A model generated the notes under the pieces. It ran no database searches, was not told the origin of the DNA, and saw only the letters and a program-made list of their open reading frames with translations. A program made the translations under genes and the position numbers. This document shows positions 1 to 64,000 of a stretch of DNA of 64,000 nt, in pieces (position 1 is the first letter of the stretch; every line of letters begins with the position of its first letter). Origin of the DNA: Candidatus Doudnabacteria bacterium (lineage in GTDB: Bacteria; Patescibacteriota; Doudnabacteria; UBA920); the NCBI GenBank assembly GCA_038203095.1, contig JBBREH010000002.1, positions 5,904 through 69,903 on the forward strand, given 5' to 3'.

Positions 1-838
1 TTGGCTTCATTACCAACTCGTCGCTGGTCTCCTGGCTTTTTACCAAAAACAGTTCGCCGCCAAACTTATCCCAATGACCGGAAGTTTTATATAACTCATT
101 TTTTGTAATATGCGGGCTCCAAACTCTTTGCCAGCCTTTTGCAAGTCTTAATTCCTGCGAATAATTATTTAGCAGTTCCCTTAACAAGGCACCTTTTGGA
201 GTAAACAACGGCAAACCTTTACCGACCTGATCAGAAATAGTAAATAGATCCAGCTTTTGTCCCAGTTTTCTGTGATCACGCTTTTCTGCTTCTTCAACCA
301 TTTTAAGATGTTTTTCCAGCTCTTCTTTACTTTCAAAAGCCCAACCATAAATACGCGTGAGCATTTTATTTTTTTCGTTGCCGCGCCAATATGCGCCGGC
401 AGTGTGAGTCAGCTTAAATGCGTCTGGCTTAACTTCACTACTCGGCGAGCCGCTATGCCCGCCTTTGCACAAATCTATAAATCCGCCGGAAGTGTAAAAG
501 GTTAAATTTTTGCCTTCCTTAGCAAACTCTTCTATTAGTTCAGTTTTGTATTCGTTCCAGGCGAATTCTTTTTTTGCTTCCTCGATTGAGACTTCCTTGC
601 CCACAAAATCCTTCCACATTGGCAAAAGCTGCCGCATCTTTTTTTCTATTTTTGGCAAATCTTTGTCGGTTAACGGCTGAGGCAAATCAAAATCCTGATA
701 AAAACCATTTTCGACAGCCGGCCCAATGGCGTTTTTTGCTCCAGGATAAAGTTGCCTCACTGACGCGGCTAACAAATGGGCAAGCGTATGTCTAATGCCC
801 TGAAGATGTTCTTTTTTGAAATATTCTTGATTGTCCAT
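1..838 (-). CDS. thrS: Threonine--tRNA ligase, 5' part (gene runs off window start). Begins directly with the editing-type domain (HTLAHLLAAAV...GFYQDFD); the catalytic-core motif RDHRKLGQKLDLF is present.
   Basis: Hand translation of the reverse strand from ATG at 836-838 gives MDNQEYFKKEHLQGIRHTLAHLL...DHRKLGQKLDLFTISDQ...SGHWDKFG, i.e. class II ThrRS motifs. It is missing from the ORF track only because it is truncated by the window edge. Confidence 0.8.
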   Translation of the reverse strand, partial: MDNQEYFKKEHLQGIRHTLAHLLAASVRQLYPGAKNAIGPAVENGFYQDFDLPQPLTDKDLPKIEKKMRQLLPMWKDFVGKEVSIEEAKKEFAWNEYKTELIEEFAKEGKNLTFYTSGGFIDLCKGGHSGSPSSEVKPDAFKLTHTAGAYWRGNEKNKMLTRIYGWAFESKEELEKHLKMVEEAEKRDHRKLGQKLDLFTISDQVGKGLPLFTPKGALLRELLNNYSQELRLAKGWQRVWSPHITKNELYKTSGHWDKFGGELFLVKSQETSDELVMKP

Positions 839-1275
839 AAAAGTAAATTTAAGATTTAAAATTTAAGATTAAAGTTTGTGCTTACTTTCTTTAATCTTAA
901 ATCTTTCAGCTTAAATCTGATATAAACACAAAACCCCGAAATTTAGCTACTGATAATTCGCCAGGTGGCGAATCAGTCGCTAAATTCCGGGGTCTCGCAG
1001 GAGACGTTTCCGTCCCAGAATTTCATCAGCAAAGGCAGGCCAAGGGCCTGCACTACAGCTAACGAACTTTTCATCTGCTATGGCTCTAGAACACAGCAGA
1101 TTTATTGTCTATTGTTTCAAACTCCCTGCTTGGTAGGCAGATCAACATTTGAAGTAGTGAACTAACTAAAAAAATTATAACAGAAGCCTTAATCCTTGGC
1201 AAATAAAGTTTTCCACAGCGGCATTTGGCTTATTTGTTTTATATATGACACCTATTCCTATCTGAATATCTGCGG

Positions 1276-4200
1276 TTAATTTACATCTATCATTAAAATT
1301 TCAGGCACGTCTCTAAGCTCGGCTAACAACTCATTCGAAACCGCAACCAAACTTTGGGTTTTAATTTTTTTTGCATTTTGACCTGTACCGACTGACAAGT
1401 AAACCTGGGCGTTGCCTTTATTTTTTTCTAAAATTTCCTTAATTTTATTTAAGGCATTCATATTAGAAAGACCTGCCATATGCAAAACTACCTGCTTACT
1501 TTTGCCCATTTCGTTCAAAGCCATACTGTATAGATCATCACTAGGCAACTCTTTTATATCATCTGCTATTAATTTAAATTCTTCATCTTTGTCGGACAAA
1601 CGGCCAATAACCTGGACTATGCAATCATCAGTTAAAAACTGCACGACTTTTTCCATAATTTTAGGAAAAACCAAAACCTCAATATTGCCCCCCAAATCTT
1701 CAAGAGTAAAAAACGCCATCGGATCATTTTTTCGAGTTAAAGTTTTTTTAAGCCGTGAAATAATACCTCCCATAATCACCTTACCACCCAGCTCAGTAAG
1801 TGAGAGACTTTTTACGCTCCGCAATGTAGATAAAACATTTTTATAAACATCCAAGGGGTGCGCTGAGACATACATACCTAAATGCTCCTTCTCCCAGAGC
1901 AGCTTTTCCTCTTTGGTCGCGGGCACTGAAGGTCTTAATTTTAATTTGCCCATTTTTAAAGACGAACCGAATAAGGAATTTTGCCCTTCAACGTCCTGCT
2001 TTAAGTTTTCACGAACAAATTCCAAAACTTCTTCTGTGTTGGCAAGTAATTGGCCGCGTTCACCAAACGCGTCCAGCGCCCCGCCCTTGACCAAGGCTTC
2101 CCAGGAACGTTTACTAAAGTTTTTGGTGTAAGAACGGATAAGAAAATCTTCGAGAGAAGAATAAGGCTGAGAAGTGCGGGGTAAATGGTGATTCTCTGCG
2201 CTATCAATCCTCAACACTTCACCCTCAACCCTCGCTTGAATTATGCTCGCAATAACATCACTCCCCAAATTCTTAATTGCGTTTAACCCAAACCGAATAG
2301 TCTTTTCATCCACAACCGTAAAATTTCCTAAGCTTTCATTCACATCCGGAGGCAAAACCGCAATCCCAAGCTGATCACATTCTTCCACAGCTTCATAAAT
2401 CTTATCCTCATCACCACTTTCCGCAGTCATTAGCGCAGCCATAAATTCAACAGGGAAATTAGCCTTCATATATGCGGTCTGATAGCCTACGGCCGAATAA
2501 GAGGCTGAATGTGCCTTGTTAAAACCATAAGCTGCGAAAGGTTCAATCCAGGTCCAAATTTGCTCGGCTTTTGAATGCGACCATTTGGAAGTATCCATAC
2601 AGCCCTGCACAAACTTAATTTTTTGCTTAGCCATTTCTTCAGGATTTTTTTTACCTACGGCCTTTCTAAACTTGTCGACCTCTTCCCAGCTATAGCCGGC
2701 CAAATCGTGGGCAATTGTTAAAAGATCGTCCTGATAAACTAAAATTCCATACGTTCGGTGAAGAATTTTTTCCAAAGCAGGGTCCAAATATTTAATTAAT
2801 TTTTTGTCGTGCTTTCGCGCAATAAACTCAGGAATAAACTGCATAGGGCCCGGCCGGTAAAGAGCTATCATAGCCATAATGTCAAAAATGTTTGCAGGCT
2901 TAAGTTCCCTAAGATAACGTGTAATCCCCGACGAACCGAGCTGGAAAACACCAAATGTAAGACCATCAGAAAGTAATTTAAAAGTTTTAGGGTCAGGATG
3001 AGGAAGGTTGTAGATATTAATGGATACATTATGGCGCTTTTGAACCAGGTTCACCGCCGATTCCAAAATTGACAAATTACGAATTCCCAGCAAATCTAAT
3101 TTTACCACTCCAATTGCTTTACTGCTCGCGCCGGCGTCCAAAGAATACATATCGTACTGGGTAATAATTCGCTCACCGTCCGGCTCTTTTTGCAACGGCA
3201 TATAGTCAGTCAGGGGAGTCGGAGTTATTACAATACCCGCGGCGTGCATACTCGCATGACGCGCGCAACCTTCCAATTTTTTTGCAATTTCCAATATTCG
3301 ATGAGTCTCAGGGTCACGGTCGTAAATTTCTTTAAGTTCCGGGGATTTTTCCAGAGCCTTTTCAAGCGTCATTAAAAAACCCTGCTTGCCTATGGGTATC
3401 ATTTTAGCAATTTGGTCGCATTTGCTATAAGGGACGGCCATAGCGCGACCAACATCGCGCACGGCGGCGCGTGCGGCCATGGTTCCAAAAGTTATAATTT
3501 GCGCTACCTTGTCCTTTCCATACTTATCAGTAATATAATTAATAACTTCGTCTCGACGGTTGTCGGCAATATCCAAGTCAATATCCGGCGGTGTCGGACG
3601 ATGCATTGTCAAAAAACGCTCAAATGATAACTCATAATATAGAGGATCAACATTAGTAATGCCGAGAATTCGGCCAACAATACTGCCGGCGGCACTTCCC
3701 CTAGTGTTAGTAATTGCACCAATATTATGCGCTCCCGAAACCACGTCTGCCACCATTAAAAAATAGGTGTCGAAGCCTTTTTTTATAATAATATTAAGTT
3801 CATATTCAATTCGCTGTCTAATTTCTTCGGGAATTATTAACTCCTGTTTATCGTTGCCGACAACTGTATTTGAGCCACGCGGCCTTTCACTAGCTATGAT
3901 TCTTTCGTCTTCCCGCTGAACAGTTGTCAATGACGGAACCCCTTGCAATGTGTATGAAGCCAATTTGCCATACATTAACAAAGCTTTTTCGTAAACCATC
4001 TTTCTTAAATAGTTCTCCGAGGTCATACCCTCAGGAATTTCCACCTGGGGAAAATAGCGTTGATCAATTAAAATTTCTAAATTACACATCTCTGCCACTT
4101 TTTGCGTATTTTGCACAGCCTCAGGCAAATCAAAAAATAGCTCCATCATTTTTTGCGGGGAATGAAGTGACAAATCGCAACTGCGCATATCCAAACGGTC

Positions 4201-4929
4201 TGTGTCGCCTACAATCCTACCCGTGCCGATGCAAACCATAACATCTTGTGCCTCGGCGTCTTCGGGATAAATATAGTGGCAATCCGCCGTCGCGACGACT
4301 GACAAATTATTAGCCTTGGCCAATTCAACCAAGCGATGATTGAGTTCTGTTTGGCGCTGATGATCCTCCTGCTGTGAAGGTTTAATATTCCTTTGTATTT
4401 CAATAAATAATTTTTCCGCGGTAAAAATTTCCAAATACTTTTCCAAAACTTTTTGCGCCTCACCTTGAGATTTATTCATTAACGCGCGGGCAATTTCTCC
4501 TCGCTGACAACCGGACAGGCAAATTAACCCTTGAGCATGTTTTGATAACAACTCTAAATCAATTCTGGGTTTGTAATAAAAGCCGTCCAGGTGGGCTTTG
4601 GTGGTAAGCATTATCAAATTTTTATAACCTTCGTCATTTTGCGCCAATAGCGTTAAATGATGGTAATCGGCGTCAATTTTGCCTTCTTTTTCTCCCATAC
4701 CACGAGGCGCAACATAGGCCTCCAGGCCGATAATCGGTTTAATGCCGGCTTCTTTGCATGTGTTGTAAAATTCCACGGCGCCATACATTACACCGTGATC
4801 GGTAATTGCCAGACTCTCCATACCCAATTCTTTGGCACGCTCAACCAGCGGCTCTATTTTAGACAAGCCGTCAAGTAATGAAAAATGCGAATGGCAATGC
4901 AAATGGGTGAAATTCATAACAATTAACAA
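1276..4929 (-). CDS. dnaE: DNA polymerase III alpha subunit
   Basis: 1217 aa. N-terminal PHP domain (HLHCHSHFSLLDG...AITDHG), LGITNVDPL and polymerase core motifs; uninterrupted. Confidence 0.9.
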   Translation of the reverse strand: MLIVMNFTHLHCHSHFSLLDGLSKIEPLVERAKELGMESLAITDHGVMYGAVEFYNTCKEAGIKPIIGLEAYVAPRGMGEKEGKIDADYHHLTLLAQNDEGYKNLIMLTTKAHLDGFYYKPRIDLELLSKHAQGLICLSGCQRGEIARALMNKSQGEAQKVLEKYLEIFTAEKLFIEIQRNIKPSQQEDHQRQTELNHRLVELAKANNLSVVATADCHYIYPEDAEAQDVMVCIGTGRIVGDTDRLDMRSCDLSLHSPQKMMELFFDLPEAVQNTQKVAEMCNLEILIDQRYFPQVEIPEGMTSENYLRKMVYEKALLMYGKLASYTLQGVPSLTTVQREDERIIASERPRGSNTVVGNDKQELIIPEEIRQRIEYELNIIIKKGFDTYFLMVADVVSGAHNIGAITNTRGSAAGSIVGRILGITNVDPLYYELSFERFLTMHRPTPPDIDLDIADNRRDEVINYITDKYGKDKVAQIITFGTMAARAAVRDVGRAMAVPYSKCDQIAKMIPIGKQGFLMTLEKALEKSPELKEIYDRDPETHRILEIAKKLEGCARHASMHAAGIVITPTPLTDYMPLQKEPDGERIITQYDMYSLDAGASSKAIGVVKLDLLGIRNLSILESAVNLVQKRHNVSINIYNLPHPDPKTFKLLSDGLTFGVFQLGSSGITRYLRELKPANIFDIMAMIALYRPGPMQFIPEFIARKHDKKLIKYLDPALEKILHRTYGILVYQDDLLTIAHDLAGYSWEEVDKFRKAVGKKNPEEMAKQKIKFVQGCMDTSKWSHSKAEQIWTWIEPFAAYGFNKAHSASYSAVGYQTAYMKANFPVEFMAALMTAESGDEDKIYEAVEECDQLGIAVLPPDVNESLGNFTVVDEKTIRFGLNAIKNLGSDVIASIIQARVEGEVLRIDSAENHHLPRTSQPYSSLEDFLIRSYTKNFSKRSWEALVKGGALDAFGERGQLLANTEEVLEFVRENLKQDVEGQNSLFGSSLKMGKLKLRPSVPATKEEKLLWEKEHLGMYVSAHPLDVYKNVLSTLRSVKSLSLTELGGKVIMGGIISRLKKTLTRKNDPMAFFTLEDLGGNIEVLVFPKIMEKVVQFLTDDCIVQVIGRLSDKDEEFKLIADDIKELPSDDLYSMALNEMGKSKQVVLHMAGLSNMNALNKIKEILEKNKGNAQVYLSVGTGQNAKKIKTQSLVAVSNELLAELRDVPEILMIDVN

Positions 4930-5093
4930 TTTACGATTAACAATTTCCGCTAAGGGGTCCGCCTTTGGCGGAAACTTATTCCTAAGTTAATCGTCAATTG
5001 TCAATCGTTAATCGTTCTAGCCTATCATACCAAAATTCTACCAACTTTGCTATAATTAAAATATATAAAATCAACAATAAAAATAATCCATTT

Positions 5094-5966
5094 ATGTCTT
5101 TATTCAAAGATCAAGTCAAGCTGGGCTTTCAAGAAGCCGAACTTGAAACCCAAAAAACTTTAGCCGGGCTGCCACCTCTTATTAGGTGGCTTGCGATAAT
5201 TTTTACCATCATGATTATTCCGGTTTACTATTCTGCAAAAATTATTTCCCGAAAAATCTTAACAAGTAGATACTCCCAAGGGGCCCTTTACGCCAAACCA
5301 AGTTTTACTAACCCAAAAAAACTAATTATTTCCAATGTGAACGTTGTGACCACCGGTAGCGGAAGTTTTGCCGCCGGAGTCAAAATCAAAAATCCAAATT
5401 TAGATTTGTCTTTAGAAAACCTGCCCTTTTCATTTAAATTTTATAATGAAAAAAAACAACTAGTTTATACTTATGAAGATAAGTTATTTTTACTGCCCGA
5501 CGAGGAAAAATATGTCACCGTTCCGACGTTCACAGCAATAGAAAACGTTTCCTTTGCAAACTTTGAAATACCAAATGAGCTTCCCTGGCAAAAAAAATTA
5601 ACAATTCCCAAAGTCCAGTTTTCTACTTCCGTACCCAACTCATACCAGCAAAGTTCGCCGGAGGCGTTTATAGTTGAAGGGGACTTTACTAACGACAGTC
5701 CTTATACTTTAAAAAGTGTTCGTTTGACATTTATTATTTTTGGCGCACAAGACAAAATTGTTGGCATAAGCCAGCGGGATGAGTTCACTGTAAGCCCTTT
5801 TGAAAGACGAGCGTACAAACAACTTTGGCCTTTAATTTCTGCTCCGGACATAAGCCGGGTTGAGGTCAGGGCCGAAACCAATACCTTAAATTCCAACAAT
5901 CTGGTTATTAATTCAAGCCCTTCACCAGCTTCCGATTTAAGCCGACCGAGGAATAAAAATAGATAA
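5094..5966 (+). CDS. Hypothetical membrane-anchored protein (one N-terminal TM, then a beta-rich extracytoplasmic part)
   Basis: Long ORF. The internal Met at 5094 (MSLFKDQ...) lies after an AT-rich putative promoter; no recognisable family. Confidence 0.4.
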   Translation: MSLFKDQVKLGFQEAELETQKTLAGLPPLIRWLAIIFTIMIIPVYYSAKIISRKILTSRYSQGALYAKPSFTNPKKLIISNVNVVTTGSGSFAAGVKIKNPNLDLSLENLPFSFKFYNEKKQLVYTYEDKLFLLPDEEKYVTVPTFTAIENVSFANFEIPNELPWQKKLTIPKVQFSTSVPNSYQQSSPEAFIVEGDFTNDSPYTLKSVRLTFIIFGAQDKIVGISQRDEFTVSPFERRAYKQLWPLISAPDISRVEVRAETNTLNSNNLVINSSPSPASDLSRPRNKNR

Positions 5967-6028
5967 TTCATCTTTATTGTTTTATTTTAGACAAATACGC
6001 GTAAAAATAAGCAACAACGGGAAAAACA

Positions 6029-7129
6029 ATGCACCATCTTCTTAACCGATTCAAATATTTTGATCTGCCACTGCTGGCGGCCACATTACTGCTGGCCTTG
6101 GCCGGTCTCGCAATTTTGTATGCTACCACGCTTTCGGACAATTCCACAACGGTTTTTAACCGACAGTTAATTTTTTTAGCTTTCGGTTTAATTATTTTTA
6201 TATTTTTAAGTCTTTATGACTATCATGCTCTGACCAAGTCAAACCGAATTATTTATATTGTTCTAATTTGTTTGCTTGTCTATCTTCTAGTTTTTGCCTC
6301 GCCTGTTAAAGGGGGCAAGCGCTGGATAGACTTTTCATTTTTTCGTTTTCAGCCCGCTGAGTTTGCCAAAGTAGTAATTATTTTAGGTCTGGCGCGGTTG
6401 CTCCATTTAGCCCGAGGTCAAATTAATTCATGGCGCACTATTACTTGGTCATTTTTTTATGCAATTTTGCCGGCAGCTTTGGTGCTGTTTGAACCCGACT
6501 TGGGCTCGTCTCTTATTATTTTTAGCTTGTGGGTTGGCATTATCATGCTTAGCTCAATAAAAAAGAAGTTTTTGGCGGTATTATTTTTTATTGCGCTATT
6601 TGGCTTGGGAGTCGGCTGGCAATTCGTTTTAAAAGATTTTCAAAAAGATAGGATTAGAGTTTTTTTAAACCCAGATTTAGATCCAAAAGGCAGGGGATAC
6701 AACGTTAAGCAGGCGACAATTGCCGTGGGAGCCGGTGAACTAGTTGGAAGAGGTTTGGGCAAAGGTGTGCAGAGCCAACACAAATTCTTACCTGAACGAC
6801 AAACCGACTTTATTTTTGCCGCCTCTAGCGAAGAAATTGGCTTTTTAGGTTCTGTTAGCCTATTAATGCTTTACTTTTTTTTACTTTGGCGAATATCAAA
6901 GATCATAAAAAAAACCAAGGATGATTTAGGCATGTATCTAGCCGGTGGGGCATTCTTTTTTTTCTTTTTCCATGTCGTAATTAATGTAGGCATGAATATT
7001 GGGCTTTTGCCGGTAACCGGCATTCCTCTGCCCTTTGTCAGCGCCGGTGGCAGTTCCTTAATTGCCAGCTTAATTCTGCTGGGAATTGTACAAAATATTG
7101 CTGTTGAGTCCAAAGCTTTGCGCTTTTAA
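6029..7129 (+). CDS. SEDS-family peptidoglycan glycosyltransferase (FtsW/RodA/SpoVE)
   Basis: About 10 TM helices and the conserved SEDS signatures QPAEFAKV, DFIFA, EEIGFLG and GLLPVTGIPLPFVSAGGSSL. Confidence 0.8.
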   Translation: MHHLLNRFKYFDLPLLAATLLLALAGLAILYATTLSDNSTTVFNRQLIFLAFGLIIFIFLSLYDYHALTKSNRIIYIVLICLLVYLLVFASPVKGGKRWIDFSFFRFQPAEFAKVVIILGLARLLHLARGQINSWRTITWSFFYAILPAALVLFEPDLGSSLIIFSLWVGIIMLSSIKKKFLAVLFFIALFGLGVGWQFVLKDFQKDRIRVFLNPDLDPKGRGYNVKQATIAVGAGELVGRGLGKGVQSQHKFLPERQTDFIFAASSEEIGFLGSVSLLMLYFFLLWRISKIIKKTKDDLGMYLAGGAFFFFFFHVVINVGMNIGLLPVTGIPLPFVSAGGSSLIASLILLGIVQNIAVESKALRF

Positions 7130-7151
7130 TTACATCTGGTATACTTAAATT

Positions 7152-7550
7152 ATGAAAAATAATATACCCTGCGGAGCGGGGTCCGGTTCTGCCGGAAAAT
7201 CTTTTGACTTTAAAAAAATTATTGAATGGCTGGGCTTTGTTTTAAAGTGTCCGATTTGTGGGCATAAGTATAAACTGGAGCAGACTAAAGTTTTAGAGAG
7301 TGAACAGAACGAAATCTATAACGAAGCACGGATTTTAATCCACTCCGACTGCGTCAAATGCAAAAGCTCGGTAATGTTCAATGTTGAAATCCGCGGACCG
7401 GAAGTCTTTAGCGTTGGTATGGTTACCGACCTAACCGGCAAAGACAGCTCCAAATTCAACAAACTCGGACCCATTAGCTCCAACGAAATTATCGGCCTAC
7501 ACCAGGAGCTTAAAAACTTTAAGGGCGATTTTGTTGCCGCGTTTACATAA
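7152..7550 (+). CDS. Hypothetical small protein with a CxxC...CxxC zinc-ribbon-like motif
   Basis: CPICGH ... CVKCKSS pattern; no family recognised. Confidence 0.35.
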   Translation: MKNNIPCGAGSGSAGKSFDFKKIIEWLGFVLKCPICGHKYKLEQTKVLESEQNEIYNEARILIHSDCVKCKSSVMFNVEIRGPEVFSVGMVTDLTGKDSSKFNKLGPISSNEIIGLHQELKNFKGDFVAAFT

Positions 7551-7572
7551 TTAAACAACAAGAAACAAAAAT

Positions 7573-8196
7573 ATGGGGAGAAAAATTGTATATGGGTTTT
7601 TGGGCTTAATAATTTTCTTAATTATTGGCGCATTAGTAGCATATGGCATTAGTACAATCATACCGTTTCCAGCACCTATTTACTTAATTATTTTAGGGAT
7701 TATAGTCATTTTAGGAGTTTGGCTTAGTATAAAATTTGCAAGTAAGAGAAATCAAGCTGAGCTACAAGCAGATCCGACTACTAGAGGTCATTTTTTAGCA
7801 GAAACCCCGAAATCACTTAGGTATTATTTTTTAGTCGTTGGTATATACCAATTGACTGTGGCATTCAGACTCCAGCCAAATCTTACAGCTATAATCACCA
7901 GTCTTATCGCTTTGATATTTGGAATTATCCAAATCTATATTGCCATAAAATTTGACTCTGTGATAAAAGACAAAATTAAATTCATTATAAATTTCCTTTG
8001 GATTCAGCTTGTTTATTCTATTTTGTTGTTTATAATGTTGTTCTTTGTATTAAAATTTAACACCTTCTTTGCTTGGGCACTAATGGGAGAAGTCGCTATT
8101 ACTTTGTATTTAATTTCAAACTCAAAACGCATACACAATAATCTTTTAAGTCAGCAAGTTTCTGTGCCGACACCTCCATTAAGCCCGAACTTATAG
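7573..8196 (+). CDS. Hypothetical polytopic membrane protein
   Basis: Several hydrophobic helices; no family recognised. Confidence 0.35.
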   Translation: MGRKIVYGFLGLIIFLIIGALVAYGISTIIPFPAPIYLIILGIIVILGVWLSIKFASKRNQAELQADPTTRGHFLAETPKSLRYYFLVVGIYQLTVAFRLQPNLTAIITSLIALIFGIIQIYIAIKFDSVIKDKIKFIINFLWIQLVYSILLFIMLFFVLKFNTFFAWALMGEVAITLYLISNSKRIHNNLLSQQVSVPTPPLSPNL

Positions 8197-8616
8197 TTTA
8201 CCACTTATGTAGGCTTTCAGCTTCCTGTCCGCTCAATCCGTTCAGCAACTTGACCAGACAATATCTAAACTGCCATTTAAGCGTCTCTGAAAGCCTTATA
8301 ATAATCGTAGCGACCATATAAACGCCTAAAAAATGTTAGATTTACGCCGGATATAAAGCTGAACAGATAAGCGGACACTGGAGTCGAACGACATAACCAA
8401 CCTGCCTGGACAAAATCCGGGCTTTTTGATACAATTATCAGGATTTATATATAAGGTTTTACTAGAGTAGGTAAGTAGACTGTCATTCCCAGGAGCCATA
8501 TTTGAAGGCTTCATTAGACAACAAAGCAATCTATCAACTATAAAGATAGGATCGCTTCTTTTGCCACAGCGATGACAAATTGAAAGCCGATGGTGTAAAA
8601 TCAAAAGGAAACGAGA

Positions 8617-9339
8617 ATGGATAAGTTACAGATTAAAGCCGAAGTTAGAGATGTAAAAAAATCTAACCCTCAAAAGCTACGCCAAGCAGGCTCACTGCCG
8701 GCTGTACTTTACGGCCACAAAGTGCAAAACGCGGCGCTCACGGTTAACGCCAGAGAGTTTGATAAAATTTTAAAAAAAGCGGGTGAAAGTACCATTGTTG
8801 AACTAATGACCAACGATGGTAAAACTCATCCGGTTTTAATTCACGACGTCCAAATCCATTATTTAACCAGCGTCCCGACCCACGTTGACTTTTACGAGGT
8901 TAGCTTAACGGAAAAACTTAAAGCCAAAGTTGTACTGGAATTTTCCGGTGAATCACAGGCGGTTAAGGCTATGGGCGGAGTTTTGGTTAAGATCTTAAGT
9001 GAAATTGAAGTAGAATGTTTACCAACCGACTTACCTCACAATATTACCGTTAATTTAGAAAGTTTAAAAACTTTAACAGACAGTATTCACATACGCGATA
9101 TAATAGCTCCTGCCAAAGTTAAAATTTTAACCGGTGCCGACGAAATGATAGTTAAAGTTCAGCCACCTCGTGACGTAGAGGCGGAATTGTCCGCTCCGGT
9201 TGTGGAAGACATTAGCAAAGTTGAGGGTGCAGCCGAAATTAAGCCCGATGCCGCTGCCGGCTCAACTTCTGAAAAACCTGAAAAATCCGCCAAGGGCGGA
9301 TCCGCCTCCGGCGGAAAGGATAAGGAAGACAAAAAATAG
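8617..9339 (+). CDS. rplY: 50S ribosomal protein L25 / general stress protein Ctc (long form with an acidic/Lys C-terminal tail)
   Basis: MDKLQIKAEVR...GSLPAVLYG...HYLTSVPTHVDFYEV is the L25/Ctc fold; RBS AAAGGAAACGAG upstream. Confidence 0.85.
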   Translation: MDKLQIKAEVRDVKKSNPQKLRQAGSLPAVLYGHKVQNAALTVNAREFDKILKKAGESTIVELMTNDGKTHPVLIHDVQIHYLTSVPTHVDFYEVSLTEKLKAKVVLEFSGESQAVKAMGGVLVKILSEIEVECLPTDLPHNITVNLESLKTLTDSIHIRDIIAPAKVKILTGADEMIVKVQPPRDVEAELSAPVVEDISKVEGAAEIKPDAAAGSTSEKPEKSAKGGSASGGKDKEDKK

Positions 9340-9408
9340 CCCATAATAAATCCCTCCCTCACCGGGGAGGGATTTTGATAATACGAATACTTCTGTTATT
9401 ATGAAATT

Positions 9409-10314
9409 ATGGAAATGAAACCTTATTTAAAATTTAACCGGTCGCAAATCTGGGTTCTTGCAGTTGCAATTTTAGTGCTATTAGTAGGCGGACTTTATTT
9501 TTATCATATTTGCCAAAATAACCCAAGAATAAATGACAAAGTTGAAATTGACGGGAGAGCCTATCAAAAGCTTGTCACCCATAAGGACCAAGAGCCTTTA
9601 CCTCCCGCAAAAAATGGTAGGAATGTAAAGGTAGTAATTTTAATGTACCACCATGTTGGCGACCCGCCGCCCAAAGCCAGCCGTATGCGAAAAGACTTAA
9701 CCGTTTCCACGGCTGATTTCTCGGATCAGGCGAAGTTACTAAAAATGGAAGGATATACCAGCATTAAACTTGGAGATATTTTAGCTTACAGCCAAGGCAA
9801 ATTTTCTATGCCCAAAAATCCGGTTGTTTTTACTTTTGATGACGGCTATGATGATGTTTTTGTAAATGCCCTGCCAATTTTGAAACAGAATGGGTTTGTT
9901 GGCAGCTTAGCAATTATTACCAGGTACCCAAAAAGCGTAATGGGTGATAACTTTTACGCTTCCTGGGATGAAATTGCCAAAGCGTATCAAGAGGGCAACG
10001 AAATTGTTTCGCACACCCAAGACCACTTTGACGGAAAAAATCCCAAATACTCACAAGATTTTATTTTTAATAATTTGACAGGCTCTGTTCAAGATATTAA
10101 AGACCACTTAGGCTATACTCCCAACATTTTAATATACCCATACGGACACTATACTACCAATTATATCGACATAGCCAAAAAGGTAGGCTTTGTAATGGGT
10201 GTAACCATTCATGACGGCAAAACAGTGAGTTTAGATAACTTAATGGAGATTCCACGTGTCAGAGTGCATGGCGGAGAAACTTTGGGGCAGTTTAGAGCAC
10301 GGGCCATGGAGTAA
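9409..10314 (+). CDS. Polysaccharide deacetylase family protein (NodB homology domain) with N-terminal TM anchor
   Basis: VVFTFDDGYDDVF...ALPILK...G..GSLAII and the His motifs of NodB-type deacetylases. Confidence 0.7.
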   Translation: MEMKPYLKFNRSQIWVLAVAILVLLVGGLYFYHICQNNPRINDKVEIDGRAYQKLVTHKDQEPLPPAKNGRNVKVVILMYHHVGDPPPKASRMRKDLTVSTADFSDQAKLLKMEGYTSIKLGDILAYSQGKFSMPKNPVVFTFDDGYDDVFVNALPILKQNGFVGSLAIITRYPKSVMGDNFYASWDEIAKAYQEGNEIVSHTQDHFDGKNPKYSQDFIFNNLTGSVQDIKDHLGYTPNILIYPYGHYTTNYIDIAKKVGFVMGVTIHDGKTVSLDNLMEIPRVRVHGGETLGQFRARAME

Positions 10315-11272
10315 TTTCCGCGAAGCGCCACAAATTATTTAAATCCTTATAAAATTTTACGTCTGCCTTTGGCAGATATTTTTTTATCAGCTCATGCAAT
10401 TCCGCCTTTTGACGAGGGTCAAACTCCAAATATATTAATTTTGGCAGATGTTTTCGCTCTGCAATTTGTTGTAATAAACGTCTAATTTCATACAGGCCGC
10501 TTTCCTTTGTAAATAGGGCCTGTTTTGGCTCAAATTTTAAACCGATTGTTGCGGCTGATGTGTTATTTTTCCATTGATTCCAGCCATAAGGAAGATTGGC
10601 AATAATCATATCAAAATCTCCTTTAATTTTTTGCAGCAAATCTGATTTTATAAACTCTAATCTCCCATACACTGGAGTATGGGAGATAGGGGTTAAAATA
10701 TTTTTTGCATTTTGCTTTGCCACTTTAAGGGCGGATGGCGAAATATCAGATGCAGTCACTTTAATCTTTAATCTTAAATCTTTAATCTTTTTCGTAAGCG
10801 ATATTGCAATACACCCGCTCCCGGTGCCAAGGTCGAGGATTTTGATGGACAAACCGCGGAGCATCCTTCCCTTAAAAAGGGAAGGTGTACCGCTTTGGCG
10901 GGACGGAAGGGTTGGAGTCTTAATCGAAACTTCTCCAACCACCTCCCCGCCCTGCGGGCGGTACTCCTCCTTAAAAAGGAGGAGAGACTGCACAACTCGC
11001 TCCACCAGCAACTCCGTCTCGGGGCGAGGGATTAACACATTTTTATTAACCATAAACCTTAGCCCATAAAAATCCCTATACCCCAAAATATACGCCACCG
11101 GCTCACCTCGAAGTCGCCGCTTTGCCATTAGTGTTAATCTGTTGACTTGTATCCGTGTTAATCTGTTTTCCCCATTCATATACAAAAATTCCTTGGATTT
11201 TCCAAGGACATCTGCCAGTAACAACTCGATTTCTATCGAGGAATATTTTTTTAAAATTTTATTTACCGTCAT
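10292..11272 (-). CDS. prmC: Release-factor glutamine N5-methyltransferase PrmC/HemK. Carries in-frame repeat insertions (GC-rich hairpin block and an AATCTTAAATC repeat).
   Basis: LDLGTGSGCIAISL SAM-binding motif and N(L)PY motif (IIANLPYG). Sits next to prfA. About 45 extra residues (LLFKEEYRPQGGEVVGEVSIKTPTLPSRQSGTPSLFKGRMLRG) are encoded by a GC-rich palindromic block. Confidence 0.8.
   Translation of the reverse strand: MTVNKILKKYSSIEIELLLADVLGKSKEFLYMNGENRLTRIQVNRLTLMAKRRLRGEPVAYILGYRDFYGLRFMVNKNVLIPRPETELLVERVVQSLLLFKEEYRPQGGEVVGEVSIKTPTLPSRQSGTPSLFKGRMLRGLSIKILDLGTGSGCIAISLTKKIKDLRLKIKVTASDISPSALKVAKQNAKNILTPISHTPVYGRLEFIKSDLLQKIKGDFDMIIANLPYGWNQWKNNTSAATIGLKFEPKQALFTKESGLYEIRRLLQQIAERKHLPKLIYLEFDPRQKAELHELIKKYLPKADVKFYKDLNNLWRFAEITPWPVL
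10861..11035. repeat. GC-rich palindromic (RPE-like) insertion block inside the prmC coding sequence; in-frame with no stop
   Basis: Three perfect hairpins in an otherwise AT-rich gene: cttccctt-aaaa-agggaag, ccgccc-tgc-gggcgg and ctcctcc-ttaaaaa-ggaggag. Both antisense frames are also open, which gives the spurious ORFs 10596..11069 and 10774..10995. Confidence 0.6.
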
Positions 11273-11907
11273 AAATCAAAATCAATATCAAGAACCGGCT
11301 CTTGGCCTGGCTTAAGTTTTTCACTGGTAACGATACTTACCAAGTAGCCTGCCTTGTACTTCACCTCAACCTTACCGTACCCGAGATGCAGTCTTTGCCA
11401 AATCCAATAATTATCTTTCACCTCTTTTCTGGCCTGTGGTTCAGTAACACTACCGTCATTTAACCCTTTAACTAGTTTCTCGCGTATGCCCAATAGTTGC
11501 TGTTTTGTTCTTTCATTGCTAACTTCCGTAAAACGTTTGAAACCTTCGGGTAAATTTTTTGCAAAAATTGATCTTAATTGTAAACTAATACCTTTACCTT
11601 TTAAATCCGAATGGGTCAGACGTGCGTAATTTGTTACAATCTGATTCTTTTCCGGATTAAACCCTACGCTAAGATAATTTTCCTCTACTAGGTAGCCCTC
11701 GTACTCAATTTTCCATTCATATTCAGGAAATTGTTTTTGATACTTAGGCTGAGCCAACAAATCTTTATTAACCCTAAGTCTTATTTCCTTTGGGGGTTGC
11801 TCGGTATTATTCAGCTTCAAACCATTAAAATGCGCAAGATAACTGTCCACAAGCTGTATTTTGTGGTTATAAATTTGTTCTGCGCTTGGTTCTATATCAA
11901 TACTCAT
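11269..11907 (-). CDS. Hypothetical protein between prfA and prmC (possible GNAT-like motif LKGKGIS)
   Basis: Translationally coupled position between prfA and prmC; no confident family. Confidence 0.4.
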   Translation of the reverse strand: MSIDIEPSAEQIYNHKIQLVDSYLAHFNGLKLNNTEQPPKEIRLRVNKDLLAQPKYQKQFPEYEWKIEYEGYLVEENYLSVGFNPEKNQIVTNYARLTHSDLKGKGISLQLRSIFAKNLPEGFKRFTEVSNERTKQQLLGIREKLVKGLNDGSVTEPQARKEVKDNYWIWQRLHLGYGKVEVKYKAGYLVSIVTSEKLKPGQEPVLDIDFDL

Positions 11908-11908
11908 A

Positions 11909-12973
11909 CTAATTCTTTAATGCTTCCTTTTTTGCTATTAAATCGGCCTTTTGCAAGGCTTCGGAAATATCGGCAAATTTGCCTTCCATTATTAAATTTA
12001 TTTGGTTAAAATTTTGATTAATGCGATGGTCGGTCACACGATCCTGGGGAAAATTATAGGTGCGGATTTTTTCCGACCTGTCCCCGGTGCCAATTTGAGA
12101 TTTGGTTAAGTCGCGAACTTTTTTGCTTTCTATTTCTTCATAGTATGCTGCCACACGAGCACGAATGACTGACAATGCCTTTTCACGGTTTTGTGCCTGA
12201 CTACGCTCGTCCTGGCACTGCGCTATAATTCCGGTGGGAATGTGAACAATGCGAATAGCAGAGTAGGTAGTATTAACACTCTGTCCGCCCGCGCCGGAAG
12301 AAGTAGTGGCTTCTATTTTTAAATCTTTTTCCGCAATTGCATAATCTTTTTCAGCCAATTCCGGCAACACCGCCACGGTAATTGTGGAAGTATGTACCCG
12401 GCCGGACTTTTCAGTGTCCGGCACGCGCTGTACTCTATGCACTCCGGATTCATATTTAAACTTAGAGTATGGACTTGGAAGCTTAGCGCTAAAAATTTCA
12501 AAAATTATTTCTTTAAAACCTCCTGCCTCTGACTTGGAAGAGGAAACAATATGAATTTTCCACTTATTTTCATCGGCAAACTTACCATACGCTCTAAACA
12601 TTTCCGCAACAAATAATGTAGCTTCGTCGCCTCCGGCGCCGGCACGGATTTCCATAATGCAATTCTTGTCGTCGTACGGGTCTTTAGGCAACAATGCATT
12701 TTCAATTCCAGATTGGAGATTTAAGATTTCGAATTCAAGACGACGAGCTTCATCAAGCGCCATAGATCTAATTTCAGCATTCTCATCGCTCAAAAGTTTT
12801 TTATTTTCATCTAACTCATTAGTTTTTAATCCTAACTCAGTTATTTTTTCAACCACCGGCGCTAATTCCGCCTGTCTCTTACCTAATTTAGCCATATCCA
12901 AGTTACCACCCAGCGACATTGTTTGGGTAAGCTGATTGTACTCGTCTAGAATTTTTTGAAAAATGTTATCCAT
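11909..12973 (-). CDS. prfA: Peptide chain release factor 1
   Basis: GGQSVNTT (GGQ motif), RF1-type PxT tripeptide region (VPDTE), conserved SGVHRVQRVP. Confidence 0.9.
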   Translation of the reverse strand: MDNIFQKILDEYNQLTQTMSLGGNLDMAKLGKRQAELAPVVEKITELGLKTNELDENKKLLSDENAEIRSMALDEARRLEFEILNLQSGIENALLPKDPYDDKNCIMEIRAGAGGDEATLFVAEMFRAYGKFADENKWKIHIVSSSKSEAGGFKEIIFEIFSAKLPSPYSKFKYESGVHRVQRVPDTEKSGRVHTSTITVAVLPELAEKDYAIAEKDLKIEATTSSGAGGQSVNTTYSAIRIVHIPTGIIAQCQDERSQAQNREKALSVIRARVAAYYEEIESKKVRDLTKSQIGTGDRSEKIRTYNFPQDRVTDHRINQNFNQINLIMEGKFADISEALQKADLIAKKEALKN

Positions 12974-13100
12974 AAATTAGCGTTTTGTCGGTAGTTATTT
13001 ATTCACTTTTTGGCTAACCACTAAATACTAGCGGCTACTTACTATATTAACACAAAACCGCGCCAAAATGGAGCGGTTATGGTTATTTTTATGGTTATAG

Positions 13101-13361
13101 TTATTTCTTGGCTCTGGCTTTGCGCTCCTTCTTTACCTTAACCACGGCTTTAACGGCCACAGCGGCGGCGGTGCGCTTTTTAAACTTGTCAACGTTTCCT
13201 GCCGCGTCAAGCAACTTTTGCTTACCGGTATAATACGGGTGGCAGTTGCTGCAAATTTCTGTATGAAGCTCTTTTAAAGTAGAGCCGGTGGCAAAAGTAT
13301 TACCGCAAGCGCAAGTGACAACTGCATTGGTATTAAATTGGGGATGAATGGTAGGCTTCAT
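13101..13361 (-). CDS. rpmE: 50S ribosomal protein L31 with Lys/Ala-rich C-terminal extension
   Basis: MKPTIHP...CACGN...[13 protein letters not shown] is the L31 zinc-ribbon signature. Confidence 0.85.
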
Positions 13362-13614
13362 AAATTTTAAAATTTCTATTTAATTTCTATAAATTTCCGT
13401 TTATTTCTTTACTATTTTGAAATAAGCTAAAATTAAATAGAAATATATTGAAATAAATTATACTTCAATATTTTATCCCATCTTGCCAATTTCGTCAAGC
13501 CCTGTTATAATAAGCGGACTATAAATTAATCAAACATATCCCGCATATCTACCTGTCTAAGCAAGCCTGAGGGCTTTTCTTTGGACCCGCGGGATAGAAG
13601 GAAAGGTTAAGATA

Positions 13615-14346
13615 ATGAAAGACGTCACACTTTTAGAGCTGCTCAAAAGCGGAGCGCACTTTGGACATACCACCTCACGCTGGAACCCCAAAATGAAACC
13701 GTATATTTTTACTGTTCGCAATAACATCCATATTTTGGATTTGGAACAAACCAAAAAAGCCTTGGAAAAAGCCTGCAAATTTGCCAAAGAGCTTTCGGGC
13801 AAGGGCGGCACGCTTTTGTTTGTCGGTACCAAGCGCCAAAGCAAAGAAATTTTAAAAGCTGCTGCTGTCTCTTGCGGCATGCCCTATGTTAATGTGCGTT
13901 GGTTGGGTGGCAGTTTTACCAACTTTAAAACTATCCAGAAAACCATTCGCAAAATGGAAAAATTGGAAGGCCAAAAAGCCTCAGGCGAATTGGAAAGCCA
14001 TTACACCAAAAAAGAACGCTTAATGGTTGAACGTGAAATTGAAAAGCTAAAAAAATTATTCGAGGGCATCCAGGGAATGAAAAAACTTCCTGATGCGATT
14101 TTTGTCACAGACGTAAAACACGACGCTATTGCTGTTACAGAGGCCAAAAAAAGTAAAGTTAAAATTATTGGCCTTATAGACACCAACTGTAGCCCGGACA
14201 AAATCCAGTATCCCATCCCCTCCAACGACGATGCCACAAAAGTTATTGAACTTATGTGCACCGCGATTGCCGAAGCGGTCAACGAAGGCAAAAGCGCTAT
14301 GACCGTGGTAAAAGAGGCAGCCACCACAACTGTAGAAACAAAATAA
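13615..14346 (+). CDS. rpsB: 30S ribosomal protein S2
   Basis: LLKSGAHFGHTTSRWNPKM...IFVTDVKHDAIAVTEA are S2 hallmarks. Confidence 0.9.
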   Translation: MKDVTLLELLKSGAHFGHTTSRWNPKMKPYIFTVRNNIHILDLEQTKKALEKACKFAKELSGKGGTLLFVGTKRQSKEILKAAAVSCGMPYVNVRWLGGSFTNFKTIQKTIRKMEKLEGQKASGELESHYTKKERLMVEREIEKLKKLFEGIQGMKKLPDAIFVTDVKHDAIAVTEAKKSKVKIIGLIDTNCSPDKIQYPIPSNDDATKVIELMCTAIAEAVNEGKSAMTVVKEAATTTVETK

Positions 14347-14480
14347 TTATTAACCACTAATCACAAATTAAATTATCCACAAATCACAAATAAGAACAAA
14401 TACTGCAAATCTATAAATTTGCCTATTTGCATCTCAGTGATTTGTGAGTATTTGTGTGATTGGTAATTTGTGGAGAACTT

Positions 14481-15062
14481 ATGTCCAACGATATCCTTAA
14501 AGAAATCCGAGAACTCACCGGCGCCGGCATTTTAGAAATTAAAAATGCATTGGGCGAAGTAAATAACGACAAAGAAAAAGCCATAGAACTTCTTAGAAAA
14601 AAAGGCATTGCCAAAGCCGGAAAAAAAGCTGACCGCCTAGCCAAAGAGGGGATTATAGAAGCTTATATCCACCCCGGCTCAAGAATAGGCGCATTGGCAG
14701 AAGTTAACTGCGAAACAGACTTTGTGGCCAGAACCGAAGACTTTAAAGCCTTAGTCAAAGACTTGGCTTTGCACATTGCCGCGGCCAACCCACTATATGT
14801 GTCAATTGCCGATGTTCCGACGGAAGTCGTAGAAAAAGAAAAGGAAATTTACAAGGATCAAGTAAAAGGGAAACCCGAAGATGTAGTCAATAAAATTTTG
14901 GAAGGCAAAATTGCCAAATACTACGAAGAAACCTGCCTAATGGAACAGCCCTATGTAAAAAATGCCGACATTAAAATTAAAGACCTGGTCTCAGCCGCGG
15001 CTGCTAAAATGGGGGAAAACGTGGTGATAAAAAGATTCGCCCGATTTGTTTTGGGGAATTAA
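14481..15062 (+). CDS. tsf: Elongation factor Ts (short form)
   Basis: MSNDILKEIRELTGAGILEIKNAL...ETDFVAR; GGAG RBS before the internal ATG at 14481; classic rpsB-tsf order. Confidence 0.85.
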   Translation: MSNDILKEIRELTGAGILEIKNALGEVNNDKEKAIELLRKKGIAKAGKKADRLAKEGIIEAYIHPGSRIGALAEVNCETDFVARTEDFKALVKDLALHIAAANPLYVSIADVPTEVVEKEKEIYKDQVKGKPEDVVNKILEGKIAKYYEETCLMEQPYVKNADIKIKDLVSAAAAKMGENVVIKRFARFVLGN

Positions 15063-15123
15063 TTAAAAGTGATATAATAAAATATATCTTTAATTCCAAA
15101 TTAACAATTTCCAATTCCTAATC

Positions 15124-15927
15124 TTGGGGCTCAAATTGGATATTGGAAATTGGATATTGGAAATTCCTCCCTTGTCCTTCCAAATTATCCCCAATCTCAT
15201 ATTTATTTTATCAATTCTAGGGATTTTTGTAATTGTCCTTAGGCATTTGCCGGATGCGGCAGTTGAATCGGAAGAATCAAACACAAATATTCAACCACAT
15301 ACTAGGCTTTTAGCCAAAGGACTCCCTGCCCAAGCAATATCTAAAATCAGAGTTAGTGCAACATTTACGGTTAAAAAATTTTGGTTTTTTATTTTAGAGG
15401 CCAAAGATCTTAGACCTCATTCCGCTGCCGGTTATAAAATAAAAAAAATGTTTACCAGCCGGCTTACCAAACCCAAAGCTTTACCTGTGCCTCTGCAACA
15501 ATTAGTTAATCCTAAAAATGAGCAATTTTATCTTGACCAAATAAAAATTGAGCCTAAGAATCTTAAACTTTACGATGACTTAGGAAAATATTATTTAGAG
15601 CAGGAAAATTTAAATGATGCTAGAGATATTTACCATTATTTAGTTAACCACGAACCGGCCAATCCGGATTTCCATGCGCGCTTAGGATTTTGCTTCTTCA
15701 AAAGTCAAAATTACGAGAAAGCTGCCCAAGCTTACGGTAAAGCCATTGCCCTTGATTCTACCCAGCCAAACAGGTATTATAACTTAGGCTTAAGCCAGGA
15801 AGCTGCCGGCGAACTAGATGATGCCGAAAGAGCGTTTAAAAAGGCTCTGGAACTAGAACCGCAAAATCCCAAATATTTGTACTCTTTAGAAAAGCTCGCG
15901 AATTCACGATTAACAATTCACGATTAA
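15124..15927 (+). CDS. TPR-repeat protein with N-terminal TM segment (start uncertain)
   Basis: C-terminal half contains canonical TPR units (AAQAYGKAIALDSTQPNRYYNLG..., AERAFKKALELEPQNPKY). Confidence 0.5.
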   Translation: MGLKLDIGNWILEIPPLSFQIIPNLIFILSILGIFVIVLRHLPDAAVESEESNTNIQPHTRLLAKGLPAQAISKIRVSATFTVKKFWFFILEAKDLRPHSAAGYKIKKMFTSRLTKPKALPVPLQQLVNPKNEQFYLDQIKIEPKNLKLYDDLGKYYLEQENLNDARDIYHYLVNHEPANPDFHARLGFCFFKSQNYEKAAQAYGKAIALDSTQPNRYYNLGLSQEAAGELDDAERAFKKALELEPQNPKYLYSLEKLANSRLTIHD

Positions 15928-16023
15928 CAATTAACTTCCTCTTTGAACTTAAATTACGAAACAATGAAATTTTAATCCTCCTGTTAATCGCCAATTGTTA
16001 ATGGTTAGTTGTTATTACTACCC

Positions 16024-16099
16024 GCCCACTTAGCTCATTTGGCAGAGCAGCTCCATGGTAAGGAGCAGGTGATCAGTTCGAATCTGATAGTGGGCTCCA
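16024..16099 (+). tRNA. tRNA-Thr (anticodon GGU), CCA encoded
   Basis: Hand fold: acceptor GCCCACT/AGTGGGC, D-arm TAGCTCATTTGGCAGAGCA, anticodon stem GCTCC/GGAGC with loop ATGGTAA, T-arm ATCAG-TTCGAAT-CTGAT. The ORF 16009..16242 over it is spurious. Confidence 0.8.
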
Positions 16100-16135
16100 T
16101 CTCACAACTTAAAGACATTCCACTAGGGAATTTAT

Positions 16136-16156
16136 GGGCTGCGCTTAGCGCAGCCC
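16136..16156 (+). terminator. Hairpin gggctgcgc-tta-gcgcagccc immediately after tRNA-Thr
   Basis: Perfect 9-bp stem followed by T-rich tract. Confidence 0.4.
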
Positions 16157-16302
16157 ATTGTGTTTGTGGGGTGAAATCAATTTTTTTGTTTTTCAAAGAG
16201 AGGTTCGAACCAAAGACTTTTTGGGCAAAGAGTTTTTTCTAATAAAAATTTCAAAAAAATAAGATTCTCACTTTGAATGAGGTTTAATTTTCTGATACAC
16301 AT

Positions 16303-16740
16303 TTATTTACTTTCTAAAATTAAATTAGTTAAGTAAAAAGTTACAGGCGTAAGCACTAATAGCTGTAAAAAGGGCATTAAACCTATTGATGTAAAAGGCA
16401 ATAGGGGCATTGAAGACAAATAGTACCACTTTCCTGAGGCAAGGGCAAAATATTCTATGCCAAAAGCTGTAACTGCTCCGAATCCTGCCGTAAGAGCAAA
16501 GTTTGCCATTTTATTTTTTTTGAACCACAGAATATCTTTACGTAAAGCTGCAATTATAAAATAAAAGGTTGCTATGGCAAAAGCATCTCCAATACTCGCT
16601 ACAAAACACATCCAAAAATGATGAGAAAAATTAGTAAACCCAGCATATAAAGGCGCTTGAAGATTTTCCCAGACTAGATTAAGTCCAAAACCAATTCCAA
16701 ATACTTCAAATAAAGTTTTTAATAATAACTTGTTTTGCAT
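16303..16740 (-). CDS. Hypothetical small membrane protein (4 TM)
   Basis: Hydrophobic profile only. Confidence 0.4.
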   Translation of the reverse strand: MQNKLLLKTLFEVFGIGFGLNLVWENLQAPLYAGFTNFSHHFWMCFVASIGDAFAIATFYFIIAALRKDILWFKKNKMANFALTAGFGAVTAFGIEYFALASGKWYYLSSMPLLPFTSIGLMPFLQLLVLTPVTFYLTNLILESK

Positions 16741-16966
16741 ACCTATTTTTTAATCTACTGGAATAAAGTTAATAATATAGCGAGTGAGGTTTTTAAAGTT
16801 GACAATTATATCTTGCCCAAGCTGAGTATTTCAACTTCCGGTTTAAGATGCTGGTGTTTTCTTTGATAACTTAATCAAACTAAAAGTACGGAATTTATAC
16901 TGTAATTAACCTTTACTTTAACACAAGTTATATAGATATGCCATAAATTCCAATATAAATAGGGAA

Positions 16967-17497
16967 TTGAATAAAATACAAACCATAAATTTTAAAGAGT
17001 TTTTACTGTATAATAAAAGAATGCCTCACCTAATTATCTTTGGAGCGCAATATCTCTATTTAGTTATTATAGCCATTGCTGTAATTTACTTTTTTATACA
17101 ACCCCGATTAAGGCAAAAGGACATTGCTTTATTTTGTCTTTTTGCATTACCTTTAATGTATATTGGGTTAAAAATTTCAGCGTCGCTATATTTTGACCCA
17201 AGACCTTTTGTAATAGGACACTTTACCCCTTTAATTGCCCATACTTCTGATAATGGTTTTCCGTCTGACCATGCTCTATTAACGAGTGCTATTTCATCTG
17301 TAATATTTTTCTTTAATAAAAAGGTTAGCGGGGGACTTTGGGTATTAACCATTTTAGTTGGAATTTCTCGGGTAATGGCAGGACTACATCATACTGTAGA
17401 TATAGTAGGGGCTATGACTATCTCTATAATAGTCGCCTTTGTGGTAGATTATGTCCTTAGACACTCCAAGGTTATTGATTACAAAAATAATTTTTAA
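16967..17497 (+). CDS. PAP2-family phosphatase (undecaprenyl-diphosphatase/phosphatidic acid phosphatase type)
   Basis: All three PAP2 motifs: FDPRPF (KxxxxxxRP-like), FPSDHA (PSGH) and SRVMAGLHHTVD (SRxxxxxHxxxD). Confidence 0.6.
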   Translation: MNKIQTINFKEFLLYNKRMPHLIIFGAQYLYLVIIAIAVIYFFIQPRLRQKDIALFCLFALPLMYIGLKISASLYFDPRPFVIGHFTPLIAHTSDNGFPSDHALLTSAISSVIFFFNKKVSGGLWVLTILVGISRVMAGLHHTVDIVGAMTISIIVAFVVDYVLRHSKVIDYKNNF

Positions 17498-17559
17498 TAA
17501 TTTAGGTCTTTGGTTAAATATGGAAATATAACTACGTCAGTCTTCATGAAAATTTCATC

Positions 17560-18255
17560 TTGTCCATTCAAACTATATTTATGAGAATCCTAATTATTGA
17601 AGATCAAGAAAAATTAGCAAAGAGCCTTAAAAAGGGTTTAGAACAAAAAGGCTATGTTGCTGACTATCTTTTAGATGGCGATGCCGGCCAGCGCCGCATT
17701 GAGATGAAGGAAAAGGATTATGACGCCGTAATTCTTGATTTAATGTTGCCCAAACGAAATGGGGTAGATGTCTGTAAAAATTGGCGTAATCAGAGCATCT
17801 CAATCCCTGTGCTTATGCTTACTGCCAAGGATGCCTTGCCGGACAAAATCCTCGGGCTTGACTGTGGTGCTGATGATTACATGGTTAAGCCTTTTAGCCA
17901 CGAGGAACTTACTGCCAGGCTTAGGGCTTTGCTGCGGAGGCCAAAACAAACTTTGCCTGCAAATTTAAATGTTGGCGACTTGCTGTTAAATCCTTCAAAA
18001 AAAGTTATAACCTGCAAAGGCATTGAACTTTCTTTAACCGCAAAAGAGTTTGTACTGCTGGCATATTTTATGCGCAACAAAAACGTGGTACTTAGCAAAG
18101 AACAAATATTAGAACACGTCTGGAATTACGATGCTGACTCCTTTTCAAATATTGTAGATGCACATATAAAAAACCTGAGGAAAAAATTAAGTAAAGTCCA
18201 TTATGAACACGTACTACAAACCGTTCGGGGAATGGGTTACCAGCTTAAGGTTTAA
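17560..18255 (+). CDS. OmpR-family response regulator (true start probably 17581, MRILIIED)
   Basis: Receiver domain (IIEDQ...DAVILDLMLP) and winged-helix C-terminal domain (VHYEHVLQTVRGMGYQL). Confidence 0.85.
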   Translation: MSIQTIFMRILIIEDQEKLAKSLKKGLEQKGYVADYLLDGDAGQRRIEMKEKDYDAVILDLMLPKRNGVDVCKNWRNQSISIPVLMLTAKDALPDKILGLDCGADDYMVKPFSHEELTARLRALLRRPKQTLPANLNVGDLLLNPSKKVITCKGIELSLTAKEFVLLAYFMRNKNVVLSKEQILEHVWNYDADSFSNIVDAHIKNLRKKLSKVHYEHVLQTVRGMGYQLKV

Positions 18256-19222
18256 TCCTTTCCAAAAGGCTCGAATTAAATTAACCGCATTTTATATATT
18301 AATGCTTGTGGTTATTTTGTGCGTATTCAGTTTTACTTTGTACTTTGCTTTAGCACAGAACCTTAGAGGAGATTTAGACGGCGAAATTACAGACGAATCT
18401 GCCCAAGTAAGAGTAATTAACCAAACTATCAATCACTTAAAAACTACCATAATTATTGCAGATGCAGGAGTATTATTGTTAATAAGCGCTTTAAGTTTTT
18501 ATTTAGCAGGCAAGACATTGCGCCCTATTGAAGAAGCTCTTTTAGCCCAGCAGCAGTTTAGCGCCGACGCCTCTCACGAATTTCGTACTCCTCTATCAAT
18601 TATGAAAAGCGAATTTGAGGTTGCCTTGGAAAACAACCATATAAGCTCGGGAGAGGCCAAGGTGTTAATTAAAAGCAGTTTAGAGGAAGTTAACCACATG
18701 TCCGGTATGGTTGACCAGCTTTTAAAATTATCCCGCAGTGAGAACCATAAAACAACTTTTGAGAAGACGGCTGTTGATTTAGGGGAAATAGTTAAAACAG
18801 CCGTAAATAAAATGCAAAAGCTCGCGCAAAATAAAGGAACAGATTTAACCGTGGAAAATATCTCCGGCAGTAAAATTTTAGGCAACTCCGGCGCATTGCA
18901 AGAAATGGTTTTGAACTTATTACAAAATGCCATTGATTACACTCCAGCTGGCGGTAGTGTGACAGTTACTATTAAGTCGTTAACAAAATCCTGTAGCCTT
19001 ATAATTCAAGATACCGGTATTGGCATTGATTCCAAAGACTTACCGCATATTTTTGAACGTTTCTACAAAGCCGATAACGCAAGAAGCCTACGTTCTAATA
19101 GTTCGGGTTTGGGGCTTTCCATTGTTTATGACATTGTCCAAAAACATAATGCTAAAATAAAGATAATCAGCAATATAAATAAAGGTACTACGGTTACTGT
19201 TATTTTTTCAGCATTTTTCTAA
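18203..19222 (+). CDS. Sensor histidine kinase, partner of the preceding regulator
   Basis: H-box SHEFRTPLS, N/G boxes (LLQNAIDYTPAGGSV, DTGIGI, GLGLSIV); two N-terminal TM helices. Confidence 0.8.
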   Translation: MNTYYKPFGEWVTSLRFNPFQKARIKLTAFYILMLVVILCVFSFTLYFALAQNLRGDLDGEITDESAQVRVINQTINHLKTTIIIADAGVLLLISALSFYLAGKTLRPIEEALLAQQQFSADASHEFRTPLSIMKSEFEVALENNHISSGEAKVLIKSSLEEVNHMSGMVDQLLKLSRSENHKTTFEKTAVDLGEIVKTAVNKMQKLAQNKGTDLTVENISGSKILGNSGALQEMVLNLLQNAIDYTPAGGSVTVTIKSLTKSCSLIIQDTGIGIDSKDLPHIFERFYKADNARSLRSNSSGLGLSIVYDIVQKHNAKIKIISNINKGTTVTVIFSAFF

Positions 19223-19358
19223 CTGTGGACAAGTTTTTTATAATATAATTTTATATAGCTTAATTAAGCTGTCTTTTTTTATACCTCTTCACGTTCATTT
19301 CATCCGCCATTGTTAAAGTATATATATGAGAAAAATTAACTAAGAAAGGAACAAAAAA

Positions 19359-19637
19359 ATGAACATAAGAATAAAAGCCGCTGCACTCTTGTCTGCTGGC
19401 GCAATAGTCGCAACTGCTGGAGCAATTGCTCTACAAACCCATGCCCAACAGGGCCCTACTCAGCCTGTTACACATGTGCAGAATCAGGCTACACAAACTC
19501 CGGCAGTTGTTTCAACTACAACTGGCGATAAAGTAACGCCTCAGGATACTGACAATATCCAAGACCCGGGTAATAGTGAAAAGCCGGATGCGCCGGACGC
19601 CACCGAAGTAAAGGGCGTGGATGCAAACGATAACTAA
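19359..19637 (+). CDS. Small secreted protein with signal peptide; hypothetical
   Basis: MNIRIKAAALLSAGAIVATAGA signal peptide; T/Q/P-rich mature part. Confidence 0.4.
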   Translation: MNIRIKAAALLSAGAIVATAGAIALQTHAQQGPTQPVTHVQNQATQTPAVVSTTTGDKVTPQDTDNIQDPGNSEKPDAPDATEVKGVDANDN

Positions 19638-19862
19638 GCAGGCGATACCGACACCACTCCTGAAAAAGGACAGGACGACCAGTCGGAGACTCCTACAGCC
19701 ACAACAAAATAACTATTAACCCCAAACGCACGCCACTTCACCCCTGGCGTGTGTTTGGTTAAGCTGTTAGCGCAATACGAAAAAATTCATGAAATTTTCA
19801 TTTTAGATAAATATACTTAAATTATTGAATTTTTAATTAATTGATTAAGCAATAATTTATTT

Positions 19863-20672
19863 ATGAACATACTTAATGGTATAGAGGTAAATAAAAGTCT
19901 AGCCAAACAGCTTTTTAATAAAGTCCCGGAAGTCACTCTATACTTCTGGATTATCAAAATCTTGTGTACTACTGTAGGCGAGACTTTTTCAGATGCTTTG
20001 GATACAAAATTTAATTTAGGCTTAACTAATCTAACTTATATTATGGGAGCTTTACTCATAATCACTCTATTCTTCCAGTTCAAAGCAAAAAAGTACGCAC
20101 CCGGCATTTACTGGCTGGCAGTTGTCTTAATAAGTGTAGTCGGCACATTAATCACCGATAATCTCACAGACAATTTAGGAATTTCCTTGATGACAACCAC
20201 CATTGTTTTCAGTATTGTGTTAGCCGTGGTCTTTGCGGTGTGGTATTCAGTGGAGAAAACATTATCCATAGAATCCATAGATACATGGGGACGCGAAGCT
20301 TTCTATTGGCTTGCCATATTATTTACTTTTGCTCTTGGCACTGCGGCCGGAGACCTTATTGCGGAAAGATTCAGTCTCGGTTATGTAATATCAACTGCTA
20401 TCTTTGTTGGAGCCATAGCCCTTGTCACTTTAGCAAGGTTCCGCTTTAAACTGAATGTGGTGCTCGCTTTTTGGATCGCTTATATTTTAACCCGTCCATT
20501 AGGGGCTTCTTTAGGGGATTTACTATCACAAGCTAAGAGTGATGGTGGCTTGGGTTTAGGTCCAACACTAACCAGTATAATTTTTCTTGTAGCAATATTA
20601 GCAATTGTTGTCTACCTTGGAATTACCAAAAAGGATGTAACCCCTACTGAAAAAGTATTAGCAAAACAATAG
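19863..20672 (+). CDS. Hypothetical polytopic membrane protein with internal duplication
   Basis: Two similar halves, each carrying a ...LGxxAGDLIAE/LGASLGDLLSQ-type segment. Confidence 0.4.
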   Translation: MNILNGIEVNKSLAKQLFNKVPEVTLYFWIIKILCTTVGETFSDALDTKFNLGLTNLTYIMGALLIITLFFQFKAKKYAPGIYWLAVVLISVVGTLITDNLTDNLGISLMTTTIVFSIVLAVVFAVWYSVEKTLSIESIDTWGREAFYWLAILFTFALGTAAGDLIAERFSLGYVISTAIFVGAIALVTLARFRFKLNVVLAFWIAYILTRPLGASLGDLLSQAKSDGGLGLGPTLTSIIFLVAILAIVVYLGITKKDVTPTEKVLAKQ

Positions 20673-20701
20673 CTTCCTGTAATGGGGCTCTGCCTTGAAG
20701 C

Positions 20702-21324
20702 ATGATAAATAAAACTATGAACTTACTGGATGCAGATACAATAATAAAAGCTGGGGGTTATGCTGCTATCTTTGGCATTCTCTTTGCAGAAACAGGTGTT
20801 CTTGTGGGGTTCTTTTTACCCGGAGATAGCTTATTGTTTACCGCAGGCTTTTTAGCTTCAGCCGGTTACTTGAACATTGTCATTTTAATATTAGTTTCGT
20901 TCTTCGCTGCAGTTTTAGGAGATACCTTTGGCTATGGTTTGGGTAAAAAGTATGGCCATAAGGTTTTTAGCCACAGCGGCTCGGTGCTTTTAAACCCAAA
21001 CAACATACTTAAGGCTGAAAAATTCTATGCAAAGCATGGCGGTAAAACCATAATTTTTGCAAGGCTTGTACCGCTTATTCGCACCCTCGCCCCAATACTA
21101 GCCGGAGTCGGAAAAATGAAGTAAAAAATTTTTTTGTGTATAATCTTGTCGGTGCGGTTTTATGGACAGTGGGCTTAAGTCTTATAGGATATCACCTAGG
21201 CAAAATTATTCCGAGCACTGACCACTATATTTTATCTATTGTGTTTGGGATAATAACTATATCAATCTTACCTTCTATTATTACGGTCATAACTGCAAAA
21301 ACAAGAAAAAAATCAAGAACCTAG
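20702..21324 (+). pseudogene. DedA/VTT-domain membrane protein disrupted by a 1-nt frameshift in an A6T7 homopolymer (21122-21136)
   Basis: ORF 20702..21124 ends ...LAGVGKMK* and 21136..21324 continues ...YNLVGAVLWTVGL in another frame. Adding one nucleotide at ~21122 restores the DedA consensus G-x-G-K-M-x-x-x-x-F-x-x-YN-x-x-GA-x-LW. Confidence 0.55.
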
Positions 21325-21332
21325 AACAAATT

Positions 21333-22505
21333 ATGGCTATCGACTTTAAAACTCCTACAATAAAAATAGAAACTACTTCGCACCGCTCTCCGTTAAAATT
21401 TATTTTAAAATGCTTAAAAATTATCGCTTTAATTTTGCTAGCGATTGGCATTGCCGGAATACTTTTTGTTAAATTTAACACATCAACGGCTGCGGAAATT
21501 ACCGATAAATACCTGCGCCCCATTTTTGGCGACAAGCAGATTATTTTTTTAGAAAAAGTATTCTTTAATCTGTCCGATAAAGTAACTAAAGTAGTTTATA
21601 AATTTAAAAAGCCTTTTGCACCCCAGTTTATAAATTCAGAGGCTAGTTCTTTTATACCCACATCCCTTAATTTAAAACCTATCCCTCTAAATCCCGCATT
21701 TACCCCTTTAAAAGGCGAGGGCTTATGGCATAGCATTCCACTCACCACTTTTCCTAATAAAGATGTAATGGCTTACACTTTTATTCGACCGGACTCAACC
21801 AGGTCTTTCGCCATCGTATCCTTAGTTAAAATAGATACTTCTGAACTTAGCATCGGAAGCGTTGCCGGGACAGTAGAGCCGGGGGGCAAAGTCGGCAAAT
21901 ACGGTACTGGTCGGGTGCCTAAAAGCATTGTACAAAGCGGTAAGCTCGTCGGAGCGTTTGATGGAGGCTTCCAATATAGAGACGGCGCCTACGGGATGAT
22001 AGTCGGCAGCACTACTTATTTGCCATTAAAAAATGATTTAGGAACGGTTGTTGGCTATAAAGATGGCAGTGTCAAAATTTTTAATTTTACAAACCAAGAT
22101 TTAGCTACTAGCACTGTCGTATTTGTACGTCAAAATGGACCAATGTTAATTGAAAATGGCAATATTACTGTAACTAACCCCTACAACCAAAAGGTATGGG
22201 GCAGAATTGTTGGAACGGATACTTTTACATGGCGCTCCGGAATTGGAGTAACACAAAACGGAGAATTAGTTTTTGCTGCCGGAAATAATTTAAGCCCGGT
22301 AACTTTAGCTCAAGCACTAAGCGTAGCCGGGGCTATAAATGCAATCCAGCTTGATATTAACCCTCACTGGGTACGCTTTAATATTTTTAACTCCACAGGT
22401 TCAGGCCAATATAATTCCGCACCACTCAATAAGGATATGCAGGACGGGTCAAAAGAATATTTAACCGGCTATCAAAAAGATTTTTTTTACATTTACAAGA
22501 AATAA
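21333..22505 (+). CDS. Hypothetical secreted/membrane-anchored protein, possibly phosphodiester glycosidase (DUF2233)-like
   Basis: N-terminal TM; C-terminal ...AINAIQLDINP... is loosely reminiscent of the LDGGGS region of NAGPA-type domains. Weak. Confidence 0.35.
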   Translation: MAIDFKTPTIKIETTSHRSPLKFILKCLKIIALILLAIGIAGILFVKFNTSTAAEITDKYLRPIFGDKQIIFLEKVFFNLSDKVTKVVYKFKKPFAPQFINSEASSFIPTSLNLKPIPLNPAFTPLKGEGLWHSIPLTTFPNKDVMAYTFIRPDSTRSFAIVSLVKIDTSELSIGSVAGTVEPGGKVGKYGTGRVPKSIVQSGKLVGAFDGGFQYRDGAYGMIVGSTTYLPLKNDLGTVVGYKDGSVKIFNFTNQDLATSTVVFVRQNGPMLIENGNITVTNPYNQKVWGRIVGTDTFTWRSGIGVTQNGELVFAAGNNLSPVTLAQALSVAGAINAIQLDINPHWVRFNIFNSTGSGQYNSAPLNKDMQDGSKEYLTGYQKDFFYIYKK

Positions 22506-22828
22506 GGGTACTTGCATAAACCCATGAGGACTTATGAAACTGTTGCCAAATGGCAGTTTGGCTAAGCTAAGTAAAAATTGGAGAGCTATTTGGCGTAGAC
22601 AGAACTGTTATAACTAAGCACACTCAAAGCATCTACATGGGTAAAGAACTAAGGAAGAAGACAACTTGTGCAAAATTTGCACAAGTTCAAAAAAAAAGGG
22701 GGTCAAATTTTTTCATTTGACATTTTGTAAATAAAGCAAAAAAGAAGTCAAGTTGACCAAAAAGCTAAACCTATGCTCTTTAAAGAAATATAATCAACTA
22801 AGCTTAAGAGATATTGGACAAAGAATTA

Positions 22829-23020
22829 ATGGCTTACACCACATCACAGTTTCGCATAAAATTAATAGGCTATAGACTCCTAAATAAAGCAGAATTTGGT
22901 TTTTCATTTTGGACGCCTAAGATCTTAGACCTCACTGCGCCAAAAGAAAATAATATAAAAAAGATTTTACAAAAATTGGTTTTCTATTCAGCGGTTAAAA
23001 TCACAAAAGGCAAGACATGA
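22829..23020 (+). CDS. Small basic hypothetical ORF (63 aa from ATG), 4-nt ATGA overlap with next ORF
   Basis: ORF only. Preceded by several perfect palindromes (22668-22692 AACTTGTGCAAA-a-TTTGCACAAGTT; GTCAAAT-n6-ATTTGAC). Confidence 0.25.
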   Translation: MAYTTSQFRIKLIGYRLLNKAEFGFSFWTPKILDLTAPKENNIKKILQKLVFYSAVKITKGKT

Positions 23021-23226
23021 CCCCCTTACTTTTACTGTTTAAGCGTTTCTTATGGCAGCTTGCCGAAAGACACCCAGAACTAATGACAGCAGAACTAATT
23101 GCGGAACTTTGCTCACCGGAGTACGAGCATCCAGTTACAAATCTTCAACATGTAGAATACATTACAAGCTGGGCTAAAAGGCATCGAATCCCTTTTGATA
23201 TTGCGTGTGTAATTGCAACAGAATAA
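23017..23226 (+). CDS. Small acidic hypothetical ORF (69 aa), translationally coupled to the previous one
   Basis: ATGA overlap; hydrophilic, composition looks protein-like; no family recognised. Confidence 0.3.
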   Translation: MTPLLLLFKRFLWQLAERHPELMTAELIAELCSPEYEHPVTNLQHVEYITSWAKRHRIPFDIACVIATE

Positions 23227-23321
23227 AAATATTTCGATGTATTGTTATAAAATTATAACTACGAATTCGGAAAACGAAAAGAATGTTAGAGTTGCAAAAG
23301 TTGGCAACAAATACTATAAAT

Positions 23322-23481
23322 AGGACTTACGCTTTTGAGCCAATTTCGAGGAATTTTGTGAGGATGTTTGGAAACGTAGCCAGCTACGGCGACAAATACC
23401 GCAGCAAAATAACGAAGAAATTGGCCAAAGCTGCTTTGAACCGGCGGAGCCGGATTCAAAAGCGGCAAGAGCGTAAGTCCT
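23322..23481 (+). repeat. Family A element copy 1 (~160 nt, TIR AGGACTTACGC/GCGTAAGTCCT)
   Basis: About 80% identical over the 5' 110 nt to 42352..42513, with different 3' hairpins. The ORF 23283..23483 over it is spurious. Confidence 0.7.
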
Positions 23482-23557
23482 AACGTCAATATTTTGGAAT
23501 GTGTTTTTATTTTTGCTGATGTTGAGCTAACCTGAGACGAATGATATAATTACCATT

Positions 23558-24127
23558 ATGCAATATTTTAGAACTTCTGAAACAGATGAAGCGCTTGTAA
23601 TAAAATATTTGGCGGGGGATACCCAAGCTTTGGACGAATTGGTTTTGCGAAATTATAAACAAATTTTCTTTTTTTCCAAGACTTTTGTAAAAAATGACGA
23701 CGCGGCAGAAGATGCCACGCAGGAAACATTTGTAAAGGTTTGGAAAAATTTAAAGAAGTTTGATCCGCAAAAAAAATTCAAAACCTGGCTTTTTCAAATT
23801 GCCAAAAATACCTGTATTGACCATATTAGAAAAACCAAAACTGCGCCTTCTGCCCGGGAAATTGATGCCGAACAGGCCTTAAACGAATTAGAAAAAATTG
23901 TTGACCCTACTCCCTTACCTGAGCAAATTTTTGACGCTTTGGGATTTGAAAAGAATCTTGAACACGCTTTAAACATTTTACCGGAGAATTATAAACTCGT
24001 AGCAACCCTGCATTTGCAGCAAAGCCTGACATTTGATGAAATTGCCGGGATTTTAAAAGAGCCTATTAATACGGTTAAAAGCCGTTACCGCAGGGCGCTG
24101 CTATTAATAAGAAAAAAATTAAACTAA
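23558..24127 (+). CDS. RNA polymerase sigma factor, ECF (sigma-70 regions 2 and 4)
   Basis: ETFVKVWKNLKKFDPQKKFKTWLFQIAKNTCIDHIRK (region 2) and LPENYKLVATLHLQQSLTFDEIAGILKEPINTVKSRYRRAL (region 4). Confidence 0.8.
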   Translation: MQYFRTSETDEALVIKYLAGDTQALDELVLRNYKQIFFFSKTFVKNDDAAEDATQETFVKVWKNLKKFDPQKKFKTWLFQIAKNTCIDHIRKTKTAPSAREIDAEQALNELEKIVDPTPLPEQIFDALGFEKNLEHALNILPENYKLVATLHLQQSLTFDEIAGILKEPINTVKSRYRRALLLIRKKLN

Positions 24128-24159
24128 CCCGAATTTTGTTTTTAAAGTTTATCCGGAAT

Positions 24160-24310
24160 CCTTTCAAAATATCCTCAGTCCGGACCATGCGCAATTTAGC
24201 CGGACTTAACCGGTGCGGGGCGTGGCTCTAAGCTCGAAGATTCCGGTAGGAGCGGATATTATCCGCCCGATTTGGAGGGAAGATGAGATCTCCCCCTACT
24301 CTGAATTGCG
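24160..24310. repeat. Intergenic GC-rich hairpin cluster downstream of the ECF sigma gene
   Basis: ccggaatc...gattccgg long-range helix, agtccgg-n14-ccggact, gcggata-tta-tccgc, ggaggga-n12-tccccct. Same style as the in-CDS GC-rich modules. Confidence 0.4.
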
Positions 24311-24535
24311 AAACTAAATAAATCCTGGTATTTTGAAATTACGATTAACATTATTTCCAGAAAATTTGCGTATGGCCCCTCAGTTTGCCCACGCGCCAAA
24401 ATTTGTGTAATTAAATAGGCTTGCTTGTAAATTGGATGACAATCTTCCTGCGACGATCAATACCCTGTAAAAAAGTGTTTGATTTATCAACCTGCACCAA
24501 AAACTAAGCAAAACTCGTACTATTAATGAAATATT

Positions 24536-25003
24536 ATGAAAATTCCCAACCAAAACAACCCAGACTCCCTGGAAAAAGCCATAACTAAACATTTTTCAAG
24601 CATTTCGATGTCAGGTTGTGACAGCGAGCTTTTTAATAAAATCATTAATAAAATCGAACTGGAAAAACAACTGGAAAAATTAATCCCAAAACTCTGGGCG
24701 GCTTTTGTCTTGTTTTTAATCGGAGTAGCGACTCTGATTTTGGCAGTAAATTTTGCTTCCTCCGCCTTTGCCCAAAGCCCGGCCGCCAAATACCTCTCCT
24801 TAATTTTTACGGATTTTAGGGCTGTATTGGACAACTGGCAAGACTATACTTTTTCAATTTTAGAAAGCCTACCTTTAAGTCAGGTCGCTGTTTTACTAAG
24901 CGGCCTTTTAGCCGGAACATTTATTTTCGATTTTGGCTTTAGCCAATTTAGCAATTTTAAGGCAATACTTAACATGAAAAATTATGGAACCCATCAACAA
25001 TAA
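24536..25003 (+). CDS. Hypothetical single-pass membrane protein downstream of ECF sigma (possible anti-sigma factor; speculative)
   Basis: Position after the sigma factor, one TM helix; no conserved anti-sigma motif seen. Confidence 0.3.
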   Translation: MKIPNQNNPDSLEKAITKHFSSISMSGCDSELFNKIINKIELEKQLEKLIPKLWAAFVLFLIGVATLILAVNFASSAFAQSPAAKYLSLIFTDFRAVLDNWQDYTFSILESLPLSQVAVLLSGLLAGTFIFDFGFSQFSNFKAILNMKNYGTHQQ

Positions 25004-25484
25004 CAACCCCGACTTAAGCACTCATAAACCGGCGCATCGGCTTTTTAAGTCAAAAACGTTTATTTGGACCACCGTTATTCTTGCCGAACTGATTTTGCTG
25101 ATTGCCGTTTTTGATTTGGGCATTCACGTGGCTTTACATAAAGCCCGTTATACTGACTCCTGGGCTCGGAACTACGGCAAGAATTTTGGCGACTCAAGAA
25201 TGTTCGGACGGCTTCCAACTGCCAGCCCTGAGCACGACGGCGATTTTATGCCGGCGCACGGCCTAGCAGGAACAATTATTAGCTTAGACAAAAATAATTT
25301 AACTTTAAAAAGCGTCGACAATGTGGAAAAGACCGTACTGGTTTCCGCATCAACAATCATTAGAATGAATTTTCAAAACTTACAAGCAGCGGACTTAAAG
25401 CCCGGACAGGAAGTTGTAATTATTGGCTCACCAAACGACAATGGTCAGATTGATGCAAAAATTATCAGAATTATCGCACAATAA
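24984..25484 (+). CDS. Membrane-anchored protein with C-terminal DUF5666-like beta domain
   Basis: C-terminal GTIISLDKNNLTLKS...GQEVVIIGSPNDNGQIDAKIIRI is paralogous to the C-terminus of 29635..30060. Confidence 0.4.
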   Translation: MEPINNNNPDLSTHKPAHRLFKSKTFIWTTVILAELILLIAVFDLGIHVALHKARYTDSWARNYGKNFGDSRMFGRLPTASPEHDGDFMPAHGLAGTIISLDKNNLTLKSVDNVEKTVLVSASTIIRMNFQNLQAADLKPGQEVVIIGSPNDNGQIDAKIIRIIAQ

Positions 25485-25486
25485 AA

Positions 25487-27208
25487 ATGCTTAATTTTTT
25501 TTTCTCGTTATATAAAAATAAAAAACACTTTTCAATATTAATGGCCTTGGTTCTGGTTGTCGGATATTTAACCTACCGACATTACTCAACTGTAGCCACG
25601 CCCACCCGCTATATTTTAGCAACCGCGACAAAACAAACCATTGTCACCAGCATTTCCGGCACCGGACAGGTTTCTCAGGACCATACCATAAACATTACCC
25701 CGGGTTCCGCAGGTAAACTTACCGCGGTCAGCGTAAAGCAAGGTGACAAAGTCAGAGCAGGGCAGGTGATTGCAGTTGTTGATGAAACCTCCGCTCTGCA
25801 GGCAATTAACCAAGCTAGAGCCTCTTTGGTCAGCGCCCAGGCCAACTACGACCAAATTTTAGCCGGCGCGACAAGCCAAGATATTAAACTTGCCCAATTG
25901 TCGGCGCAATCCGCTCAGGCCGCGGTGGACCAAGCTAACCAGAATTTGGAGACTGTAACCAAACAACAGGCACAAAATGTGGCCCTGGCACTAACAACCA
26001 TGCTTAACGCGGGGCTTCAGGCCGTGCCCGCTCCGTCTAACATTGGCAACGGCACCATTGCAGTAACCGGCACATATACAGGCAAAGAGCAGGGCGCTTA
26101 TACCATTACCGCCTATAACACCGGCGCCGGGATGCAGTTTGGCGTTAGTGGCTTGGAAACAGCCGGCAGCGCGATTAACAAAAACTCCGCGAGCCAGCTT
26201 GGGACAATGGGACTTTCTATCCAATTTTCCGGCAGTGTCTACAACAACGACAGCTGGACGATTAATATTCCCAACACCGCGGGATCGAGCTATAACAGCA
26301 GCTACGTTGCCTACCAAAACGCCTTAACTGCTCAAAGCTCGGCGCTGACTAACGCGCAAAATCAAATCACTAACACTAAAAATAACCTGGCCCAATCACA
26401 AATTAATTTAGAAATTAAACAACAGCCTCCAACTAACCAACAATTGGAAAATGCCAAAGCTAGCCTGACCTCTGCGCAATCCCAACTAACCAATGCTCAG
26501 TTGGCTTATGACAACAACATATTAAAAGCGCCGTTCGACGGCTTGGTTGCGGCTTTAAACAGTCAGGTTGGAGACCAGGTCTCCGCCTCAACCAATGTAG
26601 CTACGGTAATTAACAACCAATCCATTGCCGCCATCAGTTTAAATGAAGTAGATGTTGCTAAAATCCAGCTCAAACAACATGCCACAATGACTTTTGACGC
26701 TATTGATGGCTTAAGCATTACCGGAAAAGTCGCGCAAATTGACAACATCGGCATTGTCAGCCAGGGGGTTGTAAATTACAACGTCAAAGTGACTTTTGAT
26801 GTAGAAGACCCTCGCGTGAAACCCGGCATGAGCGTGGCCGTGGCAATTATTACCGCTACGGCAGTAGATGCCTTAAGCGTGCCAAGCTCTGCGATTAAGA
26901 CGCAAAATGGTAGAACTTACGTTCAGCTTTTAGATCCAGCGCAAACCCAAGCAACAGTCGGAATTACCGGAGTAATTGCGAAAACTCCGCCCAAGGAAGC
27001 CACAGTTCAAATTGGAATTAGCGACGGCACGAACACCCAAATTTTAAGCGGTTTGAACGAAGGCGACAGCGTAATCACCCAAACCATTAGCGCGACAAAA
27101 ACTTCCGCGGCTGCTTCTTCGTCGGTTTCTATCCCCGGCTTAGGCGGAGGTGGATTTGGCGGGGGAGGCGCAAGAACCGGCGGTGGTGGCGGCAGACCGG
27201 GTGGATAA
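25487..27208 (+). CDS. Efflux transporter periplasmic adaptor subunit (HlyD/MacA family) with long coiled-coil insert and Gly-rich tail
   Basis: N-terminal TM, biotinyl-lipoyl-like GQVSQDHTINITPGSAGKLTAVSVKQGDKVRAGQVIAVVD, long coiled coil, beta-barrel C-terminus; upstream of the ABC ATPase/permease pair. Confidence 0.7.
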   Translation: MLNFFFSLYKNKKHFSILMALVLVVGYLTYRHYSTVATPTRYILATATKQTIVTSISGTGQVSQDHTINITPGSAGKLTAVSVKQGDKVRAGQVIAVVDETSALQAINQARASLVSAQANYDQILAGATSQDIKLAQLSAQSAQAAVDQANQNLETVTKQQAQNVALALTTMLNAGLQAVPAPSNIGNGTIAVTGTYTGKEQGAYTITAYNTGAGMQFGVSGLETAGSAINKNSASQLGTMGLSIQFSGSVYNNDSWTINIPNTAGSSYNSSYVAYQNALTAQSSALTNAQNQITNTKNNLAQSQINLEIKQQPPTNQQLENAKASLTSAQSQLTNAQLAYDNNILKAPFDGLVAALNSQVGDQVSASTNVATVINNQSIAAISLNEVDVAKIQLKQHATMTFDAIDGLSITGKVAQIDNIGIVSQGVVNYNVKVTFDVEDPRVKPGMSVAVAIITATAVDALSVPSSAIKTQNGRTYVQLLDPAQTQATVGITGVIAKTPPKEATVQIGISDGTNTQILSGLNEGDSVITQTISATKTSAAASSSVSIPGLGGGGFGGGGARTGGGGGRPGG

Positions 27209-27297
27209 ATGTTATCGAAATTTTTGAAACTGATAACGAATACTGTCTAATTTCCAAACCACTGTTTTAAAATTTGAAATCTGAAATTTTTATTTTT

Positions 27298-28020
27298 ATG
27301 ATTGAATGCAAGGACATTTACAAATCATACTTTAACGGGGGAGTGGAAACCAAAGTTTTAAAAGACATTAGTTTTGCCATTAAAGATGGCGAATTCGTAG
27401 CCATTATGGGGCCTTCCGGCAGCGGTAAATCAACTTTAATGCATATTTTAGGCGCGCTAGATACCCCAACTTCGGGAACCTACCTTTTGGACGAGCACGA
27501 TCTTTCTAAAATGCCTGATGATGAGCTGGCTACAATCCGCAGAACAAAAATTGGTTTTGTTTTTCAAGCTTTTAATTTGCTGGCCCGTTCTACGGTAATA
27601 AGAAACGTCGCGCTACCCCTAGTTTACGCCAATGTTCCAAAAACAGAACGGGAAAAAATCGCGGCCAAAGCACTGCTCCAAACCGGCCTTGAAGAATCGC
27701 GTTTTCAAAATTTATCTAACCAGCTTTCCGGAGGCCAAATGCAACGCGTTGCTATTGCCAGGTCTCTGGTTAATAATCCCAGCCTGCTTTTAGCCGATGA
27801 ACCAACCGGAAATTTAGACACCAACACCGGCGAAATTGTACTGTCGACTTTTCAGGCCTTAAATAAACAAGGCCGCACTATTGTTTTAATTACTCACGAA
27901 ATGGACGTGGCTATGCACGCTAAAAGAATTATTTTAATCCGGGATGGGCAAATTTTGAGCGATAAAATTAATGAAAACCAGGTCATTGCAAATCCAAAGA
28001 AAGATATTGATGGAAATTAA
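27298..28020 (+). CDS. ABC transporter ATP-binding protein (MacB/LolD/FtsE-like)
   Basis: Walker [10 protein letters not shown], signature [13 protein letters not shown], Walker [13 protein letters not shown]. Confidence 0.85.
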
Positions 28021-28099
28021 TTGAAATTGATGGAAATTCCAATATCCCAATATCTGTAAATATCTACCAATTCCCTTCCCGAATTATCAAAGAAAATTT

Positions 28100-29335
28100 A
28101 TGAAAACCTCCGATCTATTCGAAGAAAGTTACAGCGCTCTGACAGTCAACAAAGTCCGGACAACTTTAACTATGCTCGGAATTATTATTGGTATTGGGTC
28201 AGTTATTGCCATGGTGGCTATTGGACAAGGCGCGCAAGGGAGCATTGCCGCGCGAATTAATTCAATTGGCTCAAATTTAATTATAGTTACTCCCGGCGCC
28301 CAGCGAGGACCCGGAGTAACTATTAGTGCCGGCTTAGGATCTTCCCAAAGTCTGACAATAGCCGATGAATTAGCAATAAAAACTCAAGTTACCAACATTA
28401 CCGCAGTGGAACCGGAATTAAGTAAACGCTACCAAATTACGGCCAAGGGCACCAATACTAACACTAATGTCATAGGCACGGACAGCAGTTATCCCACGGT
28501 TAGAAATGTTTCAATGGATACAGGTTCCTTTATTAATGACCAACAAGTTACAGACGCAATGAAAGTTGCAGTAATTGGCCCCACGGTTCGCGATACCTTA
28601 TTTGGCATAGGCTCCGACGCCATCGGCCAAACCATCAAAATAAATTCCATGCAATTTAAAGTAGTTGGCGTTACAGCACCCAAAGGGGGCAGCGGCTTTG
28701 CCAACCAGGACAATATGGTTTTTATACCCATTTCTGTTTCAGCACGTTTTCTAGTCGGATCAAATGCCAAAGGAGAGCCTTATGTTAGCACCATTGCCAT
28801 ATCAGCAGATAACGCCGGCAATATGACCGCCGTACAAGACCAGGTTACCCAGCTTCTTATGGCGCGTCACAAGGTTGCCGATTCAGCTTCGGCAGATTTC
28901 ACTGTGCAAAACCAAGCAGATATTGTTTCCGCCGCTTCCGGCGTGGCCAGCACTTTTACAATATTACTGGCTTCGGTTGCGGCGATTTCGCTTTTGGTCG
29001 GCGGAATTGGGATTATGAATATGATGCTAACAACTGTAACAGAACGAACCAGAGAGATTGGCTTACGTAAAGCCATTGGCGCGACCCGGGCAGATATTAA
29101 TTTTCAATTTTTAACCGAAGCGATTATTTTAACTTTCACCGGCGGAATTTTAGGCATTATTTTTGGCTGGGGAACGTCATTGATTGCCAATAATTTTGGC
29201 ATTGCCAGCACAGTTACTGTGGCTTCAATAGTTTTAGCCTTTGGCGTTTCGGCCTTAATTGGCGTAGTCTTTGGCTATTACCCGGCACGGAGGGCTTCCA
29301 AGCTTAATCCGATTGAGGCATTACGGTATGAGTAA
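28100..29335 (+). CDS. ABC transporter permease, FtsX/MacB-type
   Basis: N-terminal TM, large periplasmic domain, C-terminal FtsX 3-TM bundle (LLVGGIGIMNMML...). Confidence 0.85.
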   Translation: MKTSDLFEESYSALTVNKVRTTLTMLGIIIGIGSVIAMVAIGQGAQGSIAARINSIGSNLIIVTPGAQRGPGVTISAGLGSSQSLTIADELAIKTQVTNITAVEPELSKRYQITAKGTNTNTNVIGTDSSYPTVRNVSMDTGSFINDQQVTDAMKVAVIGPTVRDTLFGIGSDAIGQTIKINSMQFKVVGVTAPKGGSGFANQDNMVFIPISVSARFLVGSNAKGEPYVSTIAISADNAGNMTAVQDQVTQLLMARHKVADSASADFTVQNQADIVSAASGVASTFTILLASVAAISLLVGGIGIMNMMLTTVTERTREIGLRKAIGATRADINFQFLTEAIILTFTGGILGIIFGWGTSLIANNFGIASTVTVASIVLAFGVSALIGVVFGYYPARRASKLNPIEALRYE

Positions 29336-29375
29336 CTCTACCGAATACGGAGAGGGCATACAGATATACGGACTG

Positions 29376-29540
29376 ATTAGACTTGTAGCGAATTAATTTT
29401 TTAAATCAAGATTTGATATTTTAGTCAAAATCCCAATTAAAAATTTTGATGTTTAACTTTAGTTAAGCGGAAAAATTATTAACAAGAGTTTGGTAAAAGA
29501 GCAATTTTTGGACAAAAATTAATTCACTACAAGGCTATTA
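29376..29540 (+). mobile_element. Family B MITE copy 1 (~165 bp, TIR ATTAGACTTGTAGCGAATTAATTTTTT)
   Basis: Shares the core AAAATTTTGATGTTTAAC(T/C)T(T/A)AGTTAAGCGGAAAAATT with copies at 53683..53843 and 49997..50158. Flanked on both sides by inverted GAATACGGAGAGG / CCTCTCCGTAT units. Confidence 0.7.
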
Positions 29541-29634
29541 GTGCTAAGCGGCCTCTCCGTATATCCGTACCGTTTCCGTATTCCGTAAAGTTAATAAAAA
29601 ACAATTAATCAACAGAATAATTAAATTAATCACC

Positions 29635-30060
29635 ATGAAAAAACAACATATCATCACACTCGTGATAGCAGTCGTAACAGCGGTAGCCGGCTTTTTTGGC
29701 GGCATTAAGTATCAGCAAACTAAAATCCCGGCCGTGGCCGGCAGGGGAGCGGGCCAGTTCGCGGGAGGCGCGGGAGCTCAAAACCGCGGCGGCAATCGCG
29801 GCGGAGCGGGGTTTGTAGGGGGTAGCATTCTGAGCAAAGATCAAAATAGCATAACTGTTAAAGACCAAACCGGTGGCAGCAAAATTATATTGCTTTCCAA
29901 TAAAACTTCGGTGGGCAAAACAACCACCACCACACCGGATGATTTATTAATTGGAGAAAACGTTATAGTTAATGGCTCCCCCAACACCGACGGCAGCATT
30001 ACCGCCACCAACATTCAAATTCGTCCGACCATGCCCAGCCAACCGGGAGCCGGTAAATAA
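29635..30060 (+). CDS. Membrane-anchored Gly-rich protein with DUF5666-like beta domain
   Basis: GGSILSKDQNSITVKDQTGGSKIILLS...VIVNGSPNTDGSITATNIQIR; paralog of 24984..25484. Confidence 0.4.
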   Translation: MKKQHIITLVIAVVTAVAGFFGGIKYQQTKIPAVAGRGAGQFAGGAGAQNRGGNRGGAGFVGGSILSKDQNSITVKDQTGGSKIILLSNKTSVGKTTTTTPDDLLIGENVIVNGSPNTDGSITATNIQIRPTMPSQPGAGK

Positions 30061-30063
30061 CCA

Positions 30064-30705
30064 ATGCAAAACATTTTCAACCAATACAAAATACTCGCTG
30101 CACAAAAATCTTTTTTCCTTCAGCTCATAACCTCAGTCGCGTTGTTTGTTTTAAGTTTGTCCTTTAACTACTACGCAAACAATTATACGGCAACCCATAT
30201 TGGCACTCCAATAAGCGACCTAATTTTAGACCATATCCCAACTTTTAAGGTAGATGATATTTTTTACGAAGGCGGCTTGCTAATAGCTGCCTTCGTAGCT
30301 TTCTTATCCCTGACTAAGCCGAGGCGCATTCCCTTTGTATTAAAAAGCGTGGGCGTATTTTTTTGCGTCCGCTCATTCTTTTTGATTTTAACCCATTTAT
30401 CCCCGCCACTCCATGCGGCTACTCTTCCAACTTCTAATTTTTTGGAAAGATTGGTTTCCGGTTCAGGCGACGACCTATTTTTTTCCGGTCACACCGGTTT
30501 CCCGTTTTTAATGGCACTCCTATTTTGGCAAAATAAAAACTTAAAAATAATATTCGTCGTAGCTACTTTAATTTTTGCCGGTGCCGCGCTGCTTGGACAC
30601 TTACACTATTCAATTGATGTTTTTTCCGCTTTCTTTATTACCTACGGCATTTACCAAATCTCTTCTATCTTATTTAAAACCGATAAACAGCTTTTTTTAG
30701 GGTAA
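30064..30705 (+). CDS. PAP2-superfamily-like integral membrane protein
   Basis: FFSGHTG and GHLHYSIDV resemble the PAP2 C2/C3 motifs; 5-6 TM. Confidence 0.4.
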   Translation: MQNIFNQYKILAAQKSFFLQLITSVALFVLSLSFNYYANNYTATHIGTPISDLILDHIPTFKVDDIFYEGGLLIAAFVAFLSLTKPRRIPFVLKSVGVFFCVRSFFLILTHLSPPLHAATLPTSNFLERLVSGSGDDLFFSGHTGFPFLMALLFWQNKNLKIIFVVATLIFAGAALLGHLHYSIDVFSAFFITYGIYQISSILFKTDKQLFLG

Positions 30706-30885
30706 GAAGTCTAAATGAGCTTTTGACCATTTTCCAATAGTCCCTTGTAGAGAAGAACCTGGACCTTTCTTACACCAGCAAACCATAGCCATTTTGGGCA
30801 ATGCTGAATAGTTACAATTAGTTAATTTTTAGTTAATTAAAAATTATGCTATAATTTTAAAAGTTAAAAATTAATTAAATCATAA

Positions 30886-31317
30886 ATGAAAAAAATCATC
30901 TTGTTTTCCGCCAGCATTATCTTACTTGCCGCAGGGTGTTCTAATTCTCAGCCGGCTGCCGCCCCTCTCGTTAAAAACCCACCGCAGTCTGAAACCAAAC
31001 AACCGGCTCCGGATACAAATGAAGCCGGAGTAAAAAGCTTCACTATTGTAGCCAAAAACTTTTCTTTCACCCCAAATGAAATAAAAGTTAAAAAGGGCGA
31101 TAAGGTAAAAATTGTATTTCAAAATAATGACGGTTTTCATGACTGGGTAATTGATGAATTTAGCGCCAAAACCCCAAGAGTCAAATCCGGCGACAGCGCC
31201 ACAGTGGAATTTACCGCGGACAAAACCGGAACTTTTGAATACTACTGCTCCGTAGGTGAACATCGGGCAATGGGCATGAAGGGCAATTTAATTGTTGAGA
31301 ATCCATTTGAAAAATAA
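30886..31317 (+). CDS. Cupredoxin (plastocyanin/azurin-like type-1 copper) lipoprotein
   Basis: Lipobox LLAAGCS; type-1 Cu ligands H (FHDWVI) ... CSVGEHRAMGM (C-x2-G-x-H-x2-M). Confidence 0.6.
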   Translation: MKKIILFSASIILLAAGCSNSQPAAAPLVKNPPQSETKQPAPDTNEAGVKSFTIVAKNFSFTPNEIKVKKGDKVKIVFQNNDGFHDWVIDEFSAKTPRVKSGDSATVEFTADKTGTFEYYCSVGEHRAMGMKGNLIVENPFEK

Positions 31318-31501
31318 TTTTGAAGCGAAATTGCAGGATTTCGAGACGATTGGCAGAAATAAATTTTGTCGTGCCAAAGGTACATCCGCCTTTGGCGGAA
31401 CGTTTAACCTGAGTTAAGCGGATAAATTTTTTCGGGCAAGCGGCCGAAAGGCTGTAATTGCAGCCAAAAGGATTTTTAAAATGGGTTCTGAGTAGAGTTT
31501 T

Positions 31502-31540
31502 AAAAAAACCGCGCTGATCTAACATCAAGGCGGTTTTTTT
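31502..31540 (+). terminator. Bidirectional-looking Rho-independent terminator aaaaaaaccgcg...cgcggttttttt
   Basis: GC stem flanked by an A-run and a T-run. Confidence 0.45.
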
Positions 31541-33421
31541 ATGTTACAATTACACCGTATGCAAACATTTAAAAATCGAAAAATTTTAATTTACGTAATT
31601 CCATTTTTAACCTTATTGGGCTTAATTTTGGGCTTATTTTCAACCTTTTTGGGTTACCAAATACTTGGCCAGCTAATTTTAAAAGCAACCTTAGTGCTTG
31701 GCACCTTGCCACTTTTATGGCGCATGGCTAAAGATTTATACCGCGGTCATTTTGGCATTGACCTAATTGCAATGCTGGCCATTATTACCTCCTTTATTTT
31801 GGGACAAAATCTTGCGGGTACGGTCATAGTCTTAATGCTTTCAGGCGGAGAAGCCTTGGAAGATTATGCTCTAAAGCGTTCTAGTCGGGAGCTAACCAAA
31901 CTGCTTTCGCTAGCGCCAACCGTTGGCCATTTAAAAATTGGCACTAGTCTAAGGGACATTCCGGCTGAGCAAATTAAAATTGGAGATATTGTTTTGGTCA
32001 AACCGGGCGAAATTGTACCTGTAGACGGCACTGTAATAGCGGGAGTTTCGGAAATGGATGAGAGCTCTATTACCGGGGAAAGCCTGTTAGTAGAAAAATT
32101 CGTGGGCTCCGGAGTTTTCTCCGGAAGCTTAAATAAAGGCGCGGCTTTAGAAATTAGCGTGCAAAAAGAAGCTCACGAAAGCCAATATCAAAGAATTGTA
32201 AAACTGGTAAAAGGAGCCCAAAACAGCAAGGCGCCGATGGTTAGATTGGCTGACCGCTACGCGGTCGGGTTTACTTTAATGACCTTGGCTTTATCTTTAG
32301 GAGCTTGGTTTTTTTCTCGTGATGCAATTCGCTTTTTAGCCGTTTTAGTTGTAGCCACGCCTTGTCCGCTAATTTTAGCCACGCCGATTGCCATAATTTC
32401 CGGCATAAGCAAAAGCGCTAGTAGGGGAATTATTGTTAAAAATGGCGGAGCGTTAGAAACCTTAGGTGAAGCCAAGGCTATGGTTTTTGACAAAACCGGG
32501 ACACTTACTTTGGGCGAGCCAAAAGTTTTAGGCGCAAACGCTGCCAACAGCTCTGTGACGGAAAAACAAATTTTATTTTTAGCCGCCTCACTGGACCAAC
32601 TCTCTATTCACGCTTTGGCCAGAGCCTTAGTTAAGCACGTCAAGACCCAAATAACCGACGCTTTGCACTTGCCAACGGACTTTAAAGAAGTTTTGGGAAA
32701 CGGCGTTTCGGGAAACTTGGCCGGCAAAACTTATTTATTTGGCAAGCTAAGCTTTTTAAAAGAAAAGGGGGTTATTATAGAGCAGGTATTCGAAACCGAG
32801 CACGCTAGATACCAAAACGAGGGTAAAATTATCATTTATTTAGCTGAAGACATAAAACTTTTAGGGTCTATTGCTTTTGCGGATATTATAAGACCGGAAA
32901 TGAAGCAAGTATTTAAGGAAATCGCTGAACATAAAATAAAAAGAATCTTTATGTTGACCGGCGACAAATATCCCGTAGCACAAAAAATTTCCGCTGAACT
33001 TGGAATTAAGGAATTTAAAGCCGAAATGCTACCTGAAGACAAAGCCACTGAAGTCACAAAAATTAAGGCGCTGGTTTCGCCACTTGCCATGGTCGGAGAC
33101 GGCATAAACGATGCTCCGGCGCTGGCTGCGGCCGACGTTGGCATTGCCTTGGCCTTCCACGGCTCATCTGCTTCTTCCGAAAGCGCGGACATTGTAATTA
33201 TGCAAAACAATTTAATGCGAGTCCACGACGCAGTCCACATTGCCCAAACCACTATGCGCATTGCCAAACAAAGTATTTTTGCCGGCTTGGGGTTAAGCAT
33301 TCTACTAATGATAATTGCCGCCTTCGGCTACATTTCACCCATTTACGGCGCTATGTTGCAGGAAGTAATTGATGTGGCCGTGATTTTAAATGCCCTGAGA
33401 GTCAACTTTGAAAAAGTATAA
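31541..33421 (+). CDS. Heavy-metal-translocating P1B-type ATPase (no N-terminal HMA domain; TM6 motif TPCP rather than CPC)
   Basis: DKTGTLT, TGDKYPVAQ, GDGINDAPAL, actuator TGES. Metal-site helix VLVVATPCPLILATP. Short N-terminus without CxxC. Confidence 0.85.
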   Translation: MLQLHRMQTFKNRKILIYVIPFLTLLGLILGLFSTFLGYQILGQLILKATLVLGTLPLLWRMAKDLYRGHFGIDLIAMLAIITSFILGQNLAGTVIVLMLSGGEALEDYALKRSSRELTKLLSLAPTVGHLKIGTSLRDIPAEQIKIGDIVLVKPGEIVPVDGTVIAGVSEMDESSITGESLLVEKFVGSGVFSGSLNKGAALEISVQKEAHESQYQRIVKLVKGAQNSKAPMVRLADRYAVGFTLMTLALSLGAWFFSRDAIRFLAVLVVATPCPLILATPIAIISGISKSASRGIIVKNGGALETLGEAKAMVFDKTGTLTLGEPKVLGANAANSSVTEKQILFLAASLDQLSIHALARALVKHVKTQITDALHLPTDFKEVLGNGVSGNLAGKTYLFGKLSFLKEKGVIIEQVFETEHARYQNEGKIIIYLAEDIKLLGSIAFADIIRPEMKQVFKEIAEHKIKRIFMLTGDKYPVAQKISAELGIKEFKAEMLPEDKATEVTKIKALVSPLAMVGDGINDAPALAAADVGIALAFHGSSASSESADIVIMQNNLMRVHDAVHIAQTTMRIAKQSIFAGLGLSILLMIIAAFGYISPIYGAMLQEVIDVAVILNALRVNFEKV

Positions 33422-33436
33422 ATATACAATCTGCTT

Positions 33437-33898
33437 ATGCCTTATCGTTACAAAGCTTTGCTACTTAACTGTATGGATCCACGCCTACAGGGGGAGAACG
33501 AAATTAAAATTATCGGCGCTGCCGGGTTTTCTAGCGGCGAATACGAAGTCCTGACCTATCCAGGGCCTTCGCTTTGGATGACAAGCCCTCACCAGCTCTC
33601 ACATTCGGAGAATTTTTGGTGGGAACTGGAAAATGTTTCTTTAAAATTCCATAACATTTATACTGTTGTAATTGTCGGCCACAGCCAATGCGGCGGCTTT
33701 GAGCTTAAAGGCGCGCCAAGCGAGCCGGAAAAAGAAAAGCTGACCATAATCAATTCTTTAAAAATAGCCGGGCAAGCCATTAAAATAAAATACCCGAATT
33801 TAGAAACCAAACTGATTTTTGTCCATATAAGCAAAGACGACAATAATAACGGACTGCCCGAGATTTTTACGGAAATCATAGAAATAGATACCAGATAA
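33437..33898 (+). CDS. Beta-class carbonic anhydrase-like protein (short)
   Basis: CMDPR (CxDxR) and HSQCGG (HxxCG) zinc-ligand motifs of beta-CAs. Confidence 0.45.
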   Translation: MPYRYKALLLNCMDPRLQGENEIKIIGAAGFSSGEYEVLTYPGPSLWMTSPHQLSHSENFWWELENVSLKFHNIYTVVIVGHSQCGGFELKGAPSEPEKEKLTIINSLKIAGQAIKIKYPNLETKLIFVHISKDDNNNGLPEIFTEIIEIDTR

Positions 33899-34159
33899 AA
33901 TTCATTAAAAAATGCTCCGCGCAAAGCAGAGCATTTTTGTGATACCGTTCGGGTATCAGTTGATGGAATTACAAGTTTCCAGTAAGGGTATGAGAGAAAA
34001 TCGTGTTTTAACCTACTTAAAGGGTATAATTGTATCTTGAATAAAATTTCAAGGCACAATTATGTCCTTTAAAATCAAACAAAAGTTAATATCTGTGGTA
34101 AATTTTTAATTTTTTTGTGGCGGTTATATCCACTAATTTCCGAACGGTAACCATTTTTG

Positions 34160-34246
34160 TGGTGGGCGGTGAGGGACTCGAACCCCCGGAGGCCGAAAGG
34201 CCGTCGCGTCTACAGCGCGATGTAATTGCCGCTATACGAACCGCCC
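34160..34246 (-). tRNA. tRNA-Tyr (anticodon GUA), class II with long variable arm, CCA encoded
   Basis: Reverse strand: GGGCGGT...TCGCG-CTGTAGA-CGCGA...CGGCCTTTCGGCCT (variable arm) ...GGGGG-TTCGAGT-CCCTC-ACCGCCC-A-CCA. Confidence 0.8.
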
Positions 34247-34622
34247 AAACAAGGACAAATACCCAATAATTTTAGTACATTTTCCGGAAATTGACAAGGT
34301 TGATATTTGTAATTAAACAGACTTAAATTAGATTTTTTTAACACAGCCCGCTTTGAAGCCTTTAGCGACGGCGTAGCTGACAAAACCCAAGCCTGCCCGG
34401 AACACTAGGCAACCAATCCCACCAAAAGTCTTTGGTCGGGTTATTTTTTTGTATTTTTTTTCGAGTGCCTTTTGTGCTAGCATACTAGTACGCTAAAACG
34501 AAAAAGGATTTTCAATCCAAATATTAAAATTACTCGGCCAAAGGGTTGAACCATTTTTATTTAAAATTTTAAAACATCCGATGTTGGCCCATAAATCGGC
34601 CGCCACAAGCTACAAGCTTCCC

Positions 34623-35873
34623 CTAAGTTCCTTCCTGCCAACTAGCCAAATACTTTTGCTGCTCGGGGGTTAACAGGTCTATTTTTATTCCCATGGCCGA
34701 TAGCTTCAAACGAGAAACTTTCTCGTCAATCGCTTGGGGAACGTCGTATACCTTTTTTTCCAATTGTTTATGATTTGCCGCCAGCCATTCGCACGTAAGC
34801 GCCTGGTCTGCAAATGACATATCCATAACCGCACTGGGATGACCTTCGGCCGCGGCCAGGTTCATTAGCCGGCCTTCACCGATCAAATAAATTTTGCGCT
34901 CGTCTTTTAAAGTATATTCCATTAAATTATCGCGTACCTGCTTTTTGCTATTTGCTAATTTGCTTAACTGAACTTCATTAATTTCCACATTAAAATGCCC
35001 GCTGTTACCTAAAATTACGCCGCTCTTCATTAACGCCACGTGATCTTTGGTAATTACGTCTTTGTTGCCGGTAACGGTAATAAACACGTCGCCAATTTTT
35101 GCCGCCCGCGCCATAGGTAAAACTGTAAAGCCGTCCATTGCGGCTTGTAATGCGGGCAGGGGATTGACTTCGGTCACAATAACCTTGGCGCCCAAACCTT
35201 TTGCGCGAAGCGCTATACCCTTGCCACAATATCCGTAACCGGCTACAACCATAGTTTTGCCGGATAGCAATATGTTAGTAGCGCGAAACAAGCCATCTAA
35301 AGTGGATTGGCCGGTGCCGTAATAGTTATCAAACATATGCTTGGTGGGCGTATCGTTAATTGCCACAACCGGAAATTTGAGTTTGCCGTCTTTGGCCATA
35401 GCCTTAAGACGAATAACTCCGGTGGTTGTTTCTTCTTGTCCGCTAAAAATTTCTTTTAATTGGCCTTTGCGCGATTTATGTAGTGTTGATATTAAGTCAG
35501 CGCCGTCGTCAATAATAAGTTGCGGATGAAAATCTAAAACTTTGTTCACGCACCAATAATATTTTTCATCCGTAATTCCGCGCCAGGCAAAGACATTAAT
35601 TCCTTCCTCTGCCAAAGCCGCGGATACATCATCCTGGGTTGAAAGAGGGTTACTGCCGCAAAGTGCCACTTTAGCCCCTCCGGCTTTTAAAGCTTTCATT
35701 AATACTGCGGTTTCTTTGGTAACATGCAAACAACAAGCAACTGTTAAATTCTTAAACGGCAAATTTTTCTTAAATTCCTCCTCAATGATTTTCATTACCG
35801 GCATTTCCTGTTCGGCTAACTGAATCTTTAGCTTGCCTTGCTTGGCTAGTGTAATATCTTTGACTTTATGCAT
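34623..35873 (-). CDS. ahcY: Adenosylhomocysteinase (short, archaeal/Thermotoga-type ~416 aa form)
   Basis: NAD-binding GYGYCGKG, conserved HxTxET-like region (CLHVTKETA), C-terminal LANSKK... Confidence 0.9.
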   Translation of the reverse strand: MHKVKDITLAKQGKLKIQLAEQEMPVMKIIEEEFKKNLPFKNLTVACCLHVTKETAVLMKALKAGGAKVALCGSNPLSTQDDVSAALAEEGINVFAWRGITDEKYYWCVNKVLDFHPQLIIDDGADLISTLHKSRKGQLKEIFSGQEETTTGVIRLKAMAKDGKLKFPVVAINDTPTKHMFDNYYGTGQSTLDGLFRATNILLSGKTMVVAGYGYCGKGIALRAKGLGAKVIVTEVNPLPALQAAMDGFTVLPMARAAKIGDVFITVTGNKDVITKDHVALMKSGVILGNSGHFNVEINEVQLSKLANSKKQVRDNLMEYTLKDERKIYLIGEGRLMNLAAAEGHPSAVMDMSFADQALTCEWLAANHKQLEKKVYDVPQAIDEKVSRLKLSAMGIKIDLLTPEQQKYLASWQEGT

Positions 35874-36087
35874 TTTATAAAAAAGTTAATAATACTTAAA
35901 AAAGTATAGCATAAAAGCTGATTTTTAACATTGTAAATTTACAAATTATAGCAAGCCTATTTATGAATTGCCAATTAACCAGAACAGACGCTAAGCCTAC
36001 TATCTATAATACTGATAATTATCACGCTATAAAAAACTTGAGGGACTGGATTTTTTTTAGGCTTTGTGGTAAAATATTCAAAGTTAT

Positions 36088-36184
36088 CCCGCACCACTTT
36101 TTGTTTATCTTGGGTACATTGGTATTTAAACTCATTTAGGCGCCATTGTGCACAGTGCTTTCTTTGACAAAAAGTGGTGCGGGG
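36088..36184. repeat. ~97-bp element bounded by a perfect 16-bp inverted repeat CCCGCACCACTTTTTG / CAAAAAGTGGTGCGGG, just upstream of tRNA-Thr
   Basis: Perfect TIR seen directly; internal gcgcc-attgtgcacagtgc hairpin. Confidence 0.5.
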
Positions 36185-36235
36185 TAAATCGGCCGTCCCG
36201 CCGTTGGCGGTTTAATCGGTATACAAAAACAACCT

Positions 36236-36311
36236 GCCGGCTTAGCTCATCTGGTAGAGCAACGGTTTTGTAAACCGTAGGTGGTCGGTTCAAGTCCGAC
36301 AGCCGGCTCCA
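36236..36311 (+). tRNA. tRNA-Thr (anticodon UGU), CCA encoded
   Basis: GCCGGCT-TA-GCTC-ATCTGGTA-GAGC-A-ACGGT-TTTGTAA-ACCGT-AGGTG-GTCGG-TTCAAGT-CCGAC-AGCCGGC-T-CCA. Confidence 0.85.
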
Positions 36312-36394
36312 CTTTTCGCGAAGCGAAGAGTGTCACCCGAAGCTTTGGCGAAGATGACAAAATAATGTTTTTTGATCAAAAAACATTCCAAGAC

Positions 36395-36535
36395 TCTCCT
36401 GACGCCCAGGAAAATCTTAAATCTTTCCGCCAAAGGCGGATCTCAGCCAAAGACTGACTAGCCTCTGGCTGGCGCAATCGCATCAAGCGGAAAATCTTAA
36501 ATCCTTAATCTTTCCGCCAAAGGCGGATCCGCCCC
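36395..36535 (+). repeat. Two direct copies of GGAAAATCTTAAATC(CTTAAT)CTTTCCGCCAAAGGCGGATC (AATCTTAAATC motif plus CCGCCAAAGGCGG palindrome) separated by a 53-nt palindromic spacer
   Basis: Read directly. The same two motifs recur at 841-925, 10755-10800 (inside prmC), 4957-4975, 31383-31401 and 54752-54770. Confidence 0.6.
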
Positions 36536-36560
36536 AGGCGGAAAAACTTTAACTAAATTT

Positions 36561-36716
36561 ATGTCCCAAGATCATCTTATTAATATGGAATGTACGGTTT
36601 GCCATAATTTAAATTATCAAACCAAAAAGAACAAAAAGAATACCCAGAAGCGCTTAGAACTCCAAAAATTCTGCAAATTCTGCAAAAAGAAAACTTTGCA
36701 CAAAGAAACGAAGTAG
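36561..36716 (+). CDS. rpmG: 50S ribosomal protein L33 (51 aa; below ORF-track threshold)
   Basis: Hand translation [51 protein letters not shown] matches the L33 zinc-ribbon consensus (ECTxC...NY.T.KNK.N...RLEL.K(Y/F)C..C.KHT.HKE.K). Confidence 0.7.
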
Positions 36717-36733
36717 TTAAATAATACCGCCGT

Positions 36734-37459
36734 ATGGCGGTATTATTTTACAAATTAATCGGTATAGTATATACTAGTTATGTAACAATATTAGTGCATA
36801 TGAAAACTGACTTAAAAATAAAAGCAATTAGTTTACGTCGACAGGGTTTTAGCTATGGTGACATTAAAAGGAAATTGGAAATTTCCAAAAGCACAAGTTT
36901 ACTATGGACAAAGGATGTAATTTTGTCATCTAAGTCACAAAACATACTAGCAACGAAAACTGAAGCAGCAAGAAAAAAAGGTAGGGAAACCCATACTTTA
37001 AATACTAAGTTAAAATACAGCAAAATTAACAATCTGGTTGTTAATAATTTATCACATTTAAAAATAAATAAAACTTACGCTAAATTGCTTTGCGCAATGC
37101 TTTATTGGGGGGAGGGGAGCAAATCATCTGGCCAGGTTGTTTTTACCAACTCTGACCCCGAAATGATTAAGGCTTTTTTAAAATTATTTAGATATGGCTT
37201 TGTGATTAATGAACAAAAAGTTAAAGCGTTACTGCACCTTCATCCATACCATAACGAAAAAATTCAAAAGGTCTTTTGGTCTAAAATTACAGGCATTTCC
37301 CTTGAAAAAATAAAAATTTTCAACAAAACCTCGTTCGGTAAAACCATAAGACCAGGCTATCCTGGCTGTATTGCTATTAAATATGCAAGTATGGATATAT
37401 TAAACGAATTGATGTATTATTATAAAGAAATAAATTATCTGCTTGGGGAGTTAGTATAA
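36734..37459 (+). CDS. HTH-domain protein inserted between rpmG and tRNA-Trp; possible homing-endonuclease-like or transposase-remnant protein (speculative). Likely start 36800 (MKTDLKIK).
   Basis: N-terminal helix-turn-helix (LKIKAISLRRQGFSYGDIKRKLEISKSTSLLW) like IS630/Hin-type HTH. C-terminal ...LLCAMLYWGEGSKSS... is faintly LAGLIDADG-like. The stop codon lies inside the first bases of tRNA-Trp. Confidence 0.35.
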   Translation: MAVLFYKLIGIVYTSYVTILVHMKTDLKIKAISLRRQGFSYGDIKRKLEISKSTSLLWTKDVILSSKSQNILATKTEAARKKGRETHTLNTKLKYSKINNLVVNNLSHLKINKTYAKLLCAMLYWGEGSKSSGQVVFTNSDPEMIKAFLKLFRYGFVINEQKVKALLHLHPYHNEKIQKVFWSKITGISLEKIKIFNKTSFGKTIRPGYPGCIAIKYASMDILNELMYYYKEINYLLGELV

Positions 37460-37518
37460 TGGTAGTACATTCGTCTCCAAAACGAAGAGCGAGGGTCCGA
37501 TTCCTTCACTCCCCGCCA
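37445..37518 (+). tRNA. tRNA-Trp (anticodon CCA) with atypical T-loop (TCCGATT)
   Basis: GGGGAGT-TA-GTAT-AATGGTA-GTAC-A-TTCGT-CTCCAAA-ACGAA-GAGC-GAGGG-TCCGATT-CCTTC-ACTCCCC-G-CCA. Acceptor and anticodon arms are perfect; the T-arm has a G.U pair and C55. Confidence 0.65.
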
Positions 37519-37617
37519 AAAAAATTCCTGTTTTTAGCAGGAATTTTTTTGTGGCCAAGCCTAACATTATTTTGTCATTTATGATAAAATATATAAAATA
37601 ACCAAAAGGAGACCAAA

Positions 37618-39468
37618 ATGAAAAAAATCATATTTATGCTTGCATTCATAGCCCTCGCAATGCCTTTTGCCAGGGCGCGAGCGGCGGTACATCCGTCCGG
37701 AGCTAATATTAAGACACAGGACGGCACAATTTATTTTATTGGCGCAGACGGCCAAAAACGGCCATATACTTCGGCCGGAGCTTTTTTGTCTTATGGACTC
37801 AATGCTTTTAACAACGTTGTCGACGCAAGCGCAGAGGACAACGCTTTACCCAGCGGTTCATTTATCCCCCCGCAAGACGGCAAAATTATTTGTTCAGACA
37901 GAGGCGGGGACAAAGGCACCTGCTATCTCATTTCTCAAAGCGTAAAAGTCGGCTTTCCCACCGCGGCCATTTTTACCGGCCAAGGCTTTAACTTTAAAAA
38001 TGCTTTGCGAGGCGACACTTCCTTTTTAGCCTACAATTCCAACACCCAAACTGAATCGGAAGCACATCGACCGGGAGTTTTGGTAAATAAAGGTGGCACA
38101 ATTTATTTGGTGGGTTCCCAGGGGCTTTTGGGTATTCCGAGCGTGCAAACTTTCCAGTCCTGGGGCTACAGTTTTAATGATGTAGTCTTAGCCAATTCGG
38201 CAGATAAAGCTCTGCCGACAAGTGGAATAATGCCGACTCATTCCGCGGGCCTACTCAGCCCGTTAGGCCAAAATTTATCCTCCTCACCAAGTCCGGCGAC
38301 AAATCCATCGCCAATGCCAACACCTAATCTAACCCCCAGCCCCGCCGCGCAGATAGTTTACGCGGTTAACACCACCACCCCGCAAGGCACTGTGGAAATA
38401 ACCGTGGACAGCGCATCTCCTTCAGCCCAGCAACTACCAATGTCCAAAAAAGGCGCAGTATTTTACGCGGTGAATTTTAAAGAAACCTCCGGCAACGAAG
38501 CGGTTAATATTAAAGGCCTGACAATAACTGCGCGGGTAACCGGCGGTATTACCAACGGTAATGGCGTAGCCAATACCGCTTACAATACTTTAAAAAATTT
38601 AAGCTTGGTTAACGGCTCAACTGTAATTAGCCGCGCCTCTTTTTCCGCGTCAACTCCGCCCCGTGAAGGTGCCGGAACGCAAACTTATGAAATAGATTTT
38701 AAAACCGGTTCGCCTTTAAATTTTCAAATTCCGGCCAGCGGCACTGTCACTCTAACATTAAAAGCCGACATTAGTGATTGGGCAGCGGGCGCGGCGACTA
38801 ATTCCGTATGGCAATTTTCGATTAACACAACTGCAGACGCCACATTGATTGGCCAAAACAGTAACTCCAACCTCACGCCCATTGTCACTAACGCAGCGGC
38901 TTCCGCCTTAAGCACCATTATAAAACAACCGTTAACTTTTAACCCTGTTACCAGCACCCCGGCCGGGAAAAACTTTGCCTCTGTAATTGCAGAGGGTATG
39001 CGCAACACCCAAGAAAAGGTCGGCATTTTCAATGCCATAAGCCCTTCTACCACTCTGCTTTTAAATTCCATCACCCTGTCACAAGCTGGCACCGCACTGC
39101 CAACAGGAACAAGTTCAGCGGTTAGCTACTACGTTTATGATTCACTTATTGGTTACTCCCAGCCCGTTGGTATTGGCACGCTAAGCGGCAGTGGTTCGGT
39201 AACAATTAATTTAAGCTTAAATTCTGCGCTCAACAAAGGTGTTAATGTTCCGACAGATGGTAGTGAGTACTTGGTCATAGCAGCCGACACAACAAATTTT
39301 AGTCTTTGCTACCCGGGCAATAACTGTACAGCCTACGGATATTCTTTAAGCCTGTCCGGCTGGCAATACAGCGACCCGGCTGCGCCGGGAGTAATCTCCA
39401 CCGGACCCTTTGCGCCTGACATTGCCAAAACCGCAGTTTACCCGGGCGGTGTGGGCAGAAGTTATTAA
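37618..39468 (+). CDS. Large secreted surface protein with three N-terminal ~50-aa repeats and S/T/P/N-rich C-terminal region
   Basis: Signal peptide MKKIIFMLAFIALAMPFARA; repeats GTIYFIGADGQKRPYTSAGAFLSYGLN / GTIYLVGSQGLLGIPSVQTFQSWGYSF. Confidence 0.5.
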   Translation: MKKIIFMLAFIALAMPFARARAAVHPSGANIKTQDGTIYFIGADGQKRPYTSAGAFLSYGLNAFNNVVDASAEDNALPSGSFIPPQDGKIICSDRGGDKGTCYLISQSVKVGFPTAAIFTGQGFNFKNALRGDTSFLAYNSNTQTESEAHRPGVLVNKGGTIYLVGSQGLLGIPSVQTFQSWGYSFNDVVLANSADKALPTSGIMPTHSAGLLSPLGQNLSSSPSPATNPSPMPTPNLTPSPAAQIVYAVNTTTPQGTVEITVDSASPSAQQLPMSKKGAVFYAVNFKETSGNEAVNIKGLTITARVTGGITNGNGVANTAYNTLKNLSLVNGSTVISRASFSASTPPREGAGTQTYEIDFKTGSPLNFQIPASGTVTLTLKADISDWAAGAATNSVWQFSINTTADATLIGQNSNSNLTPIVTNAAASALSTIIKQPLTFNPVTSTPAGKNFASVIAEGMRNTQEKVGIFNAISPSTTLLLNSITLSQAGTALPTGTSSAVSYYVYDSLIGYSQPVGIGTLSGSGSVTINLSLNSALNKGVNVPTDGSEYLVIAADTTNFSLCYPGNNCTAYGYSLSLSGWQYSDPAAPGVISTGPFAPDIAKTAVYPGGVGRSY

Positions 39469-39631
39469 GAAACCTTCTAACTAGTGGAATTTAAACATTA
39501 CAAATGGAGAAAAGATTCTTCGACTTTACGGAGAAGATATTTTTCCTTCCGCATTCGTAGTCAAACATAACATTAATATAATTCCACATAAAGAAAAACC
39601 GTAACTATTCCTCTTTTCCCGATGGTTGGCT

Positions 39632-39683
39632 GTAGCGTGCCCATTTATGGGCGTTTCCTGGACACCGATTACGGCCACGCTAC
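39632..39683 (+). repeat. Family D double-hairpin element copy 1 (GTAGCGTG-CCCATTTATGGGCG-...-CACGCTAC)
   Basis: 22-nt identity with copies at 62743..62794 and 60133..60186. The ORFs 39622..39825 and 39526..40023 over it are spurious. Confidence 0.7.
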
Positions 39684-39766
39684 ACAATATCGATACTTTT
39701 GGAAAAAAGTAAATACTTACGAAAAACCTTCTCGCAAGCGGGAAGGTTTTTTGATATACTGCCAAC

Positions 39767-40993
39767 ATGAAAATCAAAACCTTTTTAGCCAGCATTTTAG
39801 CCTCTGTATTTTTATTTGCCCATGAAGCTTTTGCCCGCGGGGGCGGGGGAGGAGGCGGGGGTGGATTCCATTCATCGTCTTCATCCGGAGGCTCAGGCAA
39901 CGGAAGCTTTAGCCCATGGATGCTGCTGTTTTTAATTATTCCAATACTCGGAATAGTTTTTTCAATAATAAATAAAAAACGCTTAGAGGAACTGGCAAAA
40001 ATAAAGGACGAGGAGATTATCACAAAAAATCATTTGGACAAAAATGCTTTATACGCGGAAATCGAGACGCTTTTTAAAAAATTCCAAACTTCTTGGAGCG
40101 AGTTTGATTTAAAAACAATGGAGCTACTGGTTACCCCGGAATACTACAAACGCATGGTTTTGGAGCTCAATGTCCTGAAAAACGAAAAACGTTCAAACCC
40201 TATGAGCAACGTTAATGTAGTTGAAATGTTTGTAGTTGGCGAAGAACTTCCCGGTGAAACCACGCAAAAACTTACGGTACAAATTACCGCTACAGCGACC
40301 GATGTGCTTATGGACACCCAAAATCAATTACCACTTTTTACTGATAACAGCACATTCACTGAATACTGGCACTTAACACAAGATCAAAATAGAAAATGGA
40401 AATTAGATTTTATTACCCAAGAAACAGAAAATGGCGCTTTAGCTGAATCCGACATTGCCTCTTTTGCGCAAACCAACAACTTTTATTACGATCCAGATTT
40501 TGGCTGGCTAATGATGCCCAACAAAGGCGTGCTATTTAGCAGTACAAACTTTGGGACCAGCGATATTAACAACCACGTGGTTGGCTATTTTAGAGATAAA
40601 ATTGTAGAATTCTATACTTATATTCCCGACCCCAATTCCAAATTTCCATCTAACTATTTAATTGCCCAAGCCATTTTGCCCAAAAGTTACGTCAACATTT
40701 TGATTAAAAAGAAAAGACTACTTAACTTGCCAGTTTGGGGGCTTAAACGCATTGAGCTGGAAAGCGCGGATTTCAATAAAAGATTTTGCCTTTGGGCCGA
40801 CCCAAAAGACCAGGTCAATTCCCTGGAACTGCTGACGCCGAATTTTATGGAAAAAATTTACCGGTTACCTTTTGAACTAAACATTGAACTGGTTGGCAAC
40901 ATTTTGTATTTTTATACCAAAGACCGCGGTACGTCCAACTACGATCAAATGTTGGAAATATTGTCCTGGGCGTTTGATGAAATGAAAATGTAA
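39767..40993 (+). CDS. Membrane protein with signal/TM segments, poly-Gly stretch and a Tim44-like domain
   Basis: LFKKFQTSWSEFDLKTMELLVTPEYYKRMV...VVEMFVVG resembles Tim44-like/SnoaL-fold domains. Low certainty. Confidence 0.4.
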   Translation: MKIKTFLASILASVFLFAHEAFARGGGGGGGGGFHSSSSSGGSGNGSFSPWMLLFLIIPILGIVFSIINKKRLEELAKIKDEEIITKNHLDKNALYAEIETLFKKFQTSWSEFDLKTMELLVTPEYYKRMVLELNVLKNEKRSNPMSNVNVVEMFVVGEELPGETTQKLTVQITATATDVLMDTQNQLPLFTDNSTFTEYWHLTQDQNRKWKLDFITQETENGALAESDIASFAQTNNFYYDPDFGWLMMPNKGVLFSSTNFGTSDINNHVVGYFRDKIVEFYTYIPDPNSKFPSNYLIAQAILPKSYVNILIKKKRLLNLPVWGLKRIELESADFNKRFCLWADPKDQVNSLELLTPNFMEKIYRLPFELNIELVGNILYFYTKDRGTSNYDQMLEILSWAFDEMKM

Positions 40994-41104
40994 GACGCGA
41001 ACATAAACGCAGATTTAAAACTGCAAACGCGGATCTGGATACGAATCCTGATTGCTTACGCGAATTCAAACACGGATTAATGACCTTTATGCCACAATTA
41101 TAAA

Positions 41105-42324
41105 ATGAAAAATATAAAGAATACAATCGCAAAAACCTTTTCGTCACTTTCAATAAAAAACTATCGCTTATATTTTTTTGGGCAAGCTGTTTCGCAAGTT
41201 GGCACTTGGATGCAAATTATTGCCCAGAACTGGCTGGTGTTAAAGCTCACAAATTCCGGAACTCAGTTAGGTCTGGTTGCTGCGGCGCAATTTTTGCCCG
41301 TGCTTTTATTTGGCCCGGCAGCAGGAATTCTTGCTGACAGGTTCGACAAACGAAAAATTATTATTTTTACCCAAGCTTGCTCCGGGGTACTGGCATTAAT
41401 TTTGGCTTTGCTTATTAGTTTTGACGCGGTCAAATTGTGGATGATTTACTGTTTAGCTACCGGCATCGGCTTAATTAATTCACTAGATACTCCCACCAGA
41501 CACACCTTTATCTACGAGATGGTTGGGTCGGAGAAAATTACCAATGCCATATCTCTTAACGCCAGCCTGTACAATTTAAGCCGTATTATTGGACCGGCAA
41601 TTGCCGGCATAATAATTGTCAGCTTCGGTCTAGCTCCATGTTTTTACATAAATGCAGCTTCCTTTTTAGCGGTAATTTTAGGCATATTTTGTATAGATAC
41701 CTCGATCTTAAAAAAACAACTCCCGATAGAAAAAATTAAAGGTCAATTAACTGAAGGTTTTAAATACATAATGCGAGAACCCCTATTGCGAGACATTTTA
41801 ATTTTTATGGCCATAATGGGAATCTTTGTTTATGAGTTTTCTGTTTCTGTGCCGCTACTGGCTCAAATAACTTTTCACAGCGGCGCGCAAGGGTACGCGG
41901 CTCTTACCTCGTCTATGGGTATTGGTTCGGTGTTTGGGGGCTTGTTTTCAGCCTCCAGAAAACAACCAAAAATTTCCCAAGTTATTTTGGCAATTTTATT
42001 TTTTGGTTTAGCCATGTTTATGGCCGCATTAAGCCCCAATCTGATTATTGCTATGATATCCATGGTATTAATAGGTTTTTGCTCAACCAACTTTTCCACC
42101 AGAGGCAATGTACTGCTTCAACTAAACACTACTCCACAAATGCGTGGCAGAGTTTTGTCTTTATGGAATGTGGCTTTTGTCGGCTCTACCCCAATTGGTG
42201 GACCAATAATTGGTTACGTTTCAGAAAACTTAAATCCCGCTGGGGTTTTGCCCTTGGTGGCTTAGCCGCATTTCTGACTGTGGTATATGGAAAAATTAGT
42301 TCCCTAAACAAAGCCTTTAAATAG
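41105..42324 (+). pseudogene. MFS transporter with a 1-nt frameshift at a CCC run (~42228-42234)
   Basis: ORF 41105..42265 ends ...YVSENLNPAGVLPLVA*. The -1 frame continues ...KSRWGFALGGLAAFLTVVYGKISSLNKAFK* (a natural final TM helix) to 42324. Confidence 0.6.
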
Positions 42325-42351
42325 CTCGTTTTATCTGCTAATATTACTTTT

Positions 42352-42513
42352 AGGACTTACGCCTTTGGTCGAGTACGAGGCATTTTGCGAGGATTTTTGG
42401 AGACGTAGTTTGACTACGGCGACAAAAACCGCAGCAAAATAACGAAGTAATCGGCCAAACCCCTTGTGGGTTTCATCAATATTTTAAATATTTAGATGAA
42501 AGGCGTAAGTCCT
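42352..42513 (+). repeat. Family A element copy 2
   Basis: TIR AGGACTTACGCC/GGCGTAAGTCCT; core conserved with copy 1; 3' hairpin ttcatc-aatattttaaatatt-tagatgaa differs from copy 1. Confidence 0.7.
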
Positions 42514-42609
42514 GACTTTAATAAATCCCGTTAGAAATTCTTTGAATTATTAACCGGGATAAAATTTTAAAGTAGGCAGATATAAAAAAAGTATTAAACT
42601 AACTTATTA

Positions 42610-44325
42610 TTGATTTCTAACCATATGAATCAATCTCAAAAACCTGTAACCTTAATAATTCTTGACGGCTGGGGATACCGCGAGGGCAAGGAGCATAACG
42701 CCATTTTGGAGGCGCAAACGCCGTTTTTTGACCATTTGTGGCAAAACTATCCCCACACCTTGCTTAACGCCAGCGAACAGCACGTGGGCTTGCCGGGAGG
42801 CACTATTGGCAACAGCGAAGTTGGCCATATGACTATGGGTGCGGGGCGGGTGATAGATACCGATTTGGTCAGAATATCAAAAGCAATGGAGTCCGGCGAA
42901 TTTAACACCAACCCGGCTTTTGCCGCGCTTTTTGAACACGTAAAAAATAACCATTCAACTTTGCATGTAATGGGTTTGGTGAGTGATGGAGGGGTGCACA
43001 GCCACCGAGAACATTTGCACGGCTTTTTAACCGCGGCCAAAGAAGCGGGCATAGAAAAAGTTGCCATTCACGCTTTTACGGATGGGCGGGATGTGGCGCC
43101 GCAGAGCGGGGGGAAATATTTGCAGGATTTGGAAAAGGTTATTGCCAATTTGGGCATAGGCCACATTGCCACCGCCTCGGGCAGATATTTTGCCATGGAC
43201 CGCGATAAAAATTGGCATCGCACCAAACTTGTGGAAGACGCGATTTTTGAGGGTATAGGCAAAATGTCCCTTGCAAATAAACCGTCCGATGTTATTAAAG
43301 AGCTTTATAAAACAGGGGAGTTGGATGAGTTGCTTGAACCCCTAATTTTTTTGGACGACAAAGGCAAGGCTATGCCGGTCCAAAAAAATGACGGCATTTT
43401 CTTTTTTAATTTTAGAAGCGATAGACCTCGCCAGCTAACGCAAAAAATTGTCGAGCGCGCCAAAAAACATAACTTGTATTTCGTAACGCTAACGGAATAC
43501 GATCCCGCGCTTGAAAGCGTAGTGGCGTTCCCGCCAAATAAAATAGAGACTACTTTAGCCGCGGAAATTAGCCAAGCCGGCCTGACTCAGTCCCATATTG
43601 CCGAAACCGAAAAATACGCGCACGTAACTTACTTTTTTAACGGCGGCAAACAGGAACCGCATAAAAATGAACATCACTTTTTAATAGAAAGCCGGCGCGA
43701 CATAAAAACGCACGACGAAGCGCCGGAAATGCGCGCGAGAGAGATTGCCGATAAATCCATTGAACGGCTAAACGCCGGCGACGACTTTCTGGTAATTAAC
43801 TTTGCCAACGCCGATATGGTCGGACATACAGCTAATAAACCTGCAATTATTACTGCCGTAGAAACCGTGGACCGCGAGCTAAAGCGGGTTGTCGATGTTG
43901 TACTGGCCAAAGGCGGCATCGCCCTAATTACCGCCGACCACGGCAACGCCGAACTAAATTTTGATGCCTCAACCGGCCACAAACACACCGCGCACACACT
44001 GAACCAAGTCCCGTTTATAATTGCTGAAAAAAGTGGAAAGTGGGTAGTGAGTAGTGAAAAGTCGAAAACCATCAGCGTGCCCCCTCCTCTCCCTACCGAA
44101 GGTCCGACGAAGTCCGCCTTAGGCGGACGAAGTTGGATGGGAGAGGACGTCGCCTCAGCGACAGGTGAGGGTGCAGTTTTCCCCTCCCTTGATGGGAGGG
44201 GCGAGGGGAGGGTGACTCTCAACTCTTCAAGAAGCTTAGCCGATATTGCCCCGACTACCCTAGCCCTAATGCAAATAAAAAAACCGTCCGCAATGACGGG
44301 GGAGAGTTTGATTGTTTCTGATTAA
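42610..44325 (+). CDS. gpmI: 2,3-bisphosphoglycerate-independent phosphoglycerate mutase with ~60-aa in-frame GC-rich insertion near the C-terminus
   Basis: ILDGWG, GNSEVGHMT, ADHGN motifs. Insert ...EKSGKWVVSSEKSKTISVPPPLPTEGPTKSALGGRSWMGEDVASATGEGAVFPSLDGRGEGRVTLNSSRS precedes the conserved LADIAPT..L.L..I.KP..MTG.SLI C-terminus. Confidence 0.9.
   Translation: MISNHMNQSQKPVTLIILDGWGYREGKEHNAILEAQTPFFDHLWQNYPHTLLNASEQHVGLPGGTIGNSEVGHMTMGAGRVIDTDLVRISKAMESGEFNTNPAFAALFEHVKNNHSTLHVMGLVSDGGVHSHREHLHGFLTAAKEAGIEKVAIHAFTDGRDVAPQSGGKYLQDLEKVIANLGIGHIATASGRYFAMDRDKNWHRTKLVEDAIFEGIGKMSLANKPSDVIKELYKTGELDELLEPLIFLDDKGKAMPVQKNDGIFFFNFRSDRPRQLTQKIVERAKKHNLYFVTLTEYDPALESVVAFPPNKIETTLAAEISQAGLTQSHIAETEKYAHVTYFFNGGKQEPHKNEHHFLIESRRDIKTHDEAPEMRAREIADKSIERLNAGDDFLVINFANADMVGHTANKPAIITAVETVDRELKRVVDVVLAKGGIALITADHGNAELNFDASTGHKHTAHTLNQVPFIIAEKSGKWVVSSEKSKTISVPPPLPTEGPTKSALGGRSWMGEDVASATGEGAVFPSLDGRGEGRVTLNSSRSLADIAPTTLALMQIKKPSAMTGESLIVSD
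44075..44215. repeat. GC-rich palindromic (RPE-like) insertion inside gpmI. Contains a CCCCTCCC-loop-GGGAGGGG-C-N-AGGGGAGGGT module nearly identical to one inside fmt.
   Basis: Hairpins cctctccc/gggagagg, gtccgcc-tta-ggcggac, gtcgc-ctca-gcgac, cccctccc-ttgat-gggagggg. Compare 56849..56880. Confidence 0.65.
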
Positions 44326-44599
44326 CTACCCAAGCTGCCATTTCGACCACGAGTGCATCCGAGAGGGAGAAATCTATTATTTACAGATATCTCCTCGACT
44401 GCACTCGTAGAGATGTAAACAAAAAAGAAGCCACAAGCATATTGGCTTCCGAAATTTTAAATTGTTTACCGCGGAACCCAACAAATCTTTGTTAGTCGAC
44501 CGGTTGGTCAATTTCACTTAAGAATTGTTGTTGTTCCGCGGCCCAGATTTAACCTGGAAAATGATTCGCTGCTAGCTAAATTTTTACGTATAGCGCTGT

Positions 44600-44960
44600 G
44601 ATACGCAAACTTTTTTACTGGCAGGAATTGCCTAAGGCAGGCTACTGAAGCCTGTGAACCCCAAGATGTCCGGTCGTAAGACCGGTGCGGTCGCCTGCCC
44701 TACTGGGACAGGCAATACATCTGAGATTGCTGGTGGCGCTGGATCCCCGGCCAAGTCGCCGGGGAGGACAAGGTTTTTGGCCCAGTCTAAGGGCAACGGC
44801 CCCTCGGGCGGGCCCCTCCTAATTTTTGCCTCCGCTAGATCGGCGGCTGTTTTTTCTGTGAGGGTCACCAGCTGGCAACCTGCTGATTCCAGCGGCTTGC
44901 GCTGGTCCCAAGGACGCACAACCGTCCTTTCTTTTCTATTGGACATTTTACCTCCTGCAG
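44600..44960. other. ~360-nt GC-rich (roughly 60% GC), hairpin-dense intergenic island of unknown nature (structured ncRNA or cluster of GC-rich palindromic units)
   Basis: Long ORFs on both strands (44654..44977 +, 44632..45138 -) typical of GC-rich non-coding DNA. Hairpins with GNRA-like loops (ccggtc-gtaa-gaccgg), ccccggc-caagtc-gccgggg, ccagcg-gcttg-cgctgg. A perfect AGGAGGT-n5-ATG sits on the minus strand at 44947. Confidence 0.35.
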
Positions 44961-45199
44961 GCTTAGATTTGGAATAAATAGTAACATACATTGAATAAAA
45001 AAGAAATAGCAAAAGCCTCTTTTTTTTTATGCCAAAATTCCCTATAATACAACTACAAATGGGAACAGTAACATACCACAAATGACTACGAATCCTTTTT
45101 TGCGGAGTTGGGTGGTGGAATAATAAATTTGTAGTCATTTGTAGTCATTTGTAGTGTGTTAATAAATTTTGTAATTTTTTGTAGTGTAGTATTCGTAGT

Positions 45200-46951
45200 A
45201 TGGAAAGCTTAACCCTAAAAACCCTCAAAATCTACTGGCAACATAGCGCTAAATATAAGGGCTATGTTTTTGGCATTGTGGGACTGTTATTTTTGCACAT
45301 ATTGGGTGAAACATCGGGGCCATTTTTGTATAAGCAGTTTATAAATAATTTGGCGGCTTATGACTTTAGCCGTTACAATAAACTAATTGGCATTTTAATT
45401 TTAATTTTATTGGCGCGCAGTTTACGCACTTACGCTTTTAGAGCCAAAGACTTTGTCACCAACTTTTTTGAGCCACGCGTAATGGCCGACTTAAGCAACA
45501 CCTGCTTTAACTATATGCATCAAAACGGTTACTCGTTTTTTTCCGGCAGCTTTGTGGGCAGTTTGGTCAACAAAGTCAAAAAAATGGAACGTGGCTTTGA
45601 AATGGTCACAGATAGAATTGTAGATGACTTTTTGCGTAGCTTTCTTTCCATTGCTTTTGCCGTCAGCATTTTGTCCTTTACCCACTGGACGCTGTCTTTA
45701 GCCCTACTTATTTGGTGCGTAGTGTATATGGTTATTATTTACTATTTTTCCCTGTACAAATTAAAATACGATTTAAAAAAATCTGAACTCGATACCAAAA
45801 TTGTCGCCCAGCTGGCCGACACAATTACCAACAACACCAACATCAAACTTTTTGCCGGCCTTACCAAAGAACAGAAAGTTTTTGAGGGAATTACCGAGGA
45901 TCATTTTGCCATTAGAAGATTCTCCTGGAACCTGATGACGTATTTAGAATTGATTCAAGCTACTTTAATGTTGGCAATGGAAGGGTTAATGATGTATTTG
46001 GCCTTGCAATACTGGAAAGCCGGGCGCTTGAGCATTGGCGACTTTACGCTTATTCAGCTATATATGATAAATATTTTCGACAAGCTTTGGGGTATGGGCA
46101 AACAGGTCCGCTCCTTTTACGAAGCACTGGCCGATGCAAATGAAATGACGGAAATATTACTTACGCCGCACGAAGTAAACGACTCGCCAAACGCTAAGGC
46201 GCTAAAAGTAAGTGGCGGAAAAATAGAATTTAAAGCTGTAAATTTTGACTACCACACTAAAGCCAGCGTGCTAAAAAACTTTAATTTATCTATTGAACCC
46301 GGACAAAGAATGGCGCTAATCGGCCCCTCCGGTGGCGGAAAATCCACCATCATAAAATTGCTTTTACGCTTTCATGACATTCAGAATGGCGGAATATTTA
46401 TTGACGATCAAAACATTGCCCAAGTTACACAGGACTCTTTGCGCACGGCTTTAAGCCTGGTGCCACAAGATCCAATTTTATTTCACCGAACATTAATGGA
46501 GAACATCCGTTATGGAAAACCCAAGGCTACCGATAATGAGGTGATTGCAGCCGCTAAAGCCGCGCACGCGCACGAATTTATTACGCGCTCTCAGCATGGC
46601 TACAATACCTTTGTAGGGGAGCGGGGGATTAAGCTTAGCGGCGGAGAGCGTCAGCGCGTTGCCATTGCCAGAGCAATTCTAAAAAACGCGCCAATATTAA
46701 TTTTGGACGAAGCCACATCCAGCTTAGACAGTGAAAGTGAACAGTTAATCCAGCAAGCGCTCAAAAACCTAATGACAAATAAAACTGTCATAGTAATTGC
46801 CCACCGCCTCTCCACAATTATGCAAATGGACCAAATAATTGTTCTGGAAAACGGGAAAATAGTAGAGGAAGGCAAGCATAAAGAACTTCTAAAAATGAAA
46901 CAAGGCACCTACCAAAAATTGTGGCAAATTCAGGCCGGAGGTTTTGCGTAA
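45200..46951 (+). CDS. ABC transporter, fused permease/ATP-binding protein (MsbA-like exporter)
   Basis: 6-TM N-terminal domain; Walker A GPSGGGKST, signature LSGGERQRVAIAR, Walker B ILILDEATSSLD. Confidence 0.85.
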   Translation: MESLTLKTLKIYWQHSAKYKGYVFGIVGLLFLHILGETSGPFLYKQFINNLAAYDFSRYNKLIGILILILLARSLRTYAFRAKDFVTNFFEPRVMADLSNTCFNYMHQNGYSFFSGSFVGSLVNKVKKMERGFEMVTDRIVDDFLRSFLSIAFAVSILSFTHWTLSLALLIWCVVYMVIIYYFSLYKLKYDLKKSELDTKIVAQLADTITNNTNIKLFAGLTKEQKVFEGITEDHFAIRRFSWNLMTYLELIQATLMLAMEGLMMYLALQYWKAGRLSIGDFTLIQLYMINIFDKLWGMGKQVRSFYEALADANEMTEILLTPHEVNDSPNAKALKVSGGKIEFKAVNFDYHTKASVLKNFNLSIEPGQRMALIGPSGGGKSTIIKLLLRFHDIQNGGIFIDDQNIAQVTQDSLRTALSLVPQDPILFHRTLMENIRYGKPKATDNEVIAAAKAAHAHEFITRSQHGYNTFVGERGIKLSGGERQRVAIARAILKNAPILILDEATSSLDSESEQLIQQALKNLMTNKTVIVIAHRLSTIMQMDQIIVLENGKIVEEGKHKELLKMKQGTYQKLWQIQAGGFA

Positions 46952-47032
46952 AACCAAAAGTCTTGAGCCTGTCGAAAGGAAGGGAAATTCTCTCCAATTG
47001 AAAGCAATCGAATTGATAATTATTATAAAATT

Positions 47033-47326
47033 ATGGGAGAACCAAGAGAAAACCAATTTGGCCTAATTGAAGGAAAACACAAAAGGCTGCACGATATTCA
47101 AGTGGAGTTAATTCAACGTACTAATTCAGCTATTGAACATTTGAAAAGCGCCCAAAAAGTAATCGAAGCGTTTAAACTCGATGCCAAAAGCGAAAAAATA
47201 ATTTCCTTTGACAGAGGAGTCAAAAAAAATCAAAGAGAGTGGTTCAAATTTATAGAACATTCTTCTATAAATCAAGACCTGGTTTTGGCAGGCCAAGATG
47301 CATTTGAGATTTACACAATCCTTTAA
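47033..47326 (+). CDS. Hypothetical protein (possibly a gene remnant; downstream 270 nt looks like decayed coding sequence)
   Basis: ORF only. Confidence 0.3.
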   Translation: MGEPRENQFGLIEGKHKRLHDIQVELIQRTNSAIEHLKSAQKVIEAFKLDAKSEKIISFDRGVKKNQREWFKFIEHSSINQDLVLAGQDAFEIYTIL

Positions 47327-47595
47327 GGACCCAAATATTCGCAAAACTTTAGCGATACGGCCAACTTAATAATCCATGGTGAATTAGGCGAACTGGGTGT
47401 AAAAATTTAGGAAACAATATCTGACTTAACTGATTTTTCTCGTTATTTTCGGCCTGAGGTGCGAGCACGCCTTTTTGAGTCCCAAGAGATTGCCGTAAAT
47501 ATTTTTGTAAAGACAATTTATCGTTTGGAATCTTTAGTAGAACAAATTACAGACGCGCCGCCCGGTCCAAAAATACCAACACAAGAATAAAAGCT

Positions 47596-48315
47596 ATGAA
47601 CTTGAAAAATATTTTAAAAGCTTTATCAATCCCGTTTACCATTCTAGCGCTTAGCTTAGGCTACCAGCTGCTTTGGAATTATTTGCGATGGCCCAAGGGC
47701 GATGATTTAATTGCGCTTATTATCGACTTTTTTAACCACTATGGCTTGTGGGTAGTTTTTATTTCCAGCATCCTGGAAAGCGCGCTTTTGGTGGGCAATT
47801 TTTTTCCCGGTGGCGCTGTAATTTTTTTAAGTGTAATTGCGGCAGGCCACAATTTCCCAAGAATTTTGTTAACGGTGTCAATAGTATGCGTTGGTTTTTT
47901 TATTGGCTACGCCATAGACTATACATTAGGCAAATACGGTTGGCACAAGCTCCTGCTTAAATTTGGTCTAAACGAACAAATTGAAAAAGCCAAAGCCAAA
48001 CTAATTAAGCACAGCTTTAACGCCATTTTCTTAAGCTACTGGGAAGTTAATTTGGCATCTATAACAGCAACCTCCGCCGGAATTTTAAAAATGGATATAA
48101 AAAAGTTTTTCCGAGAGTCTACAATAGCGCTAATTTTGTGGAATATTTTTTGGACAATCTTGGTTGTTTCCTTAGGCAAAAAAGCATTGGACTTAATTAC
48201 CAATTTAATTTTCGTCATTCCGATAATTGTGGTTTGGATTTTGGTGATTTTAATAAGAATGCATATGCAGCATAAAAAACTTAAAAATTTGACAAAAACT
48301 GCAAATAAGAGCTAG
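47596..48315 (+). CDS. DedA/VTT-domain family membrane protein (second paralog)
   Basis: LESALLVGNFFPGGAVIFLSVIAAG... and F...YWEVNLASITATSAGILKMDIKKF resemble the DedA core. Confidence 0.5.
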   Translation: MNLKNILKALSIPFTILALSLGYQLLWNYLRWPKGDDLIALIIDFFNHYGLWVVFISSILESALLVGNFFPGGAVIFLSVIAAGHNFPRILLTVSIVCVGFFIGYAIDYTLGKYGWHKLLLKFGLNEQIEKAKAKLIKHSFNAIFLSYWEVNLASITATSAGILKMDIKKFFRESTIALILWNIFWTILVVSLGKKALDLITNLIFVIPIIVVWILVILIRMHMQHKKLKNLTKTANKS

Positions 48316-48366
48316 CTTATATCTAGCTGCGATGATTAAATTTATCTTAAATTAACATAAATTCCT

Positions 48367-48510
48367 ATGTCTGATATTACAATACAAGCTATTGCTAAAA
48401 CTGTGGAAGAGGTTATTAAACAAGAACTTGATCCAATTAAGACCAGGTTGGGTAACATAGAAAAAACTCAAAGTGCCCACACTGCCTCACTCGAACAGCT
48501 AGTGACTTAA
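48367..48510 (+). CDS. Small hypothetical coiled-coil ORF (47 aa); the same frame stays open after the TAA for 43 more codons
   Basis: MSDITIQAIAKTVEEVIKQELDPIKTRLGNIEKTQSAHTASLEQLVT* then KQNRTDDKVVTAHRFDRLEKWAIKVGEKIGPKLEF*. Confidence 0.25.
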   Translation: MSDITIQAIAKTVEEVIKQELDPIKTRLGNIEKTQSAHTASLEQLVT

Positions 48511-48650
48511 AAACAAAACCGGACGGACGACAAAGTTGTTACCGCTCACCGTTTTGACAGACTGGAAAAATGGGCAATAAAAGTTGGTGAAAAGATTGGT
48601 CCGAAACTGGAATTTTAATTTTACATCTATATAAAACCGCTATTTAAAAA

Positions 48651-48681
48651 GGACTTCGTGCTTTGGCCGAAAGTCCTTTTT
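48651..48681 (+). terminator. Hairpin ggacttcgtg-ctttggccg-aaagtcc followed by a T-run
   Basis: Stem plus TTTTT. Confidence 0.4.
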
Positions 48682-48713
48682 GAAAAATGTTCTTTTCCTG
48701 CTAAAATTTCATT

Positions 48714-49991
48714 ATGGAACCACTAGCCAATAAAATCCGCCCAACATCGCTAAACGAATTTGTCGGGCAACAACATTTGGTGGGGGAAGGCAAACCTTTA
48801 AGACAGGCGATGGAAAATCGTCATCTTTTTTCTTTTATTTTATGGGGACCACCCGGGGTGGGCAAGACCACGCTGGCGCGGATTTACGCTAACGCCATGG
48901 GCGCGGATTACTTTGAACTGTCCGCTGTGTCCGCGGGCAAAGACGATATTAGAAAAATAATTTCAAATGACGCCCTGCCGGCTGGCGAAGAAATACCAAA
49001 AAAGAAACCAAAAGTAATATCGGCATATAATTTACCAAATGCGCTTTCATTGGATAGATTTAAAGAGTCAATTAATAAGTTAAATTCGGACCAAGACAAA
49101 CAGCCGATAAATCGGCTAACTACAGACGGGGGCAAACCAAAAATTTTATTTTTAGACGAAATCCACCGTTTTAACAAAGCTCAGCAGGACTTTTTGCTTC
49201 CGTATGTGGAAACGGGAAAACTGACTCTCATCGGCGCCACCACAGAGAATCCGTCATTTGAAGTTATTTCCGCTTTGCTTTCGCGCTGCCGGGTATTTGT
49301 ACTCAATGAATTAACAGCGGAAGAAATGCGCGCAGTAATCAGTCAAACTAAAATCGAGATGGCTGATGATGCAAAAGAGTGGCTAATTGCCATGGCCAAT
49401 GGCGACGCGCGCGCGGCCATAACCATGCTGGAAAACACCTTAAGTTTGTACCGCCAAATTACGGTTGAAAATTTAAAAAACGCACTCCAATCCAAACACC
49501 TGCGCTACGATAAAAAGGGCGAGGAACATTACAATATTATTTCAGCTTTTATAAAATCGATGAGAGCTTCACAGCCCGACGCGGCGCTCTACTATTTAGC
49601 CAGAATGGTGGAAGCGGGGGAGGATCCAAAATTCATTGCCCGTAGGATGGTGGTGTTTGCCAGCGAAGATGTCGGCCTTGCCCAGCCAACCGCCTTGGTT
49701 GTTGCCAATGCCGTGTTTGAAGCCTGTCAAAAAATTGGCTACCCTGAATGCGCTATCAATCTTGCCCACGGTGCAGCATATCTCTCACAGTCTAAAAAAG
49801 ACCGCTCCGTCTACAACGCCTTACGGTCTGCCCAGGCAGATGTAGAGGCGCTCGGCAATTTACCCACCCCTCTTAAACTGCGAAACGCACCCACCAAATT
49901 AATGAAAAGTCTCGGCTATGGTGAGGGTTACGAAAAATATGATAATAATGATTATTTTCCCGAGGAGTTAAAAGGAAAAAAATATTTGTGA
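48714..49991 (+). CDS. rarA: Replication-associated recombination protein A (RarA/MgsA) with ~55-aa insertion between Walker A and B; ends with TGA
   Basis: GPPGVGKTT (Walker A), ILFLDEIHRFNK (Walker B/sensor), ARMVEAGEDP C-terminal domain. Confidence 0.85.
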   Translation: MEPLANKIRPTSLNEFVGQQHLVGEGKPLRQAMENRHLFSFILWGPPGVGKTTLARIYANAMGADYFELSAVSAGKDDIRKIISNDALPAGEEIPKKKPKVISAYNLPNALSLDRFKESINKLNSDQDKQPINRLTTDGGKPKILFLDEIHRFNKAQQDFLLPYVETGKLTLIGATTENPSFEVISALLSRCRVFVLNELTAEEMRAVISQTKIEMADDAKEWLIAMANGDARAAITMLENTLSLYRQITVENLKNALQSKHLRYDKKGEEHYNIISAFIKSMRASQPDAALYYLARMVEAGEDPKFIARRMVVFASEDVGLAQPTALVVANAVFEACQKIGYPECAINLAHGAAYLSQSKKDRSVYNALRSAQADVEALGNLPTPLKLRNAPTKLMKSLGYGEGYEKYDNNDYFPEELKGKKYL

Positions 49992-49996
49992 TATAA

Positions 49997-50158
49997 TAGA
50001 CTTGTTGCTTAATAATTTTTCGCCCAAAATGTGTCCTTTCGCCAAAACCTTGTTAAAAATTTTTTCGCTTAACTTAGGTTAAACATCAAAATTTTTAGCT
50101 GCGGCCTTGTCAGAAATAACACATTTTAGATCAAAAAAGTTATTTAACAACAAGTCTA
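49997..50158 (-). mobile_element. Family B MITE copy 3 (inverted orientation)
   Basis: The reverse complement aligns end-to-end with 53683..53843 (TIR TAGACTTGTTGTTAAATAACTTTTTT). Read-through of its TIR gives the spurious MSEITHFRSKKLFNNKS N-terminus of ORF 50107. Confidence 0.7.
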
Positions 50159-50166
50159 ATTTATTC

Positions 50167-51087
50167 ATGTCGTTTTTTCCTCTTATTCTTACAATATTAG
50201 GCCTTGGTTTGTTTGAAACCGTGTCGTCTGTAGACAATGCGGTAATTAACGCCGAGGTTTTAGGCACTATGGGCCCCAAAGCCAGGCGCTGGTTTACCGT
50301 TTGGGGCATGCTTTTTGCTGTCTTTGCCGTACGAGGACTTTTACCCTGGCTAATAGTTTGGCTAGCAACCCCCGGCCTTGGTCCCATAACCGCAATTACC
50401 GCTTCATTTTCATCTAATCCTGAAGTATTAACTGCCGTAGAAAAAGCCGCGCCTTTTTTGCTAATGGCCGGTGGAGTATTTTTAATTTTTTTGTTTCTGC
50501 ACTGGTTATTTTTGGAACCCAAAAATTTTGGCATAAGCGGTGAAAAATTTTTTTACCGTCAGGGCGTCTGGTTTTACGCCGTGGTATCATTGGCGCTTTC
50601 TGTAATAGTTTGGCAGTCTCTTAAAATAGATGCTTATTTAGCTTTTGCCGCTGTGGTTGGGTCAACAACATTTTTTATTACCCACGGATTTAAGGAAAAT
50701 GCCGCTTCTCAGGAAAAAACTTTAATGCGTACGGGGTTATCTGACTTAAGCAAAGTTTTTTATTTAGAAGTGATTGATGCGACATTCTCCATAGACGGCG
50801 TACTAGGCGCCTTTGCTTTTACTCTTTCTGTTCCTCTAATTTTATTGGGCAATAGCTTGGGAGCACTGCTCGTTCGCCAGTTAACTATTAGCAATATAGA
50901 TACTATAAAAAAATATGCCTACTTAAAAAACGGCGCTATGTACTCTATTTTATTTCTAGGCTTAATTATGCTTGCGGACGGATTTGGACACCACATACCT
51001 CAATGGCTATCGCCCGTGATTACCTTTACCATTATTAGCTATTTTTTTATTAAATCTAAAGCTCAATTAAAAAATGAGCCTGCTTGA
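50167..51087 (+). CDS. TerC-family / DUF475 integral membrane protein
   Basis: ETVSSVDNAVINA and LEVIDATFSIDGVLGAF motifs; 7-8 TM. Start set at MSFFPL after the MITE. Confidence 0.6.
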   Translation: MSFFPLILTILGLGLFETVSSVDNAVINAEVLGTMGPKARRWFTVWGMLFAVFAVRGLLPWLIVWLATPGLGPITAITASFSSNPEVLTAVEKAAPFLLMAGGVFLIFLFLHWLFLEPKNFGISGEKFFYRQGVWFYAVVSLALSVIVWQSLKIDAYLAFAAVVGSTTFFITHGFKENAASQEKTLMRTGLSDLSKVFYLEVIDATFSIDGVLGAFAFTLSVPLILLGNSLGALLVRQLTISNIDTIKKYAYLKNGAMYSILFLGLIMLADGFGHHIPQWLSPVITFTIISYFFIKSKAQLKNEPA

Positions 51088-52120
51088 AAAGCTATTAAAA
51101 TCATACAACTATAACTTCCCTGTGGAGCTAATTGCCCAGTCTCCCGCCCGCCCGCGCGACTCCGCGCGGCTTTTGACATACAAGATAGCTGGCAATAAAA
51201 TAAGTTTCGACACTTTTGCCAACATTGGTAAATATCTACCAAAAAATTCAGTTTTGGTTTTTAACCAAACCAAAGTGGTGCCTGCTCGTTTGACGATTAT
51301 AAAACCCACTGGCGAGAAGGCGGAAATTTTGTACATTGACCACAATAAAAAATTCATTAAAGTCATCGCCAACAAAAAATTGTCGCTTAAAAGCACGTTC
51401 CCCCTTTTATGCGGCCGCATAAAAGGGGGAACGTTTAAAGTTGCAAAAAAGGAAGGTCAATTTTATTTCTTAAAGCCCAGCTTCCCGACATCCGAAATTA
51501 AGAGCCTAATGGCCAAATACGGTAAAACCCCGTTACCGCCTTACATTAAACATTCACCGCTCACAGAGAACCAAAAACGCAAAGAGTACCAATCGGTATT
51601 TGCCAAACAGGGATTGTCCGTTGCCGCGCCAACCGCGAGTTTACATTTTACAAAAAAGCTGATTAAAAACCTGCAAAAGCAGGGGATAGAGGTTAGGTTT
51701 ATTACGCTCAATGTAAACTTAGGCACCTTTGCCCCTTTAAAAGAAGAAAATTTGGCAACCGGCTTGCTCCACAGCGAAAGCTACGAAATAGACAAAAAAA
51801 CCTCGGGTGATTTAAACCGGGCAAAAAAACTCGGTCAGCCGATTATTGCCGTTGGCACAACAGTTATTCGTACTTTAGAATCTGCCGCAAGCAACCATCA
51901 GCTAAAAAATCTTTCCGGCCAAACCCGCCTATTCATTCAACCAGGGTACAATTTTAAATTTATTGACGGTCTAATAACCAACTTCCACGTTCCAAAATCC
52001 AGCCTTCTTATGCTTATTTCCGCACTTGTGGGTCGCAAAAAACTGCTTTCTCTTTATCAAAAAGCTATATCCAAAAAGTTCCGCCTCTTTTCTTTTGGCG
52101 ACGGGATGGTTATAGTTTAG
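51074..52120 (+). CDS. queA: S-adenosylmethionine:tRNA ribosyltransferase-isomerase
   Basis: YNYNFPVELIAQSPARPRDSARLL N-terminus, FITLNVNLGTFAPLK, HSE.YEI, AVGTTVIRTLES. Confidence 0.85.
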   Translation: MSLLEKLLKSYNYNFPVELIAQSPARPRDSARLLTYKIAGNKISFDTFANIGKYLPKNSVLVFNQTKVVPARLTIIKPTGEKAEILYIDHNKKFIKVIANKKLSLKSTFPLLCGRIKGGTFKVAKKEGQFYFLKPSFPTSEIKSLMAKYGKTPLPPYIKHSPLTENQKRKEYQSVFAKQGLSVAAPTASLHFTKKLIKNLQKQGIEVRFITLNVNLGTFAPLKEENLATGLLHSESYEIDKKTSGDLNRAKKLGQPIIAVGTTVIRTLESAASNHQLKNLSGQTRLFIQPGYNFKFIDGLITNFHVPKSSLLMLISALVGRKKLLSLYQKAISKKFRLFSFGDGMVIV

Positions 52121-52134
52121 AGAAGGAGGCCGAT

Positions 52135-52251
52135 ATGAAAAAACGGCTAAAAAAAATCGGCCAAGGCCTTTTAGACGCTGCGGTCTCCGCAGCGGCCATT
52201 CTGGCCCTGTTTCCGATTTTTAAAATCACGCCCAAGAAAAAACTGCACTAG
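52135..52251 (+). CDS. Small hydrophobic peptide (38 aa) with strong RBS GAAGGAGG
   Basis: MKKRLKKIGQGLLDAAVSAAAILALFPIFKITPKKKLH; SD plus 7-nt spacer. Confidence 0.3.
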   Translation: MKKRLKKIGQGLLDAAVSAAAILALFPIFKITPKKKLH

Positions 52252-52544
52252 TGGCTTCAAGCTAGTTGGCAATTTCTTAGGCGCTAACTTTTCCCTGTGG
52301 ATATGTCAGATTATTATCTAATTCTACAAACTCAATAAAAAATAAAATCTCTTATAAATAAGCCAATAATCATACTGATACAACAATTCCCATATTTTTT
52401 GCCAAATTAGCAACAATTAAGGCAAAAAACACTTGCTTTACTTGGGTTTTTTAGCTAAGATTTAAACGTTAACAAATAATCATACACCCCCACTCCAAGC
52501 CCTCCTTTTTAGATGGTGAGGAAATGGGGTAGGGAGACAAAAAA

Positions 52545-52817
52545 ATGACAAAGTCAGAGACATTACAAGCCCTAGCTGATAAGCTGGGAAAGACTCGCAA
52601 AGAAGCAGGCGAAATTTTGGATGCAATTATTGAATTAGCCGTTGCCGAGACCAAAAAGAACGGTGAATTTACTTTCCCGGGCTTAGGCAAACTCCAAAAG
52701 AAGCACAGAGATGCCAGAATGGGCAGAAACCCGGCCACCGGCGCTTCCATTCAAATCCCGGCTAAGACAGTTTTGAAGTTCCGCGTTGCCAAACAGGCCA
52801 AAGACGCAATACTTTAA
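52545..52817 (+). CDS. hup: DNA-binding protein HU
   Basis: GEFTFPGLGKLQKKHRDARMGRNPATGASIQIPAKTVLKFR is the HU/IHF arm. Confidence 0.85.
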   Translation: MTKSETLQALADKLGKTRKEAGEILDAIIELAVAETKKNGEFTFPGLGKLQKKHRDARMGRNPATGASIQIPAKTVLKFRVAKQAKDAIL

Positions 52818-53027
52818 GTTACAAGTAGAAAGTTTAAAGTAAAATGGTAAAACCATCTCGCATAATGCGAGGTGGTTTTAATTTTATTGATTTTGTGGTA
52901 TAATAATAGAAATCTTTATGGAGAATAAAGTGTGTTTATATACAATCATTTCTCTAAAATATACTACTCCTTGTTTTTAGAATGTCGACGACGTTCTCTA
53001 AACGGGTAAATTAAAACTATTGCATAA

Positions 53028-53468
53028 ATGCAAAATTCACTTACCAAGATCCATCTTGAAACAAAAAAACAATTTGAAATTGTGGATTTGACCGGTCAAA
53101 TAATGAAAGCTGTGGTTGACTCAAAAATCCAAAATGGTTTAGTCCTTATTTTTTGCCCACACACAACGGCCGGAATTAGAATCAACCACAACGAACCTCT
53201 ACTAATGCAGGATTTTATGAAGGCTCTATACCGCTTGGTGCCAATAAACCAAAGCTACAGCCACGATTTATTTGAAGTCAGACAAAACGTCGCTCCTAAT
53301 GAGCGCAGCAACGGCCACGCGCATGTTAAATCGTTTTTACTTGGCTCATCCGAAACGCTTCCAATTGATAAAGGCAGTTTGCTTTTAGGCCAAAGGCAAA
53401 GCATTTTTTTTATTGAACTGGAGGGAGGCAGAATGCGCGAAGTTATTATTAAAATTATTGGCGAATAA
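53028..53468 (+). CDS. YjbQ/UPF0047 family protein (secondary thiamine-phosphate synthase-like)
   Basis: LVLIFCPHTTAGIRINHNE...NGHAHVKSFLLGSSETLPIDKGSLLLGQRQSIFFIELEG. Confidence 0.7.
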   Translation: MQNSLTKIHLETKKQFEIVDLTGQIMKAVVDSKIQNGLVLIFCPHTTAGIRINHNEPLLMQDFMKALYRLVPINQSYSHDLFEVRQNVAPNERSNGHAHVKSFLLGSSETLPIDKGSLLLGQRQSIFFIELEGGRMREVIIKIIGE

Positions 53469-53545
53469 ATCCAGGCGCCTTCCTGCGGGGAATTACACCC
53501 CGCAGGAAGGCTATAAAATCCATTCATCCCCGCAGCAAGCTACGG
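53462..53545 (+). repeat. GC-rich palindromic unit at the 3' end of yjbQ (AATAAATCCAGGC...CCTTCCTGCGGGG-aattacac-CCCGCAGGAAGG), homologous to 54602..54724
   Basis: ~70-nt alignment between the two copies, each starting right at a stop codon (GAATAA / TTCAATAA). Confidence 0.55.
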
Positions 53546-53682
53546 AGTACGGACTGAATACGGATATACGGAGGGAGTACTTGAGCATTTTGAATTTCGT
53601 ATATCCGTATGCTCCCTCTCGGTACTTCCGTAAAGAATCTTAAGGTGGTCGATCTTAAGACAGGTAACAAAGATAAAATAAT

Positions 53683-53843
53683 AGACTTATTGTTTAATAA
53701 CTTTTTTGATTCAAAATCTGGTATTTCAGACAAAACCGATGTTTAAAATTTTGATGTTTAACCTAAGTTAAGCGGAAAAATTTTAAACAAGGTTTTGACG
53801 AAATAACAGATTTTAGGCGAAAAATTATTAAACAACAGGTCTA
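53683..53843 (+). mobile_element. Family B MITE copy 2
   Basis: TIRs TAGACTTATTGTTTAATAACTTTTTT / AAAAATTATTAAACAACAGGTCTA. The spurious ORF 53524..53733 (MSEIPDFESKKLLNNKS) arises from its TIR. Confidence 0.7.
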
Positions 53844-53908
53844 GTAATCAAAATTAAAATAAATGTTTTGCGGTTCATAAATTTTAGCCGCAAAATGAAA
53901 GGATAAAA

Positions 53909-54589
53909 ATGGATTACCCAACCTATCAGGTTATGGTAGTTAGCGCGTTACAAGATTTGTTTTTTAAAACAGTTAGCTACCTCCCAAATTTAATTGCGGC
54001 AATTATTGTTGTAATTATTGGCTGGCTTTTAGCAATATTTTTAAGCTCACTGGTAAGTAAGGTTTTAAGTACAATTAAAATTGACCACCTAGCAAACCAA
54101 TTGGGATTACAAAACCTCTCGGAAAAAACCGGCAAAAAACTTAGTATTTCCACTTTTTGTGGCTGGCTAGTAAAATGGTTTTTCTTTTTGGGCAGCTTTA
54201 TTGCCGCGGCTGACATTTTAAATCTACCGGGAGTCTCAAGCTTTCTTTACCAGGATGTTTTGGGCTACGCCGGGCACGTAATTGTCGCGGTCGCAATTTT
54301 GCTTCTGGGCCTCCTGGCAGCCGACTTTTTCTCGGGTTTAATTTCAACAACGGTAAAAGCCAGCGGACTCAACACCGGACATTCTTTGGGCGCTGTTGCC
54401 AAGTGGTCTATAATTGTCTTTGCCGTTATTTCAGCGCTGTCTCAATTGCAAATTGCCTCGGCGTTTTTGCAGGACTTGTTCAGGGCCGTTGTTGCTATGT
54501 TGGCTATTGCCGGCGGTCTGGCTTTTGGCCTCGGCGGACAGGCTCACGCCAAAAAAGTTTTGGACGGACTAGAAGACAATTTTAAGTGA
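53909..54589 (+). CDS. Membrane protein with conserved TM-helix repeats (CmpX/MscS-N-terminal-like); hypothetical
   Basis: Repeated amphipathic helices ...LxNLxxxIxxxVxAAxILLLG... Confidence 0.35.
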   Translation: MDYPTYQVMVVSALQDLFFKTVSYLPNLIAAIIVVIIGWLLAIFLSSLVSKVLSTIKIDHLANQLGLQNLSEKTGKKLSISTFCGWLVKWFFFLGSFIAAADILNLPGVSSFLYQDVLGYAGHVIVAVAILLLGLLAADFFSGLISTTVKASGLNTGHSLGAVAKWSIIVFAVISALSQLQIASAFLQDLFRAVVAMLAIAGGLAFGLGGQAHAKKVLDGLEDNFK

Positions 54590-54601
54590 TTAGGAAAATT
54601 C

Positions 54602-54724
54602 AATAAATCCAGGCATTTTCCTACGAGGTACTAAACCCCGCAGAAAGACTATAATTCCATTTATTCCCGCCGTCCGTCAGCCTAGGCTGACGGACGGGGT
54701 ATTTTGGAGGGAGCCTGGATAAAA
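54602..54724 (+). repeat. GC-rich palindromic unit (homolog of 53462..53545) bounded by ATCCAGGC/GCCTGGAT, containing the perfect 28-nt palindrome CCGTCCGTCAGCCTAGGCTGACGGACGG
   Basis: Read directly. Confidence 0.55.
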
Positions 54725-54857
54725 AACATCAAAATTTGTTTTGATTGACTGTCTCATCCGCCTCCGGCGGACAATTTTTGTCCAAAGAGCCCATTCGGCA
54801 ACAGTTCCAATAAAATGGCGCGAAATTTGTGGTAAAGGTTTTGTTTTATCCTAAACA

Positions 54858-55673
54858 ATGAAAAAGTTTATTTTTATTCTGATATTTTTAATTTTGCTGA
54901 TTATCAGCGCTTTTGCCTTGTCTTCGGCTTTAAACCATCGCTCTCAATTACAACAAACAAGAACCACTGCCAAAGCGGCACAAATCAGCATAACTTTGCT
55001 AGAAGGCTGGACTGACCGGGATATTGCCGAATACCTGCAAAAGACTCTTTATATTAATACGGCTGATTTCCTTAAAACCGCGGATAATTTTGACCTGACG
55101 GCCTATCCTATAGTCTCCCAAAAGCCCAAAAATGGTAATTTGGAGGGCTTTTTATTTCCGGACACCTATTTCCTGCTTAAAAGCGCTACCAGCACGCCTG
55201 AGGCAGTTATTAAAAAAGCATTGGATAACTTTTCTCATAAAATCACACCGGAAATGCAGACCCAAAGTTTAGCCAATAACATGAGTTTTTATCAAACCCT
55301 TATTTTGGCCTCAATAATTGAAAAAGAGGGTAAATCCAACGCGGACAAAAAAATTATTTCCGGGATTTTTTACAATCGATTAAAAAACAACATCGCCCTA
55401 CAAAGCGATGCCACTATTAATTATATAACCCACAAAAATAGCCCGAGTTTAAGCTTAGATGATACCAAACTGGATTCACCCTACAATTCCTACAAATACC
55501 CCGGCCTGCCGCCCACGCCAATTTGTAACCCGGGATTAGATTCTATTTTAGCCGCGCTTTACCCTCAAAAAAATGACTACCTATATTTTCTCTCAGATCC
55601 CAAAACCGGCAACGCAATTTTTGCCAAAACTTACGAGGAGCATTTACAAAATAAGAAAATTCACTTAAAATAA
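54858..55673 (+). CDS. mltG: Endolytic murein transglycosylase MltG (YceG-like)
   Basis: N-terminal TM, LASIIEKEG, LQSDATINY, SPYNSYKYPGLPPTPICNPGLDSILAA, DYLYF. Confidence 0.75.
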   Translation: MKKFIFILIFLILLIISAFALSSALNHRSQLQQTRTTAKAAQISITLLEGWTDRDIAEYLQKTLYINTADFLKTADNFDLTAYPIVSQKPKNGNLEGFLFPDTYFLLKSATSTPEAVIKKALDNFSHKITPEMQTQSLANNMSFYQTLILASIIEKEGKSNADKKIISGIFYNRLKNNIALQSDATINYITHKNSPSLSLDDTKLDSPYNSYKYPGLPPTPICNPGLDSILAALYPQKNDYLYFLSDPKTGNAIFAKTYEEHLQNKKIHLK

Positions 55674-55677
55674 GCTT

Positions 55678-56118
55678 ATGGAATATAGAAAACAATTGGC
55701 GGACGATACTGATGCCTATGAATTTGGCGAACGAGACATTGCGTATGCAATGAAAGAAACAGAAAAAAGAGAATCGGAATCTCAGCCGGTGGAACTTTAT
55801 TTTGAATTTACAAACACGACTGAAAAAGAAAAAGCGAAAACAGCCCTACTAGCATATATAAACCAACCCACTTCCGGACCTGATTACCATCCAGATCAAA
55901 TCTTTGACCCTAAATGGTTTATTGGAATTGATAGAAAGCCGGACCAGAGACCCGAGGGCTTAGAGTTCTCATTTAGTAGGACCCCCGCTTTCATAAGAAA
56001 TCCCGAACGTTTAAAAAATTATTTAGAAAAATTTTTACTAAATAATTTTGCTTTTAAGCTGAGAAGCAGAGACGGTCGAGTAGAAGATTACGAAGTAGTC
56101 GACAACAAACCGGTTTAG
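55678..56118 (+). CDS. Hypothetical acidic protein
   Basis: ORF only. Confidence 0.35.
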   Translation: MEYRKQLADDTDAYEFGERDIAYAMKETEKRESESQPVELYFEFTNTTEKEKAKTALLAYINQPTSGPDYHPDQIFDPKWFIGIDRKPDQRPEGLEFSFSRTPAFIRNPERLKNYLEKFLLNNFAFKLRSRDGRVEDYEVVDNKPV

Positions 56119-57117
56119 TCAACGGTTTAGCGAAGAACCTATAAAATCCTTATACCCGTTTAAAAACTCTGTAATTGAAACCTCATTTTTACCAGCTAAC
56201 TGTAGCCGGTTGATTTTTAATTTGGTATTGTTGCCGCAGATAACAACACCATCAGCAATCACAGTTCCCGGGTCTAAATTTCTGTAGTTTTCTGTAGTGT
56301 CTCCATTCTGTAGTTCTGTAGTAATGCATTCTGTTATTTTTAAATTTTGTCCCTTCCAAGTTGTCCAAATTCCCGGCCAAATATAAAAGGCGCGGAACTG
56401 GTTATAAATTTCGGTTGCCGATTTATTCCAATCAACTTTCCCGTCCGCTTTACTAACAATCTTGCAGTAACTGACACTGTCTTCGTCCTGGGGCAGAGGA
56501 GTAATTTTACCCGAAACATAATCTGAAATTGTTTGATTGATTATGTTTGCCGACCTGCGCGCCAATTTATCGGAAAGTGTAAAAAAATTATCGTCCGGAT
56601 CAATGTTTACAATTTCCTGCGTCAGCAAAAGCCCGTCGTCCACATTTTTGTCCAAAAGAAAAATTGATGTCCCAGTCTGCTCATCGCCGTTAAGCAGCGC
56701 GGCCTGTATAGGCGAAGCGCCGCGGTATTTGGGCAACACGGAAAAATGGACGTTAATAGTTTTGTACTTTGGGGCGCTGATTATGTCCATAGGCAAAATT
56801 TTGCCATAAGCCACTACAACAAAAAGCTCAACACCGGCGGGTCCCATTCCCCTCCCGTCAGGGGAGGGGCTAGGGGAGGGTAAACAAAGATTTTTAAGTT
56901 GCCCCAAAAACTCCCGATTATCTTTTACATTTTCCGGTTTAAATGTCAAAAGGCCTAAATCCGCAGCCAATGCCGAAACCGGACTCTCCTCCATTTCCTG
57001 CCTGCGGCCAACCTTAACATCGGGCGTAGTAACCACGGCCGCAATTTCATGCTCCTTGCGCAAAGCCTCCAAAATGGGCAAGGCAACGTTTGATGTGCCA
57101 AAAAATACTAATTTCAT
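56119..57117 (-). CDS. fmt: Methionyl-tRNA formyltransferase with 18-aa in-frame GC-rich insertion (CLPSPSPSPDGRGMGPAG)
   Basis: MKLVFFGTS...AVVTTPD, HFSVLPKYRGASPIQ, C-terminal domain. The insert lies between ...QLKNL and VELFVVVAYGKILP. Confidence 0.85.
   Translation of the reverse strand: MKLVFFGTSNVALPILEALRKEHEIAAVVTTPDVKVGRRQEMEESPVSALAADLGLLTFKPENVKDNREFLGQLKNLCLPSPSPSPDGRGMGPAGVELFVVVAYGKILPMDIISAPKYKTINVHFSVLPKYRGASPIQAALLNGDEQTGTSIFLLDKNVDDGLLLTQEIVNIDPDDNFFTLSDKLARRSANIINQTISDYVSGKITPLPQDEDSVSYCKIVSKADGKVDWNKSATEIYNQFRAFYIWPGIWTTWKGQNLKITECITTELQNGDTTENYRNLDPGTVIADGVVICGNNTKLKINRLQLAGKNEVSITEFLNGYKDFIGSSLNR
56849..56880. repeat. GC-rich palindromic module CCCCTCCC-gtca-GGGGAGGGG-CT-AGGGGAGGG inside fmt (same module as in gpmI at 44178-44213)
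   Basis: Near-identical 35-40 nt between the two genes. Confidence 0.65.
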
Positions 57118-57308
57118 CTACAAAAAATCTTACAAATCTACAAATGACTACAAATCTCTGTAACCATATTAATACAATTATACTGTTTCTATAGCAGGTT
57201 GACAAAACTCTCTCTCTGATATTTTTAGGAGTCGCCCGGCGCCAGTTATATACGGACGATTTTTCGTCATTGGGACGAAAAAGCAACTGGCAAACAGAAG
57301 GGGGCTAA

Positions 57309-57470
57309 ATGGAGTTCAGCTCAACCGGATGGTACTCGCAACACGGAGCATTCATAAAAAGGATGCAGGCCTTCGCAGACGAAGGCTGGGATATAGTCAA
57401 TGTCATAAGCTCCGGAAACGGCAAAGTCTGCGCCTTTTTCACAAGGGTGAAACAGGGCGCAAGCCAGTAA
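57309..57470 (+). CDS. Small DUF4177-like protein (53 aa)
   Basis: RBS GAAGGGGG; MEFSSTGWYSQHGAFIKRMQAFADEGWDIVNVISSGNGKVCAFFTRVKQGASQ has the EGWxxVxV...G.....F.R pattern of DUF4177; followed by a terminator. Confidence 0.4.
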   Translation: MEFSSTGWYSQHGAFIKRMQAFADEGWDIVNVISSGNGKVCAFFTRVKQGASQ

Positions 57471-57484
57471 AATCATGCCGTACC

Positions 57485-57528
57485 CAAGCATCTAAGGTCG
57501 AAGGATCTTAGATGCTTGTATTTTTGTA
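57485..57528 (+). terminator. Rho-independent terminator caagcatctaag-gtcgaaggatc-ttagatgcttg + TATTTTTGT
   Basis: Perfect 12-bp stem plus T-run. Confidence 0.55.
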
Positions 57529-57660
57529 GTGTGCTCGTTCGAGTCTGAGCCTGAGGGCTCATCCCTCAAAGTCGAAGACCGATTTATCGACGATACTGTA
57601 ACGCTCATAAATAGGCACGCTACGGCTATCAATCGGACAAATGCAGGCCAATGGCCTGCG

Positions 57661-58224
57661 CTACATCCTAGACATTATCTTCCTCAAAACTTCCGCCTCC
57701 ACCCGGCAATCTACCAACGCATCGTGTAGCTGATTTTTATCTACATTAATTTTTAACTTTTTTATTAAATATTCCAAACCAAACCCGGAAAAATCTTTTT
57801 TGGATTTAAGTTGATTTTTTAGTCCCAAGTGGCCAAAAAAGAGTGGCCACAGGTCAAAGTAATGATAGTCAAAAGCGTATTTAACTCCGGCGCGTTCATA
57901 AGCGTCCAGCAAAAATCGCTTATCGTTAAAACCTACGTAGAACGCCTGAATCACGTTATGGCCAAAAGTTTTATTGAATTTTTTTATAACCAATTTTAAA
58001 CTCGGCGCGGACTTAAGTGTGTCTAACGAAATTTTATTAACTGCCATGGACTTTGGGTCTCGGCTGTGCCACTTGGCGGGCTTAACATAGCTGGAAAAAT
58101 GCTTTTTCTCCTTTAAAGTTTTTTTGTCCAACAAAACCGCCGCGAGCTGAATAATCTCGTGCTTATTGGGATTAAGCCCTGTCATTTCAAGGTCTATGAG
58201 TAAGATGTTTCGTTTAAAATCCAT
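57661..58224 (-). CDS. DEDDh-type 3'-5' exonuclease (DnaQ/oligoribonuclease-like), catalytic motifs intact
   Basis: Exo I DLEMTGL, Exo II ...GFNDKRF.., Exo III HDALVDC. Confidence 0.7.
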   Translation of the reverse strand: MDFKRNILLIDLEMTGLNPNKHEIIQLAAVLLDKKTLKEKKHFSSYVKPAKWHSRDPKSMAVNKISLDTLKSAPSLKLVIKKFNKTFGHNVIQAFYVGFNDKRFLLDAYERAGVKYAFDYHYFDLWPLFFGHLGLKNQLKSKKDFSGFGLEYLIKKLKINVDKNQLHDALVDCRVEAEVLRKIMSRM

Positions 58225-58299
58225 AAGTTAGTAGGCAGTGCGCAGTGGATAGTGGTCAGTTACTAATCACTGCACACTATTCACTATTCACTTGCTAGC

Positions 58300-58836
58300 T
58301 TAAACTTCTTTAATTATTCTTCTAAACACCTCTGCCTCCAGCCTAACTTTTTCCATAGCGTCAAAGGGATTTTTTTGCTTGAGTTTAAAATAATCCAAAA
58401 ATGTGTGGAAGGTAGGCATTTTTTTAAGCCCGTAGTTTAAAGTATAAATATAGCCCAAGGTCCACAGCTGTACAATATGAGGGTCGTAATTAAAGCCAAT
58501 TGCGGCCTTTTTAAAGGCATTTCTTAGAAACCAGACACTCTGGAAACTGTTGGTGGAAAGCAGTAAGTTTTGGCCAAATTTTTTGTGGAAGTTTTTAACT
58601 GCATCATAAATTTTTGGGCTCTTCCTTAAAGTGTCGTAATTAGTATTCAGTAATTTCGCGTGCTCATTAATTACACTGTCTAAAAAACTTATTTTTATAT
58701 ACGTATTAAAATTATCTTTTTCCAGCAAATTATCTTTGTCTAGCAGAACCGCGGATAGCTGAATTATGGAATCCTTGTCCGGGTCCTGCCCGGTAGTTTG
58801 GATTTCAAAAAATAGGAGATCTTTAATAAATTTCAT
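58300..58836 (-). CDS. DEDDh-exonuclease-like paralog with degenerate active-site motifs (probably inactive)
   Basis: Aligns with the upstream paralog, but Exo I is FFEIQTTG and Exo III is FDAMEKV (catalytic H/D replaced). Confidence 0.5.
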   Translation of the reverse strand: MKFIKDLLFFEIQTTGQDPDKDSIIQLSAVLLDKDNLLEKDNFNTYIKISFLDSVINEHAKLLNTNYDTLRKSPKIYDAVKNFHKKFGQNLLLSTNSFQSVWFLRNAFKKAAIGFNYDPHIVQLWTLGYIYTLNYGLKKMPTFHTFLDYFKLKQKNPFDAMEKVRLEAEVFRRIIKEV

Positions 58837-58919
58837 TTGTTCACAAATCACTAATGGTGCAAATGGGAGACAAATCAGGAATTTGCAGTATTTGTTCCCA
58901 TCTGTGATTAGTGGATAAT

Positions 58920-59432
58920 TTAATTTTTTGCTTTTTTCCAAACCTTAACCACATCTTCACCCTGCGTGTACTTTTTAATTAAATCAATAATCAATACCCC
59001 ATTTATGTGGTCAATTTCATGCTGAGCCACACGCGCAATCCAGCCGTCATCGGAAAACTTTATTATTTTACCCTCGGCGTTCTGCGCCTCAACCGTAACC
59101 TTCTTGGAACGTTTAACCATCCCAAAGACCCCCGGAATAGAAAGACATCCTTCCTCAATTTCGGTCTTCCCAAACCCTTTGCTTGTCACCTTGGGATTAT
59201 ACAAAGCCAGTAAAGGTACGCCATTTTTTTCCAAATTGACAATAATTAGTTTAACCGATTTTCCCACCTGCGGTCCGGCCAAACCAATGCCGTCTGCCTT
59301 GCGCACAGTGTCTATCATATCAGCCGTCAGCTTTTTTATTTCCTTGGACAAAGGAAAAACCACCGGCTCGGTCGGATCGCGTAAAACTTTGTTGGGATAA
59401 GTTAAAATCGGCAAAATCATATCTGTAGGCAT
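58920..59432 (-). CDS. def: Peptide deformylase
   Basis: GIGLAGPQVG, EGCLSIPG, QHEIDHINGVL metal-binding motifs. Confidence 0.85.
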   Translation of the reverse strand: MPTDMILPILTYPNKVLRDPTEPVVFPLSKEIKKLTADMIDTVRKADGIGLAGPQVGKSVKLIIVNLEKNGVPLLALYNPKVTSKGFGKTEIEEGCLSIPGVFGMVKRSKKVTVEAQNAEGKIIKFSDDGWIARVAQHEIDHINGVLIIDLIKKYTQGEDVVKVWKKAKN

Positions 59433-59446
59433 CCGCAGATCCGGAT

Positions 59447-59770
59447 TTAATCCGCAGGTCCGGATAGTGATTGATTATTTTTTTCTAAATTATTCTTTTT
59501 AATTAAATACGCAAACAACCTTCCGGGCGTTTTTACGCTTTTACTTTCCATTATTTGCCCGGCAAGGTTCCTTAAATAATTATGATCATACAAAACCGCC
59601 ATCTTCAAATAAAACGCAAAATGCTTTTTGTCATTTAATCTTTGCGATAGTTCATCTGCCAGCAGGTGGGCAGGGGAGTGAAGGTGGGGATTAACCTTGG
59701 TTTTGGCTGATGATTTGCCCGCTTTTAACCTAGCAATATTTCCTAAAGATTCCATAAAAATATTATACAT
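59447..59770 (-). CDS. Hypothetical protein
   Basis: ORF only. Confidence 0.3.
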   Translation of the reverse strand: MYNIFMESLGNIARLKAGKSSAKTKVNPHLHSPAHLLADELSQRLNDKKHFAFYLKMAVLYDHNYLRNLAGQIMESKSVKTPGRLFAYLIKKNNLEKNNQSLSGPAD

Positions 59771-59801
59771 TAAACTTTAAAAATAGGCTATAATTAAAAT
59801 T

Positions 59802-61190
59802 ATGAAAGTAGATATTGCCGGACTAAAAATTGACGCGACCACCAAAATAGATTTACTGGATGCTGTTTTGGCGCGGATTAAAAATAATCAAAAAACCTTT
59901 GTCACCACGCCGTATTCAGAGTTTTTGTACCGAGCTTTTTTGGATCCAAAATTGCTGGAAACTTTTAACCGAGCCGATTTTGCCGTAGCCGACGGGATTG
60001 GGATTTTTTGGGCAAAAAGATATTTAGAAATTCCTCTTTCGGCCAAAAGCTTCTGGGGCAAAATTTTGCAGGCGTTTTGGCAGATTATTTACAGCTTGGC
60101 TGCGATAATCTTGTACTCCAGATTTATTTATGATAGCGTGCCCATTCACGGGCGTCTCGAATCGCCGATAAATCGGCACACTACACAGCCTGATATACCG
60201 GAGAAAATCGTCGGTGCGGATTTAATTTGGGACTTAGCCAAATTGGCGGCTAATAATAACTTATCAATCTATCTTTTGGGTGGCTTTGGTAACACTCCGG
60301 AACTTGCGGCGGAAAAACTAACGACTTGTTATATTCACAGCCATAAACGAAGCAAGTCGCTTAAAATTGCGGGGTGGTCAAATAAAAATCCGAATGACTC
60401 ATCGGTGATTGCGGATGTCAATTCATCTGTGGCAGATATTTTGCTGGTTGCTTACGGACCTGTGAACCAAGAAAAATGGATTGTAGATAATTTACCCAAG
60501 TTAAATATTAAACTCGCGATTGGCGTAGGCGGGAGCCTTGATTACCTCGCGGGCATTAAATCCGCGCCGCCAAAATTTATTCGCTACGGCGGACTGGAAT
60601 GGCTTTGGCGGCTAATTACCCAACCATACCGCTTGAAAAGAATTTGGCAGGCAACTTTTGGATTAATAAGCAAAACTTTACTTCACAAAATTTATCAAAT
60701 TATGCCACTTAGAAAAAATGCCGTATGCGTTATTTTGAATAAAAATAAATCCATTCTTGTTTGCAAGCGAAACCCCAAACCTCAAGAAACCGACGCGGTC
60801 GGCGAACCGGCTGCCAAATTTCTAAACTATTGGCAACTCCCCCAAGGCGGAGTTGGTGAAGATTTGGATATAATAAGCGGCGCAAGAAGGGAAGCGCTTG
60901 AGGAAGTTAGTTTAAATGATTTGGATCTTCTTTACGTTTCACAAAAACATTATGACTACCAATTTCCTTTAAGCTGGCAAAGAATCTTTAAAAAGAATTA
61001 CCGATACCGCGGGCAAAGCCAAAATATTATTTATTTCAAATTTTCTGGAAAGGATGAAGAAGTAACAGTAGATCGAAAAGAATTTGTAGACTACCGGTGG
61101 GTAGAGGCAAACCAACTTTTCAAAATCATCCATCCCGAGAAACTTAACTTAACCAAAATTGTTGTTGATGATTTGAAACAACTGGTTTAA
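59802..61190 (+). CDS. Fusion protein: WecB/TagA/CpsF-family (GT26) glycosyltransferase + C-terminal NUDIX hydrolase. Carries an in-frame family D repeat at 60133..60186.
   Basis: N-terminal ...FVTTPYSEFLYRAFLDPKLLETFNRADFAVADGIGIFWA (GT26). C-terminal Nudix box LPQGGVGEDLDIISGARREALEEVSL. Confidence 0.6.
   Translation: MKVDIAGLKIDATTKIDLLDAVLARIKNNQKTFVTTPYSEFLYRAFLDPKLLETFNRADFAVADGIGIFWAKRYLEIPLSAKSFWGKILQAFWQIIYSLAAIILYSRFIYDSVPIHGRLESPINRHTTQPDIPEKIVGADLIWDLAKLAANNNLSIYLLGGFGNTPELAAEKLTTCYIHSHKRSKSLKIAGWSNKNPNDSSVIADVNSSVADILLVAYGPVNQEKWIVDNLPKLNIKLAIGVGGSLDYLAGIKSAPPKFIRYGGLEWLWRLITQPYRLKRIWQATFGLISKTLLHKIYQIMPLRKNAVCVILNKNKSILVCKRNPKPQETDAVGEPAAKFLNYWQLPQGGVGEDLDIISGARREALEEVSLNDLDLLYVSQKHYDYQFPLSWQRIFKKNYRYRGQSQNIIYFKFSGKDEEVTVDRKEFVDYRWVEANQLFKIIHPEKLNLTKIVVDDLKQLV
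60133..60186 (+). repeat. Family D element copy inside a coding sequence, in-frame (encodes DSVPIHGRLESPINRHTT)
   Basis: ATAGCGTGCCCATTCACGGGCG-TCTCGAAT-CGCCGATAAATCGGC-ACACTACAC versus the 62743..62794 copy (reverse complement) GTAGCGTGCCCATTTATGGGCG-ACTAAGATA-GCCGATAAATCGGC-GCGCTACAC. Confidence 0.7.
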
Positions 61191-61219
61191 AATGATAAGA
61201 TTAATATAATTAGACGTTT

Positions 61220-62746
61220 ATGATCAACCCAATAAAAACCGTCCGTACACGCTTTGCGCCCAGCCCCACCGGCTTTGTGCACATTGGTAGTTTGCGCACT
61301 GCGCTATTTAGTTTTTTATATGCCCGCAAAAATCATGGAGCGCACATTTTACGTATAGAGGACACCGACCAAAATAGGCTGGTAGAAGGCGCGGCGGAAA
61401 ATTTAGTTAAAGTCATGCGTGAGATGGGCATAGAATTTGACGAGGGCTACTACTTAGCCGATGACGGATCACTAAAAGAAAGAGGAAATTTTGGCCCCTA
61501 TTTACAATCAAAGCGTTTGGATTTATACCAAAAACACGCGACGGAACTCGTAGAAAAGGGGAGTGCATATTATTGCTTTTGCAGCCAGGAAAGACTGGAT
61601 GAACTTCGAAAAGAACAAACGGCTTTAAAAAAGCCGGCAATGTATGACAGACACTGCAAAAATTTATCCGAAGATGAAATTAAATTGAAACTGATTGAAA
61701 TTAAGGGGCAGAAAAAAAACCCCGTAGTGCGCTTTGCCATTCCACAGGAAGGTCAAACCACAATCCACGATTTAATTTACGGTGATATTACTTATGAAAA
61801 TAAAAACCTAGACGACCAGGTGATTTTAAAATCTGACGGTTTCCCCACCTACCATCTGGCTGTGGTCGTTGACGACCACTATATGCAAATTAGCCACGTT
61901 ATTCGCGGTGAAGAATGGATACCTTCTACGCCCAAACATTTGCTAATTTACAAAGCTTTAGGCTGGGAGCCGACGCAGTTTGCCCACCTGCCTCTAATAT
62001 TAAACCCGGATAAATCCAAACTTTCCAAGCGCCAGGGCGACGTGGCGGTGGAAGATTTTTTAAAGCACGGGTATTTAAAAGAGGGCTTGTTAAATTTTGT
62101 GGCTTTTTTGGGCTGGAACCCTAAAACAGACCAAGAGCTTTTTTCGCTTACAGATTTAATAGAGCAATTCGATTTTAGCAAAGTCAATAAAGCCGGCGCC
62201 GTATTTGACGACAACAAGCTGGACTGGTTTAACTCACAATATATTAAAAAACTGACGCCGACCGATTTAGCAAACCTGCTCAAGCCTTATTGGCAGCAAT
62301 CGGGAATTAGTTTTCAAAATTTTTCCGATGAATATCTTGCCACTGTTGCCAAACTTGAACAGGAACGCTTAAAAAAACTTTCCGAGATAGGGGAGAGGAC
62401 TGCTTACTTTTTTAAAGCTCCTGATTATGATGCTAAATTACTCATTTGGAAGAAATCAGACGCTGGGGATGCAAAACAAAAATTGTCTGAGCTTGCAAAT
62501 TTACTATCAACTCTGACTGATGATAAATTTTCCAACTCCAATCTAGAAACGGAAATCAAAAAATTTATTGCGGAAAAAAAATATGACAACGGCTCCGTTC
62601 TTTGGCCGCTAAGAACCGCGCTCACCGGCCAAGAAAAAAGCCCCGGCCCTTTCGAAGTTTGCGCCACGTTGGCTTTAGGCTTGGGCAAAAAAGAGGTCCT
62701 AAAACGTCTTGAGACAGCGGTTTCAAAATTGACAGTTGATGTGTAG
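61220..62746 (+). CDS. gltX: Glutamate--tRNA ligase
   Basis: RFAPSPTGFVHIGSLRTALF (HIGH), KLSKR (KMSKS), anticodon-binding C-terminus. Confidence 0.9.
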   Translation: MINPIKTVRTRFAPSPTGFVHIGSLRTALFSFLYARKNHGAHILRIEDTDQNRLVEGAAENLVKVMREMGIEFDEGYYLADDGSLKERGNFGPYLQSKRLDLYQKHATELVEKGSAYYCFCSQERLDELRKEQTALKKPAMYDRHCKNLSEDEIKLKLIEIKGQKKNPVVRFAIPQEGQTTIHDLIYGDITYENKNLDDQVILKSDGFPTYHLAVVVDDHYMQISHVIRGEEWIPSTPKHLLIYKALGWEPTQFAHLPLILNPDKSKLSKRQGDVAVEDFLKHGYLKEGLLNFVAFLGWNPKTDQELFSLTDLIEQFDFSKVNKAGAVFDDNKLDWFNSQYIKKLTPTDLANLLKPYWQQSGISFQNFSDEYLATVAKLEQERLKKLSEIGERTAYFFKAPDYDAKLLIWKKSDAGDAKQKLSELANLLSTLTDDKFSNSNLETEIKKFIAEKKYDNGSVLWPLRTALTGQEKSPGPFEVCATLALGLGKKEVLKRLETAVSKLTVDV

Positions 62747-62794
62747 CGCGCCGATTTATCGGCTATCTTAGTCGCCCATAAATGGGCACGCTAC
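62743..62794 (-). repeat. Family D element copy (reverse orientation) immediately after gltX
   Basis: See 39632..39683. The ORF 62763..62951 (-) is spurious. Confidence 0.7.
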
Positions 62795-62841
62795 GCCGAC
62801 AATTTTTGCCACATAAAGCCAACTCTGGTATAATATGTGTA

Positions 62842-64000
62842 ATGAAACGAGCATACGATACCAAAATTAAAATAATCACGGGGCTTTTATTTTTTGCCTT
62901 AATTTTTGGTCTGAAAAATAATCTTGCCTTCGCCGACGCGGCTTCCGACAAATTAGCAGCCAGCCAACAGAAGCTTTTTCAAATAAATCAACAAATTAAG
63001 AGCTACCAACAACAAATCGCAACAACCCAAAGCAAGGCCAGCACTTTAAAAAATGAAGTTTCTATATACAATAGTCAAATAGCTTCAACAGAGCTCCAAA
63101 TTCAGGCCAAGGAAACTCAAATTAGTGACGGCAATTTACAAATTACAAAAATCCAGGAAATCATTGACCTTAAAGTTCAAGAAATTGCAAACAATAAAAA
63201 GGTTTTAGGCCAATTAATTCTTGAGGCTAACCGCTTTGATGACCAGTACGCTTTAAGAACCGGACTAGGCAGTAGCAATCTGTCCGATTTTTTAGATCAA
63301 ATTCAATACGGTCAAAATTTACAGGGCAAAATTTATCAACTAATGGAAAAAATTAAAACTTTAAAAACCCAGCTGGAGGATCAGAAAAACGATTTGGAAA
63401 TTAAAGTTAAACAACTAGGGGAACTAAAAAGCCAACTGGAAATTACAAATAAATCGTTAAATGAAATTAAAAATCAAAAACAAAAATTATTTAATCAAAC
63501 CCAAGGGTTAGAAAAAAATTACCAAAAACTTTTGGCCTCAAGCAAACAGGATGCCGACAATTTACAAAAGGAAATTCAAGATTTAGACGCGCAAATAAGA
63601 GCAAAATTAGGCAAAAAAACCATTGTCGCGCAAAAAGGTGTTTTGGCATGGCCGATTGATGGCATACTAACCCAAGGCTATGGCAATACCGGTTTTACCT
63701 CTTTAGGCTATAATTTTCACAACGGAATTGACCTTGCCGGGCCTCCGGGGCAGGCAATTTATGCTGCCGCTGACGGCACAGTACTGTACACAGACCATTC
63801 AGACGCAAGTTTTGGCAACTGGGTGGCAGTCAAGCATAATATTTCCACAAAAAACGGTACCAGCCAAATTATTACTTTGTATGGACATATGACAAGTTTC
63901 AAAGTTTCCGTTGGGCAGAATCTTTCTCAGGGCGACTTAATTGGCTACGAAGGCAATACCGGTAACACCACCAAAAAACTTTACGGACCAGAAAGGGGAT
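62842..64000 (+). CDS. M23-family peptidoglycan metalloendopeptidase with N-terminal coiled coil (EnvC-like); 3' end beyond window
   Basis: Signal/TM, long Q/K-rich coiled coil, then HNGIDLAG...G.V....D......GNWVAVKH.....TLYGHM (HxxxD ... HxH-type M23 motifs). Confidence 0.7.
   Translation, partial: MKRAYDTKIKIITGLLFFALIFGLKNNLAFADAASDKLAASQQKLFQINQQIKSYQQQIATTQSKASTLKNEVSIYNSQIASTELQIQAKETQISDGNLQITKIQEIIDLKVQEIANNKKVLGQLILEANRFDDQYALRTGLGSSNLSDFLDQIQYGQNLQGKIYQLMEKIKTLKTQLEDQKNDLEIKVKQLGELKSQLEITNKSLNEIKNQKQKLFNQTQGLEKNYQKLLASSKQDADNLQKEIQDLDAQIRAKLGKKTIVAQKGVLAWPIDGILTQGYGNTGFTSLGYNFHNGIDLAGPPGQAIYAAADGTVLYTDHSDASFGNWVAVKHNISTKNGTSQIITLYGHMTSFKVSVGQNLSQGDLIGYEGNTGNTTKKLYGPERG

What the first reader, a model, noticed from the sequence alone, without database searches (positions are those of the whole stretch)
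44600..44960. Unclassified ~360-nt GC-rich structured island between gpmI and the MsbA-like ABC exporter
GC content jumps to roughly 60% for ~360 nt, and both strands carry long ORFs with random-looking P/A/G/R-rich translations, the usual signature of a structured RNA gene or a GC-rich repeat cluster.
- Hairpins include ccggtc-GTAA-gaccgg (GNRA-like loop), ccccggc-caagtc-gccgggg, ccagcg-gcttg-cgctgg, ggacg-cacaac-cgtcc and caggc-tactgaa-gcctg.
- Upstream at 44463-44538 a separate 14-bp long-range helix (ccgcggaac..caacaa / ttgttgttccgcgg) encloses ~45 nt.
- At 44340-44410 a 16-bp imperfect hairpin follows the gpmI stop.
The hallmark motifs of RNase P RNA (GGAAAGUCCGGGC / ACAGAANCCGGCUUA), tmRNA (tRNA-like 3' end) and SRP RNA (GGAAGGAAGCAGC) were looked for and not found. 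One weak resemblance, ACAGAAAAAACAGCCGCCGAU versus the RNase P P9-P10 region, was noted on the minus strand.

The minus strand also has a textbook AGGAGGT-n5-ATG followed by a 105-codon ORF, so a small GC-rich foreign gene cannot be excluded.
Basis: partly seen in the sequence, partly recalled or inferred. Interest (0 to 1): 0.6.

Follow-up and report, generated by a model that had tools for sequence, protein, structure and literature searches.

The report
Small orphan gene, not an RNA
The GC-rich "island" is most likely a small, lineage-restricted protein-coding gene on the minus strand of a candidate-phyla-radiation bacterium. Its conserved 44-codon core is followed by an unconserved run of GC-rich hairpins that happens to stay in frame, so it is an ordinary orphan gene rather than a new structured RNA.

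Summary
**Observation: confirmed.** 44632-44946 has 59% GC against 40.5% for the window. It carries long ORFs on both strands, and all the listed hairpins are present.

**Structured-RNA reading: fails its own test.**
- Rfam gives nothing, and the island is not repeated in the window.
- A relative with 63-68% identical gpmI (L003/L082) has, in the same slot and orientation, a 49-aa ORF that aligns with codons 19-62 of the minus-strand ORF.
- Over the 34 ungapped codons the two are 56% identical in protein and only 55% identical in DNA. Fourteen of the 19 identical residues use different codons.
- Differences by codon position are 12/10/24. pN/pS is 0.36 in this frame, against 0.54 or more in every other frame.
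- The conserved core has no excess folding (z -0.75).
The tail folds with z -4.9.

**Status of the protein.** It is an orphan: its only match among 1.84 billion representative proteins is itself. It matches nothing in Pfam, NCBIfam, PHROGs, PADLOC or the PDB.

**Conclusion.** This is a small gene of unknown function in a variable gpmI-ABC slot, followed by strong hairpins and a terminator. Interest is low.

**Side finding.** A GC-rich palindromic element is inserted in frame in both gpmI and fmt.

The parts
44632..44946 (-). Small ORF of 104 codons plus stop (P0001). NCBI annotates the 168-aa version that starts at 45138.
   Evidence: One search lists the ORF and one search gives its translation. 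It was called as a gene in the Logan assembly. The GC-rich stretch ends exactly at its start and stop.
44950..44956 (-). Shine-Dalgarno-like AGGAGGT, 3 nt upstream of the ATG at 44946-44944.
   Evidence: Read from the sequence. Only 6 of 46 long genes in the window have even a 4-mer SD-like match.
44761..44892 (-). Conserved coding core, codons 19-62 (LESAGCQLVTLTEKTAADLAEAKIRRGPPEGPLPLDWAKNLVLP). It is homologous to the 49-aa ORF at L003:3449-3598 (minus strand).
   Evidence: tblastn gives E 6e-6 against all loci and 4e-8 for L003A against the whole window, with the only hit at the syntenic site. The codon test is, the in-frame 6-nt indel and pN/pS by frame. Fold z is -0.75 on minus and +0.15 on plus.
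44638..44764 (-). Array of four short GC-rich hairpins that is read through as the unconserved 42-residue P/A/G/L-rich C-terminal tail. The stop codon is at 44632-44634.
   Evidence: Hairpins are. Fold z is -4.9 on minus and -3.1 on plus. L003 has no counterpart, and its ORF stops 3 codons after LVPP.
44893..44946 (-). Unconserved N-terminal extension (codons 1-18) holding two hairpins: ggacg/cgtcc and ccagcg/cgctgg. On the plus strand the first looks like a terminator.
   Evidence: fold z -2.8.
44468..44542 (-). 75-nt imperfect long hairpin in the 3' region of the small ORF.
   Evidence: Fold z is -7.0 on minus and -4.6 on plus. No Rfam family matches. The covariance model of the analogous L003/L048 element does not hit it.
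44417..44450 (-). Intrinsic-terminator-like site on the minus strand: GGAAGCCA-(9-nt loop)-UGGCUUC followed by UUUUUUGUUU.
   Evidence: Read from the sequence and the fold. The scan missed it because its loop limit is 8.
44349..44408 (.). 60-nt hairpin with 15-nt arms (87% complementary), just after the gpmI stop at 44325.
   Evidence: pair I3. Fold z is -5.8 on plus and -6.4 on minus for 44335-44450.
42610..44325 (+). gpmI, the convergent upstream neighbour. It carries an in-frame GC-rich insertion at about 44060-44220.
   Evidence: Relatives of 509-511 aa lack about 53 of its residues.
45200..46951 (+). MsbA-like ABC exporter, transcribed divergently from the small ORF.
   Evidence: below every equivalog cut-off, so a generic type-1 exporter.

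Best explanation
The island is a small protein-coding gene on the minus strand (44946 to 44632). It is translated from AGGAGGT-AAA-ATG.

**What is functional.** The part under selection is a core of about 44 residues with the pattern L-[ST]-E-x-T-A-x-x-L-x(5)-R-R-G-P-P-x-G-x-x-P-x-D-W-A-K-x-L-V-x-P. It is shared with a 49-aa ORF in the same gpmI/ABC-exporter slot of a related CPR lineage.

**What is not.** In this genome the reading frame runs on through four unconserved GC-rich hairpins, which adds a 42-residue tail. Transcription then probably passes a 75-nt hairpin and ends at a hairpin plus U-run at 44450-44417.

**Why it is GC-rich.** The high GC comes from a P/A/G/R-rich composition (39% of residues; GC1 0.64, GC2 0.52) together with a raised GC3 (0.62).

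**What is shown and what is inferred.**
- Shown: the ORF, the ribosome-binding site, syntenic protein-level conservation with synonymous changes, and the lack of excess structure in the conserved part.
- Inferred: that it is transcribed and translated, and where transcription ends.
- Unknown: the biochemical role. My best guess is a small accessory protein that works through its helix-loop-helix-like core by binding a partner, possibly connected with the neighbouring exporter. That guess has low confidence, about 0.15.
For: **Homology and synteny**
- The syntenic homologue in L003/L082 (gpmI - minus-strand small ORF - ABC exporter) was found only at the protein level.
- blastn with word size 7 finds at most a 21-nt match.

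**Coding signature (34 ungapped codons)**
- 19 residues are identical, and 14 of them use synonymous codons.
- Differences by codon position are 12/10/24.
- DNA identity is 55%.
- Nei-Gojobori gives pS 0.85 and pN 0.31 in the ORF frame.
- The antisense frame that shares third positions gives 0.68 and 0.37.
- The other four frames have pN above pS and contain stop codons.
- tblastx scores 46.9 bits in the ORF frame and 35.9 in the antisense frame.
- The only indel in the 44-codon alignment is 6 nt long.

**Gene boundaries and signals**
- The GC-rich stretch ends exactly at the ATG and the stop.
- A strong SD precedes the ATG.
- A hairpin plus U-run lies downstream on the same strand.

**Operon context in the relative**
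- In L003 the homologue is followed by a second small ORF (B) with its own GGAGG.
- B is conserved in L048: 48.5% over 68 aa, E 4e-15, differences 23/22/38.
- A conserved stem-loop plus U-run follows B.
- This looks like a minus-strand mini-operon.

**Structure is absent where conservation is present**
- The conserved core has no excess folding (z -0.75 and +0.15).
- The structure signal sits in the unconserved tail (z -4.9).
- No Rfam family matches.
Against: - It is an orphan. Its only match is itself among 5.8 billion clustered and 1.84 billion representative proteins.
- JGI metagenome contigs, viral contigs, phages and plasmids give no match.
- Pfam, NCBIfam, PHROGs, PADLOC and the PDB give no match.
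- Only two lineages carry it, so the selection test rests on a single pair and 34-44 codons.
- The third-position test cannot by itself separate the ORF frame from its antisense partner.
- AlphaFold2 without an alignment gives no fold (pLDDT 56, pTM 0.14).
- Composition lies 3-4 sd from the host's genes at all three codon positions.
- This genome rarely uses SD sites (6 of 46).
- 60 of the 104 codons are not conserved.
- There are no expression data.
Confidence: 0.7

Rival explanations
1. It is a novel structured non-coding RNA gene on either strand, and the ORFs are by-products of high GC.
For: - GC is far above the genome mean. Both strands are open, and five or more local GC-rich hairpins are present.
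- Fold z is -3.1 and -4.2 against shuffles.
- On the plus strand, two terminator-like hairpins with T-runs lie at 44832-44846 and 44910-44929.
- GC3 of 0.62 is not explained by the host's AT bias.
Against: - No Rfam match reaches significance, even at E up to 10.
- Fold z is not an outlier for this genome, whose 5th percentile is -4.2.
- The only block conserved in the relative has z of about 0. It differs mainly at third codon positions and shows pN well below pS in one frame.
- None of the named hairpins is conserved in L003.
- The consensus fold of the two homologues is weak, at -16 kcal/mol. Its one shared helix pairs the Gly-Pro codons with the Trp-Ala codons.
Confidence: 0.08
2. It is a decaying remnant of foreign or formerly coding GC-rich DNA in a variable slot. 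The conserved block would be a relic of a gene that was functional in a donor or ancestor, and the present 104-codon ORF would not be expressed as a functional protein.
For: - The gpmI-ABC slot holds different content in each relative:
  - L002 has a 254-aa AT-rich ORF.
  - L004 has other genes.
  - L005 has an unrelated GC-rich orphan of 105 aa.
  - L048 has module B only.
- ORF lengths and ends differ between the window and L003.
- Composition is atypical.
- There are no homologues elsewhere.
Against: - At 63-68% gpmI identity, neutral DNA should be unalignable, and the flanking intergenic DNA is.
- Retention of 56% amino-acid identity with saturated synonymous sites therefore implies purifying selection along at least much of the two lineages.
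- The ORF is intact in both, and this one has a start codon behind a strong SD.
- No donor was found.
Confidence: 0.14
3. It is a cluster of GC-rich palindromic repeat units (REP/BIME-like), and the ORF is incidental.
For: - This genome has a GC-rich palindromic element family (CCCTCCC-N-GGGAGGG) with three copies in the window, two of them inside genes.
- The tail of the ORF is four tandem short palindromes with strong folding.
Against: - None of the island's hairpins recurs in the 64-kb window or in the 82 fetched loci.
- The four hairpins share no sequence with one another.
- This cannot explain the protein-level conservation of the core.
- It may still be true of the tail alone. In that case it complements the best explanation rather than competing with it.
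Confidence: 0.08

Closest known systems
Lineage-specific small orphan genes ('hypothetical proteins') of CPR/Patescibacteria genomes
   Same: It is a short ORF with a start codon, a ribosome-binding site and a terminator. It has no family assignment and is restricted to a few related lineages. It sits in a variable slot between conserved housekeeping genes, and gene callers already call it.
   Different: It is unusually GC-rich for its host (0.59 against 0.405). More than half of the ORF is unconserved, hairpin-forming sequence.
Structured non-coding RNA genes that appear as GC-rich islands in AT-rich genomes (RNase P RNA, tmRNA, SRP, 6S, and large ncRNAs such as OLE, HEARO, GOLLD, ROOL and raiA)
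   Same: It has a GC step of a few hundred nt, open frames on both strands, and many local hairpins.
   Different: No covariance model matches. The conserved part shows codon-periodic change and no excess structure.
Rickettsia palindromic elements (RPE): palindromic selfish DNA inserted in frame into protein-coding genes. This comparison rests on my own knowledge (Ogata et al. 2000).
   Same: Palindromic GC-rich sequence is translated as part of a protein. This holds for the tail of this ORF and, more clearly, for the shared 35-nt element inside gpmI and fmt.
   Different: The hairpins in this ORF are not repeated copies of one element as far as the window shows. They lie at the 3' end rather than inside a conserved protein. 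The elements are also far shorter than RPEs.
Helix-hairpin-helix / ComEA-type DNA-binding motif. The resemblance (h-x-x-G-h-S/T-x-x-T-A-x-x-h ... R-x-x-G-P) is recalled from memory and is only a lead.
   Same: The spacing of small and hydrophobic residues in LSEQTARELVAVRNRRGP is loosely similar.
   Different: No Pfam HhH model matches, even at E up to 10. No PDB sequence matches. The protein is not basic (pI 6.2).

Membership tests
Known RNA families (Rfam 15, including RNase P, tmRNA, SRP, 6S, riboswitches and large ncRNAs) | A covariance-model score at or above the family's gathering threshold | tested here: not met
   One search finds only four tRNAs in the whole window. In one search the best match over 44000-45300 is 26.6 bits against a threshold of 55 (Phe_leader, lying outside the GC-rich part). 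There are no RNase P, tmRNA or SRP hits. ARAGORN finds no tmRNA.
Structured RNA in general | Folding energy clearly beyond the genomic background, and structure conserved with covariation in homologues | tested here: not met
   Fold z of -3.1 and -4.2 lies within the lower 5-8% of control windows. The conserved core has z of -0.75 and +0.15. The named hairpins are absent from L003, and the consensus fold is weak. Only two sequences were available, so power is low.
Protein-coding gene | An open frame with a start codon and a ribosome-binding site | tested here: met
   AGGAGGT-AAA-ATG followed by 104 codons.
Protein-coding gene | Conservation at the amino-acid level with synonymous, third-position changes, and pN below pS in one frame only | tested here: met
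   56% amino-acid against 55% nucleotide identity, with 14 synonymous codons among 19 identical residues. Differences by codon position are 12/10/24. pN/pS is 0.36 in the ORF frame, 0.54 in the antisense frame and above 1 in the other four. This rests on one pair of sequences only.
Protein-coding gene | Evidence of transcription and translation | not testable with these tools
   No RNA-seq, Ribo-seq or proteome data are available here.
Any described protein family (Pfam, NCBIfam, PHROGs, PADLOC, PDB sequences) | A profile match at or near the curated threshold | tested here: not met
   Searches give no match below E 0.01. Exhaustive phmmer returns only the query itself.
Repeat cluster (REP/BIME/MITE-like) | The same units present at other places in the genome | tested here: inconclusive
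   There is no second copy of any island segment in the 64-kb window or in the related loci. The rest of the genome could not be searched.
Diversity-generating retroelement target (VR/TR pair) | A near-identical template repeat nearby, and a reverse transcriptase | tested here: not met
   There is no repeat of the island anywhere in the window.
Intrinsic terminator (for 44417-44450, minus strand) | A GC-containing stem-loop directly followed by a U-run | tested here: met
   The sequence is GGAAGCCA-loop 9-UGGCUUC-UUUUUUGUUU. The consensus scan missed it because its loop limit is 8. Function was not tested.
Helix-hairpin-helix (ComEA-like) motif | A match to an HhH profile | tested here: not met
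   hmmscan at E up to 10 gives no HhH family. A profile search of the PDB gives no hit at E up to 10.
RPE-like in-frame palindromic insertion (side finding in gpmI and fmt) | The same palindromic element at several loci, lying in frame inside conserved genes as an insertion relative to orthologues | tested here: met
   - CCCTCCC-N(4-6)-GGGAGGG occurs three times against 0 expected.
- 44179-44213 and 56847-56881 are 88.6% identical.
- The two copies translate as FPSLDGRGEG and SPSPDGRGMG.
- The fmt insertion is a gap in the alignment to PDB 4iqf.
- gpmI is about 53 residues longer than its relatives at that point.

The most novel reading that the evidence does not exclude
The locus records 'hairpin capture'. 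GC-rich palindromic DNA accumulated behind a conserved gene of about 45 codons and, after loss of the old stop codon, is now translated as a 42-residue tail. This would be the same process that placed a palindromic element in frame into gpmI and fmt of this genome. If so, it is an RPE-like system of translated selfish palindromes in a CPR bacterium. A variant of this reading is that the hairpin array plus the long 3' hairpins form a functional RNA domain of a dual-function mRNA.
Probability: 0.15. Interest if true: 0.5.

Novelty: new member of a known kind. Interest (0 to 1): 0.2.

Why it matters
The main value is negative. A GC-rich, hairpin-dense island with open frames on both strands in an AT-rich CPR genome looks like a new RNA gene, but it turns out to be a small orphan protein gene. 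The test that decides this is syntenic, protein-only conservation with synonymous changes, combined with the absence of excess structure in the conserved part.

Small orphan proteins are abundant and unstudied in CPR bacteria. This one now has a defined 44-residue core motif and a second family member.

The side observation may be of more general interest for how reduced genomes tolerate selfish DNA. GC-rich palindromes sit in frame in two housekeeping genes, and hairpin sequence is read through as a protein tail.

Tried and rejected
- **Rfam.** Searches at gathering and at E up to 10 found nothing relevant.
- **tmRNA and tRNA.** ARAGORN found only four tRNAs, all elsewhere in the window.
- **Repeats within the window.** None were found for the island.
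- **More homologues.** Two word-indexed searches found only the ORF itself and the frameshifted L003-lineage copy P0002.
  - The exhaustive phmmer search found only the query.
  - The JGI metagenome scan with peptide patterns found nothing.
  - The degenerate DNA pattern for RRGPPxGxxPxDWAK found nothing in metagenome or viral contigs.
  - tblastn against phages and plasmids found nothing.
- **Family and defence libraries and the PDB.** Nothing was found.
- **AlphaFold2 on the single sequence.** The result was uninformative, with pLDDT 56.
- **Homology with the GC-rich island of L005.** Not detectable; that ORF is another orphan.
- **Homology of the window's 75-nt hairpin with the L003/L048 stem-loop.** A visual resemblance (GUGAAAU...GACCAAC) was not borne out by relaxed blastn. 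A covariance model built from L003 and L048 did not hit the window either.
- **HhH/ComEA resemblance.** No statistical support.
- **The 168-aa reading used by NCBI.** Rejected in favour of the 104-aa start. The extra 64 codons lie in 30% GC promoter-like DNA with TTTGTAGT repeats, and the SD and the GC boundary both sit at 44946.
- **Literature.** A search for in-frame palindromic elements in CPR bacteria returned nothing relevant.
- **NCBI record.** The look-up failed.

Full report
**Setting**

The window comes from a CPR/Patescibacteria genome. Its gpmI is 61-71% identical to those of Doudnabacteria-type MAGs, and mean GC is 40.5%. The finding lies between two genes:
- gpmI (42610-44325, plus strand; TIGR01307);
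- an MsbA-like ABC exporter (45200-46951, plus strand).

GC rises to 0.58-0.60 over 44600-44900. The two 300-nt windows starting at 44601 and 44651 are the GC-richest in the 64 kb. The step coincides with an ORF: 44632-44946 has 0.594 GC, against 0.418 and 0.304 on its two sides.

Both strands are open. The plus-strand ORF shares third codon positions with the minus-strand ORF, which is the usual "shadow" frame of a GC-rich gene. All the listed hairpins exist.

The island folds better than dinucleotide shuffles (z -3.1 and -4.2). Eighty control windows of the same genome give a mean of -0.9, an sd of 1.8 and a 5th percentile of -4.2. The excess is real but not exceptional for this genome.

**It matches no known RNA and is not repeated**

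Rfam finds only four tRNAs in the window. Within 44000-45300 nothing comes near a gathering score, and ARAGORN finds no tmRNA. No part of the island recurs in the window.

**The decisive evidence is comparative**

Of 80 gpmI loci fetched from GTDB species genomes, L002, L004 and L005 keep the gpmI-ABC exporter neighbourhood. So does the L003 lineage, as shown by the longer contig L082.

In L003/L082 the slot holds a GC-rich stretch of about 450 nt with two minus-strand ORFs, A (49 aa) and B (68 aa). tblastn aligns residues 29-62 of the window ORF with A at 56% identity. E is 6e-6 against all loci. In the reverse search, A against the whole window, E is 4e-8 and the only hit is at the syntenic site.

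At the DNA level the two are essentially unalignable: 55% identity in the block, and blastn finds at most 21 nt.

The coding signature in the block is as follows:
- Of the 19 identical residues, 14 are encoded by different codons. For example, RRGPP is AGG AGG GGC CCG CCC in the window and CGT CGC GGT CCG CCG in L003.
- Differences by codon position are 12/10/24.
- A nucleotide alignment extends the match colinearly to codons 19-62 of the window and 1-47 of A, with a single 6-nt indel.
- Nei-Gojobori counts by frame:

| Frame | pS | pN | pN/pS |
|---|---|---|---|
| Minus ORF frame | 0.85 | 0.31 | 0.36 |
| Antisense frame sharing third positions | 0.68 | 0.37 | 0.54 |
| Other four frames | 0.32-0.39 | 0.45-0.49 | above 1 (all contain stops) |

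**Structure and conservation are anticorrelated along the ORF**

| Segment | Coordinates | Fold z (minus / plus) |
|---|---|---|
| Conserved core | 44761-44892 | -0.75 / +0.15 |
| Unconserved C-terminal tail | 44625-44765 | -4.9 / -3.1 |
| Unconserved N-terminal part | 44885-44960 | -2.8 (minus only) |

The "RNase P-like" string is codons 30-36 of the core.

The consensus fold of the two homologues is weak, at -16 kcal/mol. Its one shared helix pairs the Gly-Pro codons (GGYCCG) with the Trp-Ala codons (UGGGCC).

In L003 the ORF stops three codons after the core. In the window it reads on for 42 codons through four tandem GC-rich palindromes. At this GC content, 42 open codons are not improbable (my estimate is about 0.3). 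The tail therefore need not be functional protein.

**Gene signals**

- The ATG at 44946 follows AGGAGGT-AAA. This stands out because only 6 of 46 long genes in the window have even a 4-mer SD-like match.
- Downstream on the minus strand come:
  - a small hairpin;
  - a 75-nt hairpin at 44542-44468 (z -7.0);
  - a hairpin plus UUUUUUGUUU at 44450-44417;
  - a 60-nt hairpin next to the gpmI stop.

In the L003 lineage, A is followed by B, which has its own GGAGG. B is conserved in L048: 48.5% over 68 aa, with differences of 23/22/38 by codon position. A branched stem-loop plus U-run follows B. It has 33 pairs, of which 2 change by compensation, 4 are compatible one-sided changes, and none is broken. 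So these islands behave as small minus-strand gene cassettes with structured terminators.

A covariance model of that stem-loop does not hit the window. The window's hairpins are therefore analogous to it but not demonstrably homologous.

**What the protein is remains unknown**

- Its only match is itself among 5.8 billion clustered and 1.84 billion representative proteins.
- Nothing turned up in metagenome or viral contigs, phages or plasmids.
- No family or PDB match was found.
- AlphaFold2 without an alignment gives no fold.
- The protein is P/A/G/R-rich (39%) with pI 6.2.

That composition explains GC1 and GC2 (0.64 and 0.52, against 0.465 and 0.35 for host genes). GC3 (0.62 against 0.41) is also raised. 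In L003 and L048 the homologous cassettes have host-like GC3.

The raised GC3 is the one feature left unexplained. It could reflect recent acquisition, the palindromic sequence in the tails, or selection on nucleic-acid structure.

The slot itself is variable:
- L002 has an unrelated 254-aa ORF.
- L004 has other genes.
- L005 has a different GC-rich orphan of 105 aa with a 16-bp terminator hairpin.
- L048 has B only.

**Verdict**

| Reading | Probability |
|---|---|
| Small, lineage-restricted protein-coding gene with an unconserved hairpin-derived tail | 0.7 |
| Novel RNA | 0.08 |
| Decaying relic | 0.14 |
| Pure repeat cluster | 0.08 |

NCBI already annotates a 168-aa version as a protein. 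The 104-aa start fits the SD and the GC boundary better.

Interest is low. The most notable by-product is that this genome carries a short GC-rich palindrome, CCCTCCC-N(4-6)-GGGAGGG. It has three copies against 0 expected, and it is inserted in frame in both gpmI and fmt. That echoes the Rickettsia palindromic elements and may be the same process that produced the translated hairpin tail here.

Noticed in passing
window 44060-44220 (inside gpmI), 56847-56881 (inside fmt, minus strand), 9352-9371 (intergenic); also L082:4836-4857: A short GC-rich palindromic element, CCCTCCC-N(4-6)-GGGAGGG, occurs three times in the window against 0 expected.
- Two copies are 88.6% identical over 35 nt. They lie in frame inside housekeeping genes and translate as FPSLDGRGEG (gpmI) and SPSPDGRGMG (fmt).
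- The fmt copy is an insertion relative to PDB 4iqf.
- gpmI carries about 53 extra, GC-rich, hairpin-forming codons relative to relatives of 509-511 aa.

This resembles the in-frame Rickettsia palindromic elements.
   Followed up: partly
window 45052-45199 and 57119-57156: The motif (C/A)ATTTGTAGT is repeated in tandem and inverted. It lies directly upstream of the ATG of the ABC exporter (45200) and of fmt (57117, minus strand). There are 16 matches with at most 1 mismatch, against 4.9 +/- 2.2 in shuffles. It may be a shared operator or 5'-leader element. The L082 intergenic region lacks it.
   Followed up: partly
window 29333-29593: A nested inverted repeat of about 260 nt in 31% GC intergenic DNA after the gene ending at 29335. 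It has three arm pairs of 14-24 nt, 83-93% complementary. It is the most stably folding stretch sampled (z -9.7). A window starting at 53300 on the minus strand has z -5.1.
   Followed up: partly
L003:3112-3226 (minus), L048:7585-7698 (minus), L082:5374-5488: A conserved branched stem-loop of 33 base pairs followed by a U-run lies downstream of small ORF B. It is more conserved (about 86-92% nt) than the ORF itself. Every substitution in a stem keeps the pairing, and two are compensatory. Fold z is -6 to -7. It looks like an elaborate terminator or 3'-UTR element. No Rfam search was run on it.
   Followed up: partly
L005:7550-7940: A second, unrelated GC-rich island (0.56-0.67 GC in a 0.43 locus) sits in the same gpmI-ABC slot. 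It has a minus-strand orphan ORF of 105 aa behind GGAGG, followed by a 16-bp hairpin. Its only database match is itself.
   Followed up: partly
whole window (46 long ORFs): Only 6 of 46 long genes have an SD-like 4-mer within 20 nt of the start; most starts are preceded by A/T-rich sequence. By contrast, four of the five small GC-rich ORFs in the gpmI slot have a strong GGAGG: the window ORF, L003 B, L048 B and the L005 ORF, but not L003 A.
   Followed up: no

What the first reader, a model, noticed from the sequence alone, without database searches (positions are those of the whole stretch)
60133..60186. Family D: 52-nt double-hairpin element in four copies, one in-frame inside the GT26-NUDIX gene
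The unit has the architecture GTAGCGTG - CCCATTTATGGGCG (hairpin) - spacer - GCCGATAAATCGGC or CCGATTACGG (hairpin) - CACGCTAC, with an 8-bp TIR.
- Copies lie at 39632-39683 (+, intergenic), 62743-62794 (-, directly after gltX) and ~57585-57640 (-, degenerate).
- The copy at 60133-60186 sits in-frame inside the WecB/TagA-family gene, where it encodes ...DSVPIHGRLESPINRHTT... in a loop region.
- A chimeric fragment, ggcccataaatcggcc, lies at about 34590.
This is a second, independent case in the window of a palindromic element tolerated inside a coding region.
Basis: seen in the sequence. Interest (0 to 1): 0.65.

Follow-up and report, generated by a model that had tools for sequence, protein, structure and literature searches.

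The report
REP doublet inside a Patescibacteria gene
The 52-base double hairpin is a real small mobile repeat (two inverted GTAG-tagged REP units) of the kind spread by RAYT transposases, here in a Patescibacteria genome, and one copy is translated as a disordered loop in an enzyme; the kind is already known.

Summary
The window has three 52-nt doublets (39632-39683, 60133-60184, 62743-62794) and one decayed doublet (about 57572-57623). The "chimeric fragment" at 34586 is a decayed singleton.

Each half is (T)GTAG, a 3-4 nt linker, then GCCCATTTATGGGC or GCCGATTTATCGGC. A doublet always joins one of each type, inverted, with GTAG outermost.

This is a GTAG-type REP head-to-head heterodimer (REPIN/BIME-like). 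In eight genomes with full-length rayT copies, mostly labelled Doudnabacteria, Saccharibacteria or Patescibacteria, a 137-aa RAYT gene (Y1_Tnp; closest solved structure E. coli TnpA_REP, 4ER8) is flanked by these same units. There are no target-site duplications. I found no RAYT in the window and could not examine the rest of its genome.

The in-gene copy is a lineage-specific insert of about 19 aa in a predicted disordered loop of the WecG-NUDIX protein. Other lineages carry unrelated palindromic inserts in that loop.

About a quarter of the copies sampled in related genomes sit in frame in real genes such as LeuRS, LepA, UvrC, ArgRS and GuaA. Intragenic GTAG REPs were described in 2013.

Verdict: a new member of a known kind, of moderate interest.

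The parts
39632..39683 (+). Copy A. Intergenic REP doublet: a canonical left half GTAGCGTGCCCATTTATGGGC and a shortened right hairpin CCGATTACGG + CCACGCTAC. It lies 164 nt downstream of ORF 37618-39468.
   Evidence: As single-stranded DNA it folds to -11.1 kcal/mol, z -3.4, as two hairpins plus a closing stem.
60133..60184 (+). Copy B. REP doublet in frame in the WecG-NUDIX gene. It is diverged from the consensus: ATAG instead of GTAG, and loop ATTCAC instead of ATTTAT.
   Evidence: It folds weakly on the sense strand (-8.4 kcal/mol, z -1.56). It encodes residues of about 111-128.
59802..61190 (+). Host gene: a 462-aa fusion of a WecG/TagA-family glycosyltransferase and a NUDIX domain. It carries an insert of about 19 aa (residues about 111-130) in a variable loop.
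   Evidence: Pfam PF03808 and PF00293. Alignment A1. Loop lengths in homologues. AlphaFold2 pLDDT 89.4 overall and below 50 at residues 118-121 and 124-130.
62743..62794 (-). Copy C. Near-consensus REP doublet directly after gltX. The TAG of its outer GTAG (62744-62746) is the gltX stop codon.
   Evidence: It folds to -15.7 kcal/mol, z -4.9. A promoter-like site lies at 62806-62834 just downstream.
57572..57623 (-). Copy D. Decayed doublet: its GTAG-proximal half has 2 mismatches and its partner half is eroded. It lies between two minus-strand genes.
   Evidence: It has no stable fold (z +0.9).
49103..49123 (-). REP singleton GTAGTTAGCCGATTTATCGGC, in frame (QPINRLTT) in the RarA-like ORF 48714-49991. 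It sits at the end of a 47-aa region absent from E. coli RarA.
34586..34613 (+). Decayed singleton GGCCCATAAATCGGCC...AAGCTAC (mixed C/G type), just downstream of the minus-strand ORF 34623-35873.
   Evidence: On its own it is only weakly above chance (6 of 100 shuffles give a match).
61220..62746 (+). gltX (glutamyl-tRNA synthetase). Its stop codon lies inside copy C.
   Evidence: Pfam tRNA-synt_1c.

Best explanation
Family D is a family of GTAG-tagged repetitive extragenic palindromes (REPs) found in Doudnabacteria-type Patescibacteria.

**Unit and doublet.** Each unit is (T)GTAG, a 3-4 nt linker and a 5-6 bp hairpin, either GCCCA-TTTA-TGGGC or GCCGA-TTTA-TCGGC. The 52-nt element is a head-to-head heterodimer of one unit of each type, with GTAG outermost and a short spacer between. 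That makes it a REPIN/BIME-like doublet.

**Relation to the transposase.** The doublet has the same layout as the two REPs that flank the 137-aa RAYT (HUH/Y1 tyrosine transposase) gene in related genomes. It looks like that cassette without the gene.

**Inferred mechanism.** The RAYT recognises the single-stranded hairpin and the 5' GTAG. It cuts and rejoins single-stranded DNA and so copies doublets to new sites in trans, without target-site duplication.

**Where copies end up.** Most copies lie just downstream of genes. The few that land in a permissive protein loop, in one of the two stop-free frames, survive and are translated. The WecG-NUDIX copy is such a survivor. It adds about 19 residues of disordered loop. 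Its mutated GTAG (now ATAG) and weakened hairpin suggest it is old and no longer mobile.

**Shown:** sequence family, hairpin covariation, RAYT association in related genomes, absence of target-site duplications, lineage-specific insertion, predicted loop location.

**Inferred:** RAYT-mediated mobility, presence of a RAYT in this genome, translation of the insert, retained function of the protein.
For: - **Copies are real.** They are far above chance in the window.
- **The unit is widespread.** The exact half-unit occurs in at least 98 stretches of the species-representative genome collection, mostly in Doudnabacteria and other Patescibacteria MAGs.
- **Doublet layout is constant.** All 45 doublets have GTAG outside, and every one listed pairs a C-type half with a G-type half. 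Spacers are 4-27 nt.
- **Local hairpins covary.** Pair 11-18 reads GC in 132 copies and CG in 81. Pair 10-19 reads CG in 208 and TA in 7. Pair counts favour two hairpins plus a closing stem over one long hairpin.
- **A RAYT gene goes with the units.** L068:2963-3436 matches Pfam Y1_Tnp at 29.7 bits (cut-off 23). It matches NCBIfam NF047646 REP_Tyr_transpos at E 4.9e-20, 71.9 bits. An array of these units lies upstream of it.
- **RAYT homologues are flanked on both sides.** Homologues in L093, L056, L091 and L085 were found by tblastn. The full-length genes are flanked on both sides by inverted units; the truncated L085 copy shows only the downstream one.
- **The flanking holds without REP-based selection.** RAYT loci fetched by protein sequence (L100, L102) have a unit 7-17 nt upstream and an inverted unit 0-8 nt downstream.
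- **Closest solved structure.** The RAYT profile hits only E. coli TnpA_REP (4ER8) in the PDB, at E 1.2e-10. The HUH motif, Y115 and N119, which PMC3479197 names as catalytic, are aligned.
- **No target-site duplications.** The base before GTAG is T in 80% of units and C in 16%.
- **The insert is lineage-specific.** It falls in a low-confidence coil.
- **In-frame copies occur in real genes elsewhere.**
- **All features have published precedent** for GTAG REPs: head-to-head heterodimers, TAG of GTAG used as a stop codon, intragenic dimers encoding 20-30 aa, and REPtrons (PMC3733652).
Against: - No RAYT gene lies in the 64-kb window (tblastn).
- I could not retrieve the rest of this genome, so a RAYT in the same genome is not shown.
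- The NCBIfam RAYT score (71.9 bits) is just below the curated cut-off of 80.
- The 137-aa RAYT has only about 10 residues after the part aligned to E. coli TnpA_REP, against about 43 in the E. coli protein. That C-terminal extension contacts GTAG in E. coli, so recognition may differ.
- Mobility is inferred. No empty-site allele or recent identical copy was seen.
- The sequences used for pair counts were selected with a pattern that includes both stem sides.
Confidence: 0.85

Rival explanations
1. It is a classical MITE: a deletion derivative of a DDE-type insertion sequence, mobilised through its 8-bp terminal inverted repeats by cut-and-paste.
For: The element is small, has terminal inverted repeats GTAGCGTG/CACGCTAC, and is dispersed. 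A 5-nt direct repeat TGATA flanks the in-gene copy at 60131-60135 and 60191-60195 (read).
Against: The 45 doublets show no target-site duplication above chance at any length from 2 to 6. The only protein consistently next to the units is an HUH/Y1 transposase, not a DDE enzyme. The termini are the GTAG tag typical of REPs (PMC3733652).
Confidence: 0.03
2. It is primarily a host-selected functional motif, such as an mRNA 3'-end stabiliser or terminator, or a binding site for a nucleoid or topology protein. It would be kept for that role, with transposition irrelevant today.
For: The 21-mer is conserved across many species-level genomes. The hairpins covary. The intergenic window copies lie downstream of genes. 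Copy C abuts the gltX stop codon and precedes a promoter-like site. Such secondary roles are reported for E. coli REPs (summarised in PMC3733652 and PMC3479197).
Against: Copies occur in both orientations and in frame inside many unrelated genes. No T-tract terminator call falls on any copy, and no Rfam family matches. Decayed copies persist. Conservation is equally explained by co-evolution with a vertically inherited RAYT. This reading does not exclude the best explanation.
Confidence: 0.08
3. The in-gene copy is not tolerated: the WecG-NUDIX gene is an inactivated or decaying gene that only looks intact.
For: I ran no functional or expression test. The insert lies close to the start of the Pfam WecG core (match starts at residue 130).
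Against: The full 462-aa frame is open through both domains. Conserved residues across the family are kept (invariant columns). The model is confident on both sides of the insert. About 15 of 80 homologues carry other inserts of 14-43 aa in the same loop. The conserved neighbourhood with gltX is kept in related loci.
Confidence: 0.07
4. The copies are chance similarity or an assembly artefact.
For: None beyond the general risk that repeats are mis-assembled in MAGs.
Against: Shuffles give 0 expected matches. A second assembly is identical over 5171 nt. The same element occurs in dozens of other assemblies.
Confidence: 0.01

Closest known systems
GTAG-type REP families and their head-to-head dimers (Di Nocera et al. 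2013, PMC3733652); E. coli BIMEs
   Same: Shares the GTAG tag at the outer end of a short hairpin and dimers with GTAG outside built from two different stem variants (heterodimers). Copies lie mostly downstream of ORFs. The TAG of GTAG supplies a stop codon. Some dimers sit inside genes and encode about 20 aa. RAYT genes are flanked by the same units.
   Different: A new sequence family in a lineage (Patescibacteria/CPR) for which I found no REP/RAYT report in the searched library. The unit is very short (a 5-6 bp stem with an A/T-rich loop). About a quarter of sampled copies are intragenic. I did not compare that fraction quantitatively with other REP families.
REPIN-RAYT systems (Bertels and Rainey 2011, PMC3116915; RAYT groups in PMC5581495)
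   Same: An inverted REP doublet with a spacer is the apparent replicating unit. Spacer motifs are shared between genomes, for example GTCCTTGGATC and GTTCTAGATC. A small HUH/Y1 transposase gene sits between two REPs. The REP sequence is conserved across related species.
   Different: I did not test whether the RAYT is single-copy or vertically inherited here. The doublet cannot form a perfect long hairpin, because two positions never pair. I did not determine which RAYT group it belongs to.
E. coli TnpA_REP (RAYT) bound to REP, PDB 4ER8 (PMC3479197)
   Same: It is the only solved structure hit by the RAYT profile (E 1.2e-10). The HUH histidines, catalytic Tyr (Y115) and N119 align. The DNA substrate is likewise a 5' GTAG plus a hairpin.
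   Different: The Patescibacteria protein is 137 aa against 165 aa. It has only about 10 residues after the aligned part, so it largely lacks the C-terminal extension that contacts GTAG in E. coli. The hairpin here has no obvious bulge.
Rickettsia palindromic elements (RPEs)
   Same: Palindromic repeats inserted in frame in essential genes of a reduced genome and translated as extra peptide segments.
   Different: According to PMC3733652, the short RPE-4 and RPE-6 are CGTC-tagged, CGTC REPs have no dedicated transposase, and RPE-1 is a longer insert. The element here is GTAG-tagged and RAYT-associated. There is no sequence relationship.
MITEs such as Correia or Nezha elements
   Same: Small, non-autonomous, with terminal inverted repeats, dispersed, and sometimes co-transcribed with genes.
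   Different: No target-site duplications, and the associated enzyme is HUH/Y1, not DDE.

Membership tests
REP (GTAG superfamily) | A short palindromic unit ending in a conserved GTAG tetranucleotide at one end | tested here: met
   Positions 1-4 read G, T, A, G in 219-223 of 224 units. A 5-6 bp stem follows. All window copies show it except ATAG in copy B.
REP (GTAG superfamily) | Hairpin maintained by selection (compensatory stem changes) | tested here: met
   Pair 11-18 reads GC in 132 copies and CG in 81. Pair 10-19 reads CG in 208 and TA in 7. No shuffle out of 500 reaches the observed pairing. Caveat: the sequences were selected with a pattern that includes both stem sides.
REP (GTAG superfamily) | Many dispersed copies per genome, mainly extragenic | tested here: inconclusive
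   The window has 6 sites in 64 kb, 4 of them intergenic. In related loci 120 units are intergenic, 20 lie at ORF edges and 54 are inside ORFs.
REPIN / BIME (REP doublet) | Two REPs in inverted orientation separated by a short spacer, recurring as a unit | tested here: met
   45 doublets with spacers of 4-27 nt, and related spacer motifs across genomes. Three intact doublets and one decayed doublet lie in the window.
REPIN-RAYT system / REPtron | A RAYT gene (HUH motif plus catalytic Tyr) flanked by the same REPs in inverted orientation | tested here: met
   Met in related genomes: L068, L093, L056 and L091 on both sides, L085 on the retained side. Also met in L100 and L102, which were fetched by protein sequence and not by REP pattern. 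HUH and Tyr align to 4ER8.
REPIN-RAYT system / REPtron | A RAYT present in the same genome as the REPs under study | not testable with these tools
   None in the 64-kb window. The window's public record could not be retrieved; only a 5.4-kb Logan contig was returned. A RAYT was found in a MAG from a run with a neighbouring accession number (SRR19962012, GCA_038249015.1), but that is a different genome.
REPIN-RAYT system / REPtron | Transposition without target-site duplication (single-strand HUH chemistry) | tested here: met
   Flanking direct repeats of 2-6 nt are at chance level in 45 doublets. The chemistry itself was not tested.
MITE (DDE-mobilised) | Terminal inverted repeats plus target-site duplication, and a parent IS with a DDE transposase | tested here: not met
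   Terminal inverted repeats are present, but there are no target-site duplications. The neighbouring transposase is Y1_Tnp.
Rickettsia palindromic elements / CGTC REPs | A CGTC terminal tag and RPE consensus sequences | tested here: not met
   The termini are GTAG/CTAC. The definition is taken from PMC3733652.
Known structured RNA family (Rfam) | A match to a curated covariance model | tested here: not met
   Only tRNAs are found in the window at gathering thresholds. Nothing is found at E up to 1 in 57100-63000.

The most novel reading that the evidence does not exclude
In Doudnabacteria-type Patescibacteria an old, probably vertically inherited REPIN-RAYT system may place an unusually large share of its copies (about a quarter) in frame inside essential genes, including aminoacyl-tRNA synthetases, LepA, UvrC, GuaA, RarA and WecG-NUDIX. 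Together with other palindromic families that hit the same loops, such elements would then be a major source of the lineage-specific peptide insertions seen in proteins of these reduced genomes.
Probability: 0.35. Interest if true: 0.6.

Novelty: new member of a known kind. Interest (0 to 1): 0.42.

Why it matters
- **Annotation.** The result explains a recurring unannotated repeat in Patescibacteria MAGs as a REP/RAYT system. It gives a simple rule: peptides such as SVPIYGR, VARPFMG, ADKSARY and PINRHAT inside conserved proteins are translated REP units, not native sequence.
- **Permissive loops.** Such inserts mark loops that tolerate insertion. The WecG-NUDIX loop has been hit independently by several palindromic families.
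- **Assembly.** The repeat helps explain why RAYT and REP regions often sit on short contigs.
- **Evolution.** If the high intragenic share holds genome-wide, these tiny genomes would be a good place to study how non-autonomous elements persist when there is almost no intergenic space.

Tried and rejected
**1. Finding the RAYT of the window's own genome.** None of these attempts worked.
- Cluster look-up gave no accession for the window protein.
- Look-ups by the WecG-NUDIX and gltX proteins returned only a 5.4-kb Logan contig.
- Two RAYT candidates turned out to come from other MAGs.

**2. Single long-hairpin model.** Rejected, because positions 11/36 and 18/29 never pair.

**3. MITE reading.** Rejected for lack of target-site duplications.

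**4. Known RNA family.** There are no Rfam matches.

**5. Intrinsic terminator.** The scan does not call any copy.

**6. CRISPR-like array.** I considered this because of the 46-nt spacing in L068. It is a REP cluster directly upstream of a RAYT gene, with mixed orientations.

**7. It is not found in the 120 best homologues.

**8. Literature.** A search for REP/RAYT in Patescibacteria or the CPR returned nothing relevant in the held library.

**9. A second RAYT-like ORF in L024** (a MAG labelled Deltaproteobacteria). It is a different, E. coli-like RAYT and is not next to these units.
Full report
**1. The observation**

- A 22-nt left-half pattern gives 5 matches at up to 3 mismatches, against 0.00 in shuffles.
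- The right-half pattern gives 6 matches.
- The 14-nt core GCCSATTTATSGGC gives 6 matches against 0.06 expected.

The copies are:
- A, 39632-39683 (+), intergenic.
- B, 60133-60184 (+), inside ORF 59802-61190.
- C, 62743-62794 (-).
- D, a decayed copy at about 57572-57623 (-).

Two further sites belong to the family. One is a singleton at 49103-49123 (-), in frame in a RarA-like ORF. The other is the "chimeric" fragment at 34586, which is followed by ...AAGCTAC and looks like a decayed singleton.

A Logan assembly of run SRR19962014 matches window 58830-64000 without a mismatch, so copies B and C are not peculiar to one assembler.

**2. Anatomy**

Each half of the element is GTAG, then a variable 3-nt linker and a G (CGTG, CGCG, TGTG, TTAG and others), then a small palindrome. 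The palindrome is either GCCCATTTATGGGC ("C-type") or GCCGATTTATCGGC ("G-type").

The two halves are inverted with GTAG outermost. I extracted 45 doublets from the window and 98 related loci. Every one listed pairs a C-type half with a G-type half. Spacers run from 4 to 27 nt, most often 10-11 nt, with recurring motifs such as GTCCTTGGATC and GTTCTAGATC.

Across 224 units, the third stem pair is G-C in 132 and C-G in 81. The second pair is C-G in 208 and T-A in 7. The third loop base varies T/C.

On 36 distinct doublets I compared two structure models.
- Two local hairpins plus a 7-bp closing stem: 96.9% of cells pair and no shuffle out of 500 does as well.
- One long hairpin: two positions are unpaired in all 36 sequences, and the model is no better than shuffles.

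One caveat applies: the sequences were collected with a pattern that includes both stem sides. That biases against double changes, not for them.

As single-stranded DNA, copies A and C fold well (z -3.4 to -4.9). The in-gene copy B folds weakly on the sense strand (z -1.56). Copy D does not fold.

**3. What it is**

The window comes from a Patescibacteria (CPR) genome of the Doudnabacteria type, judging from the homologues of its proteins.

Nearly all were in Doudnabacteria and other Patescibacteria MAGs.

In locus L068 a cluster of at least ten units lies directly upstream of a 157-aa ORF.
- It matches Pfam Y1_Tnp at 29.7 bits, above the cut-off of 23.
- It matches NCBIfam REP-associated tyrosine transposase at E 4.9e-20 and 71.9 bits, just under the cut-off of 80.

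tblastn finds 137-aa homologues in L093, L056, L091 and L085, and an internally deleted pseudogene in L052. It finds none in the window. The full-length genes have a unit a few bases upstream and an inverted unit a few bases downstream; the truncated L085 copy shows only the downstream one.

Those loci had been selected by the repeat itself, so I also fetched two RAYT loci by protein sequence (L100 and L102). They show the same layout: a unit 7-17 nt before the start and an inverted unit 0-8 nt after the stop. In L102 the upstream unit is C-type and the downstream one G-type, as in the doublets.

A profile of these proteins hits a single solved structure, E. coli TnpA_REP bound to a REP (4ER8), at E 1.2e-10. 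The HUH histidines, the catalytic Tyr115 and Asn119 named in PMC3479197 are aligned.

More than 7,000 database proteins match the profile. The closest are 137 aa long, and several carry the JGI name "REP element-mobilizing transposase RayT".

The doublets have no target-site duplications. The base before GTAG is T in 80% of units and C in 16%.

No Rfam family matches.

Taken together, this is a GTAG-type REP family forming head-to-head heterodimers. It is REPIN/BIME-like, and the cognate RAYT is found in related genomes.

**4. The in-gene copy**

The host gene encodes a 462-aa fusion of a WecG/TagA-family glycosyltransferase and a NUDIX domain. This fusion is common in Patescibacteria, where homologues are typically 437-446 aa.

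In the alignment the window protein reads RFIY-DSVPIHGRLESPINRHTTQPDIP-EKIVGADL. Most homologues read RWIK-SALP-EKIVGADL at the same place. The excess is about 19 aa.

Of 80 homologues with recognisable flanks:
- 62 have the short loop.
- About 15 have other inserts of 14-43 aa at the same place.
- None has the VPIHGR/PINRH peptide.

The DNA of two of those other inserts consists of unrelated, strongly self-complementary elements. One folds to -80.8 kcal/mol over 165 nt. The loop is therefore a permissive site that different palindromic families have hit independently.

An AlphaFold2 model built on the alignment is confident overall (mean pLDDT 89.4, pTM 0.84). It shows residues of about 111-137 as coil, with pLDDT below 50 at 118-121 and 124-130, between two well-predicted helices.

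Each half-unit has one closed frame, from TAG or TAA, and two open ones. Copy B uses the open frames SVPI(Y/H)GR and PINRH.

Copy B differs from the consensus at ATAG (for GTAG), at two loop/stem bases, and at CACACTAC. In E. coli each GTAG base matters for binding and cleavage (PMC3479197). I therefore infer that copy B is old and no longer a substrate.

A 5-nt repeat TGATA flanks copy B. Since the other doublets show no such duplications, I read it as coincidence.

**5. How general this is**

I made rough gene calls on the 98 loci and the window. They place 120 half-units in intergenic DNA, 20 at ORF edges and 54 inside long ORFs.

Nine of ten host ORFs checked have Pfam domains on both sides of, or around, the insert. 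They are LeuRS (with two doublets), an IleRS-type synthetase, LepA, UvrC, ArgRS, GMP synthase, PurH, an amidohydrolase and a PMT_2 glycosyltransferase.

In the window itself, the RarA-like protein carries a singleton at the end of a 47-aa segment absent from E. coli RarA.

The TAG of copy C's outer GTAG is the gltX stop codon.

**6. Comparison with what is known**

Di Nocera et al. 2013 (PMC3733652) already describe, for other bacteria:
- GTAG-tagged REPs.
- Head-to-head and tail-to-tail dimers, including heterodimers with different stems.
- GTAG termini that supply TAG stop codons.
- REP dimers inside genes encoding 20-30 aa, including tRNA synthetase and uvr genes.
- RAYT genes flanked by REPs.

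REPIN-RAYT biology is covered by PMC3116915 and PMC5581495.

I found no paper in the held library that links REP, REPIN or RAYT with Patescibacteria or the CPR.

The Patescibacteria RAYT is shorter than E. coli TnpA_REP and largely lacks its C-terminal extension.

**7. Limits**

- I could not show a RAYT in the window's own genome.
- Mobility, translation of the insert and retained enzyme activity are inferred.
- The intragenic share rests on crude ORF calls and on a truncated, pattern-selected sample.

**8. Verdict**

The element is a REP doublet of a RAYT-associated family, which makes it a new member of a known kind. Interest is moderate. The in-frame insertion has precedent, but its frequency in essential genes of these very small genomes may deserve a proper genome-wide count.

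Noticed in passing
window 56847-56881 (minus-strand fmt ORF 56119-57117); related copy at 44179-44213: A different G/C-rich palindromic element (…CCCTCCCCTAGCCCCTCCCCTGACGGGAGGGG…) is translated as about 15 extra residues (LPSPSPSPDGRGMGPAG) in methionyl-tRNA formyltransferase. Solved Fmt structures lack this segment.
   Followed up: partly
window 48966-49123 (ORF 48714-49991): The RarA-like AAA+ protein has a 47-aa segment just before Walker B that is absent from E. coli RarA (3PVS). Only its last 7 codons are the REP singleton. The origin of the rest is unexplained.
   Followed up: partly
window 62744-62746 and 62806-62834: The gltX stop codon is the TAG of the REP's GTAG. An 11/12 sigma-70-like promoter (TTGCCA-17-TATAAT, with TG) follows 12 nt after the doublet, ahead of the M23 peptidase gene.
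   Followed up: partly
L105 622-786; L104 724-819 (WecG-NUDIX homologues P0038 and P0045): The same protein loop carries unrelated palindromic inserts in other lineages. One is a 165-nt stretch that folds to -80.8 kcal/mol. About 15 of 80 homologues have some insert there.
   Followed up: partly
window 9286-9317, 36443-36544, 31370-31420, 4958-4993, 54742-54773: Another small palindrome family (TCCGCCAAAGGCGGA-like units, often in pairs) is dispersed through the window.
   Followed up: no
window 49994-50165 and 53675-53846; third copy 29391-29524: A 172-nt inverted repeat (85% complementary) brackets about 3.5 kb. A 134-nt relative lies 20 kb away. This could be the ends of a larger mobile element or a repeated regulatory region.
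   Followed up: no
window 14365-14410 and 58881-58926: A 46-nt inverted repeat (91% complementary). The second arm overlaps the junction of the def gene and the exonuclease-like ORF. Its meaning is unknown.
   Followed up: no
window 23384-23429 and 42414-42459: A 46-nt direct repeat, 93% identical, with copies 19 kb apart (CTACGGCGACAAA…).
   Followed up: no
L052 3145-3372: A RAYT pseudogene with an internal deletion that removes the HUH motif. It is still flanked by REP units.
   Followed up: partly
L068 2427-2968: At least ten REP units are packed into 550 nt upstream of a RAYT gene. They include three direct copies spaced 46 nt apart.
   Followed up: partly
L024, L031, L038, L057, L058, L060 (MAGs labelled Deltaproteobacteria, 40-44% GC): The same REP units and doublets occur on several contigs of MAGs not labelled Patescibacteria. 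This could be mislabelling, mis-binning or real spread beyond the phylum. Single hits in high-GC genomes (Mesorhizobium, Kerfeldbacteria and others) may be chance.
   Followed up: partly
L036 3405-3425: A single REP unit lies in frame (ADKSARYK) in a GlpX-like fructose-1,6-bisphosphatase ORF. A doublet lies 700 nt away, at that ORF's stop codon, just upstream of an aldolase gene.
   Followed up: no
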